A DNA stretch of 64,000 bases from positions 10,511 through 74,510 of the forward strand of contig CAYSNL010000001.1 in NCBI GenBank assembly GCA_964432435.1. The letters run 5' to 3'. Of the stretch, positions 1 to 64,000 are shown one piece after another. A model generated the notes under the pieces. That model worked only from the letters and a program-made list of their open reading frames with translations. It had not been told where the DNA came from and ran no database searches. Source of the stretch: Candidatus Woesearchaeota archaeon (lineage in GTDB: Archaea > Nanobdellota > Nanobdellia > SCGC-AAA011-G17 > JACPIM01). Position numbers and translations under genes: made by a program. Each line of letters begins with the position of its first letter. Position 1 is the first letter of the stretch.

Positions 1-363
1 CTGCTAAATACAGTGCAAAGATACCTTGGCCAAGAGGAGTATCAAGTTGGTGTCGGGAATGAGAGAACATATCCAGGCACCAGGACTGGATTGGTGTTGG
101 CAACCTATCAAATGGTACCAATACTAACTGAGGTTGATTGTCCAGTTAGTGTATCTACAGCTGATGTGGTGCTAGGCAGGAACATGTATGTGCTAGATAC
201 AGACTACATTGAGATAGCAATAGCGCAGCCTACACAGTATATAGAGAATAAAGACTACTTCGCAGCAAATGCTCTAGTGGTTAGAGGTCTATTGACCACA
301 GCAGGTGAGATGAGGGTTAGGAATATCTGGACACAGGGCAAGATAGCAGACCTTTCTGCATAA
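1..363 (+). CDS. C-terminal fragment of a virion structural protein (possibly major capsid protein); ORF is open to the left window edge
   Basis: Frame 1 has no stop between position 1 and the GTG at 13. Strong hairpin terminator lies immediately downstream, as expected for a highly expressed capsid gene. Product assignment is weak. Confidence 0.5.
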   Translation: MLNTVQRYLGQEEYQVGVGNERTYPGTRTGLVLATYQMVPILTEVDCPVSVSTADVVLGRNMYVLDTDYIEIAIAQPTQYIENKDYFAANALVVRGLLTTAGEMRVRNIWTQGKIADLSA

Positions 364-383
364 GAGAATAAATGCCTGAACAT

Positions 384-450
384 AGGGAGGAAGTAGAAAA
401 TAATTCATAATTTTCTAGATACTACTTCCTCCCTGGTGTTGTTTAATTTA
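384..450 (+). terminator. Intrinsic (rho-independent) terminator-like hairpin
   Basis: 13-nt perfect inverted repeat AGGGAGGAAGTAG (384-396) / CTACTTCCTCCCT (422-434) with additional inner pairing GAAAAT/ATTTTC, followed by U-rich tract GGTGTTGTTTAATTT. Confidence 0.5.
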
Positions 451-465
451 GAGGAAATGTAAAAT

Positions 466-867
466 ATGCCACTGACATTAACAGAAAGAAGACGGGGAAT
501 ATTAGGAGACATTAGGTATGCCACCTATGATGTGGCATTCGATACTTTGTATGCAGCTGGGGGAGAGCCACTGACAGCCGCAAATGTTCAAATGGAATCA
601 ATCTTGCTATTGAAGGCTGATGCCCCAGCAGGATACATCATAGCTTATGATTATACAAATGCTACTTTGAGGGCGTATAGAATCAATGTAGTAGCTGGGA
701 CAGGGACTCAAGGAGTAGATGTAGACTTGATGAAGAGTGGGACCAGCACACTAGAAGTAACTGGAGATGGCACAGCCTTCCAGGTTGCTCTTGGGGAAGT
801 TACGACTAATGCTGATATGTCAACCGACTTAGCCAGCGTGAGAGTTCTTGTGTTCGGTAATTCATAA
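466..867 (+). CDS. Hypothetical virion protein, tandem paralog A (133 aa)
   Basis: ORF with upstream GGAGG-like RBS. About 65% identical to the adjacent 892-1290 product (MPLTLTERRRGI...AFQVALGEVT...LVFGN). Confidence 0.6.
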   Translation: MPLTLTERRRGILGDIRYATYDVAFDTLYAAGGEPLTAANVQMESILLLKADAPAGYIIAYDYTNATLRAYRINVVAGTGTQGVDVDLMKSGTSTLEVTGDGTAFQVALGEVTTNADMSTDLASVRVLVFGNS

Positions 868-891
868 AATATCGGGGAGGTTATTAAACTT

Positions 892-1290
892 ATGCCATTG
901 ACTTTAACAGAAAGACGAAGGGGAATTGCAGGAGACATGCGTTACGCTGTCTATACAGTAGCATTTGACGCTTCCTATGCTTCAGGAGGAGAACCGTTAA
1001 CTCCTGCCACACTGGGATTTGATATAGTTCATTTATTGGAGGCTGATGCTCCAGCGGGCTATAAAGTAGCCTATGATTATACAAACAGAACATTAAGAGC
1101 ATATAGAATTGATGTTGTAGCAGGTGCAGGGGTAGCTGATGGAAATAACACTCTCATTAAGAGTGCCACAAGCACCTTAGAGGTAGCAGGCACTGGCACA
1201 GCGTTTCAAGTAGCCCTAGGAGAAGTTACAGCAACAAATGATATGTCTACAGATTTGGCAGCTGTTAGACTTCTAGTATTTGGAAATTAA
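892..1290 (+). CDS. Hypothetical virion protein, tandem paralog B (132 aa)
   Basis: Paralog of 466-867 with GGGGAGG RBS upstream. Possible decoration or minor structural protein (inference only). Confidence 0.6.
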   Translation: MPLTLTERRRGIAGDMRYAVYTVAFDASYASGGEPLTPATLGFDIVHLLEADAPAGYKVAYDYTNRTLRAYRIDVVAGAGVADGNNTLIKSATSTLEVAGTGTAFQVALGEVTATNDMSTDLAAVRLLVFGN

Positions 1291-1422
1291 AAGTGAAGTT
1301 AAGCTGGTATTTGGATAGGCTAAATACCGAACTAGACCTAATAGAGAAAATGCCTTCTATAAATGATGCTAAGAATTTAGAAGGAAACTTAGGAAGTTTA
1401 TTTCCAACTCTTTTGAAATTTA

Positions 1423-1746
1423 ATGCCTAGACAATATGTTGATCCTGGCACTGCTATGCAGCCATATCCACGCCATCGTGGATTTAATTATACGACAACT
1501 GCTGATACTGCCCAAAATGCTACAACTCTTGGTAGCTCGATGTCTGAAGGGAATAAAGTATCCCTAATTGTAGAGCTCGCTGATCTATATGTAGAGTTTG
1601 ATGCAGATGCTTCTACTACAACAATGTTAATACCAGCAGGCAGCGGATATTTCGATGATGGAATTGTAATAGAGACGCGAATAAGTGTTAGAAATGTAAC
1701 AGCAGGACAGAATGGCAGACTTAGGGGAATAATTTGGGGACGCTAA
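1423..1746 (+). CDS. Hypothetical protein
   Basis: ORF in co-directional gene array; no recognisable motifs. Confidence 0.4.
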   Translation: MPRQYVDPGTAMQPYPRHRGFNYTTTADTAQNATTLGSSMSEGNKVSLIVELADLYVEFDADASTTTMLIPAGSGYFDDGIVIETRISVRNVTAGQNGRLRGIIWGR

Positions 1747-2177
1747 AGTTAGAGGAGAAAATGAAAAAACAAAAGTTAGAGAGCTTAAGCCCAGTTAAAA
1801 AGTCTCGAATTAGGACTACGTCTGGTCCAGCAGAGATAATGCTGCCGGAAGATCCGCCAGTCTTTGTAATAGAGGAAGAGGAGATAGAAGACAAGGGCAA
1901 AATAGCTATATTGATGACAGCCCGTCAGTGTGAATGCGACAATAATGAAAAATGCTCTTGCGAGGAAGAAAAACAAGCGTGTAGCTGCAAAGACTACGAG
2001 GGGCAAGATTTTAATTGCCTAGTTCATGAGGCTAAAGTTGAATGCCCTGTATGCCATACAATAGACACAGAAATATTTATTCCGAATCACCTGCCACCGT
2101 TTAACCACTATCGATGCAGGATTTGCGGCATGTTCTACCAGAGAAATATGGTTGATGGTATGTATATAAGGTACTAA
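1734..2177 (+). CDS. Cys-rich (probable zinc-binding) protein
   Basis: Multiple CxC / CxxC pairs (CECDNNEKCSC, CPVCH, CRICG). Confidence 0.5.
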   Translation: MGTLKLEEKMKKQKLESLSPVKKSRIRTTSGPAEIMLPEDPPVFVIEEEEIEDKGKIAILMTARQCECDNNEKCSCEEEKQACSCKDYEGQDFNCLVHEAKVECPVCHTIDTEIFIPNHLPPFNHYRCRICGMFYQRNMVDGMYIRY

Positions 2178-2179
2178 AA

Positions 2180-2371
2180 ATGCCTAATAGACAGAAATAC
2201 CTGAAAGAAGAAAAATTTGACAATTTTGTTAACAATCATTTTTCTCATTTGGTGAAAAGAGTGGATGGGTTAGACAAGAAAACATGGGCTTCTATGGGGA
2301 TGCAAACATTAGTCGTTGCCTTGATCTTATTCTCCTTGAAATTGATTTTCGATTTAGCTCTAAAGGGGTAA
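2180..2371 (+). CDS. Small protein with C-terminal hydrophobic helix
   Basis: 63-aa ORF; hydrophobic segment LVVALILFSLKLIF. Confidence 0.3.
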   Translation: MPNRQKYLKEEKFDNFVNNHFSHLVKRVDGLDKKTWASMGMQTLVVALILFSLKLIFDLALKG

Positions 2372-2375
2372 AAAT

Positions 2376-3317
2376 ATGACTTGGAGTATTTGGCCATATC
2401 AATGGGAAGGTTGGGAAAGAGACCCAAGCACTAGAATTAACACAATGTTATGGACTGACTGGGCTCCAGTTGATGTGACATTAACTACTCCTGGCACTGC
2501 TCAGAGTCTATATACCATAGCCCCTAAAATACCTGCTGTTAACTTAATAACTAATCCATCGATGGAAACTGGCACTCCTCCCACTGGATTTACATTGAGT
2601 GGCTCTACTCTGGCCCAGAGCGCAACCGTAGCTAGGTCAGGAACTAACTCATTGAGAATAACGCCAGACAATGCCGCTGCTGGAGAAGGAGCCTATTGGA
2701 CAACGCAGTCTCTTGCAGGTGCTGGGCCGGACAGAGAAGTGTTTTTGGTAGCTAGTGGGTATTTTAATGATAATGCCGGTTCTGGTAATGGAGTTCGGGT
2801 CATTATTGCTAATACCTCTGGTGTAGCATTAGCTACAGGGAATACAGTAACACTAGCAGCTAACTGGACTGGTAGGTCAACAGCCGCATTTAGGTTAACG
2901 GGAGTAACGGCTGCCCAATACAGAATTTATTTTGTAACAGCAACACAGTTTGCAACAGTGTTTTATGTAGATGATGTACAAGTAGAACTATTAGAACAAA
3001 ATACAGCGACAGACTATTGTGATGGGGCTCAAGGCATAGATTATGAATGGGAAGGCACCGCCCATGCCAGCAGGAGTCGCAGGCATAGAGGTATCGTAGC
3101 AGTGAGAGGCTATAATTTATATACAACAAGAAATGTGTATATATCCTATGACCAGACAGCAAGCACTACTACTGGCAGGAGAGTATTGGCAGGCACTGAT
3201 TTTTGGAATGATCATCCTATGAATATTAAAAATAGGATTAGCATTATAAATGAATTATCAGGCGAGCAGCCTCGAGTGTTCGGGGAAGTGCTAGGAGTTC
3301 ATTTTGGTAGAATGTAA
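2376..3317 (+). CDS. Virion structural protein with jelly-roll / carbohydrate-binding-like composition
   Basis: 313 aa, Thr/Ser/Gly/Ala-rich, located within structural block; no specific motif. Confidence 0.55.
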   Translation: MTWSIWPYQWEGWERDPSTRINTMLWTDWAPVDVTLTTPGTAQSLYTIAPKIPAVNLITNPSMETGTPPTGFTLSGSTLAQSATVARSGTNSLRITPDNAAAGEGAYWTTQSLAGAGPDREVFLVASGYFNDNAGSGNGVRVIIANTSGVALATGNTVTLAANWTGRSTAAFRLTGVTAAQYRIYFVTATQFATVFYVDDVQVELLEQNTATDYCDGAQGIDYEWEGTAHASRSRRHRGIVAVRGYNLYTTRNVYISYDQTASTTTGRRVLAGTDFWNDHPMNIKNRISIINELSGEQPRVFGEVLGVHFGRM

Positions 3318-3444
3318 TAAATGAACGACATCAAGGGAATCAAACGAGACAAAAAGAAAGCTAATTCTAGAAAAATGAAAGTAACCGGGATTGGGAATAG
3401 ATTGATACAAAGTATTATAAATAATAAATCAAAGAAGGCTAGAG

Positions 3445-3924
3445 ATGCTAATTGATTTTACCCTAAATGAACTCTTGTTTATTGATGATGAATTAACTGC
3501 GTATGATTCTCATTCAGAAGAAATCGTTACTATGAGAATGCCGAATGCAAATCCAGCAACTATTGGGGCTCATTTGGAAACGATTAGAAAGATAGGAGGG
3601 GCGATATTAGAAGCATTTGACAGAAAAACAAATGTAAGTGTAGATTTAGAGTTTTATGAAGTATTGATTATTAGAGAACTGGCAAGGTCAACCAAAACAA
3701 TGGGGGACGAGACTGTAGGATTGAATTTGAAAAGGAAGGTCTATCAAGCATTGCAGCGTATTGAAGCTGAGGAAATGATCCCACTGGAGTTAAGCTACGA
3801 TAATGGGGAAGAGATAATAATGGACAAAACTGCAATACAAGAAAAAATGACTGCTTTCCAGGAGGAGCAGAATAATGCCAGAAACAAAAACACCCGTAAA
3901 AACAAAACCAGTAATAAATCCTAG
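3445..3924 (+). CDS. Hypothetical protein
   Basis: 159-aa ORF, acidic, co-directional. Confidence 0.5.
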   Translation: MLIDFTLNELLFIDDELTAYDSHSEEIVTMRMPNANPATIGAHLETIRKIGGAILEAFDRKTNVSVDLEFYEVLIIRELARSTKTMGDETVGLNLKRKVYQALQRIEAEEMIPLELSYDNGEEIIMDKTAIQEKMTAFQEEQNNARNKNTRKNKTSNKS

Positions 3925-4015
3925 CCCTGAGCCAGTTAGAAGATATGATCCTATCCCAGACCATTGCCCAAGTCAAATTGAGAGAACAATTAGAAGAATT
4001 AGACAAATATAAAGA

Positions 4016-4534
4016 ATGTTTGGATGTTTTAGGGGGCTCTTAAATTCAATGACATATGAAAATATGACAATTGATCAAATTTTTCAATTTGTCTATTACC
4101 GTAGAGAAAAATCTCAGGCCCAGGCTTGGGTAGAGGCCGAGAATGATTTCGCTGTTCGAGCAATAATAGGCAAATGGTTCAAGTATTTAGAAGAAGGGAT
4201 AGCTAATGATAGGTATCCAGATCCTCTAAATACTACAATTAGTCAAGAGCGGGCTGATAAGCTTATAGAAGAATTAGATGCTGATTTTATGATTGAGTCT
4301 GGAAGATTTGCAAATCTTGGAGTAGAGACTGGCCCAGAATTTTTTAGGCTAGAGCCTTATGCTAAACGAGCCTTTGCCCAAGATATTTGGTCTGTAATGA
4401 AGACAGATAAGGACATTGAGATGGAAACTGTGCAACGCCTAAATGCAGGGGAAGAGTTGCCTCCCAAACAATTCCAGTATGAAAATAGTTTTGAAGAGGA
4501 TTATGTGATTGGGCTTAGAGGGATGGAGATTTAA
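4016..4534 (+). CDS. Hypothetical protein
   Basis: 172-aa ORF; its stop overlaps the next gene start (translational coupling). Confidence 0.5.
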   Translation: MFGCFRGLLNSMTYENMTIDQIFQFVYYRREKSQAQAWVEAENDFAVRAIIGKWFKYLEEGIANDRYPDPLNTTISQERADKLIEELDADFMIESGRFANLGVETGPEFFRLEPYAKRAFAQDIWSVMKTDKDIEMETVQRLNAGEELPPKQFQYENSFEEDYVIGLRGMEI

Positions 4535-6035
4535 AATGCCTGCTAAAGTTGAAGAAATAAAAAATGCTTTAATGCAAGACCCTGATTTCAAGCCTCAAGA
4601 AGGCAGAACGAAAGAAGAAAGTGCTTGGGCTGTCGCCTGGTCAAAATTCAAAAATATGAAGAAAAATGCTGAAGTATTGTCTATGCAGGGGGCATTGGCA
4701 AAACAAGAGGATAGCGATGAATCTTCTAATCCATTTATAAATCCCCCTTGGAAAAATGCCGATATAGAAGATGCAGTAGCTCAATATCAGGATTTGCTTG
4801 GAGTAAAGAATCCTGAAGAAGCATATGAGCATGTAAAGAATGACAACCCTAATTTAGAAGACGAAGGACAAAAATGCTGGTTCTGGATAGGGATAAAGTC
4901 AAATGGTCTTCCGACGCCATCTGGAGAAGCTCATGAACAAATGGAGAAATTACTAATGAGTCTATTTGAAACTCTACACAAACAATACTCAGCACCAGAA
5001 AATGATGAGAATGAAGCTGCTGATATACCAAAGCCAAAGCCTAATGAAATGGAAGAAGACAGACACCAAATGCTTGATAAGGCCATTGAAGGATTTCAGA
5101 ATATCCTGAAGGCCAAAACCAAACGTCCAATAATACATCAAGAATCCTCTCCAGGAGTTTTTTTTCCAGGGAGAATGAAACTAAGCGGACAGAAAAGATT
5201 TAATCAAAAATATGGTCGTTGGCCAAAAACAATAAGAAAACAAGATCCTTGGCAAGGAGAAACAGGCCCAAAGAAATCAGGGATGGGCGATGCTAAGTTC
5301 CCAGATTATGCTAAAAAAGACAATCCTGGATATATAGGAAAACATAGAACTGCTGTCCCTCACTTGCATGGAAAACCTGGACAAGCAGGAAGTAATTGGA
5401 AGCCATATTTGAAGGAAAACCTTGATTTAGAAAAGAAGGATAAAGATAAAAAGAAGAAACTAAGTGAATATACAGGATTAATGGTTAGGAAAGAAGAATC
5501 TCCTGCATTAGATTTGTTTGCTAATTTTATGCAAAAAGAATATGGAGTAGATATTGAAAAGAAGGCTATAACTATAAATACTAAACTAGGCTCAGGAAAA
5601 CCTGTGAAAATTAAAGTAGACTCAGTATATGGAAGGCCTTCAGGCGGATATATGCATCCACGATCAGCAGACAAAGGCGGAGCTTTCTTTGTGCCAGTAA
5701 AGAAAGAAGACGAAGTAGAGATTGAAAAGGAGCTGCCTAAACCCTTAAAAGGTCAAAAAATTGTTAGACCAGATAAAATAATTACTGTGCCTAAACCTTG
5801 GAAGCCTTTTATGAAAGGTGGGGCAGGCAGTGGTCGTCATGCTTCGAGAAAAACTATGAGAGTCAGAGCTAAATTCAAGCCTCATACTACTGCATTAAAG
5901 GCAGCAATAGCAGGATATGGCAAAAGTAGAAAGCCCTCAGACTATGCAAAGATAGTGGCAGCATTCAGAGAAAAAGATGTTGCTAGAGCAAAAGTAAAGC
6001 CTTGGTGGCAGGGAATGAGACATCCTATGGATTAA
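4509..6035 (+). CDS. Highly charged Lys-rich protein (possible internal virion / DNA-associated protein)
   Basis: 508 aa with KKDKDKKKK tract and many K/E runs; function inferred only from composition and position. Confidence 0.55.
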   Translation: MGLEGWRFKMPAKVEEIKNALMQDPDFKPQEGRTKEESAWAVAWSKFKNMKKNAEVLSMQGALAKQEDSDESSNPFINPPWKNADIEDAVAQYQDLLGVKNPEEAYEHVKNDNPNLEDEGQKCWFWIGIKSNGLPTPSGEAHEQMEKLLMSLFETLHKQYSAPENDENEAADIPKPKPNEMEEDRHQMLDKAIEGFQNILKAKTKRPIIHQESSPGVFFPGRMKLSGQKRFNQKYGRWPKTIRKQDPWQGETGPKKSGMGDAKFPDYAKKDNPGYIGKHRTAVPHLHGKPGQAGSNWKPYLKENLDLEKKDKDKKKKLSEYTGLMVRKEESPALDLFANFMQKEYGVDIEKKAITINTKLGSGKPVKIKVDSVYGRPSGGYMHPRSADKGGAFFVPVKKEDEVEIEKELPKPLKGQKIVRPDKIITVPKPWKPFMKGGAGSGRHASRKTMRVRAKFKPHTTALKAAIAGYGKSRKPSDYAKIVAAFREKDVARAKVKPWWQGMRHPMD

Positions 6036-6048
6036 TGGGAGAGGATAT

Positions 6049-6588
6049 ATGTCATATGAGTTAGCAGCAGTTGACCCTACAATATTAAATGTAGTTTTTG
6101 GCTTAGTGGCATATCTATTTGTGCAGCTATCAAAGAGTAATAATTGGCGCAAAGCTATGCAATATGTCTATCCTATTGGTATTGCTGTATTTGCAGGGGC
6201 TGCGAAAGGAATGGGAATAGACGCCAAAGTAGAAATAAATGATGTTTTAGGAGTCTTGGGCTCTTCGCAATTAATTTGGGCAGCGGGCAAAATGACTGGT
6301 ATTGGAGAGGCATTGAAGAAAGACGGGATATCTCAAGTAGCAGATTTCTTTAGAAAGTTAGCTAATGATTATTCTACAGATTCTGAGCCAGTAAAAATAT
6401 TTGATCCAAATGGTGTAAATACTGAAGCCTTAGAAAAAGCCAGAAATGAAGTAAATGCAATAAAGTTCTTGTTTGATGGAAAGGCTATAACATTAGAGCA
6501 AGCTAGAGAAATGAAGAAAGCTTGGAATATAAAATACCCTGACCTGGCAATGGTAATGAAGCTACCTGATATAGAAGGCGTTGTATAA
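6049..6588 (+). CDS. Putative membrane protein
   Basis: Two or three hydrophobic helices at N-terminus (VVFGLVAYLFV, IGIAVFAGAA). Confidence 0.5.
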   Translation: MSYELAAVDPTILNVVFGLVAYLFVQLSKSNNWRKAMQYVYPIGIAVFAGAAKGMGIDAKVEINDVLGVLGSSQLIWAAGKMTGIGEALKKDGISQVADFFRKLANDYSTDSEPVKIFDPNGVNTEALEKARNEVNAIKFLFDGKAITLEQAREMKKAWNIKYPDLAMVMKLPDIEGVV

Positions 6589-6594
6589 AGCAAA

Positions 6595-6966
6595 ATGCAA
6601 GTAGAAAAAGTTAAGATAATAGAAAATAAATCATTAGTTACAAAATGTGATTTTTGCTTTGAAGAAAATCAGACAATGGATAAATGTGACTTATGTAGCA
6701 AGGATTTTTGCTGGCAACATGGTAAAGTTTATGCAAGAAAGAGTTATCAAATAACCCCTACACCGATATATACACCTAATACTACATGGGCTCCTCTTCC
6801 TACATGGCAACTTACTGGTGGGTGGTTTGAGAAAACTGATACTTGCTCTGGAACTAGCTCGGTTATAATCAACTATTTTGCTGAAGCCATAATCCTAAAA
6901 CTATGCCAAGAATGCAGAAAACCAGAGTACGACAAAATTCTGGAAATTATTATAGGAAGATCTTAA
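6595..6966 (+). CDS. Cys-rich zinc-finger-like protein
   Basis: CDFCF...CDLCSKDFC and C-terminal CQEC. Confidence 0.45.
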   Translation: MQVEKVKIIENKSLVTKCDFCFEENQTMDKCDLCSKDFCWQHGKVYARKSYQITPTPIYTPNTTWAPLPTWQLTGGWFEKTDTCSGTSSVIINYFAEAIILKLCQECRKPEYDKILEIIIGRS

Positions 6967-6990
6967 ATTTCTAGAGAGATAAAATAACGT

Positions 6991-9900
6991 ATGGGTACAA
7001 TTAGCTGGAAGACAATATTTTTTCCGCAGTTTGAGCCTGGGGGACTACATGCAGTAAACACAGGCGTAAATTCCAGGTCATTAGATGATTTCGAGAGTTA
7101 TACATCCGATGGTGCCTTGCAGGCTATATGGTCTGTTACTGGTGGGGCAGGGGCAGTCACTAGAACAACTGCTGCTAATGCTCTTCAAGGTCAGCAATCC
7201 CTCCAGACAGTTGTAGCTGGCGCTACTGGTACTATCAATAGAGCTATAAATAATAATATATTTGCCTTCCCAGCTGGTGGTAGAATCCGTTATGTATCCT
7301 TTCGGGGAATTGTAACAACTGGAACCAGCGCTATTCGCATTAGGCTTTCTGATGCTTCAGATGCTACATTATATAAAGAATGGGCCTTTACTTTAGGCAC
7401 AGATGTAACCAGAGAGCACGTCGTAGATTTATATTCAGCAGCCGCTGGGTACCAAAATCAGGAAGGGTATCCTGGCCCAATAGCTGAGGGAGCTACTGCG
7501 TGGAATCCTCTCTTAATAGACCGAATAGAGTTTAGGAATTTAGCTGACGGCTCTACATATAGATTTGATGACATTAGATTCTATTATCAATATAGCCTGT
7601 TAGATGCGATTGGCTTCGGCACCGAGCCTGCCACCGATGACGGTGCTGATGGAAGCCTGAATTCAAAAATAAGATACTTAAACAACATAGTCTTACAGCT
7701 CATAGGTTCTACGGATGAGTACAACAAATATGGGCCTGCTGAAGTTAGATTAAATAACTCATACACTTGGGGGCTAGAACTAAAAGGGATGGCCGAACAA
7801 GGCATCCCTACTACTACAGAAATAACTCCAGGCAATTATACAATTGACAGAGTTAGAAATGGTACTACTACTAACATCGTGGCATCAACAGGGGCCACTG
7901 AGGCTGCTGGTTTTATATCAGCAACTTATACTCCTTTAGAAGATAACTGGGTATTGGGGGACGAAATAGTTGTTACCTTTAGCGGAGGTAGAGTAGACAG
8001 TGATACTGATACTGCTGTTACGCCTACTGCTAACATAGGTCTTGGTGCTACGACTATTGCATTAGCAAATGCTGCATTATTCCAAGCAGGGCAAAGAATT
8101 AGAATCTATGATGATTTGACTACAGAATATAACACAGTAGCAAGCGTTGACTCCCCAACTCAGATTACTGTTACTGCTACGGCTAATGCTTATACGGCTG
8201 CTAATAACTTTAGAGTTGTCCTTGTAGAAAGAAATGATCTTCAAACAGCTAGATTTGCAGGTAATGTATCGCATCAACCAGAAATTACTGCTGAATTAGA
8301 AAGATGGGTATTAGCTGATTATGATGACTTTGATTTTGCAGATGCCGATGGCAACAATGAGAGATGGGACACTGGATATATAGCTAACACTGACGGTAGC
8401 GCAGCAGGGGCAGAAGGTGGCACTGCTGACATTAACACTTCTGTTGCTGGACAGGCTAGAGTTAGGGTTGATCCAGATGCGACTCCAACCAGGTCTGCAT
8501 ATGCTATAAAAAGAGACGAGACATTCCGAAGCAGATATTATAGTGTAATGGTAGATGCTGATGTAACACTAAATACTACAGAAGCTACAGCTACATATGC
8601 AGGATTGAGAATATCTGCTGGTGATGTTGATGACCCCGCTAACTACATAATAATAACTAGAGAAGCATCCAGTGGGTTTAATAGAATTTCAGCCCATGCT
8701 GAATTTAATAACATCGCACAAACTGATGTTAATTTTAGCACTACTGATAATGCCGTAGCTTTCAAAATAGAACGCTATGGTAATGTCTGGAATCTATTCT
8801 ACAGCCTGACTCAATACCCGAACTGGGTATGGACCAAACTAACTCAATATGAAGATGCCAATGGGGATATGACATCTGTCACCAGCGCTTATTTATATGC
8901 AGAAAGCGTTGGGACCACCGATACTCAAATTGCCACTGGTGACTTTGACAATTGGAAATATTATATTGGCTCTGGTGCGATTGACCAGATTCTTTCTACA
9001 TTAGTTCTAGCTACTGGTACTTTTACTACCTCATCTGCAACAGTCCCAGCTGACACAGGAAGACTAGAGGGAGACAACTATTGGAATGGCACATTAATAA
9101 TACCTACTAATGGAGTGGCTGCATTCCAGCCAAGAACAATTGTTGCATTTGCTAATGCTGGTGGTGTATTCACAATTGACCCAGAAGCAGTATTTACAGT
9201 TGCCCCAGCAGTTGGCGACGAATATGCTATTGTAGCCTACCAATATCCATTAGAGCCAGGCACAGATGCAACAAGTAATTCTGCAAGTGCCCATGTGGTT
9301 GGAAGCAAGGCAGATACAGCCCAGTATGATGGGACTAGCACAAATAGTTCTCTCGTTAGACTATTACGGGCAGTGCATAGGGGAGAAATATTAGCTAGCG
9401 GGACATTAACTTTATCAGATACCACCAATCCTGCTGATGCTGGGCGAACAGAAGCAGATAATTATTGGAATGGTAGCTGGTTAATGACTACAGCAGGGGC
9501 AGTAGCGTTCCAGCCCAGGCTAATAACAGACTTCCAGAATGCTACAGGGACTTTCAACCTTGACAGCCAGCAGCCATTTACTGCTGCCCCAGGCTTAGTA
9601 GCATATGTTATATTGGCCCCAAATAGTCAACTTGTTCCTACTGCTGATGCTGCTACTAATACTACTCCAGCCCATGTCATTGGCAATAAGTCTGACGCTG
9701 CTAGTGTTACCGCAGGGTCTGCTTCTATTATTGCTAGATTAAGGGCAATAGAAGCTGCTTTGTCTGTCAATACTTCTGCTGGTGGAGAATTTGAGTTAGA
9801 TGGCACTCCAGATTTGTGGGACGCATTAGTAACAGATAGTTCTGCTCAAGCTGACATCACAACATTGACTGGTAATAGAGATGCTGCTGTAATACAAAGA

Positions 9901-11241
9901 ATTGCAGCATTAGTAAATGCATTACAAATAACCGATGCTGGGACTGCCACTGGTTTTGAAGAAGATGGAACTGGTGGAAGACTATGGGAGTCTATAACTG
10001 CTGTAAAGGGGACATTTACAACTTCTTCAGCTACAGTACCTGCTGATACTGGACGGACTGAAGCAAATGATTATTTTAATGGCGACATAATTATACCAAT
10101 ATCAGGTGATGTTGTAAGACAAGCTAGAGTAATTGCTGATTTTGCTAATGCTGGAGGAGTATTCACATTAGATTCTGAACTCCCCTTTACAGCGGTTCCT
10201 GGACTAGTTGACTATGTAATAATACATTGGAAATATCCTTTAGTTCCAGCAGTTGATTCTGCTGCTAATACTACATCTCCTCATGTAGTTGGAAATAAAT
10301 CTGATACTATACCTGCAATGAACCTGGCTCCAGCAAATGATTCTATTGTACGTCAATTAAAAGCTATCTTAGAGAGAGTAGGGGCTACTCCAGCTGACCC
10401 AGACGATTCTATATTAACTAATGTTGGTCAAAGAGATGACACAGCTACTGCTGATTCATTGGCAGATGTAACAACTACATCAATTCAGGCCAAATTAAGA
10501 AGGCTCTTATTACGATTTTCTGCTGATGCATTCAGCTCTACTGTACAAGGAGTAGCTAGAACTGATGTAGAAAATATGATCCAGGGACTAGCTAACTATC
10601 TATCAGCTGCTGGAGCTGCATGGTCTGTAACCGCTAATCCTGGAGCAGCTGCTAGAGATAACCTTGAGCAGACACTAGAAGATTTTGCAGACATGTTAGC
10701 TGGAACTACTGGAATAGTAACATTTCCAGCTGCAGCAGTAGCTGCCAATGGTATCTCAATAGCAGAAGTTTTGAGACATGTAATGGAGGCTGTTGGAGAA
10801 GACACAGCTAATAACGCATTTGCTTCAACTCTTGTAGCTGAAAATGGTGATGGTTCTGCTCTAGAAAGACTTGAAGAAATAAGAGGTAGAACTGCAACTG
10901 GAACATTTACTCAAACAGCTGCTATGGGGACAACTGTAAACACAGTAACAGAAATATCTCCGATTAGGCATGGACAAATAGCAGTAGAATTAGATATAAA
11001 CACATTGATTGCAGCCGCTGAAGGCGGGACAGTAATTGTTAGACTATTAAATATGATTGATGGGGCTACTTTACGAATAATTGACAGGGTTGATTTTACA
11101 ATTGGCGGGGCTAATGAAGTTCATCCTACAGTGAGAGGATGGGTACAAGAGGGCACTACGACAGCCAGGATTACAATTCAATTGAACTCTGCTGTTACTG
11201 TCAATAGGGATATACCATGGAGAATAATTGAGAGTGCATAA
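6991..11241 (+). CDS. Giant tail fibre / receptor-binding-like protein (1416 aa) with three copies of an ~85-aa repeat module
   Basis: Repeated module GTFTTSSATVPADTGR-E-DNYWNG...AFQPR...FANAGGVFT-D...PFTAAPGLV-YVI...TNTTPAHV-GNK-D at about aa 676, 795 and 1010. C-terminal domain shared with the 11763-13133 product. Confidence 0.75.
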   Translation: MGTISWKTIFFPQFEPGGLHAVNTGVNSRSLDDFESYTSDGALQAIWSVTGGAGAVTRTTAANALQGQQSLQTVVAGATGTINRAINNNIFAFPAGGRIRYVSFRGIVTTGTSAIRIRLSDASDATLYKEWAFTLGTDVTREHVVDLYSAAAGYQNQEGYPGPIAEGATAWNPLLIDRIEFRNLADGSTYRFDDIRFYYQYSLLDAIGFGTEPATDDGADGSLNSKIRYLNNIVLQLIGSTDEYNKYGPAEVRLNNSYTWGLELKGMAEQGIPTTTEITPGNYTIDRVRNGTTTNIVASTGATEAAGFISATYTPLEDNWVLGDEIVVTFSGGRVDSDTDTAVTPTANIGLGATTIALANAALFQAGQRIRIYDDLTTEYNTVASVDSPTQITVTATANAYTAANNFRVVLVERNDLQTARFAGNVSHQPEITAELERWVLADYDDFDFADADGNNERWDTGYIANTDGSAAGAEGGTADINTSVAGQARVRVDPDATPTRSAYAIKRDETFRSRYYSVMVDADVTLNTTEATATYAGLRISAGDVDDPANYIIITREASSGFNRISAHAEFNNIAQTDVNFSTTDNAVAFKIERYGNVWNLFYSLTQYPNWVWTKLTQYEDANGDMTSVTSAYLYAESVGTTDTQIATGDFDNWKYYIGSGAIDQILSTLVLATGTFTTSSATVPADTGRLEGDNYWNGTLIIPTNGVAAFQPRTIVAFANAGGVFTIDPEAVFTVAPAVGDEYAIVAYQYPLEPGTDATSNSASAHVVGSKADTAQYDGTSTNSSLVRLLRAVHRGEILASGTLTLSDTTNPADAGRTEADNYWNGSWLMTTAGAVAFQPRLITDFQNATGTFNLDSQQPFTAAPGLVAYVILAPNSQLVPTADAATNTTPAHVIGNKSDAASVTAGSASIIARLRAIEAALSVNTSAGGEFELDGTPDLWDALVTDSSAQADITTLTGNRDAAVIQRIAALVNALQITDAGTATGFEEDGTGGRLWESITAVKGTFTTSSATVPADTGRTEANDYFNGDIIIPISGDVVRQARVIADFANAGGVFTLDSELPFTAVPGLVDYVIIHWKYPLVPAVDSAANTTSPHVVGNKSDTIPAMNLAPANDSIVRQLKAILERVGATPADPDDSILTNVGQRDDTATADSLADVTTTSIQAKLRRLLLRFSADAFSSTVQGVARTDVENMIQGLANYLSAAGAAWSVTANPGAAARDNLEQTLEDFADMLAGTTGIVTFPAAAVAANGISIAEVLRHVMEAVGEDTANNAFASTLVAENGDGSALERLEEIRGRTATGTFTQTAAMGTTVNTVTEISPIRHGQIAVELDINTLIAAAEGGTVIVRLLNMIDGATLRIIDRVDFTIGGANEVHPTVRGWVQEGTTTARITIQLNSAVTVNRDIPWRIIESA

Positions 11242-11244
11242 ACT

Positions 11245-11733
11245 ATGCCAGCATATTTACCAGTTACACTTGAGATAACATTAGATGATGACAATTCTAC
11301 TTTTCTTGTAAAGAGAGGAGGAAGACAGAGAAAGGTGGAGTATAATTCGGAGCAATTCGGTAAAGACATAATAAACTTATTTAAATTAGATGAATTAATA
11401 GTGCCATTGGAAGATGCAAAAATAATATTACAACGTTTTCTAGATTGGGTTAGCATATTAAAGTTTAAATATGGAGCAATAGCGGGCGTAGATTCAACTC
11501 GTAATGTAGTATTTAGTCAAATAAACGGTGAGGCAAGCATTTCTTTTAGTGCAACAAGAGATCTTTCTGTTTCGTATTCTAAAGACACAAATGAGATAAC
11601 ATTCCAAGAGGGAGACTCTCCAACACAGACATCTTTAGCTACAACATATAGAACAACTATAGAACTTCTAGACTGGATAAAACGTGATTTTAGAATTTGG
11701 TGGAATGCTTCTTTGCAAATTACAGTACAATGA
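11245..11733 (+). CDS. Hypothetical protein (possible fibre assembly factor)
   Basis: 162-aa ORF sandwiched between two paralogous fibre genes. Confidence 0.5.
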   Translation: MPAYLPVTLEITLDDDNSTFLVKRGGRQRKVEYNSEQFGKDIINLFKLDELIVPLEDAKIILQRFLDWVSILKFKYGAIAGVDSTRNVVFSQINGEASISFSATRDLSVSYSKDTNEITFQEGDSPTQTSLATTYRTTIELLDWIKRDFRIWWNASLQITVQ

Positions 11734-11762
11734 AGTCCATCATAGTGGAAGGACGGTAAAAA

Positions 11763-13133
11763 ATGGATTCTGAAGTAACAAGACAACTATCACTCCTTAA
11801 AAATAAAGGAGCATTAACTAATGGAGTACCAGTTAGTGAGACTTTCAATAACACTACTGACTCTATGGAGGCCATTGAAGATGATTTATTAGTCCCTTCG
11901 GCTGATTCTGCCACAAATACTAGAGCACGAGATGTAATTGGAAATAAGACAGATGCAGCAGTATCAGTAGCTTCTACAACTGCTAGTGCCATAGCTTATT
12001 TAAAGAGATTAATAACAAATTCAATTATAGCAACAGGTACGTTTACTACCTCTTCAGCAACTGTTCCTGCTGATACTGGTAGAACTGAAGCTAACGATTA
12101 TTGGAGAGGGAGTTGGCTTTTGCCATTGACCGGAGCAGTAGCTTTGCAGCCTAGATTAATAGTAGGATTTGCCAATGCTGGAGGAGTATTCACACTAGAC
12201 GCTGAAAATCCGCTTACAGCAGCCCCAGGATTAGTAACATATGCTATTTTACCTCCAGTATTTCCATTACAGCCTGCTGCTGATGCTACGACAAATACGA
12301 CAACTCCTCATACAGTAGGAAATAAGGCAGACACAGCTTCTTATTCTCGTAACTCAGCTAATTCATTGATGCGGTATTTGAAAGGTTTGCATACAATTGA
12401 GATTGTAGCTAACGGCACTTTTACTACTTCTTCTACAACAGTGCCCGCAGATACTGGCAGAGCTGAAGCTAATGATTATTGGAATGGTAGCTGGATTATT
12501 CCACTAACTGGTTCTGTAGCTCTCCAGCCGAGGTTAATTGTAGACTTTGCCAATGCTGGGGGTGTGTTTACTCTTGACTCCGATCAACCATTTTCTGCTG
12601 CGCCAGGATTAGTAACATATGTGATAGTATCCCCTAATTCTCAACTTGTCCCAGCAGCAGACTCTACTTCTAATCAAACTCCTGCTCATGTAATAGGAAA
12701 TAAGACAGATGCTTCTTCTAGTGGTGCAACAGCCTCTTTAATTGCTAGAATAAAAGAGTTAAGAGATCGAGAAGTTCCGACAGAAACAGGGGCAACATTC
12801 ACGTTTACAGTAGCAATGGGAACAACAGAAACTGATGTCATAGAGCTGTCACCTGGGACAACAATTTTAGAAATTATGTCTCTATATATGGATTTTGTTA
12901 ATGTTCAAGGAGATGCAAATACACCTACAGCGACTGTTAGAAAATATGAAAAAGTTGATGATGCAACATATCGAAGGGTTGATTCAATAACAGTTGCGCC
13001 AAGCAGCGATCCAGCAGTTGAATTCAAGTCATGGACAACTGGAAGAGACACTAAAATTACAGTTCAAATGTCTACGGCATTAAATGCTAATGCAGGAATT
13101 CCTCATTATCGTGTAGTTAGGACGGTAGCATAA
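11763..13133 (+). CDS. Tail fibre-like protein, paralog of the 1416-aa protein (two repeat modules plus shared C-terminal domain)
   Basis: Two further copies of the ~85-aa module (about nt 12040 and 12415) and a C-terminal ~110-aa domain similar to the end of the 6991-11241 product. Confidence 0.7.
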   Translation: MDSEVTRQLSLLKNKGALTNGVPVSETFNNTTDSMEAIEDDLLVPSADSATNTRARDVIGNKTDAAVSVASTTASAIAYLKRLITNSIIATGTFTTSSATVPADTGRTEANDYWRGSWLLPLTGAVALQPRLIVGFANAGGVFTLDAENPLTAAPGLVTYAILPPVFPLQPAADATTNTTTPHTVGNKADTASYSRNSANSLMRYLKGLHTIEIVANGTFTTSSTTVPADTGRAEANDYWNGSWIIPLTGSVALQPRLIVDFANAGGVFTLDSDQPFSAAPGLVTYVIVSPNSQLVPAADSTSNQTPAHVIGNKTDASSSGATASLIARIKELRDREVPTETGATFTFTVAMGTTETDVIELSPGTTILEIMSLYMDFVNVQGDANTPTATVRKYEKVDDATYRRVDSITVAPSSDPAVEFKSWTTGRDTKITVQMSTALNANAGIPHYRVVRTVA

Positions 13134-13134
13134 A

Positions 13135-14646
13135 ATGGCTATATTTGATAAATATAATCTTCCAACACAAATCAAAACAGTTGGCCCAGACAACGATGCA
13201 GATTTCAGCACTATTGGGGCTGCGCTAACAGCTATAACTGATAACACGACTACAAGACGTTATACAATCAAAGTTGCACCAGGTACATATACTGAAGCAG
13301 TGACTATCAAAGACTATGTAGATATTGAAGGGAGCGGGTCAACTACTGTTATAACCCAAGCTGATGCTACTGTTCTTACTCAGACAAATTCAACATTTTT
13401 ATCGAAGATTTCTAATTTAACAGTTCGAGTTTCAGGTGCTGGGGGTGGCACAATAAGTGCTGTTGCTGGGGGCGGGGGAGCTTGCTTATATGAAAATATA
13501 ATCTTTGAAAATACAAAATCAGCGGGGACAATGTGGGTAACAGATACTAATATAGCCTTGTCTAGTTTTGTAGACTGCCATATTTTGCATCAAGGGGCTG
13601 GCGGCACAACAAATGGGTATAGGGCAGCCTCTGGTAGAAGCATACGAATAGTAGGTGGACAAGCTATGGCTACAGGGGGAGATCCAAATATTGGATTTCA
13701 AGCTGATAGTAATGGCGGAATAATAGTAGTTGGGAGCAAATTGGATGCCTGGACTACTCCATTTAATCTTACTGGGGCAGGTTCTAGAAATATCGTAGCT
13801 TCTGGGTGCTCTTTTAGTGCAGGCTTTTCTTTTCCAAATGATCAAATTGCAGTTTATACAGGTAGATCTGATGCTTTATATGGTGATGGTTCTGATGGGG
13901 ATGTAACTATTGCAGCGCCAACAACATTAACTAGGAACATGTATTATAACACTTTAGTAGTTAATGCTGTAATTAGTACTGGTGGATATAGAATCTTTGT
14001 CAGAAACTTACTTAGTGGGACAAGTAGCGTAAATAGAAATGGGAATGCTGCATCTGGGGGAACTGAAGGAGCAGCTTTGGCTAATAGTGCTGGTGGGCTA
14101 GCTGGTGGGCTAGCTGGTGGGGCGGGTGGAATTTCTGGTGGAGCAGGAGCTAATGGATCCAACTTAGCCTCTGGACTTGGCGCTGCTGGTGGAAATGGGG
14201 GGGCAGCTACAGCAGGTGGGGGTGGTGGGACTGGAGGAACCTTTGCTGTGGCTGGAGGAGGGCGACCCAGAAGCTCTGCTCTTCTATTTGGGAGATATGC
14301 AGACCAAGATGAATGGAGAGGGGGAGCAGGTGGGGCAGGAGGTGGGGCTGATGGTAACACTGGTGGGGGAGGAGGAGGAGGTGCAGGTATATTATTTCTT
14401 GCGGCTAGGGAAATTTCTACAGCTTTAACGATTTCCGCTAATGGTGGGGCAGGTGCTAATGGTACTGGTGGAAATGCGGGAGGTGGGGGCGGAGGAGGCG
14501 GAGGTTATGTCGTAGTAATTTCGCAATTAATTAGTCAGTCAACTTTCACAGTTCAAGCTAATGGTGGCACAGCAGGGTCAGGAGCAGGGACTGGAGGAGC
14601 GGGGGTAGATGGGTCAGCTGGTGTAGCTATAATTATAAAGAGCTAG
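13135..14646 (+). CDS. Glycine-rich tail fibre/spike-like protein with beta-helix-like N-terminal half
   Basis: N-terminal NxT/G-rich beta-helix-like repeats. C-terminal half is long poly-Gly/Ala tracts (GGAGGAGG...); this produces a spurious Pro/Ala-rich minus-strand ORF. Confidence 0.65.
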   Translation: MAIFDKYNLPTQIKTVGPDNDADFSTIGAALTAITDNTTTRRYTIKVAPGTYTEAVTIKDYVDIEGSGSTTVITQADATVLTQTNSTFLSKISNLTVRVSGAGGGTISAVAGGGGACLYENIIFENTKSAGTMWVTDTNIALSSFVDCHILHQGAGGTTNGYRAASGRSIRIVGGQAMATGGDPNIGFQADSNGGIIVVGSKLDAWTTPFNLTGAGSRNIVASGCSFSAGFSFPNDQIAVYTGRSDALYGDGSDGDVTIAAPTTLTRNMYYNTLVVNAVISTGGYRIFVRNLLSGTSSVNRNGNAASGGTEGAALANSAGGLAGGLAGGAGGISGGAGANGSNLASGLGAAGGNGGAATAGGGGGTGGTFAVAGGGRPRSSALLFGRYADQDEWRGGAGGAGGGADGNTGGGGGGGAGILFLAAREISTALTISANGGAGANGTGGNAGGGGGGGGGYVVVISQLISQSTFTVQANGGTAGSGAGTGGAGVDGSAGVAIIIKS

Positions 14647-14655
14647 GAGGCTACA

Positions 14656-14916
14656 ATGATTAGGAAAGCGTATATTACAGAGTTTATTGATACTAAAAAT
14701 ATTGCCGAACGTAGTGTCGCTGAAGACAAGGCTTTATCTTATGGATGTACTGAGATTATCTTTGGGATTCCCCCTAGATATGAAAGACTGATTGTTACTA
14801 CTCCTGCTATTATTATAGAAAAAGGAGAAGAAATCTTATCTATTTTACAGGGTGGTTTTAAAGAGAGTGATGCCTTGGCTGAAATAGATAGATTAGAAAA
14901 GGATAATAATGACTAA
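14656..14916 (+). CDS. Hypothetical protein
   Basis: 86-aa ORF with GGAGG RBS directly upstream. Confidence 0.4.
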   Translation: MIRKAYITEFIDTKNIAERSVAEDKALSYGCTEIIFGIPPRYERLIVTTPAIIIEKGEEILSILQGGFKESDALAEIDRLEKDNND

Positions 14917-15091
14917 TTTGGAAGAAAAGCTACAGCAAGCTGTTAAAGATTCCGAAGAACTGCAAAGACAGCTTAGTCAAGTAATGCAAACTCAGAATAC
15001 TTTAACAGTGTTATTGGCTAAAAAACAAGGGGCAATTGAACTATTGCAAAGTATGATTAAAGAAGAAAAATTAAATAAGTCCGATGAGTAA
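14909..15091 (+). CDS. Small coiled-coil protein
   Basis: 60-aa ORF, heptad-like Q/L/E-rich; overlaps neighbours by a few nt. Confidence 0.35.
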   Translation: MTNLEEKLQQAVKDSEELQRQLSQVMQTQNTLTVLLAKKQGAIELLQSMIKEEKLNKSDE

Positions 15092-15308
15092 AACTGTTGT
15101 TTTAACTAATATTATAATCAATAATATATCTTTAAATTTTGATGGTCAAAATATTAATGCTGAAGTAGGGTATTATTTAGCATCTGATACAGACTTAAAA
15201 ATAGAAAAGCGATTCAGGTTTTCATTTATTTCAAATAATTATTTGAATCTGATAAATGAAGCAAAGATAAGTTTATTAAAAGACTTAAAAGAAAAAGAAA
15301 ATATATAA
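15084..15308 (+). CDS. Hypothetical small protein
   Basis: 74-aa ORF, Asn/Ile-rich. Confidence 0.35.
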   Translation: MSKTVVLTNIIINNISLNFDGQNINAEVGYYLASDTDLKIEKRFRFSFISNNYLNLINEAKISLLKDLKEKENI

Positions 15309-15333
15309 AAAATGATCTCTGGCTGAAATACAA

Positions 15334-17415
15334 ATGCATAAGGGATTACAATATTCTCAAAAATATAGTGATGTTAGAAATCTAGTAACAGTGGGAGTTG
15401 GAGGAGAATTTCCTACAGTCACTAGAGCTTTAGGTAGTATATCTGCCTCATCTACTAGTAGATTTACCATACAAGTAATTGGTCGGATTACAGACAACGT
15501 AACAATTCCCAGCAATGTTGATATTGTGGGTCTGGGAGCCTACGCTTCACAAATTGTATCAGGGACAAATGCAACTGCTGTTATTACAACTGGTACTTCA
15601 GCCACAAATTGCAGCATAAATAATTTAGGATTAGTAGCTGGGACAGGGGCTACAGATTTTGCATCAAATGTTTCTGTTTCTGGGGGAGCTATCCTAGATA
15701 TTAGAGATTGTGTATTAACTGCTCAATATACATATACTAGTCAAGCTGATGATGGAGGCAGAGCTTTTTTTACATCAGGGTCTGATGCGTTATTAAGAGC
15801 CTATAATTGCCGAATTGATGGGGTTCAAGTAGGGGCATGGAACAACTCTTTTAATCCATCTGCAAATACTGTTACTGTACAATATTTATATAGTTGTCTA
15901 TTTGATAGAATAGGGTCCATGATAATTCACAATGCAAGTGATGGGAGAATGCAGGCTCATGATTGCTCATTTGGGTCATACAATGATGGGGCATGGGCTT
16001 CCCCGAACAGTCTTGCAGTTGTTTTAAGAGGGACTAGTGGGACGTGCGGGGATGTTTTTCTGACTCATACTAGAAGACTACAATTAAGTAGTGATGTTCC
16101 CAGAATTTTAAACGTACAAGTTGGAGTTAGTAGTAGCACAGCTAGATATTTCAGCTTTAATGATGAGACTATGGCTGAAATTACATTACAGAGCAGTAAT
16201 GCTTCTGCATATGTCATGGATGAGTATGAATTTATGTCTGGAGCTGGAAATCCTACACTACCAGTAGCTATTTATAGTGACATAGCAGGCAGTGGCTCCG
16301 AAACAGAAAGTGGACTATATCGTCTAGCAAATAAGGATGATGCTTCTACTATGCCAGCGGAAGCGATTTGGGTGTTTACTGTTTCAGGAGGGGCTACCCA
16401 AAGCACAGGGTATTTTGCAAGGCGTGGCCTAATGTATTTAGGAAATCCCTCTGGCTCTGGAGTTCAAGAAAGCGGAAACATATATGTAGGGGCAAGTGGG
16501 GTATTGGTGTGGTCTAAGCCCAGAGCAGGAATAATCCAAAAACTGGGAAGACAGCGTCAAGGTGCTGCCGGGATATTACAAATAGAATTAGAACAAGTAG
16601 AGCTAGACAAATATCGTTTTACTTGGGACTCTGCTGGAACTCCCGCGCAGAGCCAAGTTGCATTAATAAATACTGCCAGATTTGCCGGGATTATACAGCC
16701 TGCTGGGACTGGCAATGAAATAAACCCAAGAGTTATTCTAGCCAATGGACTGGTAGAGAGACTGCCTGCCAATGCCTTAAAAAATGGGGCTTCAACTACT
16801 AGCTCTAGGGCAGCAGCTCAAGCAACAGACGGCACTACATTTACATTTTTAAATTCTACTTCCCCCACTGTTAGATGGTATTTTGGGCATGGCAAACCAT
16901 TTGCTGGAATTGACGTTGATCTAACTATTGCTGGCTCATATGGAGCGTTGACTTGGGAATATTGGAACGGGTCTTCGTGGGCTACTCTAACAGAAACTAT
17001 CGGATATGGATTTGCTGCTGATGGGACTACTAGATGGGATGAACCAGCAAATTGGGTAGCTAAAGTGCTAGCAACTAGCGATGAAACAGAATGGGGTGCC
17101 GGAGTGCCGACAGTTGTAGCAAATATTAGACTGTATTGGATACGAATTGGTGCGGCGGCGGTAACGACCAATCCCACCATTGATAGAATGTCTGCTCGGG
17201 GCAAAGCTGTAATTGCAAAGCCTGGAGATGTAACAGAAGTATTAGTAGATACAAGCGATGTAGCCCCAGGAGATATTTTAGTGACTTCCTCAATTACTGC
17301 TGGGAGGGCAATGACAAACAATGCTCAAACAGACGCAAAGAGAATATTAGGAGTAGCATTAGAAGCAAAAACTGGGGGAGCAAACGGAGTAGTTTTGGCG
17401 GAGGTTTTAGCATAA
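15334..17415 (+). CDS. Tail spike/fibre-like protein with beta-helix-like region and a shared ~110-aa domain
   Basis: 693 aa; NxT/G-rich repeats. Domain (FTFLN...WEYWNGSSWATL...RLYWIRIG...NPTIDRM) also present in the next gene and in the 1011-aa protein. Confidence 0.65.
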   Translation: MHKGLQYSQKYSDVRNLVTVGVGGEFPTVTRALGSISASSTSRFTIQVIGRITDNVTIPSNVDIVGLGAYASQIVSGTNATAVITTGTSATNCSINNLGLVAGTGATDFASNVSVSGGAILDIRDCVLTAQYTYTSQADDGGRAFFTSGSDALLRAYNCRIDGVQVGAWNNSFNPSANTVTVQYLYSCLFDRIGSMIIHNASDGRMQAHDCSFGSYNDGAWASPNSLAVVLRGTSGTCGDVFLTHTRRLQLSSDVPRILNVQVGVSSSTARYFSFNDETMAEITLQSSNASAYVMDEYEFMSGAGNPTLPVAIYSDIAGSGSETESGLYRLANKDDASTMPAEAIWVFTVSGGATQSTGYFARRGLMYLGNPSGSGVQESGNIYVGASGVLVWSKPRAGIIQKLGRQRQGAAGILQIELEQVELDKYRFTWDSAGTPAQSQVALINTARFAGIIQPAGTGNEINPRVILANGLVERLPANALKNGASTTSSRAAAQATDGTTFTFLNSTSPTVRWYFGHGKPFAGIDVDLTIAGSYGALTWEYWNGSSWATLTETIGYGFAADGTTRWDEPANWVAKVLATSDETEWGAGVPTVVANIRLYWIRIGAAAVTTNPTIDRMSARGKAVIAKPGDVTEVLVDTSDVAPGDILVTSSITAGRAMTNNAQTDAKRILGVALEAKTGGANGVVLAEVLA

Positions 17416-17417
17416 AA

Positions 17418-18494
17418 ATGCCAAGTCATTTTTCAGCTTGCTGGGTCTTTGATGCTAGTGCAGCAGCATACATTAATAATACTGTAGAATCTTCAACTGT
17501 AGGCGGTACTGTATTTACAGTCTTTGACGCCACCGCTGATTATCTTTATCTCGGAAATGAGACTAGATTTGACTTATTTACTCTATCTATGACAACTTTT
17601 GGGAGTCTGGGAACAATTATTTATGAATATTATAATGGTACCGCATGGACTAGATTTTATCCTAGACACCAATATGACTTTACAATAAATGGTGGAAATC
17701 AATGGGAGAGACTATCAGGGTGGGCAACATTAGCTTTTTCTGGTACAGTGCCTCATGCTGCTACTCCTCCAGATACTACAGCTAGATTTTGGATTAGACT
17801 AAGTGTATCTAGTATTACGACTTCTCCGACTGTGCAAGAAATAGTAATGAGGCCATATGCTGCATATACTGTTCCTGGTGATGTAGCAACACTATTACAA
17901 ATTCCAGCATTTTCTTCTTCAACAACTCCTACATTAGCTACGATTGAAGATTTTATAAACCGTGCTCAAAGTACTATAGATTTTAAGACTAGGGCAAGCT
18001 GGAGACCAAATATTATATTTGATGAGGAGTATGACTTTGACATAAATGGGATCCCATTGCGAAAGTCACATGTTAGAGAAGTAACTAGACTCCAAGTATG
18101 GGACGGAGCTTCGTATCAGACTAGAACTCAAGGAAGAACAAGTGATTATTTTGTAGTTAATGATTTAGGACAAATTTATTTTTCTAGGTTCTTTTTGCTG
18201 CCCGCTAGAATAGTTGGAGGGGGGACCCCAATTTGGGTATGGGGCTTGGGAGAATACAACTATCCAGTTAGAGTTAGCTATATACACGGAAGAGATTATG
18301 ATAGAGATGAGCAAGCTCAAATAATTTGGAATATAGCCACAAAACTTGCTGCCATTGATGTATATACATCACATGATTATTCAGTCTTAGCTGTATCTGG
18401 TTCAGACAGAGTAACATTAGATAGAAAAATAGAAAGCTGGAGAATTGAGACAGACGAAGAAATGGACCGCCTTCGCTCGTGGGATATTCTATAA
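17418..18494 (+). CDS. Virion protein carrying the same shared ~110-aa domain
   Basis: 358 aa; FTVFD...YEYYNGTAWTRF...RFWIRLSV...SPTVQEIVMRP aligns with the domain in 15334-17415. Confidence 0.6.
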   Translation: MPSHFSACWVFDASAAAYINNTVESSTVGGTVFTVFDATADYLYLGNETRFDLFTLSMTTFGSLGTIIYEYYNGTAWTRFYPRHQYDFTINGGNQWERLSGWATLAFSGTVPHAATPPDTTARFWIRLSVSSITTSPTVQEIVMRPYAAYTVPGDVATLLQIPAFSSSTTPTLATIEDFINRAQSTIDFKTRASWRPNIIFDEEYDFDINGIPLRKSHVREVTRLQVWDGASYQTRTQGRTSDYFVVNDLGQIYFSRFFLLPARIVGGGTPIWVWGLGEYNYPVRVSYIHGRDYDRDEQAQIIWNIATKLAAIDVYTSHDYSVLAVSGSDRVTLDRKIESWRIETDEEMDRLRSWDIL

Positions 18495-18944
18495 ATGCCA
18501 AATGAAGTTCTTCCAACTCAGTTAATCAAGAATCTTCTTTCTAATAACTGGAATACTCAAGGAGGCCTTGCCCCTACTCCGACATTCAGAGATGTTGGAG
18601 AGCCTGGTCAGGCAATACGCGTAGACATGAGGCCAGGAGACCAGATTATAATTCGAATGGATATAACAGGAACCGCTGAAGAGCCCATTGGAAATTGGAC
18701 CTATGGGAATCGCTATGTAGATATTGAATTAAAATTTTATACTATGACTAGTAGACAAAGACTACACAATTTAATGCAAGAAGCCAGAAGAGTCTGCCAT
18801 TCTAATATGCATGCTGCTGGAATTAATCCTTTTCACAGATTAAGATACAAGAACTTTGCAGAATTAACTCAGGAGCAAGCAAATATTTGGGAAGGGCGCA
18901 TGACGGTTCGTCTAGAAAGTTTTGGAATACTTCTGGAAGTCTAA
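18495..18944 (+). CDS. Hypothetical virion protein
   Basis: 149-aa ORF; ATG overlaps the preceding stop. Confidence 0.5.
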   Translation: MPNEVLPTQLIKNLLSNNWNTQGGLAPTPTFRDVGEPGQAIRVDMRPGDQIIIRMDITGTAEEPIGNWTYGNRYVDIELKFYTMTSRQRLHNLMQEARRVCHSNMHAAGINPFHRLRYKNFAELTQEQANIWEGRMTVRLESFGILLEV

Positions 18945-18976
18945 TAAGTTATAATATAAAAATGGAGATATAATAT

Positions 18977-28232: not shown

Positions 28233-28718
28233 ATGATAAAGCACCTTAAAATAAATTATCAAATCAAAGCCCAAGAAGTTAAGCTAATAAATGAAGAAGG
28301 AGAATTCAAGGGGATACACCCAATACAGCAAGCCTTAAATATGGCTATGGCATCAGGTCTAGATTTAGTTGAAGTATCTCCAGGAACTTGTAAAATTTTA
28401 GACTATGGGAAATTCATATACGAACAAAAGAAAAAACAGACAAAGCAGAAATTGCAAGATACTTTAGAAATTAGATTGTCTCCCAATATAAATAATCATG
28501 ATGTAGAATATAAAATTAAGCATGCAAAAAGAATCCTATCCCGAGGAGACAAAATTAAACTAATTATAGTCTTTAAAGGCCGTCAAATGCAGCATACAGA
28601 TTTAGGAATTGGATTATTAAAAACTGTGACTGAAAGGCTTATAGACACAGCTATTTTAGCAGATAATCCAAAATTAGAAGGAAAATATCTAAGTGTTACA
28701 GTAGCCCCGAAAAAGTAA
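28233..28718 (+). CDS. infC: Translation initiation factor IF-3 homolog
   Basis: Full-length colinear similarity to bacterial IF3: IKAQEVKL (IRAQEVRL), GLDLVEVSP (GVDLVEISP), CKILDYGKFIYE (CRIMDYGKFLYE), FKGRQMQH (FRGREMAH), TVAPKK (VLAPKK). Confidence 0.85.
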   Translation: MIKHLKINYQIKAQEVKLINEEGEFKGIHPIQQALNMAMASGLDLVEVSPGTCKILDYGKFIYEQKKKQTKQKLQDTLEIRLSPNINNHDVEYKIKHAKRILSRGDKIKLIIVFKGRQMQHTDLGIGLLKTVTERLIDTAILADNPKLEGKYLSVTVAPKK

Positions 28719-28785
28719 ACAATAAGGAGATGACTGTTGGGCGCGTGATTTTTCAGTTTTATATTGCCTAAGATAGGAGATATAC

Positions 28786-29061
28786 ATGGACTTAATTTTA
28801 GAACAAAAAGAGCTGCTTAATGACAGATTTGCAAAGTTAGCTAAAGAATATATAAAAACAGATGCCGGGATATCTGAAGTTGAGTTTATGAACTTTGTCT
28901 ATAATTTTCTTACTGTAGAAAATATTTGTTTAGATGATAATGAAACAAGATCTTTCATGGCTGGGAATATGTGTTTCGGATTTTTTCTTGGACTGGCCTA
29001 TACAAGAAATTTTGGCCTTCCAGAATGGGCCGAAGATATACTAATAGAAAGGATAAAATGA
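28786..29061 (+). CDS. Hypothetical protein
   Basis: 91-aa ORF; stop TGA overlaps ATG of the next gene (ATGA). Confidence 0.45.
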   Translation: MDLILEQKELLNDRFAKLAKEYIKTDAGISEVEFMNFVYNFLTVENICLDDNETRSFMAGNMCFGFFLGLAYTRNFGLPEWAEDILIERIK

Positions 29062-29273
29062 GAAATCCAGCTAGAATTCCAATAGTATTAGGAAAATTAC
29101 AAATAGTCTGGGAAGTAATACCGGATTTACGTCTAATGCAGTTATTAACTAATATAGTAGGATACACTGGATGGAGGGACGACCCGTTTTATTTCGAAGA
29201 TAACAAATTGGAAGAAATGCTAGATGAATGTATAGAGAGAATAAATGAAAGCAAAAGAAGAAAAACGAAGTAA
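29057..29273 (+). CDS. Hypothetical small basic protein (start moved to internal ATG at 29057)
   Basis: Track ORF 28971-29273 overlaps the upstream gene by 90 nt. The ATG at 29057 gives a coupled ATGA junction. Confidence 0.4.
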
Positions 29274-29421
29274 AGCTGGCGATGAGTTAATTGAGGCAGA
29301 AAAAGATCTTAAGTGGAAATTAGGATTTGGAAAAAACCACTTTCTATATAAAATGCAACTCGCCAGAGTTAATGATTTAAGAAAAAGATTAGGGATGCCT
29401 GAAAAGACTTAAAACTTTCAA

Positions 29422-29760
29422 ATGGTAATAGCATCTTGTATTTCTACAGCACGTAAATATAGTAAGTCTTCAGAGGAAAATTATAAGATAACTGCATTCC
29501 TTGTTCGTAATGGTAAGCCATTTTCTATTGCTACAAATCTTGGATGGAAACATGCTGAGGCCAGGTGCATAGACCAGGCGTCCTCAGAAAAGATAAAGAA
29601 TTCTATAATGTATGTTATTAGAATCACAAAAGAAGGATTAGGAATAGCAAAGCCTTGCAAGAAATGCCAAGGTCTAATCAAAGACACTACAATAAAGAAA
29701 GTCTATTATACAACTAACGATAATACATTAGAAACGTGGGAGTTCCATGAAACTGATTGA
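29422..29760 (+). CDS. Small cytidine/deoxycytidylate deaminase-fold protein
   Basis: HAE (WKHAEARCI) and PCxxC (AKPCKKCQGLI) zinc-binding motifs of the CDA superfamily. Confidence 0.5.
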   Translation: MVIASCISTARKYSKSSEENYKITAFLVRNGKPFSIATNLGWKHAEARCIDQASSEKIKNSIMYVIRITKEGLGIAKPCKKCQGLIKDTTIKKVYYTTNDNTLETWEFHETD

Positions 29761-29912
29761 GCTAGTTAAAGAATCAAATTATTGCTATGTATGTTTAAAA
29801 AAAGTTCGTCGGTTCATAAGATATGAATACGATGTACTCCACTATACAGATATTTGCCAAGATTGTCTAAAAGAAGGGTTAGAATTAATTCATATGGAAG
29901 ATATATTGCAAA

Positions 29913-30134
29913 ATGATTAGAATGGCAGAAAAATGGATATATAAGCATCCAGAAATATGGTCTAAATACAAAGGGCTGTGGCTTGCAATTAACAGCTCTG
30001 GGCTTATAGCTAGTTCATTAAATTTTGATGAAGTTTTAAAAATAGCAAGACAAAAAAGCAAAATCCCATTCGTCTTTAAAATTCCGCAGGATTCGTCTAC
30101 AGGTAAAATTTTTTCACCAAAAATAGTAAAATGA
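29913..30134 (+). CDS. Hypothetical protein
   Basis: 73-aa ORF. Confidence 0.35.
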   Translation: MIRMAEKWIYKHPEIWSKYKGLWLAINSSGLIASSLNFDEVLKIARQKSKIPFVFKIPQDSSTGKIFSPKIVK

Positions 30135-30367
30135 TTAGGATAACAATTGAATTAGTTCCTCATGGATATGAAGCTAGAAAGGAAGTAATTGCTAAAGCCG
30201 AAATAGCAAATGATGGCACTGGAACTAACATCAGGGGAAATTATCGGTATAGACTATTTAAAAAAGCGCAGTAAAGTTTTTAGAGAAGGAGAAGTCAAAG
30301 ACTTTCCCAGAAAAAGCTTAGGTTCATGGGACTTATTACACAGAATTTTAAAAAATGCATTAGATAA

Positions 30368-30568
30368 ATGACTCATAAGTTCTGTGAAGCTATACAAGAT
30401 TTTATAGATGGTTATCTTTCTTTGTCAGTAAAACCAAATCAAGTATATTTATTATCAAAAGATTTTCCAGGATTCGGAATTCCTATTTCATATTGCCCAT
30501 TTTGCGGGGATAAGCTAATAGAAAATCCTACGTATAATACAGAACAGAAAGGATTGGCGCCAGCATAA
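30368..30568 (+). CDS. Hypothetical small protein with C-terminal CPFC motif
   Basis: 66-aa ORF; TAAATG junction with next gene. Confidence 0.35.
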   Translation: MTHKFCEAIQDFIDGYLSLSVKPNQVYLLSKDFPGFGIPISYCPFCGDKLIENPTYNTEQKGLAPA

Positions 30569-31048
30569 ATGCCTAACTTTATAGAAATGAATAGATGGGG
30601 AAAAGACCATTGGGGCACATTAGCTTATGCAGAGACTTGCTCTGTAGAAGGACAACATTTACATTTAGAAAGAATGAGATGTGATCCTACAAGACATCCA
30701 TTATTAGCTTCTTCAAGAATTACATATGGGGCAACAAAATACCCTACATATCTAAAAGATGAGGTTCTGCAATCAAATCATGATGATTGGGATTGTTTAT
30801 ATGATGCTGCATGTGAAGGACTTATTACTTTGCATGGTTTTCCAGAAGACTTTGTTATAAACATTGTCCCAGGAAAAAGAGGACAAATATTTCCAAATGT
30901 TAAAAGAAAGAAGAATTCTCTAGGATATGAATGGGGTGGAAAACCAGTAGTAAAATTTACGGAGTTGGGATTTAAAGTTATAGCAGAATTAAGGAAACAC
31001 AAAGCTAATGGTGGTTCATTTGGGACATTTGAATATCAGAAGATTTAA
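30569..31048 (+). CDS. Hypothetical protein
   Basis: 159-aa ORF immediately upstream of the SNF2 helicase gene (TAAATG junction). Confidence 0.45.
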   Translation: MPNFIEMNRWGKDHWGTLAYAETCSVEGQHLHLERMRCDPTRHPLLASSRITYGATKYPTYLKDEVLQSNHDDWDCLYDAACEGLITLHGFPEDFVINIVPGKRGQIFPNVKRKKNSLGYEWGGKPVVKFTELGFKVIAELRKHKANGGSFGTFEYQKI

Positions 31049-32644
31049 ATGATTTCAATCTCATATGAAAAGCCAAATTTTATTCTTTCATTCCCATACA
31101 ATGAAGAAGATTTACGCCTTGTAAGAAGCTTGTCTGTTAGAGAATGGGACAAGAAACAAAAAGTCTGGAAAGTCTATCATTTAGCAATTAAAAGTCTAGA
31201 AGAGCTTAATAATACGGTTTGGTCAAAAGAGGCTCTAGTTGCTAAAGAAACTATCAATAGAATTTTATCTAAATGTATAGACTTTCAATTTAAAAAAGGA
31301 GAAGCCAGAGGATTTTTACGCCCATACCAATCAGCAGGGATTTCTTATTTAGCCTTTGTTAATCGCGGTTTTCTGAATGATGAAATGGGGCTTGGGAAGA
31401 CAGTTCAAGTTATACAAACCTTATTAGACTTAGACTGCCGAAAATCCTTAATTCTATGTTCAGCCACGTTAAAACGCAACTGGGAGAATGAATTTCTAAA
31501 GCACTTTAATATTCAACCATTAGTAATTACTGGAAATGCAGAAGAACGAAAAGAATTATGGAATTCTGATAATAAATTTCTAATAGCTAATTATGATTTG
31601 TTAAATAGAGACTGGGGTATCATACCGAAAAAATGGGATGCAATAATATGTGATGAAGTGATGCATCTCAAAAATCATGCGGCCACTAGAACAAAATTAG
31701 CTAAAAAGCTAATCAGTAAAGTTAGGATCCCATTGTCTGGAACATTGTTTGAGAAAAATATCTTTGAATTTCATTCTGTCTTAGATTGGGCTATTCCTGG
31801 GTTACTTCCGCCTTTTTATAGATATAAATACAGATATTGTGTATTTGATTTCAATGGAAAAGTAATAGATTATAAGAAAGATAAGCTAACAGAGTTATAT
31901 ACATTAACTGCCCCATTCATTCTAAGGCGCACAAAAGACAAAGTATTAACGGAATTGCCTCCGAAGATTTACAATTATGTCCCATTAGATTTAGATGAAA
32001 TGCAAAAAGAGGCTTATAAAGCAATAGCATCAGAGTTTATAGAATGGCTTAGAAAACAAACTGGAACTAATTGGGGATTAAATGCCTTACAAAAAAGGAT
32101 CAAACTAAGACAGTTTGTAGAGTTTGCTGATATAATCAATCTAAAAGTTCCAAATCCAAAATTAGATTGGCTAGATGAAATGTATGAAGCAACTAATAAG
32201 ATGGTAGTATTTTCATTCTTTGATGAATCTATAAAACGTCTTCAAAAGCATTTTAATACTAAATACTATATTTCAGGAAGTGTAGATGCTGACAAAAGAG
32301 TTGGTATAATAGACGAATTCAATGCAGAAGAGAAAGCCATATTAGTTTCTACAGATGCTGGCAAATATGGAGTAAATATTACAGGGGCTGATACAATTGT
32401 GCATTTCGGTTCAGTTGATAATCCAGCGACAATGATGCAGAGAGAAGATCGTCTACATCGTTTCGGTCAAAAATCAATAGTAAATGTATATAATCCTTAT
32501 TACGTAGGGACAATAGACGAAGGCATGATGAAAAAATGGCAGAAAGAGAGAGACAATCTAAAGGAGTTTGAAGAAGGCACTGAACTGATGGCTAAAGTAA
32601 ATTTATCAAGGACTGATTTTGAAAGGATGATATATGGCAACTAA
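31049..32644 (+). CDS. SNF2-family DNA helicase/translocase
   Basis: Motif I LNDEMGLGKT, motif II DEVMHLKN, C-terminal helicase domain. Confidence 0.8.
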   Translation: MISISYEKPNFILSFPYNEEDLRLVRSLSVREWDKKQKVWKVYHLAIKSLEELNNTVWSKEALVAKETINRILSKCIDFQFKKGEARGFLRPYQSAGISYLAFVNRGFLNDEMGLGKTVQVIQTLLDLDCRKSLILCSATLKRNWENEFLKHFNIQPLVITGNAEERKELWNSDNKFLIANYDLLNRDWGIIPKKWDAIICDEVMHLKNHAATRTKLAKKLISKVRIPLSGTLFEKNIFEFHSVLDWAIPGLLPPFYRYKYRYCVFDFNGKVIDYKKDKLTELYTLTAPFILRRTKDKVLTELPPKIYNYVPLDLDEMQKEAYKAIASEFIEWLRKQTGTNWGLNALQKRIKLRQFVEFADIINLKVPNPKLDWLDEMYEATNKMVVFSFFDESIKRLQKHFNTKYYISGSVDADKRVGIIDEFNAEEKAILVSTDAGKYGVNITGADTIVHFGSVDNPATMMQREDRLHRFGQKSIVNVYNPYYVGTIDEGMMKKWQKERDNLKEFEEGTELMAKVNLSRTDFERMIYGN

Positions 32645-33242
32645 CAAAACACAGTTAATTAGTCTAGATATAGAAACAAGCACTAGTGATGTAAATACAG
32701 GAGTCTTGTTATCCATAGCAATGGTTAGTTTTAACACAGGAGATAGAATAGAAAAAAATATCAGGCATCGTTATTTGTCATTAACTCCTGAAGCGATGAG
32801 AGTTAACCAAATTGATACTTTGATGCTAGACTCTGATACAAGAGATCCCTTAGAACAAGCAGAGGAGCAGCTAATGTGGTGGTTGGATAGAAATACTAGC
32901 CCAGAGCTGTCATTGTCTAGACTACAGCCAATCCCTGTCGGAATGAATGTAGGGTCCTTTGATATGCAGTTTGTAAGGAAATATCTTCCACAAATTTCTA
33001 AAAAATTCGGATATAGAAGTCTTGATTTGAATGCGCTATTCTTTGCAGAAGCATTAAAGGAGAATGAGGACTTCACAAAACTAAAAACTAGATACTATGA
33101 ACCAGCTATGGAATTTGCATCAAAAGTTGTGCCACACTTAAAAAAGCACAACCCATTATTTGATTGTTATATAAATTGTAGTCTATTGTCTCAAGTAACG
33201 AAGGTTGTACCAAAATGGATGTCAGAAGTAAGCATAAAATAG
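32634..33242 (+). CDS. DEDD-type 3'-5' exonuclease-like protein
   Basis: Exo I-like motif LISLDIETS near N-terminus. Confidence 0.45.
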   Translation: MATNKTQLISLDIETSTSDVNTGVLLSIAMVSFNTGDRIEKNIRHRYLSLTPEAMRVNQIDTLMLDSDTRDPLEQAEEQLMWWLDRNTSPELSLSRLQPIPVGMNVGSFDMQFVRKYLPQISKKFGYRSLDLNALFFAEALKENEDFTKLKTRYYEPAMEFASKVVPHLKKHNPLFDCYINCSLLSQVTKVVPKWMSEVSIK

Positions 33243-33649
33243 AAGACTACAATGCTTTAGATTTGAAAGAATATTGGCGCAAGCAATATAATAAGAAACA
33301 TAAAGAAGATTATTCTACCCACGGATATGGTGGCACAGAATTAAAGAATCTAAAGCAATTACTACAAGATTATGATGTCTATACTATTTTACTTGCAATT
33401 CCAGCAGCCCTAGAAGAATGTAATTCAATAAATATTTTTTGCTCAGAAATTGAAAAATACATTACTAACTATGAGTTCCCAAAAGCAGTGTTTTATTGTC
33501 TCACAAAAGGAGATAAAGAAATACAGCATAAATTACAGGATTTATTAGTTTTAGAAGCAAAGTGGTTACCAACAGCAAATGATTTGAAAAGAAAAGGAAC
33601 TATTGCAAGTGAAATTTATGAATGGATAAATACTTTAAATTTGGACTGA
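33215..33649 (+). CDS. Hypothetical protein
   Basis: 144-aa ORF. Confidence 0.45.
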   Translation: MDVRSKHKIEDYNALDLKEYWRKQYNKKHKEDYSTHGYGGTELKNLKQLLQDYDVYTILLAIPAALEECNSINIFCSEIEKYITNYEFPKAVFYCLTKGDKEIQHKLQDLLVLEAKWLPTANDLKRKGTIASEIYEWINTLNLD

Positions 33650-33909
33650 TTAATGCCAACTAGAGTTTATAAATGCCCAAATGGTCACATCATGGAAGTT
33701 AAAGAAGACTGGACTAAGCAATTAGAAATATGTCTAGTTTGTAAACAATCTGTCAAACGTATTCCACAATCATTTACCTTTTTTATGGAGAAGAAATAGA
33801 ACATGTTTAAATGGAAAGCAAAATGAACAACTTGATAATTTGCAAATGCACTCACTATAAAGCCCATCATTACAATGCCTATGGGAACCTAAAAAGGTGC
33901 TTGTGAAAC

Positions 33910-34371
33910 TTGCACGGTAAAACGTGTGACTGCCCCCAGTTCCAAGAGGATGCTTCTACGCTGACCTTGCGAAGTGTCTTCGCCTCTGTCTCTACCGTTG
34001 AGGCACCATCAAAAACTAATCCACTTGCAGATAGAGTGAAATACTTAGAAGAACAGCTTATTATTGCGGATAAAGATACCGCTACTCTAAAGGCTTGGGT
34101 TACTGACTTGCAATCAATGGCTGATGTCTTAAAGAAGCATATAGAAGCCTGTCCCAAACATCCAATGAGTGACTTGACAAAAGAATTGTGTCAACTACGG
34201 AAGGCTGCCGAACAGGTCAGAGAAGAATACAACATGCTAGCGGGTTACGTTAGTAAGGCATGGGACATAATGGGTGGTGCAGGCGATTTTGATTCTATAT
34301 ACTCGGATGTCTACCTAGCATTGGAAAACGCTAATGCCTTCTTGAATAATCCCAAACAGGAGAACCAATGA
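33910..34371 (+). CDS. Hypothetical protein (5' end lies in a locally GC-rich island)
   Basis: 153-aa ORF; helical, coiled-coil-like C-terminal part. Confidence 0.4.
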   Translation: MHGKTCDCPQFQEDASTLTLRSVFASVSTVEAPSKTNPLADRVKYLEEQLIIADKDTATLKAWVTDLQSMADVLKKHIEACPKHPMSDLTKELCQLRKAAEQVREEYNMLAGYVSKAWDIMGGAGDFDSIYSDVYLALENANAFLNNPKQENQ

Positions 34372-34408
34372 TGTTAAGGTGGGCAGATCAGTTATCTAAA
34401 GGCGTTTA

Positions 34409-35629
34409 ATGGAGTCATATAACTATATAGAGTCAGGAATTGTCTTTTCATTAAAAGACAGAAGATCATTAGAGAAGTTTAAATACCAAAGTAAAGATTT
34501 CTCGGTTCACCAAAAAACAATAGATTTTGTATTAAACTATTCTGAAAATTATGAGAATTTTCCAACTGAAGCTCTATTATTAGAGAAATTTCCAGACCTT
34601 GATAAAAATGCCGTTGGATTAGACATAGAATATTGCCTCCAAGAATTTGACAAACAACTAATATTCCGGAAGACAGTAGAAGTAATAAATAGCAATAAAG
34701 ACCTATTAAAATCAGAGCCTAAAAATGCCATAAAGAAAATATTGTCCGGCCTGGAAGACGTAGAATTATCATTTGATGATGACATAGAGATATATGACAA
34801 TGGGGCACTCAGTAGGTTAGAAGACTATAATAAAAAGGTAGAATTACGGAATAAGGGACTAAAAACACTAGGCATTCCAACTAGCTTCAAAACAATAAAT
34901 AGAACTACAATCGGGTGGATGAAAGGAGATTTAGTTTCTATCTTTGCTAGGCCTGGCATTGGAAAAACTTTTTTATTGATTCATGCAGCAGCAGTGGCCT
35001 ATAAATTTGGGTTCAAGGTGTTGTTCATTTCTACAGAGATGTCCAAAGCTGCTATCAATGCTAGGATGGATGTAATGCTAGGGAAGATGTATGGATATGA
35101 CTTTTCACACACGTCAATTAGGAGAGGAGAAGGCTTAGATAAAGAAAAATACAAGGAATTCCTAACAAAGCTAAATTCAAAGCGTCTAATAGTTTTAGAT
35201 AGCATAGAAAGAAATGCTATAACATATAATGGGATAGCCTCAAAAGTTAGGAAATATAAACCAGACTTGCTAGTTCTAGATGGGATACAATTAATAGCTT
35301 CTGAAAAATCATCAAATGCTGTATGGGAAAAAATGTTTAACTTATTCTATGGCATAAAGACCCTATCATTATCATCACAAATAACTAGCATTGTTTCTAC
35401 TCAAGCGAATAGAAAAGCTGCTGATTTATTTGTACCGCCCAAAGTCGCAGAAGTAGCATTTGGAGACGCTTTAATACAAGCATCAGATTATGCTATGTCT
35501 CTATGCAGAGTCAGAAATGAACCCTTACAGCTATTAGTGCAATTTCAAAAATTTAGGGATGAGGCCTTTCCCGCCGATTATGTAACAATGCATTGGGACG
35601 TAGATAAAGGAGATATAAAAGAAATATAA
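34409..35629 (+). CDS. DnaB-like replicative DNA helicase
   Basis: Walker A ARPGIGKTFLLIHAA followed by FISTEMS, as in DnaB RecA-like domain. Confidence 0.8.
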   Translation: MESYNYIESGIVFSLKDRRSLEKFKYQSKDFSVHQKTIDFVLNYSENYENFPTEALLLEKFPDLDKNAVGLDIEYCLQEFDKQLIFRKTVEVINSNKDLLKSEPKNAIKKILSGLEDVELSFDDDIEIYDNGALSRLEDYNKKVELRNKGLKTLGIPTSFKTINRTTIGWMKGDLVSIFARPGIGKTFLLIHAAAVAYKFGFKVLFISTEMSKAAINARMDVMLGKMYGYDFSHTSIRRGEGLDKEKYKEFLTKLNSKRLIVLDSIERNAITYNGIASKVRKYKPDLLVLDGIQLIASEKSSNAVWEKMFNLFYGIKTLSLSSQITSIVSTQANRKAADLFVPPKVAEVAFGDALIQASDYAMSLCRVRNEPLQLLVQFQKFRDEAFPADYVTMHWDVDKGDIKEI

Positions 35630-35838
35630 TGCCATATCTTGAAATTCCATATGAATTAGCAGATGAAATAGCGGATTGGGCGGGTGTCTATGGGGGCCAT
35701 GATGAAATATGTAATCCTAGACAAAGAATACAAGATAAATGTAGAATCTGTTTTACTGAAGAATTAGTAGATAGAATTAAAAAAAGTGTGGAGAATGAAG
35801 AAAAATATTATGCAATGTATCTTAGACCTCCTATATAA
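35629..35838 (+). CDS. Hypothetical small protein
   Basis: 69-aa ORF coupled to the helicase gene. Confidence 0.4.
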   Translation: MPYLEIPYELADEIADWAGVYGGHDEICNPRQRIQDKCRICFTEELVDRIKKSVENEEKYYAMYLRPPI

Positions 35839-35846
35839 TACTACAT

Positions 35847-35921
35847 GGCGGGGTGGAGCAGCGGCAGCTCGTTGGGCTCATAACCCAAAGGTCGTTGGTT
35901 CGAATCCAACCCCCGTCTCCC
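35847..35921 (+). tRNA. tRNA-Met (anticodon CAU); anticodon stem has the three G-C pairs typical of initiator tRNA. A lysidine-type tRNA-Ile2 cannot be excluded
   Basis: Acceptor GGCGGGG/CCCCGTC. D-arm GAGC-AGCGGCA-GCTC. Anticodon arm TTGGG-CTCATAA-CCCAA. T-arm GTTGG-TTCGAAT-CCAAC. Confidence 0.75.
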
Positions 35922-36307
35922 AAGACAATAATTAAAACTTTAAGAGCATAAAGGAGATGTAAAATGGAAAAACAACGCAACAAAGAAGTCCGAATTTTAG
36001 ACGACAAAGAAGGTAGTGAGCTTTTCTATTCATGGATGAAAGAATTGACATTAGACCAGCAAAACTGTATAAGAATATTCCTAAGATCAAATGATTTTAA
36101 ACATGAGTAAAACATAGGATTAAAATGAAGAAACAAACAACACATCATATTCCTAATTCAATAAAAAAAGACTTACCAAATCCTAATTGCAAATGTGGTA
36201 AACCAATGCGGATTGTGATTCAACCAGGCCAACATATTCATCCATGTCCCGTTCATCCAGACAAAGCCGTGTATGGCTTAAATATAATTTATAGAAAACC
36301 ACTAAGA

Positions 36308-36385
36308 GCAGCAATAGCTCAATTAGGTAGAGCAGATGTCTTATATACATCCAGGCTGAAGGTTCAAATCCTTCTTGCTGCACCA
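36308..36385 (+). tRNA. tRNA-Ile (anticodon UAU, reads AUA), with encoded CCA
   Basis: Acceptor GCAGCAA/TTGCTGC. D-arm GCTC-AATTAGGTA-GAGC. Anticodon arm GATGT-CTTATAT-ACATC. T-arm GAAGG-TTCAAAT-CCTTC. Discriminator A then CCA. Confidence 0.7.
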
Positions 36386-36457
36386 GTTAAATTAACTATT
36401 GGAAAATGCCCCTAGAACCTCCTAGAATGAAATCTGCAGGGGTTCTTTAAAAGAGTT

Positions 36458-37342
36458 ATGGTAAACTACTTAGACTGGGTTAAAAAGATTGGAATTGATG
36501 GTCGTTTTAGTGGAAATGAATACATAGCCTGCTGCCCATTACACGGAGAGAAACATCCTAGCTTTAGTCTCAATTTACAAACAGGGTTGTGGAATTGTTT
36601 TTCTAATTGTGGTGGAGGGAATTTTGTCTCTTTAGTTCAAAAAGTATATGATGTTAGCTTATTAGAAGCAACTAAACTAATATCTGATGAGATGCCTGGA
36701 CAGATAAATTTCGACTTAGACATTGAAGAAGACAATACAAATTTAGTGCTTCCAGAGGTTAAATTCCCATTTGTTAGAAATAATTTTCCAAAATGGATAT
36801 TAGATAGAGGCTTTACCAAAGACATACTAACTAAATGGAAGTGTGGCTTTAATCCAGATAGTGGTTCATTTGTAATTTCAGTATATGATGAAAAGAAAAG
36901 ATTAGTTGGTTGGATATGCCGACAGCCTAATGGAAAAGAGCCAAAGTACATAAATTCTACGGGTCTAGAAAAATCAAAAATAGTTTTTGGCCTATATAAT
37001 ATTAAGCAGAGAAGAATAGTATGCGTAACAGAGGGGGCATTAAATACAATTTGGTTAAATCAACATGGTTTTTCTTCAGTGGCAATTTTAGGGGCAAGAC
37101 TATCAAGACGACAGGAGGAACTTTTATCAATAGCACCAATAACTGAACTAATTATTTGTTTAGACAATGATGAAGCAGGAAGAAAAGGAAGAGATGAAAT
37201 ATATGCCATAATGAAAAAATACTTTCAAATATCATTTATACAAATCCCAAATGAATACAATGATGTTCAAGACATTAAAGATCCAAAATTACTGACAAAC
37301 ATAATTAAAAACAGAACAATGTTCAAAGAAGGAGTTATTTAG
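36458..37342 (+). CDS. DnaG-like DNA primase (zinc finger + TOPRIM)
   Basis: CHC2-type zinc finger CCPLHGEKHPSFSLN near N-terminus. Confidence 0.75.
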   Translation: MVNYLDWVKKIGIDGRFSGNEYIACCPLHGEKHPSFSLNLQTGLWNCFSNCGGGNFVSLVQKVYDVSLLEATKLISDEMPGQINFDLDIEEDNTNLVLPEVKFPFVRNNFPKWILDRGFTKDILTKWKCGFNPDSGSFVISVYDEKKRLVGWICRQPNGKEPKYINSTGLEKSKIVFGLYNIKQRRIVCVTEGALNTIWLNQHGFSSVAILGARLSRRQEELLSIAPITELIICLDNDEAGRKGRDEIYAIMKKYFQISFIQIPNEYNDVQDIKDPKLLTNIIKNRTMFKEGVI

Positions 37343-38086
37343 ATGCCTGGAATTAACAGAATAAAGTCAGAAGCAGCAGACGAGAAATCACAACAATCTA
37401 GTTCAGAGCTCTGGCCAAAAGATGGAGATGAAGTATTTGGCCTAATAGTATCTGACGGGAATGATGATAATGACTTAAGATTTGATAAGTTCTATACCCA
37501 TTCTGTCCAAGGAAAAAGAGATGATGGCTCGAATCTTTGGAAGAATTCTCTCTGCCCTTCTAAAGAGGAAGAAGTATGTAAACTATGTGATAAGGATGTT
37601 AGACCAGCGAGAAAATTTGGGTTTTGGATGTATGTAAATTATATTTTACATAAAGAGAAGAAGAATGATTCCTGGGAAGCTGTGAAAAAGAGGGCCTCGG
37701 GAGAAGTACAATATAAAGAAGACATAAATGACTTTAGAGTATTTTCTCATGGGTTTGGGTCTAAAGACTATCTTTTCAATCAAGTTGTAGATATATTCAA
37801 TGAGTATGGTTCATTGAATAAATATGTTATTAGAATCAAAAGGACAGGTTCTGGTATGAAAGATACATCTTATGCTATAACCAGTACCACTAAAATATTT
37901 GAGCTGCCAAAAGAAATGCAGACTAAAGTGAAAGAATTGCCTGGGATTAGAGAATTCTTTAAAAAGCAATGGTCTCCTAGAGTTCAAACATCAGAAGACA
38001 ATAAAGATGCTAAATTATTAACTCAAGAAAATGATGAACTAGGTTTGGGAGATATAGATGAAGACCCTACAGAATCTTTGTTTTAA
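37343..38086 (+). CDS. Putative ssDNA-binding protein
   Basis: Acidic C-terminal tail ending in Phe (DELGLGDIDEDPTESLF), as in T7 gp2.5 and T4 gp32. Cys cluster CPSKEEEVCKLC. Position after primase. Confidence 0.45.
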   Translation: MPGINRIKSEAADEKSQQSSSELWPKDGDEVFGLIVSDGNDDNDLRFDKFYTHSVQGKRDDGSNLWKNSLCPSKEEEVCKLCDKDVRPARKFGFWMYVNYILHKEKKNDSWEAVKKRASGEVQYKEDINDFRVFSHGFGSKDYLFNQVVDIFNEYGSLNKYVIRIKRTGSGMKDTSYAITSTTKIFELPKEMQTKVKELPGIREFFKKQWSPRVQTSEDNKDAKLLTQENDELGLGDIDEDPTESLF

Positions 38087-38184
38087 ATTTTCTGAGTTAT
38101 AATCTAGTTCTTTAGTTCATTATTTTATAGTTTAATAGATGATTATAAGATAAGAATATTTATTTATAGTATAGTCCAAAGCAT

Positions 38185-38300
38185 AAATAGGTCCATTATG
38201 GCGCAACAGGACCTGTATTAGTATATATAAGGACCTGTATTGGACTCATTAGAGCACAAGACCTATAATGGACCTAATGGTATATAGGACCTATACTAGA
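38185..38300 (+). repeat. Iteron-like array of GGACCT-containing repeats
   Basis: GGACCTGTATT at 38209-38219 and 38231-38241; inverted copies TAGGTCCATTATGG (38188-38201) and ATAATGGACCTA (38265-38276); GGACCTATAC at 38288-38297. Flanked upstream by a very AT-rich 100 nt. Confidence 0.5.
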
Positions 38301-38313
38301 TTGAATAGAATAA

Positions 38314-39513
38314 ATGATTAATTTACTATATGATCTACAGCTAAGCGTATTAGACTCATTAGATGACGGGAATTTTATTATGACTACGGACTCTAATGTA
38401 AATGTAGCCACTGTATTGATAAAAAATTTACTTAATTTGTCTAATAACATAAAAATTTATGTTTTAGTGCCGCCAAAGTCTAAAATCCTAAACTTTAAAA
38501 ATTATTTATTAAGTGACATACAATCTTCCAATTTAGACTTTATTGAGTACAAATATTATGGAAATCCGTTCGTAGATAGGATGTCCTTTTTTAGTCGAGA
38601 TTTAATTCAATCTCTGAAGAACTTGAAAGTTGATATTGTCTATACTAATGATCCATGCAAAGTTCTGGGGTATAAGACAGTGCTATATAGTCTATTATCA
38701 AAACCGGTTCCAGTGATGTCCAGAAATCACTGGGTGACCGGAAAGACAGACTATAAGGTTCCACAATACATTGACTTTGCTCTTAGACAATGCGAAGGAG
38801 CTTTGTATTCTGATAATGCTACTTTCAATTCAAAATTTGCTGTCGATTCATTCTTATATAATGCAGAACAATACTTGAATAAAGAGACGATAGAGTCACT
38901 GTCTAAAAAATTAGATCATATAGAATGTGTAGACATAGATAAAATTGATCAATATAGAACTGATGAAAAGTTTGATGAATTTACTATGATTTTTGCAAAT
39001 AGACTTAGTTATTACACTGGATGGAAAGAGACATTAGACGCTATAAATAGACTATGGAAAAGACGAAAAGATTTTCAAGTCATAGTCCCAGACCCTGGAA
39101 ATAAATTCAAACAAGAAGACTTATTTTCTGAATATAATTTTATTAAGACAGTGAATAAAGATACTTGGACTCATGAAGATTACATAAAAACCTGTTGGAA
39201 AGTAGATGCCTGTATAGGTAACCATAAATATCCGGCTACTTGGGGCGGACTGGCTATAACAGAACCAATGGCAGCGTACAGTATTCCTATTATTCCTAAA
39301 AGACACGCTTATTTAGAAATGTTTGATTCAGACTCTCATTCTTTTTTTACTGATGAAAATGATCTTATTAGAGCCATTGAATTTTATTTAGACAATAGAG
39401 AAATTTTAGAGAAAGATAAGCTAAGAGCCAGAGCCTTTTGTGAAAAGAATCTTTCACCTCAAAAATTTGCTGAATTTATTTTAGATAAGCTTAATATGCT
39501 ATGCATATCATAA
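38314..39513 (+). CDS. GT-B (GT4-like) glycosyltransferase
   Basis: C-terminal WGGLAITEPMAAYSIPII matches the GT4 E-x7-E motif (EGFGLPVLEAMACGTPVIA type). Confidence 0.6.
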   Translation: MINLLYDLQLSVLDSLDDGNFIMTTDSNVNVATVLIKNLLNLSNNIKIYVLVPPKSKILNFKNYLLSDIQSSNLDFIEYKYYGNPFVDRMSFFSRDLIQSLKNLKVDIVYTNDPCKVLGYKTVLYSLLSKPVPVMSRNHWVTGKTDYKVPQYIDFALRQCEGALYSDNATFNSKFAVDSFLYNAEQYLNKETIESLSKKLDHIECVDIDKIDQYRTDEKFDEFTMIFANRLSYYTGWKETLDAINRLWKRRKDFQVIVPDPGNKFKQEDLFSEYNFIKTVNKDTWTHEDYIKTCWKVDACIGNHKYPATWGGLAITEPMAAYSIPIIPKRHAYLEMFDSDSHSFFTDENDLIRAIEFYLDNREILEKDKLRARAFCEKNLSPQKFAEFILDKLNMLCIS

Positions 39514-40436
39514 TAACTGGTTGTGATAAAACTGGAAAAAGTTTTTTGGCTAGAGAGTTAAGCAAACGTTTATATTTTCCAGTTATCAATAGGCTAGTTC
39601 CAAAACAAAATATTTTTATAGAATGTATTGACACGTTAACTGAATTAAAAAGTCCAATGATAATAGATAGATTTCATATAGATGAAGAAGTCTATGGACC
39701 AATAAAACGTGGAAAAAGTAGATTTGATTTTAGACAATATAAGATAATAGAGCTTTTGATGTTGATGTTAAAAACAGTTAATGTTTATTGTATAGATTCG
39801 GAAAGTTCAATTCAGTCTAGAATAAACTTATCAAAAGAAAATGAATACATATCTAGTAACGAAGTCAACATAATTTTACGGTCATATGATAATTGCTTAA
39901 GGACCAGTATTTTAACTTGGAATACGTATAAATTAGGAGATGATATTAGTCCATTAGTAAGTTTGATACAAAAACAAACACTGAATTTAAGACGCAGACT
40001 TAATTTTTTGTCCTATAGGACAATAGGAAATTTACTCGGATCTATTTTAATAGTTGGAGATAGATATGGAGACAAATTATTGCCACCTCTAATTCCATTT
40101 GGTAATAATGAGCCAGGACTAAGATTATTTTTAGCTTTAGAAAAGTCTAATCTGTCTTGGTCTGATATAATAATAACTAACTCAATTAAATTAAATAAAA
40201 ATGAAATCGGACTAGAAATTGACAATAAAAAAGCTTTAATTGAAGAATGTTCTTTGCCGAATATAAAAGTCATAGTCTGTTTGGGAAATAACGCGTATAA
40301 TAATGTATTGGCCATTAAACCAAAAATTTCGAACAATGTCATAATAAACAAAATACCTCACCCGAGTGCTTGGTTTGTCTATCAAAATAAATCCATAGAA
40401 AGTTATTCGAGACTAATAGATGCAGCAATACTTTAA
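39501..40436 (+). CDS. P-loop (deoxy)nucleotide kinase-like domain fused to a UDG-superfamily-like domain
   Basis: N-terminal IIITGCDKTGKSFLAREL Walker A. C-terminal IPHPSAWF (HPS motif B of uracil-DNA glycosylase fold) preceded by ILIVGDRYGDK in the motif A position. Confidence 0.45.
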   Translation: MHIIITGCDKTGKSFLARELSKRLYFPVINRLVPKQNIFIECIDTLTELKSPMIIDRFHIDEEVYGPIKRGKSRFDFRQYKIIELLMLMLKTVNVYCIDSESSIQSRINLSKENEYISSNEVNIILRSYDNCLRTSILTWNTYKLGDDISPLVSLIQKQTLNLRRRLNFLSYRTIGNLLGSILIVGDRYGDKLLPPLIPFGNNEPGLRLFLALEKSNLSWSDIIITNSIKLNKNEIGLEIDNKKALIEECSLPNIKVIVCLGNNAYNNVLAIKPKISNNVIINKIPHPSAWFVYQNKSIESYSRLIDAAIL

Positions 40437-42384
40437 AAAATCAATGACGTTGGTTAAGTCTAAATTAGACTTTTCAGATCTTTTAAGGTTTATTGCAAAG
40501 TCACAAAGCCTAGTCATAGATACTGAGACTTCAGGTCTAAGACTATGGCAAGATGATTTTGTGTCTGCTATTGGGATTGGAGATATAGACAGACAATTTT
40601 TTCTAGATTTGCGTCCTGATTGTTTGGATTATGAAATTAGTTTAAGTGAACTATTTGACTCTTTAAGAAAGACTAAAGTTATTATTGGCCATAATATAAA
40701 ATTTGACTTAGCCGGCCTATTAAGACTAGGATACGAGGTTCCAGATAATCAAGAAATTCATGACACAATTGTAATGGCTAGGTTGTTATCAATAGAAAGA
40801 TTTCCTAAGTTAGGTCTCACTCCTTTAATCCAACAGTACATTTCAGAGTTTGGTAGTCAATATGATATAGACTTTAAGCAGTTCTTAAAGACTAATAAAA
40901 TAAAGCTGTATTCTCAGTCCCCTAGTTTAGAGCTTGGGATCTACTGTTTAAATGATGTTTACTATACAGCTAGTCTATATGAAAAATTTAAACAATCATT
41001 AGTTTCTTTAAACTTGGTTGGACTTTGGAATCATGAGATTAAAGTAACTAAGACAGTTTGGAAAATGGAAAAACAAGGAGTTTTAATAGACAAGAAATAT
41101 TGTAGCACGGCCTTAAGTGTAATTAGCTTAAAGTCTAAGCAATTGGAGTCTGAAATTAACGAAGTGGCTGGTGAAGATGTAAACTTAGGAAGTAACAAAC
41201 AGCTATCAAAATTTTTTAGGGGTCTTAAATTAGAGGCTCCAACAAAAACTAAGAAGGGGGGCGAAAGTTGGGGAGAGGCTTCTTTAATTTTATTAGACCA
41301 TCCAGTAGCTAAGAAATTGTTATCTTGGAGAGGACTTCAAAAATTAAAGACATCATATTTTGAGACATACTTAGAAAGAGAAAGTCCATTACATTGCTCA
41401 TTTAAAAACTGGGGTACTGTTACTGGACGGTTTTCTTGTGTTGATCCTAATTTTCAACAGCTACCTAAAGAATTGACTAAAATTTTTGATGAAGATGAGA
41501 CTAAAGAACTGTCAGAATTTCAAAAGGCTGCCATAGCCTTAGTGAAGGCTGATAAAGAACGCCAAGGAGGCGGTAAACTTTTAATAAAGTCTGTGTCTTC
41601 ATATGAAGATGATATATTTGATGAAGAGAAACACATTTCTGCTAAGAGGTCTATAGTTCCTAGAGATGGAAATGTTTTTCTTAGTTTTGACTATTCTCAA
41701 ATGGAACTTAAGATTTTATTTTTTTATCTAAACAATGATGAAGCTAGACAATATTTGAGTGATCCAGACTGGGATGGGCATTCTTGGGTGGCCACTAAAA
41801 TTTGGGGGATTTCAGATAAAGATCCTAGTTTTCCAGCTTTCCGAAAATTAGCCAAGGCTATAAACTTTGGAATTATATACGGAGAAGGTGATAGACTATT
41901 AGCGGCTCAACTAGGGAAGACTGTTAACGAAGCTAAGAAGTTTAGAGAAGAGTATTATGCTAAAATTCCTGGAATAAGAGATCTGATTAATGGGATTCAT
42001 AAAAAGGTACAGACTAGAGGATATGTTTTCAATTACTTTGGACGGAGATATTATGCAGACCAAGACAGAGAATATGTTTTATTAAATTATTTAATCCAAG
42101 GAACGAGCGCTGATTTAATTAAAAATAGAATGGTGGCGATTGATAATGATTTAGAATTAAGGTCTATTGGACTAAAGCTAATCTTACAAATTCATGATGA
42201 ACTAATTTTTGAATGTCCAAAAGATAAGATTGATTATTCAGTTAAACTAGTTAAACAGATTCTAGAATTTCCAGTTCTAAAGGTTCCATTGGCCTCTAAA
42301 GCATATATTCACTATCCTAGTTTGGCTAGTAAATTTGATTATGGATTAAATTGGAGAGATAATGCTGGACTTTCAATCAATTGA
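40420..42384 (+). CDS. Family A DNA polymerase (Pol I-like) with 3'-5' exonuclease domain
   Basis: Exo I LVIDTETSGL; motif B RKLAKAINFGIIYG; motif C LQIHDELIFE. Confidence 0.9.
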   Translation: MQQYFKKSMTLVKSKLDFSDLLRFIAKSQSLVIDTETSGLRLWQDDFVSAIGIGDIDRQFFLDLRPDCLDYEISLSELFDSLRKTKVIIGHNIKFDLAGLLRLGYEVPDNQEIHDTIVMARLLSIERFPKLGLTPLIQQYISEFGSQYDIDFKQFLKTNKIKLYSQSPSLELGIYCLNDVYYTASLYEKFKQSLVSLNLVGLWNHEIKVTKTVWKMEKQGVLIDKKYCSTALSVISLKSKQLESEINEVAGEDVNLGSNKQLSKFFRGLKLEAPTKTKKGGESWGEASLILLDHPVAKKLLSWRGLQKLKTSYFETYLERESPLHCSFKNWGTVTGRFSCVDPNFQQLPKELTKIFDEDETKELSEFQKAAIALVKADKERQGGGKLLIKSVSSYEDDIFDEEKHISAKRSIVPRDGNVFLSFDYSQMELKILFFYLNNDEARQYLSDPDWDGHSWVATKIWGISDKDPSFPAFRKLAKAINFGIIYGEGDRLLAAQLGKTVNEAKKFREEYYAKIPGIRDLINGIHKKVQTRGYVFNYFGRRYYADQDREYVLLNYLIQGTSADLIKNRMVAIDNDLELRSIGLKLILQIHDELIFECPKDKIDYSVKLVKQILEFPVLKVPLASKAYIHYPSLASKFDYGLNWRDNAGLSIN

Positions 42385-43249
42385 TTCTGCCTATACTGAG
42401 ATATTAAACATCTTAGATAAAGACGGATTTTTAAATAAGAGACGAAATGGAGAAGTAAAAGAATGCTATCATTTAATGATGTGTTTGTCTAATCCAAGAC
42501 ACAGAGTAATTCAAAATTCAAGCAGAAAGATAAGTCTATCAATGTTAGTCGGAGAATTTTTTTGGATTTTGTTTGGTAGAGATGATTTGGATTTTATATC
42601 CTTCTATAATTCAAAAATGATTGAATACTCCGATAATGGAAAGTCTTTATTTGGGGCATATGGAAAGCGTTTGACTAGTCAATGGTCTGGAGTTATAGAA
42701 AGAATCTTATCTGATAAACTAACTAGACAGGCAGTATTACCGATTATAGATAAAAGTGACTCTACGGCTATGACTAAAGATTTTCCATGTAATAATCTTC
42801 TTCATTTTTGGAGTCAAGACGGCACTAGTCTAAATTTAACCGTGTATATTAGATCTCAGGATATGTTTTTAGGATTTCCGTATGATGTTTTTCATTGGAC
42901 AATGTTTTTAGAGAACATGGCTATGACTTGTAATATGAGACTTGGGAAATACTATCATATAATGCAAAATTGTCATTATTACATTAAAGACTATGAAAAA
43001 GTTCAGTTGATAAAACAAGCTAATAGTTTTGTTAGTTTACCAATGAACTCTATATTAGAAAGTTGTTTTGATAAGTCTGTAGAAAATAGACTAATAGAAT
43101 CAGAATCAAAAACTCGGCAGAACGGGGTTTATGTAAACTTATTCGATGAAAAGTCAATTTGGTCAGACTTTATAAAAATAGTTCAGCATAGAAAAAGCAA
43201 TAAAAAAGTTTCTTTATTTGATGGAGCTTTAACTAATGTCTATAGATAG
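42362..43249 (+). CDS. ThyA-family pyrimidine C5-modifying enzyme, predicted deoxycytidylate hydroxymethylase
   Basis: Aligns with thymidylate synthase: FGAYGKRLTSQW (YGKQWRAW); DFPCNNLLHFW (APCHAFFQFY, catalytic Cys retained, PCH to PCN); RSQDMFLGFPYDVFHW (RSCDVFLGLPFNIASY). The substrate-specifying Asn is replaced by Asp, as in T4 dCMP hydroxymethylase. NCHYY (DTHLY). Confidence 0.65.
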   Translation: MLDFQSIDSAYTEILNILDKDGFLNKRRNGEVKECYHLMMCLSNPRHRVIQNSSRKISLSMLVGEFFWILFGRDDLDFISFYNSKMIEYSDNGKSLFGAYGKRLTSQWSGVIERILSDKLTRQAVLPIIDKSDSTAMTKDFPCNNLLHFWSQDGTSLNLTVYIRSQDMFLGFPYDVFHWTMFLENMAMTCNMRLGKYYHIMQNCHYYIKDYEKVQLIKQANSFVSLPMNSILESCFDKSVENRLIESESKTRQNGVYVNLFDEKSIWSDFIKIVQHRKSNKKVSLFDGALTNVYR

Positions 43250-43580
43250 ATTATTCAAAGATCAAGTTAGATTTACAGATAAGATCATTAATGATTTAAG
43301 TGTGAATGTATCTAAAACTGAGTTAATAAAAGAATATTTGCTGTCTTTGCATGATGAACTATCAGAAATTCTTCATTGCACAAATTGGAAATGGCATAGA
43401 GAAGATTACGGATCAGACATAGACTATGAGAATTTATATGTGGAATTAATAGACACACAAAAGTTTTTATGGGGGCTGATGCATATTTGTGGAATGGACA
43501 TAAATAAGTTTGAAGAAGTGTATGATAAGAAAAGTAAAATTGTAGAAGAGCGTTTAATGAAATTGAAAGGGAAACAATAG
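43236..43580 (+). CDS. MazG-like all-alpha NTP pyrophosphohydrolase (candidate dCTP/dUTP-clearing enzyme)
   Basis: 114 aa all-helical with acidic cluster (ELSEILHCTNWKWHREDYGSDIDYEN...ELIDTQKFLWGL); position between the ThyA-like gene and ThyX. Confidence 0.45.
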   Translation: MSIDRLFKDQVRFTDKIINDLSVNVSKTELIKEYLLSLHDELSEILHCTNWKWHREDYGSDIDYENLYVELIDTQKFLWGLMHICGMDINKFEEVYDKKSKIVEERLMKLKGKQ

Positions 43581-44363
43581 TTGAGTCAATTAATTCTACC
43601 TAAGGTATTCATCATAGGAGAGTCTAAGATTGATTCTGTTGGTTTGCAACAATTATTAAACCATTTGAGTGTTCCTGCATGGAAATCAGATGCTGACACC
43701 GATGTAGAAAAACTTCTGGAAGTCTATGGAAGGGCTTGCTATAAGTCATTTGATGTTATTCTAAATCCTAATTTAACTCGTGTAAGAAAGCACAATGATG
43801 AATACATAAAGAACATTATAGAAAAAGGAGACGGTAGTGTATTAGAACATGGTATGATTAATTTCTTTTTTGCTGATGTGAGTAGAGTTTTTACCCATGA
43901 GTTAGTTAGGCATCGTGTCGGAACAGCCATAAGTCAAGAGAGCTTAAGATTTGTTAGATTGACAGATTTGAACTGGTACGCCCCAATTTGTATTCAAGAG
44001 GATGTTCAGGCTATGGAGATTTTTTCAAGGACACTCAATAGTTTAAGTCAACTTCAAAAAGACTTGGCAGACCTATATAATATAGATAACATGTCTTTTG
44101 AGAAGAAAAAGGAATTAACTTCAGCTTTTAGACGTCTTGCCCCTGATGGGTTAGCTACAAATATCGGGTGGTCTGCAAATATTAGAACAATTAGACATGT
44201 ATTGGAGATGAGGACTAATCCCTCAGCTGAGGAAGAAATCCGATTAGTCTTTTCTCAAGTAGGAAAACTAATGAGGGAAAGATATAAGACGTTGTTTGAT
44301 GACTATGAGACCGAGATTGTTAATGGAATTGATTGGTACAAAACTAAACATAGAAAAGTATAA
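43581..44363 (+). CDS. thyX: Flavin-dependent thymidylate synthase ThyX
   Basis: ThyX signature RHR-x7/8-S: HELVRHRVGTAISQES; TTG start. Confidence 0.8.
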   Translation: MSQLILPKVFIIGESKIDSVGLQQLLNHLSVPAWKSDADTDVEKLLEVYGRACYKSFDVILNPNLTRVRKHNDEYIKNIIEKGDGSVLEHGMINFFFADVSRVFTHELVRHRVGTAISQESLRFVRLTDLNWYAPICIQEDVQAMEIFSRTLNSLSQLQKDLADLYNIDNMSFEKKKELTSAFRRLAPDGLATNIGWSANIRTIRHVLEMRTNPSAEEEIRLVFSQVGKLMRERYKTLFDDYETEIVNGIDWYKTKHRKV

Positions 44364-44375
44364 GGAGATCTAGAA

Positions 44376-44606
44376 TTGCAAGAGCCATTAAGTTTTGAAA
44401 AAATAATTACTGACTGTAGAGAGAAGCTGACTAAACTTCAAGCCACACTCGAGAGTGTACATCAAATAATATTGACCATATCTCAGTCTTATTACTGGAC
44501 TCCTGAATGGCAAGCCAAAGAGAAACGAGCAGACGAGGATGCTCGGGCTGGAAGGTCAAAACAGTTCAAATCTGCCGAAGAATTGATCAGGGAGTTGAAG
44601 TCATAG
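44376..44606 (+). CDS. Hypothetical small protein
   Basis: 76-aa ORF with GGAGA RBS. Confidence 0.35.
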   Translation: MQEPLSFEKIITDCREKLTKLQATLESVHQIILTISQSYYWTPEWQAKEKRADEDARAGRSKQFKSAEELIRELKS

Positions 44607-44766
44607 TCTATGCCCGAGTGGACATTGGGGAGCTCAGATGGCTTCAAGGCTGATTATAAGGCAAAGCCACCGATGTTCAGCCGAGGAAATATGAATAAGG
44701 CTCAAATGATTGATGATGTAGAAGATGCTATAAGCATTCTTATATGTGCTTTATTGAGGAATAACC

Positions 44767-45246
44767 ATGGTAAATAGACCTTCATGGGATGATTACTTCT
44801 TGGGGATTGCTAAAGTTGTAAGTAGCAGGGCTTCATGCCCTAGGGCAAGCTCAGGATGTGTTTTAGTTCTAGATAAGAGAATTTTGTCTACAGGTTATAA
44901 TGGGGCTCCTGTTGGAGAAAAGACGTGTTTAGATATAGGATGTAATGTAAAAGACAGACATTGTGTCAGGGCAGTACATGGCGAAAGAAATGCCATTTTG
45001 TGGGCTGAAAAATATTTTTCAGTAAAGCAACTAAAGGAAGCGACTTTGTACGAATACTATGCAGCTCATAGCGATGAATCAGTAAAGAATTATTATCCTT
45101 CTCAAGATTCTGTAGAGTCATTAGACTTTTTTCCGTGCAAACCATGTAAAGAATTGATGTTAGATAGAAAAATCAAAGAAGTAATTTGTCAATATGGGAA
45201 TGGAATTATAAAAGTCTATAAGAACTATCATATTGGAGAAAAGTAA
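44767..45246 (+). CDS. Deoxycytidylate (dCMP) deaminase
   Basis: HGERNAILWA (HAE-type zinc ligand motif) and FPCKPCKELM (PCxxC). Confidence 0.75.
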   Translation: MVNRPSWDDYFLGIAKVVSSRASCPRASSGCVLVLDKRILSTGYNGAPVGEKTCLDIGCNVKDRHCVRAVHGERNAILWAEKYFSVKQLKEATLYEYYAAHSDESVKNYYPSQDSVESLDFFPCKPCKELMLDRKIKEVICQYGNGIIKVYKNYHIGEK

Positions 45247-45390
45247 AATGGGAAATATTCAAGATTTATCTATTTATGATCCAGATATTTGGCTTAAGAT
45301 GTGTGTGACTTTAAAGATTGAGCTGCCAGACGAGGTTTGGAAAAAGTATATAGATGGCCTATATCCTAGTTTATTTTTTAGGGGGTAGAA

Positions 45391-45594
45391 ATGTCGCAAG
45401 CTTATAAGTGTGATATGTGTAAATGTTTATTTGATTATAGACCAACAAGAGAATTAGAGTTTTCAGAGCATTACGGGCCAGAGCCTGATGCTAAGAGAGT
45501 TCATGCAATAGCTGAAATGAGAGGTGATTATTGTAGAGATTGCTTAGCGGAGATTTTAAGAAATAAGATAAATTATTTGGGAAGACAAAAATGA
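45391..45594 (+). CDS. Small zinc-ribbon protein
   Basis: CDMCKC...CRDC. Confidence 0.35.
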   Translation: MSQAYKCDMCKCLFDYRPTRELEFSEHYGPEPDAKRVHAIAEMRGDYCRDCLAEILRNKINYLGRQK

Positions 45595-45658
45595 AAGAAA
45601 AGATTGGTAAAAAGCTAAATTTTGACCCATTATTCGGAGAAGACGGGGAGTAAATAAA

Positions 45659-45871
45659 TTGGCAAAAATTTCTCAGCAACTTTCTTTTACATTTAGAATC
45701 GGGGTAGATCAAAAAGGTCAATTTGCCAAAGTCACAGTACAAATTGATGAAATAGATACAGAATTACCAATAAAGGAGCAATTAGAGAAAGTTGATGGCG
45801 CTCTAGATAAAGTCTGGGCATACATAAAGAAGAAAGTTGATGCCCAGATAGATGAAGTATTAGATAATTGA
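45659..45871 (+). CDS. Hypothetical small protein
   Basis: 70-aa ORF; TGAATG junction with next gene. Confidence 0.35.
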   Translation: MAKISQQLSFTFRIGVDQKGQFAKVTVQIDEIDTELPIKEQLEKVDGALDKVWAYIKKKVDAQIDEVLDN

Positions 45872-46687
45872 ATGAAATCTTATTCTTTGTTAAATATAAC
45901 TGGGAATAAGAGAAGCATAGCAGACCAAATTTTTTCTATTTTACCATTAGATTGTTCAGGATTAACTTATGTTGATCCATTTTTTGGGTCTGGAGGAGCA
46001 TATTTCAATGTCTCAAGAAATTTTTTAAGCTATGAGTGTTCTGATTTATTTCCGCTTATTATAAATTTTATATGCCAAGATTTTTCAAATGAAATTTTAA
46101 GCGATTATTATAACAAAGTAACACAAAAATGGGACTTCCATAATAAAGATGCTTATTATAATTTTAGAGAATTTTGGAATGAAAATAGAGAAAAAGGTCC
46201 TAGAATTAAATATATAGGTTTTATGCTTTTAGCGGGAGCATGTATTAATGGTCTATATAGATTTGGCCCAAATGGTTTTAATCAGTCGTATGGAAATAGG
46301 ATAATGAAGAAAGAACAACTTTTAGACTATAAGAAACATATTAAGTCTAATAGTAGTTTTTCAATAAAGAATTTTTTAGACATAGTCCCGTCTAAAACTT
46401 CAGTATTGTATTTAGACCCCCCATATTCTGATACAGGGGCTTTAACTCAAATGTTTGGATTTTGGGAATTGGGTTTGGCGCAAGATTTAAATCTTATAAG
46501 ACTAATTAAGTCTCAAGATGAGTGTAACGGTAAGTTTATTCTTAGCACTATTAAAAATTCTTTTTTACATAATGAATTAAAAGACACATTTAGAAATATT
46601 GACATAAAGAAAACTTATAAAGTAAGTGTAGGAAAGCATTTAGCTTCGTCTCATGAAGAAATTATAGTTACAAATCTAGGAGATTAA
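45872..46687 (+). CDS. Dam-like N6-adenine DNA methyltransferase
   Basis: Motif I DPFFGSGGAYF and motif IV LYLDPPYSDT. Confidence 0.75.
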   Translation: MKSYSLLNITGNKRSIADQIFSILPLDCSGLTYVDPFFGSGGAYFNVSRNFLSYECSDLFPLIINFICQDFSNEILSDYYNKVTQKWDFHNKDAYYNFREFWNENREKGPRIKYIGFMLLAGACINGLYRFGPNGFNQSYGNRIMKKEQLLDYKKHIKSNSSFSIKNFLDIVPSKTSVLYLDPPYSDTGALTQMFGFWELGLAQDLNLIRLIKSQDECNGKFILSTIKNSFLHNELKDTFRNIDIKKTYKVSVGKHLASSHEEIIVTNLGD

Positions 46688-46689
46688 TC

Positions 46690-47625
46690 TTGTCGAAGAA
46701 GAATGATTCAATAGAAGAATTGCTAAAAAACGGCTTAATGAAATATGGCTCCGATAAGAGTTTGTTATTCGATAGGGTAGCATTTGGGATAGAGTCGTTA
46801 GACAAGCTAGTAGGCGGCGGGATACCTAAAAAGAGAATGTCATTGTTTACTGGCCCCCCAAGTTCAGGGAAATCATATTTAGCATCACAAGCTGTAGTTA
46901 GTGAACAAAAGAATGGTGGAGTAGCAGCTTGGATAGATACGGAGTTATCTTGGGATCCAGTTTGGATGGAAAGATGTGGGGTTGATATTGATAAAATTTA
47001 TTTAGTTCAGCCGACAACAGGAGAAGAAGCATTTGATACGATTAAAGTGTTAATGAATGAAAAAGTAGGAGTTATTGTTCTAGACAGTATTGCAGGAATA
47101 GTCCCGACAGCGGTGCAAGAAGAAGATTTTTCATACAATCCTGTAGCATGGCAGGCTAGGTTTGTTAATCAATCTATTCCTAAACTATTTCCTTCATTAA
47201 AGAACGGGTCAGCCTTAATCGTAATAAATCAAGTCCGTTCTAGTCTTGGGCCCGTGTCATTAGATAATATGCCAGGAGGAGTGGCACAGCAATTCTTTGC
47301 ACATTTCATATTGCAGATTAGGCGAGAAGGCTGGATAGAAGATGCTGATAAAAACAAGATGGGGTTTGACATAAAAATAAGTTGTAAGAAAAGTAAGGTT
47401 GGAGGACAGCCGTATCAATCTTGCACAGTCCCATTTAGACTAGAAGGTGGGATTGATCTTTTGGAAACTGTCATCAGAGAAGCATTAGACAAAGGTATAA
47501 TAGAACAAGCTAGGGCTTGGTTTAAATGGGGAGATCTTAAAGTGATTGGGATGAAAGGAGTTAAAGAATATTTGATAAATAATCCAGATAAAAAATTAGA
47601 GTTGGAAAGTTTAATCAAAGAATAG
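46690..47625 (+). CDS. RecA/RadA-family recombinase
   Basis: Walker A FTGPPSSGKSYLASQ, RecA-like core; TTG start. Confidence 0.65.
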   Translation: MSKKNDSIEELLKNGLMKYGSDKSLLFDRVAFGIESLDKLVGGGIPKKRMSLFTGPPSSGKSYLASQAVVSEQKNGGVAAWIDTELSWDPVWMERCGVDIDKIYLVQPTTGEEAFDTIKVLMNEKVGVIVLDSIAGIVPTAVQEEDFSYNPVAWQARFVNQSIPKLFPSLKNGSALIVINQVRSSLGPVSLDNMPGGVAQQFFAHFILQIRREGWIEDADKNKMGFDIKISCKKSKVGGQPYQSCTVPFRLEGGIDLLETVIREALDKGIIEQARAWFKWGDLKVIGMKGVKEYLINNPDKKLELESLIKE

Positions 47626-47813
47626 AATTAAATATGACTTGTCAATCTTGTAGTGGAAAGCTTACAGCGGTTAAGTCACTGCTGGAATCTAATGATTTTA
47701 CTGCAGTAGTTTTCTATAAAAGAATTGATAATAATAATAAGTATCCAATATATTGGTGGTATGATTGCTATTTGTGGGGCAGTTATTTGGACAATAATTG
47801 GGAGTTTATATAA

Positions 47814-48140
47814 ATGAATGGAAAAGGCTGGGTATTAAAATCTGCTGTCATGGAAGCTACTAAGTCATTACCTTTAAGAGGATGGATAGAAAGTCAGCCA
47901 TATAAGAATTCAATTCCATGTATAGTCCAGCCAGGAAAGAAAACAACTAGATTAATTAAAGAAAATGAAATGGCAGTAGAGATTATGCCTACTTGGGGGA
48001 AGTGTGTGTTAGTTGTGCCAAGAGAAGCTGTAGATATAGAGGTTCATTTAAAATCAGTGTCTATTCCATATAATCTATATTTAGAAGTGTCAAGATATGT
48101 TGGATTGGGGAAGTGTATAGGTGACAAAAGAGGTGGATGA
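47814..48140 (+). CDS. Hypothetical protein
   Basis: 108-aa ORF. Confidence 0.4.
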   Translation: MNGKGWVLKSAVMEATKSLPLRGWIESQPYKNSIPCIVQPGKKTTRLIKENEMAVEIMPTWGKCVLVVPREAVDIEVHLKSVSIPYNLYLEVSRYVGLGKCIGDKRGG

Positions 48141-48224
48141 ATAGATGATAGAGATTGTAATAATAACGTGTCTGGGTTTTACGGTAGGCGTGCTTTTGAG
48201 TAAGTTAGCTAGCACTAAATATAA

Positions 48225-48527
48225 ATGATAGCTAAAGACCATACCAAGCAAGAAAATCTTATTGCTGATGTATTATCAAATCTTGGAATTAGATATGTGC
48301 AACAATACAATATAGGTCAATATACCGTAGATTTATTTTTGCCAGAATTAAATTATGTGATTGAGGCAGACGGAGTGTACGGTCATTTTAAGAAGGGAGA
48401 TATAAAAAGAGACTTTATATTAGTATCAGACTTTGGAATAGACAAGGTAATTCATACTACTGAGAATACATATGCGGATATTCTTAAAAGGATAAAAGAA
48501 GAATGCCTGGAATTAGAAGACTCTTAG
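48225..48527 (+). CDS. Small PD-(D/E)xK-type endonuclease-like protein (DUF559/Vsr-like fold)
   Basis: VDLFLPE...VIEADGVYGHF arrangement (D...E.DG..H). Confidence 0.4.
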   Translation: MIAKDHTKQENLIADVLSNLGIRYVQQYNIGQYTVDLFLPELNYVIEADGVYGHFKKGDIKRDFILVSDFGIDKVIHTTENTYADILKRIKEECLELEDS

Positions 48528-49231
48528 GAGAAATATCTTCCAAACTAGTAAAAGAAGCAACCCCAAAAGATTCGTGGCTGATAAAAAAATTAGATGATTC
48601 TTTAGCAGCAATTCCTAATAGGCAATCTAGTGGGGGGGTATTTTATCCTTCTTCATTGGGGAGTAAGTGCGATAGATTTCTCTATTATCATTATAGAGGT
48701 CTAATTCCACAAGAGCCAATTAGTGCAAAATTAAGAAGAATTTTTGATCATGGTAATGTTACTCAGGATAGGTATCAAAAATATTTTGAAAAATTACGAG
48801 TTTTAATTTCTTGTGAGTTACAATTAAAATATTCTAATCCGCCAATTTCAGGTAGAGCAGATTTTATTCTTCAATATGCTGATGAAGAAGGAAAGAAAGA
48901 CCCAATAACAGGTATTATTAGATACACATTTGAAAATTATATTTTGGAGTTTAAGACAATAAATGATACTGGCTTTAAGAAATTAACAAAAGCAACCCCA
49001 GACCACGAAGCACAGTTACAATGCTATTTGAACATAGCAAATTTAACTAAGGGCGGGGTACTATATGAGAATAAAGATAATCAGGATTTGAAGCTATTTT
49101 CAACAGAACGGAATGTTGAATGGTGGAATACTATACTGGATAGGTGCAGAAAAGTAATGAATTTGCAAATTCCTCCAGAAATTGTTGAGCCACATGATAA
49201 GTATTGTAAATGCTTGTTAGTGAAAGGATAA
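48503..49231 (+). CDS. Cas4/RecB-like PD-(D/E)xK nuclease with Cys cluster
   Basis: ILEFKT (ExK) core; Cys at N-terminus and C-terminal CRKV...CKCLL consistent with an Fe-S Cas4-like nuclease. Confidence 0.4.
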   Translation: MPGIRRLLGEISSKLVKEATPKDSWLIKKLDDSLAAIPNRQSSGGVFYPSSLGSKCDRFLYYHYRGLIPQEPISAKLRRIFDHGNVTQDRYQKYFEKLRVLISCELQLKYSNPPISGRADFILQYADEEGKKDPITGIIRYTFENYILEFKTINDTGFKKLTKATPDHEAQLQCYLNIANLTKGGVLYENKDNQDLKLFSTERNVEWWNTILDRCRKVMNLQIPPEIVEPHDKYCKCLLVKG

Positions 49232-49232
49232 G

Positions 49233-49520
49233 ATGTCTAAAAAGTACACTATTGAATATTCTGTTGATATAGAGACATTGACAGAACGCGTAGTTATATT
49301 TTGTCGGGATGGTGCAGATATTTATGTTGCTTCACCGATGAGTTTTACTAAGATAGATGAGGCAGAGAGAATCATTCCTACATTAGAGGCTCGACTTGGG
49401 GAATTAGAAGGGCTTAAAAGAAAATTAACATCTAATTCAGAAGCATTAGAAGCAGAGTTAAAAGCCACTAAGTATCATCTTGAAGATATACGAAAATTGT
49501 TGGATTTGAAAAATGGGTAA
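49233..49520 (+). CDS. Hypothetical coiled-coil protein
   Basis: 95-aa ORF. Confidence 0.4.
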   Translation: MSKKYTIEYSVDIETLTERVVIFCRDGADIYVASPMSFTKIDEAERIIPTLEARLGELEGLKRKLTSNSEALEAELKATKYHLEDIRKLLDLKNG

Positions 49521-50166
49521 TGATAAACTTTTACCTAACCAAGTCTATGTAGTAGACAAAAATACAAAGGCGAAATGGATTTATGATATAGATCCAGAAG
49601 ACTTTGACTTGATTGCTACTCGTGGCGTGAGAGATGAGTATGGAAATATAACCTTAGAAACTCCATATTTAGCTGCATTGAAATATTGGACAGTAGAGAA
49701 AGCAATGAATACAGCTGACTTGTATGTAAAGGATTTAAATGTTCCGTCTATTGATATAAAGATAAAGGAAAAGCCTCCAGTAGATTTATCTCAATTGCAC
49801 AATAGCACTAATGACCAATTAGCAGAATATCTAGCATTTTTTGGGGGTTATCGAGCATATTTGGAGACCCAGTTATCTTATGTAGAGGCAAAGAAAGGTA
49901 TATTAGAATCTTCATTTGAAGAGGGGCTTTCTAAGATGTTTTATACTCTTGGGGATAAGTATAAAGATAGCAAAAAGCCATTGAAAGAAGCAATGCATGG
50001 AGAAAGTATGCAAATGAATCCATCATTGAAAAAGATAAAGCAAACTCTAATAGAGACGGAGGCTATATATAATAGAATACGTGGACTTAGAGATTCATAC
50101 AAGGTGGCATGGGATACAGTTAGTAGAGTAATAGCATTAAGACTGGGGTCTAAGGAAGGAGTATAA
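49513..50166 (+). CDS. Hypothetical protein
   Basis: 217-aa ORF. Confidence 0.45.
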   Translation: MGNDKLLPNQVYVVDKNTKAKWIYDIDPEDFDLIATRGVRDEYGNITLETPYLAALKYWTVEKAMNTADLYVKDLNVPSIDIKIKEKPPVDLSQLHNSTNDQLAEYLAFFGGYRAYLETQLSYVEAKKGILESSFEEGLSKMFYTLGDKYKDSKKPLKEAMHGESMQMNPSLKKIKQTLIETEAIYNRIRGLRDSYKVAWDTVSRVIALRLGSKEGV

Positions 50167-50174
50167 GTATTTAT

Positions 50175-50342
50175 ATGACTGAGGATGGGAGCGGCAAGAA
50201 TTATAGACTTTATGAAGATCTTTTAATTGCAATTGATAGGTATCTTCCAGAAGATAGTAATATTTTACCGGCAGATATTGTTGATATAATTTTGCCTACC
50301 ATTAAGAAGTCTATTGAAATTCTAGGATATTTTACATCTTGA
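50175..50342 (+). CDS. Small hypothetical protein (55 aa, below ORF-track threshold)
   Basis: ATG at 50175 to TGA at 50340-50342 on the + strand. Fills a gap otherwise covered only by a minus-strand ORF. Confidence 0.3.
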   Translation: MTEDGSGKNYRLYEDLLIAIDRYLPEDSNILPADIVDIILPTIKKSIEILGYFTS

Positions 50343-50438
50343 TCATGTGAGGATAGAGGAGGAGAAAAAATGAATGTTAGTTCCTCTTTCAAAAACTCTA
50401 ATCGAGAAATTTGAAGATTATACCAATGGGTAGTTTTT

Positions 50439-50696
50439 ATGAATAAGCATAGGTCTTTTCTCAAAGATAGTAAATTAGTAAATAACTGGTACTGTCCAAA
50501 ATGTACAGTCTATGTGGATGTAAGACGGTATAAAGAATCAGCAAGAAATAACATGATTCTTTATGAAAGAAATGACTGTGAAAAATGCGGTATGACGCTG
50601 TATGAACTTATGCCATCATATTATTGTGTTAAATGCGGTAAGCTAGAAGTTCTAAATTCTGATTTTCTGTGCAAAGGATGTGTGACAAATGGATAA
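50439..50696 (+). CDS. Zinc-ribbon protein (three CxxC pairs)
   Basis: CPKCTVY...CEKCG...CVKCG...CKGC. Confidence 0.4.
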   Translation: MNKHRSFLKDSKLVNNWYCPKCTVYVDVRRYKESARNNMILYERNDCEKCGMTLYELMPSYYCVKCGKLEVLNSDFLCKGCVTNG

Positions 50697-50815
50697 AGAA
50701 AATTTGTTTGAAGTTGAGGATTTAATTTCATACATTGAGCTTGCCTGTGGGGCATTAAGATATGCTCAAATGCAATCAAATCAAGCTTTATGGGAAAGTA
50801 TTTTGGATGACATAA

Positions 50816-51343
50816 TTGGTTCAGCTAACCAATTGCAAGAGGCTGGACTTGAAGAAAGAGAGTAATTATTACATAGGCGTAGACTGTAGCTCCAAAAGCA
50901 TTCATTGCGTTAGTCTAAATGATAGTGCGAAGATAGCTTTCATAGCCTCATTTAAAACTGATAAAGAGGGTTTAGATGAGCGCATGTATATGTTATATGA
51001 TGATCTAATAAAGTTCGTTGAAGATAATTTATACATATTTAAGCATAAGGTTATTGTAGTAGTAGAAAATTCCATTTATATTCAGAATGTGAGAGCAACA
51101 ATTGGCATATCTCAAACGGTAGCAGCATCAAAGCTTGTGTTTAACAAATTTGGGGCTGCTGTTTTTGGGATTGACAATAAGTCCTGGAAAAAGGACGTAT
51201 TAGCTTCTGGTAAGGCAGAGAAAAGCTTGATAAAAAAATTTGCTCTTACAAAATGGCCAGATGATTTAAATGAAACAATGGATCAAGACTTTTTCGATGC
51301 AGCCTGTATAGCATATTACGGTTTTAGTAAGTTTGGTAAATAG
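50816..51343 (+). CDS. RuvC-like Holliday junction resolvase
   Basis: N-terminal YYIGVDCSSKS (first catalytic Asp strand) and C-terminal FFDAACIAYYG (RuvC D-AADA-A motif). Confidence 0.5.
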   Translation: MVQLTNCKRLDLKKESNYYIGVDCSSKSIHCVSLNDSAKIAFIASFKTDKEGLDERMYMLYDDLIKFVEDNLYIFKHKVIVVVENSIYIQNVRATIGISQTVAASKLVFNKFGAAVFGIDNKSWKKDVLASGKAEKSLIKKFALTKWPDDLNETMDQDFFDAACIAYYGFSKFGK

Positions 51344-51346
51344 GCG

Positions 51347-52498
51347 ATGACTAGAATATTTATAACTTCAAAAGAATCAACACAGGCCCCGACTTTAGAG
51401 TCAGAAAATATTAAGCCAGTGATGATTGATATTTTTTCTCATAGACTGACGTCGTATAATGCATTTAATATGCAAAGAGCTCTTGCTATTGAAGATTTAG
51501 TGCGTAAATATAATAAATCTATTCATACAACAGAAGTTGTTTTGAGTCCTACTAATGAGATTAAATTTAATGATATTAATATAGTGAAACATGGGGCGGC
51601 AATTTATGCAGAGGATTTGCAGGGGTCGTCTATGATAAATTGCTTAATTTTTAAGAACCTAGAAGTTATTTCTATTAGTTTTGATATATATAGATTAACT
51701 AGCGCCGTTCGCTCAATAAGCATTACACATGTTGGAAAAAGAGATGAATGTCTTAAGTCTATTTTAGAATATTTTAATAGTTTAGGGTTTTCTACTGATT
51801 CTGGAAAAGATAATAAGACCACTGTCATATATGGATTTCCTGGGGAAAGAGGTCCCAGAACAGTGGCCAGGGATTTTATTAAATTACCATTTAAAGATAT
51901 TAGAAAAAACTATTCAATGGAGACTCAAAGTAAGATTGGTGTCTTGATTGCTCAATTAGCTGATGCCGCTGTAAAAAGTGGGATTGTTATTTTCAATGGG
52001 CCAGTTGGCACTGGGAAAAGCTATTTAATCAGATCATTATTGTCAGATTTATCAAGTCGTCAAAGCATTGTTTTGTCTCCCCCCGAATATTTTCTAAATG
52101 ATATTGGAATGATGCAATCAGTAATAGCTGAGTACCCCAAGTCATTTGTAATTTTGGAAGACTTGGGAGAAATGTTAGCTATTGATGGCAGCGCTAGAAG
52201 TGCTAGTATTACATCAAATTTATTGAACGCCACCTCAGGTCTCCTATCTTTACTGTCAGATACAATTTTTATTCTTACTTTCAATCATGACATAGGAAAG
52301 CTTAATCCTGCATTTTTGAGACCTGGGAGGTGTTTGGGAAAAATTGAAATTGGAAATTTGTCACTTGATTATGCTCAAACTTTGACTAAAGTAAAGTTAG
52401 TTAGACAATCTTATTCTTTAGCTGAAATATATGAAATTAATCGTACAGGAAAGGATATTGAAAATTTTTCTGATAAGGCTTTAGGACTTAAAAGATGA
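51347..52498 (+). CDS. AAA-type P-loop ATPase
   Basis: Walker A FNGPVGTGKSYLIRSL; Walker B-like VILEDLGE. Confidence 0.6.
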   Translation: MTRIFITSKESTQAPTLESENIKPVMIDIFSHRLTSYNAFNMQRALAIEDLVRKYNKSIHTTEVVLSPTNEIKFNDINIVKHGAAIYAEDLQGSSMINCLIFKNLEVISISFDIYRLTSAVRSISITHVGKRDECLKSILEYFNSLGFSTDSGKDNKTTVIYGFPGERGPRTVARDFIKLPFKDIRKNYSMETQSKIGVLIAQLADAAVKSGIVIFNGPVGTGKSYLIRSLLSDLSSRQSIVLSPPEYFLNDIGMMQSVIAEYPKSFVILEDLGEMLAIDGSARSASITSNLLNATSGLLSLLSDTIFILTFNHDIGKLNPAFLRPGRCLGKIEIGNLSLDYAQTLTKVKLVRQSYSLAEIYEINRTGKDIENFSDKALGLKR

Positions 52499-52926
52499 AA
52501 ACATGGTATTTATCATATAATAATAAAGACGAGTTTGAAATTAATATTGGGACAAAAAGTTTAATCTTGACATTTTTATCTGATATAATAGATTTTATAA
52601 ATCATAATGTTTTAAAGTATGTCCCGATGGTGCCATTTCCAATTATTCATTGGGGAAATTGGATTTGTGAAAACAAAAGGATACATTTTCACATGTCATA
52701 TAATTGGTATGGATGGAGCATTGGAGATATATTGTGTATGACTTTAGAAGGCTATTTGTTTAATAAGTCATTGGACAATGAGAGACAGATACTTAGTTTT
52801 AGTGTATCAGAGGAAGACTTAGCTAAATTTTATGGGAGAGATGCTGATTTTATTCAGGAGTGCAAAGAAAATGATAGAAACTATGTCCCCAACAAGTTTG
52901 GAAGTGCAAAAGAAAATAACAAATAG
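52495..52926 (+). CDS. Hypothetical protein
   Basis: 143-aa ORF; ATGA coupling with the ATPase gene. Confidence 0.45.
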   Translation: MKTWYLSYNNKDEFEINIGTKSLILTFLSDIIDFINHNVLKYVPMVPFPIIHWGNWICENKRIHFHMSYNWYGWSIGDILCMTLEGYLFNKSLDNERQILSFSVSEEDLAKFYGRDADFIQECKENDRNYVPNKFGSAKENNK

Positions 52927-53097
52927 TTGTGTAGTGCCTGAGTGCACCAGCAGACAAAGCAGGTCGAACAATAAAGTAGGATTATGTTTTAGGCACGCAG
53001 AATGGTTATACTTTTTGCTATGGGCTTTACCTAGAATTACATTAGAAAAACAAGCAGAATCAGGTTTGTGGACTCCTGAGAAGAAAGGATAGGAAAT

Positions 53098-54585
53098 ATG
53101 TATCAAGTCATCGGGAAAAATTATATAAATGGTCAATGGGTGGAGCTCAAGAATCATTTTTATTCATTAAATCCGTCTAATACAAATGAAGATATCGGGA
53201 TTTTTCCTCAGTCTGTATATTCTGAAGTAGATTTAGCTGTTGAGGCTGCAAAAGATGCCTTTAGATCTTGGAAAAGTTTGTCTAGAATTAATAGGGCGGA
53301 GTATTTTAATGCATTTGTAAAAAATGTGGAGAAAAATTTTGATGAACTTGTGCATTTAATGTGTAGGGAAAGCGGAAAACAAATAAATGAATGCAAAGCT
53401 GATGTAATTGAAGGGATTCATATGGCTCAATATAACTTTGGTAGAGCAAGGATGCCATATGGAGAAGTAATGGCATCAGAAATTGCTAGTAAGGATGCAT
53501 TTATGTTGCGAAAACCAAAAGGGGTAATCGCAGCAATAACTCCTTGGAATTTTCCGTTTGCTATTCCTTTATGGTTAATTATTCCATCTTTGCTAGAAGG
53601 AAACACTGTTGTATTCAAACCGTCAGAAGACACTCCTGCTGTAGGAGAATTTTTAGTTAAAATGTTTGATGAAGTTAGTTTACCCCCAGGAGTATTAAAT
53701 CTAGTTCAGGGAGATGGGGGGACTGGATGGGATTTAGTTACAAATACTGATATTAAGGTAGTGTTATTTACTGGCTCCTATGCTGTTGGGTCTAAAATTA
53801 GGAAAGAATGTGCTGGTTCTATAGACAAAATGGCAGTGTGCGAGATGGGCGGGAAAAACGCTATTATTGTGTTGGAAGATGCAGATTTGGATTTAGCAGT
53901 AAATGCATGCATTTTAAGTGCCTTCAAAACTGCTGGTCAAAGATGTGTATCTGCTTCCAGATTGATAGTTCATAGGTCTATTTTGAAAGAATTTGAGGAT
54001 AAATTTGTAAATAAGGCTAAAAATTTAATAGTTGGGGATCCTCTTGATTCAAGCACCTTTATGGGGCCAGTAATAAATCTAGAGGCTATTAATAAAATTT
54101 TGTCTTATAATGATATGGCTCGGAAAGAGGGTGTTGAAATATTATTAAATGGTTCCAGACTTGTAGAAGGGAAATATTGGGATGGGTATTTCATGTCTCC
54201 ATTTGTATATGAAACGGAAAATAGATTTTCTAAAGTCTTGAAGGAAGAGGTGTTTGGGCCTCATGTGGCTATTATCCCATTTGATACATTAGAAGATGCA
54301 GTCAGTCTATATAATAGTACTGATTATGGTTTTGCATTAGCTGTAATATCTAATGATTATCGTAAGATTAAATATTTACAGCAGAATTGTGATTTTGGAG
54401 TGGGATATGTAAATCTTCCCAGCATAGGCGCAGAAGTTCATTTGCCATTTGGTGGTACAAAGAAGAGTGGTTCTGGGATGCCTTCAGCCTCTGCTTTAAT
54501 TGATGCTGTAACACACAGAGTAGCCTGGACTGTTAACTATGCAGATGAAATTCAATTAGCCCAAGGATTAAATGCAAAGGTATGA
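53098..54585 (+). CDS. NAD(P)-dependent aldehyde dehydrogenase
   Basis: ALDH Glu site CEMGGKNAI, Cys site FKTAGQRCVSASR, cofactor-binding FTGSYAVGSKI, and WNFPFAIP. Confidence 0.9.
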   Translation: MYQVIGKNYINGQWVELKNHFYSLNPSNTNEDIGIFPQSVYSEVDLAVEAAKDAFRSWKSLSRINRAEYFNAFVKNVEKNFDELVHLMCRESGKQINECKADVIEGIHMAQYNFGRARMPYGEVMASEIASKDAFMLRKPKGVIAAITPWNFPFAIPLWLIIPSLLEGNTVVFKPSEDTPAVGEFLVKMFDEVSLPPGVLNLVQGDGGTGWDLVTNTDIKVVLFTGSYAVGSKIRKECAGSIDKMAVCEMGGKNAIIVLEDADLDLAVNACILSAFKTAGQRCVSASRLIVHRSILKEFEDKFVNKAKNLIVGDPLDSSTFMGPVINLEAINKILSYNDMARKEGVEILLNGSRLVEGKYWDGYFMSPFVYETENRFSKVLKEEVFGPHVAIIPFDTLEDAVSLYNSTDYGFALAVISNDYRKIKYLQQNCDFGVGYVNLPSIGAEVHLPFGGTKKSGSGMPSASALIDAVTHRVAWTVNYADEIQLAQGLNAKV

Positions 54586-54628
54586 AATGGATTTGTAGTA
54601 GTAGATTTATAGAACCGGAAGTATTTTA

Positions 54629-54865
54629 ATGATATGGCAAGATATTGTAATAATGATTGGCCAAGTCTTATTTTCAATTTCGTTAATTCCAATTTTGCGG
54701 GCTAAAACTAAGCCTCCAAAGTTTACGTGTTTTTTAACAGCCAGTATTTTAGGCAGTTTCTTTATAACATTTGGGACATTGTCTTTATGGATGTCAATGT
54801 TTTCATGTCTCCTAAATGGAACTTTATGGTGTTGGATAGGATTACAGAAAGGCATAAGAATATGA
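54629..54865 (+). CDS. Small integral membrane protein
   Basis: 78 aa, two hydrophobic helices; ATGA coupling to the HAD gene. Confidence 0.35.
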   Translation: MIWQDIVIMIGQVLFSISLIPILRAKTKPPKFTCFLTASILGSFFITFGTLSLWMSMFSCLLNGTLWCWIGLQKGIRI

Positions 54866-55419
54866 ATATAGCTATAGATATTGAAGGGACTGTTGCTGAT
54901 GTGCACGAAGCATTTTTACAATGGTTTAATACTAAGTATGACACTAATTTTACGATTAAAGATATTGACAATTGGAATATAGCAAAGACAAAATTAGGAA
55001 TAACAACATCAGAGTTTATTGAATCTCTTAGAAAGCTATGGAAACAACAATGCACTATGACTTTGACAGATAGTAATATCCCAAAGATAATTGATAGGTT
55101 AATAGATTCAGGGCATAGAATTTATTTTGTGACTGCTCATTATGAGGTCGCGCCACAAATTATTGATTGGATTAATAAGAATAGACTAAAACATTCGGGC
55201 TTCATGGCTGTAAAGAATACAGAAGTAAAGAAGATTCTTTCATTTGATTTATTTATTGATGATTGCCCATTATTAGTGGAATCTTTAGGGCACCGACTTT
55301 TTTTATATAATAGACCATATAATACAAATACAAAAGCTATTAATCGTTTTACTGATTTTTCAGAATTAACTAATCGAATAAACATGTGGCCAAGGAGGGG
55401 AGAGAATGAAAGCTTGTAA
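54862..55419 (+). CDS. HAD-superfamily phosphatase / 5'(3')-deoxyribonucleotidase-like
   Basis: N-terminal DxDxT motif MNIAIDIEGTV. Start set to the ATG at 54862 rather than the track start 54727. Confidence 0.55.
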   Translation: MNIAIDIEGTVADVHEAFLQWFNTKYDTNFTIKDIDNWNIAKTKLGITTSEFIESLRKLWKQQCTMTLTDSNIPKIIDRLIDSGHRIYFVTAHYEVAPQIIDWINKNRLKHSGFMAVKNTEVKKILSFDLFIDDCPLLVESLGHRLFLYNRPYNTNTKAINRFTDFSELTNRINMWPRRGENESL

Positions 55420-55801
55420 GACTGAGATAAATATTAGCTGTGAGTGCTCAGGAGATAGTTGTTCATTGAAGGCATTGGAATCCTATCGAAAATTCATTTG
55501 GTGTGATGCTGTAGATTGTGTTTGGAATATGAATCCCTTACCCTTTAAGAAATATGTTCAAGTTAATGATAATTTTAAGTCCTTGCCTAATGATAATGTC
55601 AAGGGATTATGCACCAGGCAAGAAATTAGATTAACAGCTAGAGAAGTTGAGACATTGCGTGTTAAACATAAATTAGCAGGTTGTGCAGTTCGAAGTGATA
55701 AAAGAATAACAGGTCATATGGATTGGGGAAAGTTTCCTGAAGGGGGGAACATCCCAGATCCAGTTGATCCTGCTATTGGTGGTTCTGAGTTATTAGGATA
55801 G
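55406..55801 (+). CDS. Cys-rich hypothetical protein
   Basis: 131-aa ORF. Confidence 0.4.
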   Translation: MKACKTEINISCECSGDSCSLKALESYRKFIWCDAVDCVWNMNPLPFKKYVQVNDNFKSLPNDNVKGLCTRQEIRLTAREVETLRVKHKLAGCAVRSDKRITGHMDWGKFPEGGNIPDPVDPAIGGSELLG

Positions 55802-55802
55802 T

Positions 55803-56315
55803 ATGTCTGACGATTACACAGAAGATCAAAGAAAATTCGCTTTAGATTTATACCTAGACGGCATGACAGCCGTGAAAATTGCTCGTAGGTTTTCTAGTGA
55901 GTATAATTCTTTGATTAGGGCATCAACAATTACTCAATGGATCAATAAATATGAATGGAAGAATATTAGAGCAGAATTGCGTAATCAAGCTATTGCAGAA
56001 ATAATGCAAAGAAACAAAAGCTCTCTTATTAAGACTTCTGAAGAGCATGCTAAGACATACCGAAAATTGTGGAAAAAGGGGGAGGAAGCCCTAGAAAGAG
56101 AAAAAAGTCCTGCTAAAATTCTTGACCCAAGCGATGCTATAAAAGCAATAGATGCGGGAATACAGGGAGAGAGGAAAGTAATTTTAGGCATTGTTAATAT
56201 GAAATTTGTTCAGGATGTCTTAGGGGTAATTGTAGAAGAAGTTAACGATCAAACTGTATTAAACAAAATAGCTATTAGGCTGAAAAAACTAGCTTCAGAA
56301 ATGATGGAAGGTTAA
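55803..56315 (+). CDS. Putative terminase small subunit (HTH DNA-binding)
   Basis: HTH-like N-terminus (DLYLDGMTAVKIARRF) and position directly upstream of the large terminase gene. Confidence 0.4.
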   Translation: MSDDYTEDQRKFALDLYLDGMTAVKIARRFSSEYNSLIRASTITQWINKYEWKNIRAELRNQAIAEIMQRNKSSLIKTSEEHAKTYRKLWKKGEEALEREKSPAKILDPSDAIKAIDAGIQGERKVILGIVNMKFVQDVLGVIVEEVNDQTVLNKIAIRLKKLASEMMEG

Positions 56316-56495
56316 AGAAAGTGAGAGTCACTGATTTGGATTTAGAACAATTTATTGCACAGTGCAAGTCTTGTAAGGATACTTTTGTAATTGATTATGT
56401 TAAGAGATATAAATATTTTGAAAGTCAATTAGCTTTTACAGTAAGAGATGGTCAATTTAGACATAGATGTGGTGGATTGATTAGGATTTTTACAA

Positions 56496-58121
56496 GTGTC
56501 CCAATCTCTTTTGACATACAAACAAGCACTAACTAATCTAGCTGATAGTTTATTAACTAGAGACGAAAAGTCCATCAAAATAGGTGGATTTTATGAATTT
56601 GTAAGGGATATTTGGTCTAAAAGTTATGAGCATCCTGAGCGTTTCAAGATGTTCCACATCGAAGTAATATGCCATGATGTAGAAGAAGCATTAGCTACTG
56701 GTAAAAATTATGTTTGTGTTCTTCCTCGAGGGTTTTTAAAGTCAACGGTGCCTGGATATGCTTTTTGTATTTGGCGTTTATTGAAAATGGGAAATTCAGA
56801 CAGTACAATTCTTTATACATCATTTTCAGATGGGATGAGTCAATACCATATATCTGAAATGAAGAAACATATAAGGCGTAATCCAATTCTTTCTGAATGG
56901 ATGATAGACAGGAGTCCAAATGCTGACTTTTCATTTAGATATTCTGTAAATGGATTCCAAAAGAATATTTTACATGGTGGGGTTTTGTCATTCAAAAGAG
57001 GGACCCACGTAGATGGGGCAGTGGTGGCGGATGATCTCTTACAGGACCCAGATAATCCAGCCAGGCCTACAGAGATATTAAAGGTTGAAGAATTTTTCTT
57101 TTCAGAGACAATGTATATTCCTAATCCAGGAGTGCCAGTCTTTGTATTAGGGACTCCCTTATTACCGGACGATCTATTATCAAAGCTTAAAAAAGATGAT
57201 CGTTTTTTGTATCGTTTTATGCCGGCCTTAGACCCAATTCCAGGAAGAAGAGTTTTAGCCCCAGAAATTAGAGATGAAGCCCAGTTGTTAAGAGAAAAAG
57301 CTGCAAGACCTCACGCTTTTGCAGCAGAAATGATGCTATCTCCTATGTCTTCTGTGAAGGGATATTTTACTGATACTGATATTAGTAGATGTGAAAATAA
57401 AGATTTAGCATCATTTGATCCATACAAAGAATGGGATTTTAACAGTGAGTTTACAGTTGCTGGGTTTGATGTGGGAAAAAAGAGGCACCCCTCTCATCTA
57501 GCTGTTTATGCAAGTAAAGGAGGTGTACTGAAACAAGTTCATCAAGTATTTCTAGATGGATGGGATTATAATATTCAAAAAGAATATTTAAATACAGTAG
57601 CCAAAAATTTTGCTCTTGATGTAGGATACTATGACAGCACCAGAGGAGAATTAGACGATAGGGGGCTAGATTCTAGGTGGAAGTCATTAAATTTTACCTT
57701 GAAAGACAAGAGAAAAATGGCCCAGGTGTTTGAAGAATTTGTTCAATCAGGAAATTTATCTCTTATTGTTGATGAACGTCAAAAATCGCAAATATTGGCA
57801 GTGGATAATGACTTAGATGCAGCAGAGAGTCCGCTCGGGCATGGAGATTCATTTTGGTCTAATGCTTTAGCATTATTAGCATACAAAGACAAGACAACAG
57901 TTGGGACGCAAGATGTTGGAAATGTTCAGGATATATTTGGAAACGATAAGACTAAAGAAAATATTAATTTTAAAGAATTTGTGCAACCAATAAATTTAGG
58001 CACAGGATGCCCTAATTGTAAAGAATTTGTAGGCTGGATAGAAGAAAGAAAATTATGCTTGATTTGCCAGCATAGATGTAATGATAATTGTATTCATACT
58101 GGAGAGAAAAATGGGGGCTAA
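56496..58121 (+). CDS. Terminase large subunit
   Basis: Deviant Walker A of terminases (VCVLPRGFLKSTV), acidic nuclease-like C-terminal half; GTG start. Confidence 0.55.
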   Translation: MSQSLLTYKQALTNLADSLLTRDEKSIKIGGFYEFVRDIWSKSYEHPERFKMFHIEVICHDVEEALATGKNYVCVLPRGFLKSTVPGYAFCIWRLLKMGNSDSTILYTSFSDGMSQYHISEMKKHIRRNPILSEWMIDRSPNADFSFRYSVNGFQKNILHGGVLSFKRGTHVDGAVVADDLLQDPDNPARPTEILKVEEFFFSETMYIPNPGVPVFVLGTPLLPDDLLSKLKKDDRFLYRFMPALDPIPGRRVLAPEIRDEAQLLREKAARPHAFAAEMMLSPMSSVKGYFTDTDISRCENKDLASFDPYKEWDFNSEFTVAGFDVGKKRHPSHLAVYASKGGVLKQVHQVFLDGWDYNIQKEYLNTVAKNFALDVGYYDSTRGELDDRGLDSRWKSLNFTLKDKRKMAQVFEEFVQSGNLSLIVDERQKSQILAVDNDLDAAESPLGHGDSFWSNALALLAYKDKTTVGTQDVGNVQDIFGNDKTKENINFKEFVQPINLGTGCPNCKEFVGWIEERKLCLICQHRCNDNCIHTGEKNGG

Positions 58122-60354
58122 TTTAACACCACAAGCAAAATATATTTTAGAGCAAAGATATTTAAGACGAGATGAGAATGGAGACATTATTGAAACTCCA
58201 GAACAATTGTTTGAACGAGTGGCAAGGGCAGTCTCTAATGGAGAGCCAATAGAGAGTGACAGACAAATATATTTTCAAAGATTTTATGACTTAATGACTT
58301 CATTGAAATTTTTGCCTAATTCTCCTACATTGGTAAATGCTGGAGTAGAAGGAAAAGGTTGCCTAAGCGCATGTTTTGTTTGCTCCCCCGAAGAAGACAC
58401 GATGGAGTCAATTTTACAAACACAGAAAGATTGGGGGATGATAGAGAAATGGGGTGGCGGAGTAGGAATAGGCTTAAGCATTATTAGGCCAAAAGGTGAC
58501 AGAATCAGTACCACTCACGGAAAGGCATTAGGGCCAGTAGCAATAATGCATATGTTGTCTACAAATGCAAAGCATATAACACAGGGCAGCTTTCGTCTCG
58601 GGGCCCATATGGCTCAATTAGCTGTTTCTCACAATGATATTTTTGAGTTTATCCACTGTAAAGACAAAGATGATACATTAGAGAATTTCAATATTAGTGT
58701 ACAGATAACTGATGAGTTTATGCAGGCCTTAGAAAAAGGGGAGGACTGGCATTTAGTGAATTCTAAAAACAATGAAGTAATGCAGACAATTCCAGCCAAA
58801 CAATTATGGCAGGAAATATGCGGGTCTGCTTGGAAAACAGGAGATCCAGGAGTAGTATTCATAGACCGGGTATGGGAAACAGCCCCAAATCCACAATTAG
58901 GGGGGATTCAGACGAGCAATCCCTGCGGGGAGGAATTTCTTGAAAATTACTCAAATTGTTGTCTCGGTTCCATAGATTTAAGTAAATTTGTTATTGAGGG
59001 AAAGTTTGACTTTGAGGATTTTGATAGAGTAGTTTATTTAGCAATTAGATTTTTAAATGATGTAATTGAAGTTAATACATTCCCAATTCCCCATTTACGT
59101 GAAATGAACTTGAAGACTAGGCGTATTGGTTTGGGAGTAATGGGGTTTGCCGATGCATTGATAAAATTAGGGCTGCCATATGACAGCGAAGCTGCATTAG
59201 GAATGGCTAGATTGATAGGAAAAAAACTAAAAAATTCAGCATGGTTAGAATCTTTTAGATTGGCTGATGAAAGAGGGGCATATTCTGAGTATAAAAATTC
59301 TAGCCTCAAGTATGAATTTAAAAATAAGCCAGTTAGAAATTCTAGTGTCATAACCATAGCTCCTACAGGCACGATTTCGAGATTGGCTAATTGTTCCAGC
59401 GGCATAGAGCCGTGTTTTGATTTAGCTTATTGGTCTAATATTTTATGGACAGATCATGATGGGAAAAGCACTAAATTTCTTGATGTCCCATCTAGTGTGA
59501 AAGACGTACTAGAACGAGATTGGGGGGCGGAGAAAGTTAATGAAATTTTAATAGCTATTGCTAATAATCCAGAGAAAACCCGAGCAATTCTGAAAGCATA
59601 TTATGGAATTAATGCAGACATATTTAGAACAGCAATGGAAATATCTCCTGAATGGCATGTAAAAATGCAGGCGGCATGGCAGGAGAATGTAACAAATTCT
59701 GTATCCAAGACAATAAATCTTCCAGAAGATGCTACTGTAAATGATGTATCCGAGGCTTTTAAATTAGCTTGGGAATTGAAGTGCAAAGCTGTGACTGTAT
59801 ATAGGGACAAATCAAAGTCTATGCAAGTATTAAATAAGGCAGAAGGACTTAGTGAATTAGTAAAAGTTATAGACAATATAAAGCTAGTTGTCAAAGACAG
59901 GCCTGCGGTAATGACTGGAGTTACTGAAAAAGTAAAGACTGGGCACGGAAATGCTTATGTAACAATCAATTTTGAAGGTACAGACCCATTTGAATTATTT
60001 ACTACGTTGGGGAAAGCTGGGGGCTGTGACTCGGCAAATTTAGAAGCAATATCTAGATTAGTATCATTAGCTTTTAGATATGGAATTGATACAAAAGAAG
60101 TAATTGCACAGCTAAAAGGCATTACTTGCTGCCCAGTATGGAATGAAGGCACAATGATAAAATCAACGGCAGATGGAATAGCATATGCAATATCTAAAAA
60201 TGTATTAAAAGAGGATGAAATAAGTTATAATAATAAAATAGGTGGGTCTATAGAGAAAAATGGGCATTTAGTATGCATACAGTGTGGAGGAGAATTGATT
60301 CGTAAAGAAGGTTGCATTGTTTGTAAAGATTGCTCTTGGACTCGTTGTGAGTAA
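58111..60354 (+). CDS. nrdJ: Ribonucleotide reductase catalytic subunit (class II-like, adenosylcobalamin-type) with C-terminal zinc ribbon
   Basis: Active-site loop SNPCGEEFL; N-terminal LEQRYL. C-terminal CIQCGGEL...CIVCKDC zinc ribbon. Start moved to ATG at 58111 with GGAGAG RBS. Confidence 0.8.
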   Translation: MGANLTPQAKYILEQRYLRRDENGDIIETPEQLFERVARAVSNGEPIESDRQIYFQRFYDLMTSLKFLPNSPTLVNAGVEGKGCLSACFVCSPEEDTMESILQTQKDWGMIEKWGGGVGIGLSIIRPKGDRISTTHGKALGPVAIMHMLSTNAKHITQGSFRLGAHMAQLAVSHNDIFEFIHCKDKDDTLENFNISVQITDEFMQALEKGEDWHLVNSKNNEVMQTIPAKQLWQEICGSAWKTGDPGVVFIDRVWETAPNPQLGGIQTSNPCGEEFLENYSNCCLGSIDLSKFVIEGKFDFEDFDRVVYLAIRFLNDVIEVNTFPIPHLREMNLKTRRIGLGVMGFADALIKLGLPYDSEAALGMARLIGKKLKNSAWLESFRLADERGAYSEYKNSSLKYEFKNKPVRNSSVITIAPTGTISRLANCSSGIEPCFDLAYWSNILWTDHDGKSTKFLDVPSSVKDVLERDWGAEKVNEILIAIANNPEKTRAILKAYYGINADIFRTAMEISPEWHVKMQAAWQENVTNSVSKTINLPEDATVNDVSEAFKLAWELKCKAVTVYRDKSKSMQVLNKAEGLSELVKVIDNIKLVVKDRPAVMTGVTEKVKTGHGNAYVTINFEGTDPFELFTTLGKAGGCDSANLEAISRLVSLAFRYGIDTKEVIAQLKGITCCPVWNEGTMIKSTADGIAYAISKNVLKEDEISYNNKIGGSIEKNGHLVCIQCGGELIRKEGCIVCKDCSWTRCE

Positions 60355-60365
60355 AAGGAGATGAA

Positions 60366-60632
60366 ATGGACGGATTACAAATAGGTAGAATAGTTCATTA
60401 TGTATTATGGCCTCATGAAACAAATCATGGTTTTCCAGAACATAAGGCAGCTATAATAACTAATCTTTTTGGCAATGATGGTCTAGCTAATTTAACTGTT
60501 TTTATGGATTGGTCAAATGATAAAAAAGACTCTCCTGGAGATGCTATGAGTGGCCCATTATGTTGGGCAACTTCCAGACCATATAGTGAAGAGCCAAAAC
60601 CTGGAACTTGGCATTGGCCAGAGAAAGTGTAG
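60366..60632 (+). CDS. Hypothetical protein
   Basis: 88-aa ORF with AGGAG RBS. Confidence 0.4.
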   Translation: MDGLQIGRIVHYVLWPHETNHGFPEHKAAIITNLFGNDGLANLTVFMDWSNDKKDSPGDAMSGPLCWATSRPYSEEPKPGTWHWPEKV

Positions 60633-60641
60633 AGGAGATAT

Positions 60642-61148
60642 ATGCCAATAGGAGATAATTTAAGTCGGGTAGACCAGCAATATATAGCAAAAAAAGATGA
60701 TAAGAATACTTGGCGTATTTTGAATTTGTGGCACCCAGAATTAAAGAATTTATCCTCTGGTGAAGATGATGTTCCAGACAATCATCCTGCGGTAACTATA
60801 TTGACAGAGGGGGCATTTTTGGCTCTAGTAAAATCAGCAGTACAGGAAGGGGTAATTCAAAATGCTGTAATGTCTGCTGAAGTGGCACATGATAATTGTG
60901 TTAAAGGGAAAGACCTTGATATATTGTATGATAAAATAGGTAGGGCTGAGGTTGAAATAAATTTTCTTACTAAAAGTGTAACAGAAAAATCTGCGGCTAT
61001 TAAATTATTGGAGGATGAAAATTCATTATTAAAACAAGAAAAGCCTAGATCAGAAGCATTTGAGACTACAAAGTTAGTGGTAGACTCTCTAGTACGATTA
61101 GCCGGGATGAGTAATTTAAAAGATAAGGATGAAAGGAATAAGACTTAA
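60642..61148 (+). CDS. Hypothetical coiled-coil protein
   Basis: 168-aa ORF. Confidence 0.45.
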   Translation: MPIGDNLSRVDQQYIAKKDDKNTWRILNLWHPELKNLSSGEDDVPDNHPAVTILTEGAFLALVKSAVQEGVIQNAVMSAEVAHDNCVKGKDLDILYDKIGRAEVEINFLTKSVTEKSAAIKLLEDENSLLKQEKPRSEAFETTKLVVDSLVRLAGMSNLKDKDERNKT

Positions 61149-61162
61149 TATAGAGAAATAAT

Positions 61163-63082
61163 TTGAAAATATCAGAATATCTTCCAGAGTTACCTGGTCT
61201 AATGCAGCAAGAGCAAAGATTAACTTCTCTTGCTGATCAATTGTCTCTAATAAAAGCTGATTCAGATACATATCGTGCCCCGTCCCTTGGCCTCGATACA
61301 ATTATAAATACCTGGCTTAGAAATCAGTTAGTATATCGCCAAAATATGATGACTGATTTAATGAGAATTTCTAAAACTATAGAAGAAATACGAGCGCCGA
61401 TTCATCATATAACTGCCGAAGTATTTCGTAGGGGTATTTCATGGAAGCCAAAATTCGCTGTTAAGTGCCAGGAATGCCAGACAGAATATAATGATGTCAT
61501 GAAAGAATGTCCTAAATGTCATTCTACAGACCTAATATCTCCAGATGAAGGACAGAAGAAAAAATTAGAAAGTTTTCTTATTGACTGTAACATATTTGAT
61601 AATAGTTTAGAAGAAGTTTTAAGACAGTTTAATTATGACTTAAATGCACTTGATGATGCATTCCTGTATCTCGTTAAAGAATACATGGCTGCTGAAGACG
61701 GAAAAATTAGATCTAAAGTAATCGAAGTGAGGCGATTGGATCCAGCCTTTATGGAGTTTGATTTAGATCCACAAGGTCTTCCTAAGAATAAGTCATTTCT
61801 TTGTTATATTCATAGAGATATAAATGTAGCCACAACTCCTGGGGCTTGTATTGAATGTGGCAGAACATTAGTCCCAGCAATGTATAAATACTATCACAGA
61901 AATAAGCCGATGTATTTGCTTGATACTGAAGTGATACATTCTTCAAAATTTGACCCGAGCGAAACTTACGGTTGGAGCCCCATATTAACTATTTTTGAAA
62001 AGGCAATGACTATTATCGGCATGGATCGTAATATGTATCGTTATTTCTTTGAGCGCAAAATGCCTGCAGGGATGATAATGGTGTTTACGGATAACCCAGA
62101 GAGTCTTATAAAAGAACGGGCAGAGTTAGCCTTAAAGACTAGACAAGACCCAAATTATATTCCAATGGTTGCTGTATCGTCTAAAGGAAATCGTGGAAGA
62201 GTGGACTTTGTAAAGTTATTTCATACATTACAAGAAATGGACTATATGCCTGTAAGAAATGAAATAAGAGAGAGAATAGCATCTATGTGGGGAGTTACCC
62301 CAGCTTGGCAAGGTGCCCCAGATGCATTTGGTGGTATTTCAAATCAGACACAACAATTAACAGTGATGTCTCGTGTAGTAGAAACAGATCAGAGATTATT
62401 TCACGATAAAGTTTTTCCTAGAATTATGGATTCATTTGGAATAACTGATTGGGAGTTAGAGCTTCCCATACCAGAAGAGAAAGCAGAAGCTACCAGAATT
62501 TCATTTGCTCAGCAAAAAATTAGTGCAGCAAATATGCTTCTCCAAATGGGCTTTGATGTAAAGGCTAAATCTCAGGAAGTCGGATTAATTGATATTGATT
62601 TTGTAGTATCTGGTGAAGCAAAGAAGATAGATTATAGTTCAATGATGGGTGGAGGACAAGGGGGACTAGGTGGAATGGGGGGAGAAGGACTGCCAGGAGG
62701 GATTCCTGGATTAGAATTACCTGAAGAAGAGCAACCAAGTCAAAACCAATCACAGCAATACCCTGAACAAGGTTTGAGACTAATGGAAAAAGCACACGGA
62801 TGGGCAGACCAGATATTAAAAGCTGGATATTTTCCGATGATAAAACAAGTAAATCCAGTTGGGCCTGTGATTTGGTTTACTCAAAATAATACTGATTATG
62901 TGGCTAAGTTTGATAATAATATTTTGAAGGATATAAGTAAGGCAATCTTTCCCCGACTTCATGCACATGACGGTCGTCCTCCTCATGATCCAAATATTCC
63001 CCATAATACAGTAGATAGAAAATTACAGAGTGACAGCAAGATTTTCGAAGCAGAAGAGCCAGACGAAGTTGATAATGAATAG
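61163..63082 (+). CDS. Candidate portal protein (639 aa) with inserted zinc ribbon and Gly-rich acidic C-terminus
   Basis: Size and position downstream of terminase genes. CQECQ...CPKC ribbon. C-terminal GGGQGGLGGMGGEG then acidic tail. Confidence 0.4.
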   Translation: MKISEYLPELPGLMQQEQRLTSLADQLSLIKADSDTYRAPSLGLDTIINTWLRNQLVYRQNMMTDLMRISKTIEEIRAPIHHITAEVFRRGISWKPKFAVKCQECQTEYNDVMKECPKCHSTDLISPDEGQKKKLESFLIDCNIFDNSLEEVLRQFNYDLNALDDAFLYLVKEYMAAEDGKIRSKVIEVRRLDPAFMEFDLDPQGLPKNKSFLCYIHRDINVATTPGACIECGRTLVPAMYKYYHRNKPMYLLDTEVIHSSKFDPSETYGWSPILTIFEKAMTIIGMDRNMYRYFFERKMPAGMIMVFTDNPESLIKERAELALKTRQDPNYIPMVAVSSKGNRGRVDFVKLFHTLQEMDYMPVRNEIRERIASMWGVTPAWQGAPDAFGGISNQTQQLTVMSRVVETDQRLFHDKVFPRIMDSFGITDWELELPIPEEKAEATRISFAQQKISAANMLLQMGFDVKAKSQEVGLIDIDFVVSGEAKKIDYSSMMGGGQGGLGGMGGEGLPGGIPGLELPEEEQPSQNQSQQYPEQGLRLMEKAHGWADQILKAGYFPMIKQVNPVGPVIWFTQNNTDYVAKFDNNILKDISKAIFPRLHAHDGRPPHDPNIPHNTVDRKLQSDSKIFEAEEPDEVDNE

Positions 63083-64000
63083 TTGTGAATGTGGTTGTGG
63101 TATAGAGTGTAAGAAGAGATTTGTTCATAATCATCAGAAAAGGAATGTTCATTTATCTGTTGAACACAAAATAAAACTTAGGTTGGCTGGATTGGGAAGA
63201 AAACAGTCTAAAGAGACAATTGAGAAGAGAGTTGCTAAGATAAGAGGAATAGCATGTTCTGAAAATACTAAAAGCAAAATTAGCGAGACATTAAAGAAAT
63301 ATGAAATTACTAAGGTTCATCGGGATGCTCTTTCTAAGTCTAAATATGGGAGGGTATTGAGCGAAGAGCATAAAAATGCTATTAGATTAAATCGTCCAGA
63401 TTTTTCAGGTAATAAACATCCGATGTATGGCAAGCATCACTCAGAATCTACTAGAATTAAAATGTCTTTGTCTCAAAAAGGAAAGAAACATTTATATGCA
63501 TATAAGTTTTCAGAAAAAGATAAAGTTAAAATATCTATAGCTAGAAAAAGTAAGAAATTATCGGAGCATCATATTGAAGCACTGAAAAAGTCTTGGAATA
63601 ACCCAGAAGTAGCAGCTAGAAGATTATTTAGTATTTTAAGAAGTAATTTTAATAGACCCAATAAATCAGAAACAAGGTTGTCTTTACTTTTATCAGATTT
63701 AAATACAGACTTTAAATATGTTGGCAACGGAAGTTTTATTATTGATCATAAAAATCCAGACTTTGTAAATAAAGAATCTAAGAAAATAATTGAGTTACAA
63801 GGTTGTTACTGGCATGGCTGCAAAATTTGTTTCCCAAATTCTAAGAAATCAAATAATTTTCCAGATCGTCAACAAATTTTTAAACCTGCTGGATATGATT
63901 CAATAGAAATCTGGGAGCATGAATTGAAGAGTCCAGAAGTAGTAATTAGCAAAGTTAAGGATTTTAATAGTTTAGATGAAATTGAAAAGGCATGTAAAGA
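63075..64000 (+). CDS. Homing-endonuclease-like protein with NUMOD3 repeats and Vsr-like PD-(D/E)xK domain (3' partial, runs off window)
   Basis: ATG at 63075 overlaps the portal stop (ATGAATAG). Repeated EEHKxKI/ESTRIKMS NUMOD3-like helices. C-terminal IIDHKNP...ELQGCYWHGC resembles Vsr DGCFWHGH. Confidence 0.55.
   Translation, partial: MNSCECGCGIECKKRFVHNHQKRNVHLSVEHKIKLRLAGLGRKQSKETIEKRVAKIRGIACSENTKSKISETLKKYEITKVHRDALSKSKYGRVLSEEHKNAIRLNRPDFSGNKHPMYGKHHSESTRIKMSLSQKGKKHLYAYKFSEKDKVKISIARKSKKLSEHHIEALKKSWNNPEVAARRLFSILRSNFNRPNKSETRLSLLLSDLNTDFKYVGNGSFIIDHKNPDFVNKESKKIIELQGCYWHGCKICFPNSKKSNNFPDRQQIFKPAGYDSIEIWEHELKSPEVVISKVKDFNSLDEIEKACK

Follow-up and report, generated by a model that had tools for sequence, protein, structure and literature searches.

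An intact aldehyde dehydrogenase gene in a variable cargo slot of a tailed groundwater phage, with a predicted role at the glutamate-gamma-semialdehyde/P5C node

Results

The genome examined here belongs to a tailed phage of ~110 kb from Californian groundwater, and the window (the whole 64-kb stretch of DNA that was analysed) carries a bacterial-type aldehyde dehydrogenase (ALDH) gene which is genuine phage cargo, flanked on both sides by viral genes. The reading that we favour, with a probability of roughly 0.55, is that this gene is a functional auxiliary metabolic gene (AMG) that was horizontally captured into a cargo slot, has been maintained by selection, and acts at the glutamate-gamma-semialdehyde/P5C node. 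The features of the locus are collected in Table 1.

Table 1 Features of the ALDH locus, in window coordinates
Feature	Position	Strand	Basis and remarks
RuvC-like resolvase	50816..51343	+	PHROG 1770/159 Holliday junction resolvase; conserved, bounds the variable slot on the left
AAA+ ATPase, 383 aa	51347..52498	+	Pfam AAA, E=1.6e-8; first cargo gene in the RuvC-orf131 slot
ORF, 143 aa	52495..52926	+	ORF list and gene calls on identical contigs; in the RuvC-orf131 slot
Cys-rich ORF, 73-86 aa	3′ end at 53092	+	Gene calls on identical contigs; in the RuvC-orf131 slot
ALDH, 495 aa	53098..54585	+	Pfam Aldedh PF00171
Small membrane ORF, 78 aa	54629..54865	+	Hydropathy: three hydrophobic segments; uncurated family
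NT5C-type HAD phosphatase, 185 aa, putative 5′(3′)-deoxyribonucleotidase	54862..55419	+	Pfam PF06941
orf131, Cys-rich conserved protein	55406..55801	+	Right boundary of the variable slot; directly 5′ of the TerS-like gene
TerS-like gene	55803..56315	+	
TerL	56496..58121	+	PHROG 38, E=1.9e-28

The ALDH matched its Pfam model with an E-value of 3.1e-135 (451.7 bits against a cutoff of 23), residues 15-472 aligning with model positions 2-456 of 461. All of the catalytic and cofactor motifs of an ALDH were located, and they align with those of spinach BADH: the oxyanion Asn151 lies within PWNFP (149-153), the cofactor-binding Lys174 and Glu177 within KPSE (174-177), the general base Glu249 within EMGGK (249-253) and the nucleophile Cys283 within GQRC (280-283), while FTGSYAVG (224-231) occupies the position of the GSxxxG motif, and EEVFGP (383-388) and PFGGTKKSG (450-458) are both present. 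Glu177 corresponds in position to Glu195 of ALDH2, which suggests the use of NAD+. The gene is free of frameshifts, and the phage protein retains every one of the 117 columns that are at least 97% conserved among 119 cellular homologues, the cellular members having themselves lost a median of one. Because these family-invariant columns are all kept, the gene is, to judge from its sequence, intact and under purifying selection, in keeping with the earlier view of it as an intact enzyme rather than a remnant.

Upstream of the ALDH lie genes for RuvC, RecA, PolA and the tail tube, and downstream of it those for TerL, RNR and the portal protein. Three separate runs of PRJNA640378 assembled 100% identical DNA over all ALDH junctions, so that the flanking by viral genes that is looked for in a viral auxiliary metabolic gene is present and the same in three assemblies; this identity also made it impossible to derive dN/dS from population variants. 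The composition of the gene is phage-like, with a GC3 of 0.25, compared to 0.66-0.82 in the nearest bacterial homologues, and a codon-usage cosine to the phage of 0.956, the third-highest among the 12 long genes compared. Such a composition reflects either long residence or a low-GC donor and, given the GC3 of the nearest homologues, the gene was not recently acquired from their lineages. A recent, non-functional, host-derived insertion, the outcome which would have undone the original prediction, is thus improbable: the reading frame is unbroken, the codon usage is that of the phage, and the same sequence came from three samples.

The ALDH, the 78-aa ORF, the HAD gene and orf131 are separated by +43, -4 and -14 nt, and an AAGGA Shine-Dalgarno-like sequence precedes the ATG of the ALDH. 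As had been stated, the block lies just upstream of the terminase genes, with one conserved gene, orf131, between it and the TerS-like gene and TerL. The suggestion that the three genes are co-transcribed is compatible with their shared strand, their short gaps and the lack of terminator-like sites in the intergenic gaps of the ALDH block, but these features do not discriminate: every long ORF (at least 170 aa) of the window is on the + strand, which makes the same-strand layout a weak sign of co-transcription, and the counts of promoter-like and terminator-like sites at the locus were near shuffle expectation, with none of either within the intergenic gaps. A mobile cassette was considered and rejected, the flanking repeats being chance-length matches only and no RNA family being found. 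The same applied to a defence or counter-defence system: PADLOC gave nothing meaningful, with no matches for the ALDH, the 78-aa ORF, the NT5C-like protein, the 143-aa ORF or orf131, and the AAA protein was a marginal P-loop match only.

Related phages, whose TerL is ~55% identical, keep the gene order RuvC-[slot]-orf131-TerS-TerL-RNR-portal and carry other genes in the slot. A RuvC homologue of 38% identity was found in three of them (L013, L014 and L018), and orf131 homologues of 33-38% identity stand directly 5′ of TerS in five (L012, L013, L014, L017 and L018). In relatives L011-L018, the slot is taken by a 278-aa protein, accompanied or not by a canonical HAD; none of them has an ALDH there. 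Since the relatives have the backbone in common but other genes in the slot, the ALDH is lineage-specific cargo and not part of the phage backbone. As to the other occupants of the slot, the AAA+ ATPase had no counterpart in the related phages by tblastn, nor in viral contigs, and the 143-aa ORF had no Pfam or PHROG matches.

The 78-aa ORF belongs to a family which exhaustive phmmer searching extended to 491 clusters at E≤1e-3 (25 at ≤1e-10), with the signature MxWQD..G..ALIP..R..KPP..TS..W..Q, and whose members elsewhere have unrelated neighbours, with neither an ALDH nor a HAD gene among them. A search of 5.8 billion proteins for close homologues returned self-hits only, for this ORF as for the NT5C-like protein. 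Neither the ORF nor 54 of its homologues matched a Pfam family; a SemiSWEET/PQ-loop three-TM transporter was rejected, no PQ-loop/MtN3 match being found in any of them. Foldseek against the PDB gave no fold match with a weak model (pTM 0.46), and the family offered no stretch conserved enough to serve for a profile scan of viral contigs.

The HAD protein matched NT5C (PF06941) with an E-value of 3.8e-9 (37.1 bits against a cutoff of 24.8, model positions 2-173 of 180) as well as phrog_420 (E=4.5e-13). Its likely start is the ATG at 54862, in an ATGA overlap with the stop of the 78-aa ORF, and not the GTG at 54727. The DxDxT motif attributed to it requires correction, motif I reading D6-I-E8-G-T10 (DxExT) and thereby departing from the DxDx[TV] pattern by a Glu in place of the second Asp. 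Glu at this +2 position is also found in the HVTV-2 homologue (DLESV) and is thus a recurrent variant. A shallow four-sequence alignment showed the motif II Thr (FVTAH), the motif III Lys (KKIL) and motif IV (FIDD) to be present. The window protein shares the HAD signature (nucleophile Asp, motif II Thr, motif IV DD) with the phage 5′(3′)-deoxyribonucleotidases of Bacillus phage Bobb (AII28104) and Haloarcula virus HVTV-2 (gp36), Asp6, the motif II Thr and Asp133-Asp134 being kept in the alignment with annotated phage deoxyribonucleotidases, but is just 22-26% identical to these two proteins. Phosphatase activity of the DxExT protein is plausible. A PDB sequence search gave no match, and a single-sequence AlphaFold model was unusable (pLDDT 41).

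Placement among ALDH subfamilies had been put forward as a way of predicting the substrate of the ALDH. A clade was indeed found, the top 119 homologues being 57-67% identical at 99% coverage (thousands of bacterial proteins fall in this identity range), but no curated model assigns a substrate. The clade is uncurated and comprises Chloroflexi, Nitrospirota, NC10 and Planctomycetota proteins and, more distantly, haloarchaeal ones; clade members are labelled by JGI only "aldehyde dehydrogenase (NAD+)". The best NCBIfam match of the phage protein, GucD KGSADH (NF042993), reached 393.9 bits, below its cutoff of 770; the haloarchaeal 2,5-dioxovalerate dehydrogenase model NF052305 gave 358 bits (cutoff 750), the canonical P5CDH models TIGR01237 and PRK03137 gave 323.9 (cutoff 659.65) and 333.7 (cutoff 648), and the acetaldehyde dehydrogenase model ExaC gave 268 bits, well below the semialdehyde dehydrogenase models. 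Cellular clade members fell short of every curated cutoff as well, scoring 363-422 with NF042993. In a neighbour-joining tree of the top hits, the phage ALDH branched basally in the clade or at its edge, its terminal branch measuring 0.187 versus a median of 0.079; with so long a branch, its specificity may have changed at pocket residues outside the invariant set.

Cellular neighbourhoods were examined at 86 loci. Fifteen haloarchaeal loci have a Pro_dh gene (E=3.6e-31) no more than 5 kb from the ALDH, the distance being within ~2 kb in 13 of them; an Aminotran_3 (class-III aminotransferase, E=6e-121) gene is immediately 3′ of the ALDH in 10 loci, nearly all from Planctomycetota; a P5C reductase gene is directly 5′ of it in Nitrospiria; and a GltB-type GXGXG domain is encoded upstream of the closest homologue. 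ArgZ-like/DDAH-like arginine dihydrolase genes adjoin the ALDH in 4/86 loci from three phyla, too few for the linkage to stand as a family-wide rule, and were retained as one of several converging contexts. These associations are phylogenetically clustered and amount to about three independent ones, the amino-acid partners being absent from most loci. Genes for sugar-acid or pentose oxidation were not encountered next to clade members in the neighbourhoods examined. Because clade members adjoin Pro_dh, Aminotran_3, ArgZ/DDAH-like and P5C reductase genes, the substrate indicated by these neighbourhoods is glutamate-gamma-semialdehyde/P5C or another acidic semialdehyde of this kind; succinate semialdehyde would suit the aminotransferase partner just as well. 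The window proteins scanned included none recognisable as a proline dehydrogenase, an ornithine aminotransferase or an arginine dihydrolase.

That ALDHs are rare in phages proved broadly right: 81/50,697 phage records matched, and many of the listed matches look like bacterial contigs deposited as phage. An ALDH PHROG does exist (phrog_15577, E=5.8e-87). The "ALDH" of Vibrio phage NF was dismissed as a precedent, the ORF being just 77 aa long. Two other viral ALDHs belong to the same broad group as the window gene, namely that of the 595-kb uncultured huge phage LR756511 (49.6% identity, 105/117 clade-invariant columns kept) and that of IMG/VR contig 3300030116_006740 (45% identity). Both are outside the tight clade of the window gene and resemble it less than bacterial proteins do. 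Their neighbours differ as well, being VWA/OmpA-like for one and GT25/PMM/glyoxalase-fold for the other, so that they are independent acquisitions.

Discussion

We propose that a bacterial-type, NAD(P)+-dependent ALDH was captured by horizontal transfer into the slot between the RuvC-like resolvase gene and orf131/TerS, and that it has since been maintained by selection. The neighbourhoods of its clade would place the enzyme at the glutamate-gamma-semialdehyde/P5C node of proline, ornithine and arginine catabolism, with succinate semialdehyde and alpha-ketoglutarate semialdehyde as alternatives of similar chemistry. In the course of infection, the enzyme would oxidise the semialdehyde to glutamate (or succinate/2-oxoglutarate) with the formation of NAD(P)H, a reaction that may both remove a reactive aldehyde and supply nitrogen, carbon and reducing power to a nucleotide-hungry infected cell. 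A more specific and rather doubtful version has the phage infecting a metabolically minimal CPR/Patescibacteriota host that is devoid of the enzyme, which the phage would supply in the form of a non-canonical P5CDH turning scavenged proline, ornithine or arginine into glutamate and NADH.

Virus-encoded ALDH is already recognised, as a "known AMG" in DRAM-v and in a soil virus (PMC9038774), and ALDH is among the AMGs reported for groundwater Patescibacteriota phages from PRJNA640378, where it was placed in pyruvate/acetate metabolism (PMC12911398; the text of its supplement holds no ALDH entry). That assignment is in line with a broad-specificity ALDH serving generic aldehyde detoxification, or the conversion of acetaldehyde to acetate in the fermentative pyruvate/acetate metabolism of a Patescibacteriota host, as are the general JGI label of the clade and the failure of the phage protein and clade members alike to reach an equivalog cutoff; the more distant ALDH lying 3′ of a glyoxalase-fold protein gene on an IMG/VR contig (L001) fits the detoxification theme. 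The published assignment is, however, a generic KEGG-type label, the cellular neighbourhoods of the clade indicate amino-acid-derived semialdehydes, and ExaC scored much lower than the semialdehyde dehydrogenase models, so that we consider this explanation unlikely. Far less credible is a neutral passenger, that is, a recently acquired host gene without a role in infection and due to decay: its lineage specificity, its absence from the nearest related phages and its place in a variable slot would suit such a gene, but a composition fully that of the phage, the recovery of one sequence from three samples and, above all, the keeping of frame and invariant residues despite the long branch argue against it, and conservation largely refutes it.

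The original prediction had also joined the ALDH, the membrane protein and the HAD nucleotidase into one functional unit, possibly processing a sugar, nucleotide or formyl intermediate of phage DNA modification. The three genes are tightly packed, down to the ATGA overlap, and a candidate modification/nucleotide block is indeed present in the phage, with a ThyA-like gene (only 71.6 bits), ThyX, dCMP deaminase, Dam, GT1-like and UDG-like genes. Both this block and that of the ALDH are found in this one lineage, while the related phages seen have neither, which leaves the comparison of their linkage uninformative and the co-occurrence without statistical weight. The ALDH lies ~10 kb from the ThyA-like block, with RecA, RuvC and other genes in between, has no homology to known modification enzymes, and keeps all the invariant residues of a clade whose cellular members sit in amino-acid catabolic neighbourhoods; we know of no described DNA-hypermodification pathway that uses an ALDH. 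The unit itself finds no support on comparison either: in no other context was an ALDH seen next to a member of the 78-aa family or an NT5C-like protein, the genes around the two other viral ALDHs are different ones, and in related phages the slot contains a HAD or other genes but no ALDH. A DNA-modification module is thus highly improbable, and the membrane protein and the NT5C-type nucleotidase would be separate cargo genes rather than obligate partners of the ALDH.

If the substrate prediction holds, viral auxiliary metabolism would extend to the proline/arginine-to-glutamate node, and a widespread clade with thousands of members (Chloroflexi, Nitrospirota, NC10, Planctomycetota and haloarchaea) would gain its first functional handle. 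Were the CPR-host version true, this branch of amino-acid catabolism would have its first viral AMG, and a function would be gained for a large ALDH clade that is uncharacterised. Caution is due in taking viral "ALDH (NAD+)" annotations as acetate or xenobiotic metabolism. The phage contig was binned with a Daviesbacteria MAG, the Daviesbacteria label reflecting binning only; a ~110-kb phage genome deposited as "Candidatus Daviesbacteria" can make the metabolic repertoire of that CPR genome look larger than it is. The phage ALDH opens no long-standing question and reveals no new kind of system.

Compared to characterised families, the phage ALDH has the fold, length and motifs of GucD/YcbD (NF042993) and NF052305, whose substrate is a C5 acidic semialdehyde, but is not a member of either, scoring about half of their equivalog cutoffs. 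With the RocA/PutA-type P5C dehydrogenases (TIGR01237, PRK03137) it would share the predicted reaction, a likeness drawn from gene context alone, and would stand beside that canonical type as a non-canonical, analogous P5CDH clade. Among viral genes, it belongs to a rare, already known class: like the ALDH AMGs reported previously, it encodes a full-length, host-type ALDH with viral hallmark genes on both flanks, and it has environment and BioProject in common with those of PMC12911398. Whereas the functions given in PMC9038774 and PMC12911398 are generic labels (chlorobenzene degradation and acetate metabolism, respectively), the clade of the window ALDH has been resolved, with a cellular context that is suggestive of glutamate-semialdehyde-type substrates.

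An intact aldehyde dehydrogenase gene in a variable slot of a tailed phage

The window is tailed-phage DNA in which every long ORF (at least 170 aa) lies on the plus strand. As originally predicted, it encodes a full-length aldehyde dehydrogenase (ALDH) with intact motifs: the product matches nearly the entire Pfam Aldedh domain (E=3.1e-135), and every diagnostic motif was located, namely the oxyanion residue Asn151 in PWNFP, Lys174 and Glu177 in KPSE, the GSxxxG cofactor loop (residues 224-231), the general base Glu249 in EMGGK, the nucleophile Cys283 in GQRC, EEVFGP (383-388) and PFGGTKKSG (450-458). These motifs line up with those of spinach betaine-aldehyde dehydrogenase, and Glu177 suggests NAD+ as the cofactor. 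An AAGGA Shine-Dalgarno-like sequence precedes the ATG. All 117 alignment columns conserved at 97% or more among 119 cellular homologues are retained by the phage protein, cellular members having lost a median of 1 and a maximum of 5. GC3 is 0.25 vs 0.66-0.82 in the closest cellular homologues, codon usage has a cosine of 0.956 to the other phage genes (rank 3 among 12 long genes compared), and the terminal branch is ~2.4 times the median. Together, the invariant columns, phage-like composition and long branch indicate that the gene has long resided, under purifying selection, in genomes of low GC, whether of phages or of hosts. The evidence speaks for a functional rather than a decaying gene, and against recent passive pickup.

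Features of the phage genome in order of occurrence (window positions)
Feature	Position	Strand	Remark
Tail tube, large structural proteins	about 1-25 kb		
tRNA-His(GTG), -Leu(TAA), -Met(CAT), -Ile(TAT)	26458-26662, 35847-35920, 36308-36385		four genes
SNF2 helicase, DnaB, primase			
GT1-like	38314-39513	+	
UDG-like	39501-40436	+	
PolA			
ThyA-like	42362-43249	+	only 71.6 bits on PF00303
ThyX	43581-44363	+	
dCMP deaminase	44767-45246		
Dam	45872-46687	+	
RecA, RuvC			
AAA+ ATPase	51347-52498		383 aa
orf143	52495-52926		143 aa
Small ORF	52832-53092		Cys-rich (zinc-ribbon-like)
ALDH	53098-54585	+	495 aa
78-aa ORF	54629-54865	+	three hydrophobic segments
NT5C-like HAD	54862-55419	+	PF06941, 37.1 bits vs cutoff 24.8
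orf131	55406-55801		Cys-rich (zinc-ribbon-like)
TerS-like, TerL			CxxC-rich TerL C-terminal tail around 58000-58121
Class II (B12-type) RNR	58081-60354		C-terminal TSCPD domain
Portal			
NUMOD3-domain protein, 679-aa protein	63075-64000 and beyond		19978-21488 on L002

The ALDH block directly follows RuvC and does lie near the terminase genes, orf131 alone intervening before the TerS-like gene and then TerL (PHROG 38, E=1.9e-28). Three different runs (SRR12113430, -420 and -384) yielded Logan assemblies that match the window at 100% identity through every junction, so the gene arrangement is not an assembly chimera; SRR12113430 is from PRJNA640378 (Northern California groundwater, He et al. 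2021). NCBI has an identical ALDH protein from a ~110-kb contig labeled 'Candidatus Daviesbacteria bacterium', indicating that binning placed a phage contig in a CPR MAG. This label is a product of binning and demonstrates neither host nor integration; MAG-BLAST host-linking of viral contigs would inherit it.

Eight IMG/VR contigs (TerL ~55% identical) share the order RecA-orf242-orf217-RuvC-slot-orf131-TerS-TerL-RNR-orf168-portal. The slot holds one 279-aa protein in contigs L013 and L014, a canonical HAD (MKIALDIDRVLADF) plus a 278-aa protein in L018, and, in the window phage only, the AAA+ ATPase, orf143, small Cys-rich ORF, ALDH, 78-aa ORF and NT5C-like gene. This makes the ALDH cargo specific to one lineage, carried in a hypervariable slot. 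Searches for bounding repeats, RNA families and defense-system signatures at the ALDH block found none. The 278/279-aa protein (L018 8169-9005; L013 5127-5966) carries a 'GNSGGGLF' motif that recalls serine proteases of the trypsin type, and the DxDxV HAD of L018 matches the NT5C-like gene in position. The placement of the RNR between TerL and portal is unusual and is conserved in all related contigs (L011-L018), and orf131 is conserved upstream of TerS in relatives, the other Cys-rich ORF lying directly 5′ of the ALDH. Precomputed Pfam matches on the identical contig L002 place the NUMOD3-domain protein and a 679-aa protein with DUF192 and ADP-ribosylating exotoxin domains 3′ of the portal gene.

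Cellular relatives suggest a probable acidic semialdehyde substrate

Homologues at 57-67% identity number in the thousands in Chloroflexi, Nitrospirota, NC10 and Planctomycetota, with remoter ones (46-50%) in haloarchaea and Armatimonadota; the closest solved structures are only in the ~35-38% identity class. The phage ALDH scores under every NCBIfam equivalog cutoff (best, GucD KGSADH, 394 vs 770; P5CDH models, 324-334 vs 648-660), as do cellular members, so the clade is uncurated. Function was sought in the gene neighborhoods of 86 cellular loci. Fifteen haloarchaeal loci have a monofunctional proline dehydrogenase gene (Pro_dh, E=3.6e-31) no more than 5 kb from the ALDH, and in 13 of these it is within about 2 kb, usually upstream; a class-III aminotransferase (E=6e-121) is immediately 3′ in 10 loci, nine labeled Planctomycetota and one (L026) Alcaligenaceae; and ArgZ-like and/or DDAH-like arginine dihydrolase genes adjoin the ALDH in four loci from three phyla (two Chloroflexi, one each Nitrospirota and Planctomycetota). 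P5C reductase is directly upstream in a Nitrospiria locus, and the closest homologue (67% identity) has a GltB-type GXGXG domain upstream. All these neighbor enzymes have glutamate-gamma-semialdehyde/P5C as product or substrate; the aminotransferase product could alternatively be succinate semialdehyde or another omega-semialdehyde of that kind. These associations show phylogenetic clustering and are missing from most of the 86 loci. As guilt-by-association rather than proof, they point with moderate strength to a glutamate-gamma-semialdehyde/P5C-type substrate. The nearest curated models, KGSADH and 2,5-dioxovalerate dehydrogenase, act on C5 acidic semialdehydes and fit the predicted class.

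The favored reading is that the phage ALDH gene is a functional auxiliary metabolic gene (AMG) whose product oxidizes an acidic semialdehyde to the acid with formation of NAD(P)H. That the substrate is specifically glutamate-gamma-semialdehyde/P5C is a tentative assignment (probability about 0.4), the alternative being a related acidic semialdehyde. During infection, the enzyme may clear a reactive aldehyde while providing reductant and glutamate/2-oxoglutarate; we infer this physiological benefit, as we do the phage host.

In loci L021 (736-5300), L007 (3507-6060), L025 and L037, from Nitrospiria, Chloroflexi and one planctomycete, the clade ALDH clusters with ArgZ/AgrE-like genes in split form (Saccharop_dh_N/ArgZ-like_C and a DDAH-like guanidino-modifying enzyme), P5C reductase being added in Nitrospiria. 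These clusters suggest an undescribed arginine-to-glutamate route outside cyanobacteria.

Alternative roles and the neighboring genes

The ALDH had also been proposed to serve DNA modification. Positions 38314-46687 around PolA form a candidate nucleotide/base-modification block, whose ThyA-like protein may be a pyrimidine hydroxymethylase and not a genuine thymidylate synthase. In L013 and L018, PolA runs directly to RecA, and both the ThyA-like/ThyX and ALDH blocks are missing. The ALDH lies ~10 kb from the ThyA-like/ThyX/dCMP deaminase/Dam genes and has kept every invariant residue of a clade associated with amino-acid catabolism; to our knowledge, no described DNA-hypermodification pathway uses an ALDH. 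We found no positive evidence for this link.

A small membrane protein and a HAD protein do follow the ALDH, as the original prediction had it. The product of the 78-aa ORF is one of a real, uncurated and sizeable family. Its members are small 3-TM proteins that fall into 491 clusters (50% identity, E<=1e-3) with the signature MxWQD..G..ALIP..R..KPP..TS..W..Q, and no Pfam model corresponds to them; a few members of 210-240 aa contain two copies of the unit. One homologue, on a phage-like contig, is two genes 3′ of an SLT lytic transglycosylase (lysozyme-like) gene, making a holin-like role conceivable; others sit in clusters of tiny ORFs, and a bacterial one adjoins peptide deformylase, DAG kinase and PAP2. 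For the NT5C-like gene, the most probable start is ATG 54862, which overlaps the 78-aa ORF stop as ATGA, and not GTG 54727. Its motif I reads D-I-E-G-T instead of the DxDxT first reported. Its only relatives are remote (22-26% identity) and bear the annotation phage 5′(3′)-deoxyribonucleotidase; aligned with them, it shows conservation of Asp6, of the Thr in motif II and of the DD in motif IV. The Haloarcula virus HVTV-2 homologue likewise has Glu at +2 of motif I, so that DxEx[TV] is a natural variant, and activity of this putative nucleotidase is plausible. None of the 78-aa homologues whose contexts were examined adjoins an ALDH or HAD gene, and the two other viral ALDHs found have unrelated neighbors. 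The evidence thus argues against the ALDH, 78-aa ORF and NT5C-like gene forming one module.

Comparison with other viral aldehyde dehydrogenases

The expected rarity of ALDHs in phages was confirmed, with matches in 81 of 50,697 phage records, many of which look like bacterial contigs; PHROG 15577 is an ALDH family. The ALDHs of LR756511 (595 kb; 49.6% identity to the window ALDH) and of an IMG/VR contig (45%) fall outside the clade amid unrelated genes and are independent acquisitions. DRAM-v lists ALDH among known AMGs, and a soil virus ALDH lies between hallmark genes (PMC9038774); a 2025 survey of PRJNA640378 reported ALDH among groundwater Patescibacteriota phage AMGs and read it as acetate metabolism (PMC12911398). 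Our literature search found no paper pairing P5C dehydrogenase with viral AMGs. Viral ALDH is thus an established AMG category, in which the window ALDH is real, intact and ordinary in kind; the novelty lies in resolving a viral ALDH to clade level and in an alternative substrate prediction.

Follow-up and report, generated by a model that had tools for sequence, protein, structure and literature searches.

A probable free-standing homing endonuclease gene of the EDxHD/Vsr-like family at the portal/DUF192 junction of an uncultured phage

We analyzed a gene that starts at the end of the portal gene in a 64,000-nucleotide stretch of phage DNA (hereafter the window), and conclude that it is very likely a free-standing homing endonuclease gene (HEG) of the EDxHD/Vsr-like family, whose prototype is I-Bth0305I. 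A free-standing homing endonuclease had been proposed from the DNA letters, and this reading is supported by the architecture of the protein, in which NUMOD3 repeats are joined to a Vsr-fold nuclease domain, by the patchy distribution of the gene and by its position outside any intron; its family is designated more exactly as that of the EDxHD/Vsr-like homing endonucleases (Taylor et al. 2011, PMC3239194). This gene would add one further free-standing member to this sixth homing endonuclease family, which has already been described and of which free-standing members are known (Hef and metagenomic ORFs; PMC3239194). Its source is an uncultured phage lineage that has no close relatives in the databases searched and that has been binned into CPR and DPANN MAGs.

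Limits of the gene and its N-terminal DNA-binding region

The ATG start codon of the endonuclease gene (63075–63077) and the TAG stop codon of the portal gene (63080–63082) are joined in the string ATGAATAG, which confirms the overlap predicted for these 2 genes; because there is no spacer between them, translational coupling is likely. The frame stays open for 308 codons up to the end of the window. Of the span originally assigned to the gene, 63075 to 64000, the start was correct but the end is only the edge of the window: in the source contig the full gene encodes 327 amino acids and stops at the window-equivalent position 64058, so that 58 nt more lie beyond the window. A contig identical to the window DNA over 2838 nt (L088, 0 mismatches) carries the full gene at positions 11913–12896, and there its final 23 nt are shared with the beginning of the gene that follows. 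The endonuclease gene overlaps both the portal and the DUF192 gene in this way, filling their junction. The ORF is full length and has no internal stop or frameshift, and the identical protein at NCBI is listed as hypothetical protein HYS94_01850. The coordinates of the gene, its domains and the genes discussed with it are collected in Table 1.

Table 1. Positions in the window of the endonuclease gene, its domains and related features
Feature	Position	Strand	Basis or remark
Portal gene, upstream flank	61163..63082	+	phrog_18178 portal, E 3.5e-47
Overlap of endonuclease start and portal stop, ATGAATAG	63075..63082	+	No intergenic spacer
Probable homing endonuclease gene, codons 1–308 of 327	63075..64000	+	ORF scan and L088
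Cys/His knuckle, residues 4–20 (C-E-C-G-C-G...F-V-H-N-H)	63084..63134	+	Alignment A1
About 8 NUMOD3-like helical DNA-binding repeats, residues 27–175	63153..63599	+	Pfam, pattern and AF2 helices
Vsr-fold (EDxHD) nuclease domain, residues 190–297	63642..63965	+	Profile, Foldseek and alignment A4
Catalytic candidates	E199 63669–71; D229 63759–61; H247 63813–15; D264 63864–66	+	Q242 at the x position
Phage-encoded RecA	46690..47625	+	Pfam RecA, E 4e-44

Both flanking genes are complete and separate, and the endonuclease gene lies outside any intron or intein; Rfam gave no match to a group I or group II intron in positions 9500–15000 of L088 at E ≤ 1. The C-terminus of the portal protein is intact when compared with its relatives (residues 1–634 of 639 align with the portal of the closest syntenic relative, L090, at 61% identity). 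A search for direct or inverted flanking repeats and for a target duplication at the endonuclease gene returned short matches at chance level only, promoter and terminator signals around the gene were as frequent as expected from shuffled DNA, and a second copy (paralogue) was absent from the window. The GC content of the gene is 0.302, compared with a gene mean of 0.360 ± 0.044 (z = -1.35). This value is inside the phage's own range, 7 of the 62 genes being equally low, and every low-GC gene for which an annotation was obtained is an ordinary phage gene. Composition thus gives no clear signal of foreign origin.

The protein begins with a Cys/His knuckle, which was modeled by AlphaFold with a pLDDT of 81–87 over residues 1–20 and which has the consensus CxCGCG-x8-F-x2-GH in the homologue family (alignment A1); a looser form of the motif is present in 41 of 120 homologues. 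Between the knuckle and the nuclease domain (residues 190–297) lies the NUMOD3 region. Pfam NUMOD3 (PF07460) gave 37 bits (gathering score 20.4), with the best stretch at residues 92–131, and 31 of 40 homologues also gave a NUMOD3 match. The strict pattern S/T-x-E-x-x-x-K/R-hydrophobic was seen 4 times when 0.19 occurrences were expected, a number that none of 2000 shuffles reached, and counting by eye together with the AlphaFold helices gave about 8 units. The original prediction of at least 4 NUMOD3-like helices therefore holds, and the 3 peptides quoted in it (EEHKNAIRLN, ESTRIKMSLSQKGKK, and GCYWHGC) are all found in the protein. A family profile made from 40 homologues (alignment A1) also matched the DNA-binding domain of I-TevI weakly (1i3j, E 0.014).

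The nuclease domain and its family

Searches with the single sequence gave low scores. Pfam Vsr (PF03852) matched residues 195–249 with 20.4 bits (E 4.7e-4), under its gathering score of 27, and the NCBIfam matches to vsr (TIGR00632, 24.4 bits against a curated cut-off of 97.85) and to a group I intron endonuclease were weak; PHROG matches were labelled 'homing endonuclease' and 'endonuclease'. Because a PDB search with the single sequence was uninformative, finding Vsr at E 1.6 only, the family profile was needed. This profile matched the catalytic domain of I-Bth0305I (3r3p) with an E of 1.5e-7 and Vsr with an E of 3e-4. In addition, the AF2 model had a mean pLDDT of 80, with values above 90 across most of the nuclease domain, and the top PDB matches of this model in Foldseek were 1vsr (E 2e-4) and 3r3p (E 3.7e-4, TM 0.72–0.74). 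The Vsr-type catalytic core of the original prediction was thus recovered by profile search and also by fold, and the case for a nuclease goes far beyond what the Pfam score of the single sequence implies. DUF559 (PF04480), which gave no match to the window protein at E ≤ 1, was matched in 12 of the 40 homologues, indicating a relation at the superfamily level.

In alignment A4, residues E199, D229, Q242, H247, and D264 share their columns with E170, D196, N208, H213, and D222 of I-Bth0305I and with E25, D51, H64, H69, and D97 of Vsr, which are the reference residues for the EDxHD motif as defined in PMC3239194. E199, D229, and H247 are invariant across the 40 homologues and the position of D264 is variable; the residue preceding the invariant R265 varies across the family. 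The window protein has kept every family-invariant residue (E199, P228, D229, F230, E240, G243, H247, R265, W280, and E281). At the sequence level, candidate Vsr-type zinc ligands (C244, C249/C252, and H282) align with or beside C66, H71, C73, and C117 of Vsr.

At E ≤ 1e-10 the homologues form 2,939 clusters and occur in unrelated contexts, some of them with insertion scars: one homologue lies among sugar-metabolism genes, one adjoins a duplicated 5' fragment of a PDDEXK gene, and 3 are interleaved with structural genes and show duplicated gene ends. The motif G-C-[YF]-[WFY]-H was present in 9 of 116 homologues, 6 of which have a CxxC just after it. The window protein would fall in this minority clade, which keeps the motif of the Vsr zinc site and adds the N-terminal CxCGCG knuckle. 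The clade might be an evolutionary link from cellular Vsr repair enzymes to EDxHD homing endonucleases without zinc, its cutting being under redox or zinc control. Independently of this, the portal might be a recurrent landing pad for HEGs in this groundwater phage clade, with the HEG 3' of the portal in the window and 5' of it in L102 and L103; if true, the portal would be a boundary of genetic exchange. We regard these scenarios as doubtful.

Insertion site, proposed homing and alternative readings

Syntenic relatives were drawn from Logan, ENA, and JGI contigs. In L090, the gene order is TerL, RNR, a small gene, portal, DUF192, NUDIX, ..., SNF2; the endonuclease gene is absent and the DUF192 gene overlaps the end of the portal gene. 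Comparison with phages that lack the ORF, which had been suggested as a check, therefore places the insertion point at the portal/DUF192 junction by synteny with L090, and the endonuclease gene is an extra gene between 2 genes that overlap in this relative. The gene is also absent from L092, L093/L094, L101, L102, and L103 and from 80 IMG/VR contigs carrying related portals, so that in all about 86 portal relatives besides L090 are without an endonuclease homologue 3' of the portal and the gene is far from universal in this position. Universal presence and the lack of a nuclease motif had been named beforehand as findings that would refute the proposal, and neither was observed. The 80 IMG/VR contigs also lack the DUF192, NUDIX, and SNF2 genes 3' of the portal and are therefore unusable as empty sites. 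Because portal identity to the relatives is only 47–61%, and 55–61% for the closest of them, the 'empty site' is a synteny argument and not a recent empty allele. The best portal match among 5.8 billion proteins is 61% identical, which means that there is no true empty-site allele, co-conversion tract, or presence/absence polymorphism among them. Exact-match scans of JGI metagenome contigs and GTDB genomes with the portal 3' end, aimed at an empty-site variant, gave 0 matches, and in the contigs with the exact portal all places listed also carry the endonuclease gene. Against GenBank phages, megablast of positions 60000–64000 gave no near match, and tblastn of the protein matched the NUMOD3 region in one Rhizobium phage only and the nuclease domain in none.

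The original prediction had also called insertion next to the portal gene typical. This was overstated, because free-standing HEGs generally sit between conserved or essential genes (PMC2988022, PMC10448857) and such sites are not portal-specific; 2 relatives, L102 and L103, do have HEG-like genes on the other (upstream) side of the portal.

We propose that the HEG sits in the late structural operon as a cassette with no promoter of its own, that it would be co-transcribed with the portal gene, and that the ATGAATAG overlap probably couples the translation of the 2 genes; promoter-less cassettes in the orientation of the host gene are the norm for the free-standing HEGs of T4 (PMC2988022). The NUMOD3 array would contact DNA over a length of tens of base pairs, and the nuclease, probably acting as a dimer, would cut by means of a Mg2+ ion and residues E199, D229, H247, and D264. 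If a HEG-less related phage infected the same cell, its genome would be cleaved close to or at its portal/DUF192 junction, the presumed target, and recombinational repair would then copy the HEG and its flanking markers from the HEG-carrying genome. The phage's own RecA could supply the recombination for this homing.

The lack of a spacer to either neighbor and of an own promoter suggests a long residence in the late operon, the gene is identical in every contig recovered, it adjoins packaging genes (portal and TerL), and HEG-related genes act in phage–phage and phage–satellite conflict (PMC10448857). These observations would fit a domesticated or 'weaponised' nuclease of HEG ancestry that has lost homing spread and that cuts competitor phage, satellite, or host DNA, or aids DNA processing near packaging. 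We consider this unlikely, because the gene is absent from every syntenic relative and thus cannot be counted among the conserved genes for packaging or structure, and because a long NUMOD3 array is the architecture of a site-specific HEG. Moreover, when free-standing HEGs exclude markers, the mechanism is that of homing itself (PMC2988022). An HNH-like role in packaging was likewise rejected.

No HEG-less allele of this phage was seen, either in the exact-portal contigs listed or among the 5.8 billion proteins, and the C-terminal tail is unusually long compared with the homologues, running into the next gene. HEGs are expected to degenerate once fixed, as part of the homing cycle, and the gene could accordingly be an inactive, decaying relic. 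The full-length ORF, the presence of all family-invariant residues, and a nuclease domain predicted at pLDDT above 90 make this very improbable. Scarcely credible is a Vsr-type very-short-patch mismatch repair endonuclease nicking T:G mismatches, to which the weak Pfam and NCBIfam Vsr matches, the GCYWH motif, and the candidate Vsr-like zinc-ligand positions would point: this role was rejected because the scores are far under the cut-offs, because a 190-residue NUMOD3 DNA-binding region that Vsr does not have is fused in front, and because the family profile fits I-Bth0305I better than Vsr, and the adjacent genes (portal and DUF192) are not cytosine methyltransferases. For annotation, a label of repair or packaging should be avoided for the endonuclease gene, whose presence shows that the portal/DUF192 junction is plastic in this clade.

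Comparison with known homing and repair endonucleases

I-Bth0305I, the EDxHD prototype (PDB 3r3p), is encoded in a group I intron in recA of Bacillus phage 0305phi8-36 (PMC3239194); its cleavage leaves 2-nt 5' overhangs. The window protein resembles it in domain order, with the DNA-binding NUMODs on the N-terminal side and the Vsr-fold nuclease on the C-terminal side, and in presenting all 5 EDxHD positions. Among solved structures, the family profile matched I-Bth0305I best; the structure-based identity of the nuclease domains is about 22%. In contrast to the intron-encoded prototype with its 2 NUMOD2 units, the window gene is free-standing and its product has about 8 NUMOD3 units and an extra N-terminal Cys/His knuckle. 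A small twist is that the window protein keeps the Vsr-type zinc-ligand motif (GC-YWH-GC-x2-C ... WEH), which is absent from I-Bth0305I (PMC3239194). A long-footprint EDxHD enzyme with a putative Vsr-type zinc site could illuminate the evolution of the family from repair enzymes; its practical value is modest, although it could add a specificity to the enzyme toolbox.

E. coli Vsr (PDB 1vsr and 1cw0) shares the fold, with D51, H69, and D97 corresponding to D229, H247, and D264, and also the G-C-[FY]-W-H motif; the candidate zinc ligands of the window protein lie at or beside its ligand positions. Vsr is a single-domain T:G mismatch repair enzyme without a NUMOD3 array, and the window protein scores under all curated Vsr cut-offs.

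By description, a parallel is Hef of T4-related phages (Sandegren et al. 2005, cited in PMC2988022), which has been assigned to the Vsr-like family (PMC3239194): it is likewise free-standing, intergenic, of the same nuclease family, and in a phage genome. The flanking genes of the 2 differ, and any relationship to Hef must be remote because GenBank phages gave no tblastn match to the nuclease domain. The Seg and Mob genes of T4 also lie as promoter-less cassettes between conserved phage genes, whose orientation they share (PMC2988022), and their products, like I-TevI and I-HmuI, use NUMOD3-type DNA-binding modules. In these enzymes the catalytic domain is of the GIY-YIG or HNH type and the NUMODs are C-terminal, whereas in the window protein the NUMOD3 array is N-terminal and the nuclease has the Vsr fold.

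A reading frame overlapping the portal stop codon

The original prediction placed the start of a candidate homing endonuclease gene (HEG) across the stop codon of the portal gene, and this overlap was borne out: the ATG at 63075 and the portal TAG at 63080-63082 fall within the octamer ATGAATAG, which is common to both genes, and the HEG is read in a frame other than that of the portal gene. The frame contains no stop up to the final base of the window (308 codons). Exact look-up of the portal protein led to L088, a 93-kb contig that matches the window with 0 mismatches over 2838 nt, and to L089, which is likewise identical. In L088 the full-length HEG has 327 codons, and its final 23 nt overlap the 5' start of the next gene. 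NCBI lists the exact protein under a 'Candidatus Daviesbacteria' MAG (HYS94_01850, hypothetical protein). In an alignment of 40 HEG homologues (A1), a CxCGCG motif occurs 1 to a few residues after the start, and because the homologues start just before this same motif, ATG 63075 is supported as the true start. No Rfam intron was found at the locus, and promoter and terminator signals near the HEG were no more frequent than in shuffled sequences. The GC content of the HEG is 0.302 versus a gene mean of 0.360 ± 0.044; equally low values occur in 7 of the 62 genes, and annotation was possible for 3 of the 7, all of them ordinary for a phage (UDG-domain protein, thymidylate synthase, and D12 adenine methyltransferase).

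Loci in the window and in the contigs compared with it
Feature	Contig	Position	Strand	Description
4 tRNA genes	window	26458-26662 and 35847-36385		His-GTG, Leu-TAA, Met-CAT, Ile-TAT
RecA	window	46690-47625		phage-encoded
Large terminase (TerL)	window	56496-58121
Ribonucleotide reductase (RNR)	window	58081-60354		class II-type; 757-aa ORF
Portal	window	61163-63082	+	phrog_18178 'portal protein', E 3.5e-47
HEG	window	63075-64058		end is the window-equivalent position in L088
Genes after HEG	L088	12874-16739		just past window end: 679-aa DUF192 + ADP-ribosyltransferase, NUDIX, 295-aa protein, 1218-aa SNF2 helicase
W(L/V)EKQ module proteins	L088, L090, L101	12874-16739, 13796-15439, 6828-7643
RNR orthologue	L090	6813-9488		891 aa
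DUF559/Vsr-like genes	L090, L092	606-911, 487-786		stand-alone, approximately 100 aa
Portal C-terminal module	L004	10001-13411		IMG/VR relative
Genes upstream of portal	L102, L103	3012-4499, 4052-4834		CxCxCG knuckle + NUMOD3-like
P0090 locus	L097	3102-4808		also in L098
3 HEG-like genes	L081	2958-6735		IMGVR_UViG_3300028436_000013

Domain anatomy and family of the nuclease

The protein had been predicted to consist of at least 4 NUMOD3-like helices followed by a Vsr-type catalytic core. Pfam NUMOD3 matched it significantly (37 bits; gathering score 20.4), and pattern statistics together with AlphaFold2 helices give approximately 8 units of the form S-x-E-x-x-x-K-hydrophobic in residues 27-175, confirming the first part; the number of units varies among the A1 homologues. 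The N-terminal knuckle, CxCGCG-x8-F-x2-GH in A1, corresponds to residues 4-20. In the PHROGs database, the repeat region matched phrog_314 ('homing endonuclease') and the C-terminus phrog_13076 ('endonuclease'). [quoted passage not shown] In A1 (n = 40), the C-terminal domain has the invariant residues E199, P228-D229-F230, E240, G243, H247, R265, and G273, and W280 and E281 are nearly invariant.

Profile searching, proposed beforehand as a test of the nuclease motif, detected it: the A1 profile matched 3r3p best among structure sequences (E 1.5e-7), followed by E. coli Vsr (1odg, 1vsr, 1cw0; E 3e-4), and, through its repeat region, gave a weak match to the DNA-binding domain of I-TevI (1i3j; E 0.014). 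The AlphaFold2 model built on A1 (mean pLDDT 80, with values over 90 in most of the nuclease domain) has 1vsr (E 2e-4) and 3r3p (E 3.7e-4, TM 0.72-0.74) as its best PDB folds, with further Vsr-like folds after these. The EDxHD family is defined by I-Bth0305I residues E170, D196, N208, H213, and D222, with the Vsr counterparts E25, D51, H64, H69, and D97; its NUMOD region lies N-terminal of the nuclease, and free-standing members are known, phage Hef among them (Taylor et al. 2011, PMC3239194). In the nuclease-domain alignment with I-Bth0305I and Vsr (A4), E199, D229, Q242, H247, and D264 of the window protein, verified in the sequence, occupy the defining columns. From the profile and fold matches, the aligned catalytic residues, the N-terminal NUMOD3 array, and the free-standing precedent, the protein therefore agrees, at the level of sequence, with every EDxHD feature that sequence can address.

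The Vsr zinc site is absent from I-Bth0305I (PMC3239194), whereas the window protein keeps a putative Vsr-like zinc motif, G-C244-Y-W-H247-G-C249-K-I-C252 plus H282 in W-E-H, the candidate ligands of which align with or beside Vsr C66, H71, C73, and C117 (A4). Among 116 homologues with a recognizable core, the core motif reads G-D-Y-W-H in 81 and G-C in only 9, and in 6 of these 9 a CxxC follows; the window protein is one of the 6, as are its top-scoring homologues P0002, P0003, and P0008. Because few homologues combine G-C with CxxC, the HEG is placed in a minority clade that keeps this putative motif.

The portal/DUF192 junction in the phage and its relatives

The closest portal match among 5.8 billion proteins was 61% identical, and a search of GenBank phages found no close relative of the window phage. 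In the closest syntenic relative, L090 (an ENA contig of 51.5 kb, record name 'Hain_H14_01um'), the order is TerL, RNR, small gene, portal, DUF192 protein, NUDIX, topoisomerase IB, and SNF2 helicase. The window contig has TerL, RNR, an 88-aa gene, a 168-aa gene, portal, HEG, DUF192-ADP-ribosyltransferase, NUDIX, a 295-aa gene, and SNF2 helicase; identities to L090 are 61% (portal), 33% (DUF192 domain), 37% (NUDIX), and 55% (SNF2). The start codon of DUF192 in L090 falls within the last portal codons, leaving no room for a further gene. In the window contig this junction is occupied by the HEG, which overlaps both neighbors; both are complete. The proposed comparison with relatives lacking the HEG thus locates its insertion at the portal/DUF192 junction, by L090 synteny at 61% portal identity.

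Universal, syntenic presence of the gene was not seen: no HEG homologue follows the portal in L090, L092, L093, L094, L101, L102, or L103, nor in 80 IMG/VR contigs with related portals, which are weaker controls as DUF192 synteny is missing there. Exact-match scans of JGI metagenomes and GTDB genomes with the portal 3' end gave no match. The portal is followed by a 62-aa ORF in L093 and L094, by 4 small ORFs in L102, and directly by the helicase in L103; the portal-downstream junction is plastic among relatives. In L102 and L103 (portals 55-56% identical), a CxCxCG-knuckle, NUMOD3-like gene lies immediately upstream of the portal; the L102 gene additionally encodes a DUF559 nuclease domain, and a DUF559 fragment of 55 aa is found close by. 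Together with the HEG downstream of the window portal, these genes show repeated occurrence of HEG-like genes near the portal in this clade, at differing sites.

Other features of these phages were also recorded. The RNR gene occupies an unusual place, between the large terminase and the portal module, and the L090 orthologue probably carries an intein, because it is longer than the window ORF and matches PT-HINT (intein) weakly. Several post-HEG proteins and the L090 topoisomerase IB share a 30-60-residue module, W(L/V)EKQ..(P)GLVPKK....RWV.P, present twice in the 679-aa protein. This module may act as a common signal that targets packaged or ejected proteins to the capsid or directs their processing. 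In L004, the portal ORF (555 aa) lacks the segment homologous to portal residues 539-596, which instead lies at the C-terminal end of the product of the following gene (577 aa); placement of this module differs among relatives. All + strand window ORFs of at least 100 aa form one long co-oriented array. The exact window proteins are filed under a 'Candidatus Daviesbacteria' MAG and related portals under 'Nanoarchaeota' and 'Pacearchaeota' MAGs (window and P0001, P0121, P0141, P0202), and the record names of the close relatives (Hain_*_01um) refer to 0.1-µm filter fractions. These contigs, the window included, are of phage origin and were binned into MAGs of ultra-small cells.

Proposed homing and the wider family

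The NUMOD3 units with a Vsr fold, the intron-free locus, and the L090 junction without HEG uphold the predicted free-standing homing endonuclease, and we consider it likely that the window gene is an intact free-standing EDxHD HEG. That a nuclease of this architecture has been domesticated or serves competition is unlikely; an inactive relic, to be set beside the uninterrupted 327-codon frame and occupied catalytic columns, is less probable still, and a true Vsr repair enzyme, despite the Vsr-like fold, is highly improbable.

Concerning activity, target, and homing, we infer the following. Expression of the HEG, a cassette that lacks a promoter, would be coupled to that of the portal gene, an arrangement on record for many of the free-standing HEGs of T4 (PMC2988022). 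By analogy with I-Bth0305I, a homodimer with a footprint of approximately 60 bp that leaves 2-nt 5' overhangs (PMC3239194), the NUMOD3 array would bind a long site and the Vsr-like active site would cut it; recombinational repair, to which the phage's own RecA could contribute, would then copy the HEG into HEG-less relatives. The sites cut by free-standing enzymes may be hundreds of base pairs away from the point of insertion (PMC2988022), and so the portal gene or the DUF192 gene, instead of the junction between them, could contain the target.

Family members occur in unrelated neighborhoods, several with insertion scars. In L097, the 277-aa homologue P0090 lies between a 45-aa ORF matching PDDEXK_15 profile positions 4-39 and a complete PDDEXK_15 gene (positions 4-163); the ORF duplicates the 5' end of the gene downstream and is likely an insertion scar. 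In L081, three HEG-like genes (257, 191, and 266 aa) alternate with structural genes of the phage, and the 266-aa product shares 32% identity with the window HEG. The end of each repeats, with wobble divergence, the final codons of the gene directly upstream (AVLLETSNE* and AVLLETSND* are one such pair, their DNA differing mostly at wobble positions). The ...VF* GGAGGTGTTCTAA ending is common to three L081 genes, and the pattern resembles insertion into the 3' ends of genes accompanied by duplication of the junction. Duplications of these kinds were looked for flanking the window HEG and were absent.

Separately, P0243 (2724 aa) has a Vsr-like domain at residues 408-552, which may be an intein-embedded or fused copy. 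The stand-alone DUF559/Vsr-like genes of L090 and L092 encode the nuclease domain only and follow recA; tblastn with the HEG detected no counterpart in the window.

At E <= 1e-10 the family numbers 2,939 representative clusters, rising to 9,183 at E <= 1e-3, and the window HEG adds to a kind that is already known and abundant.
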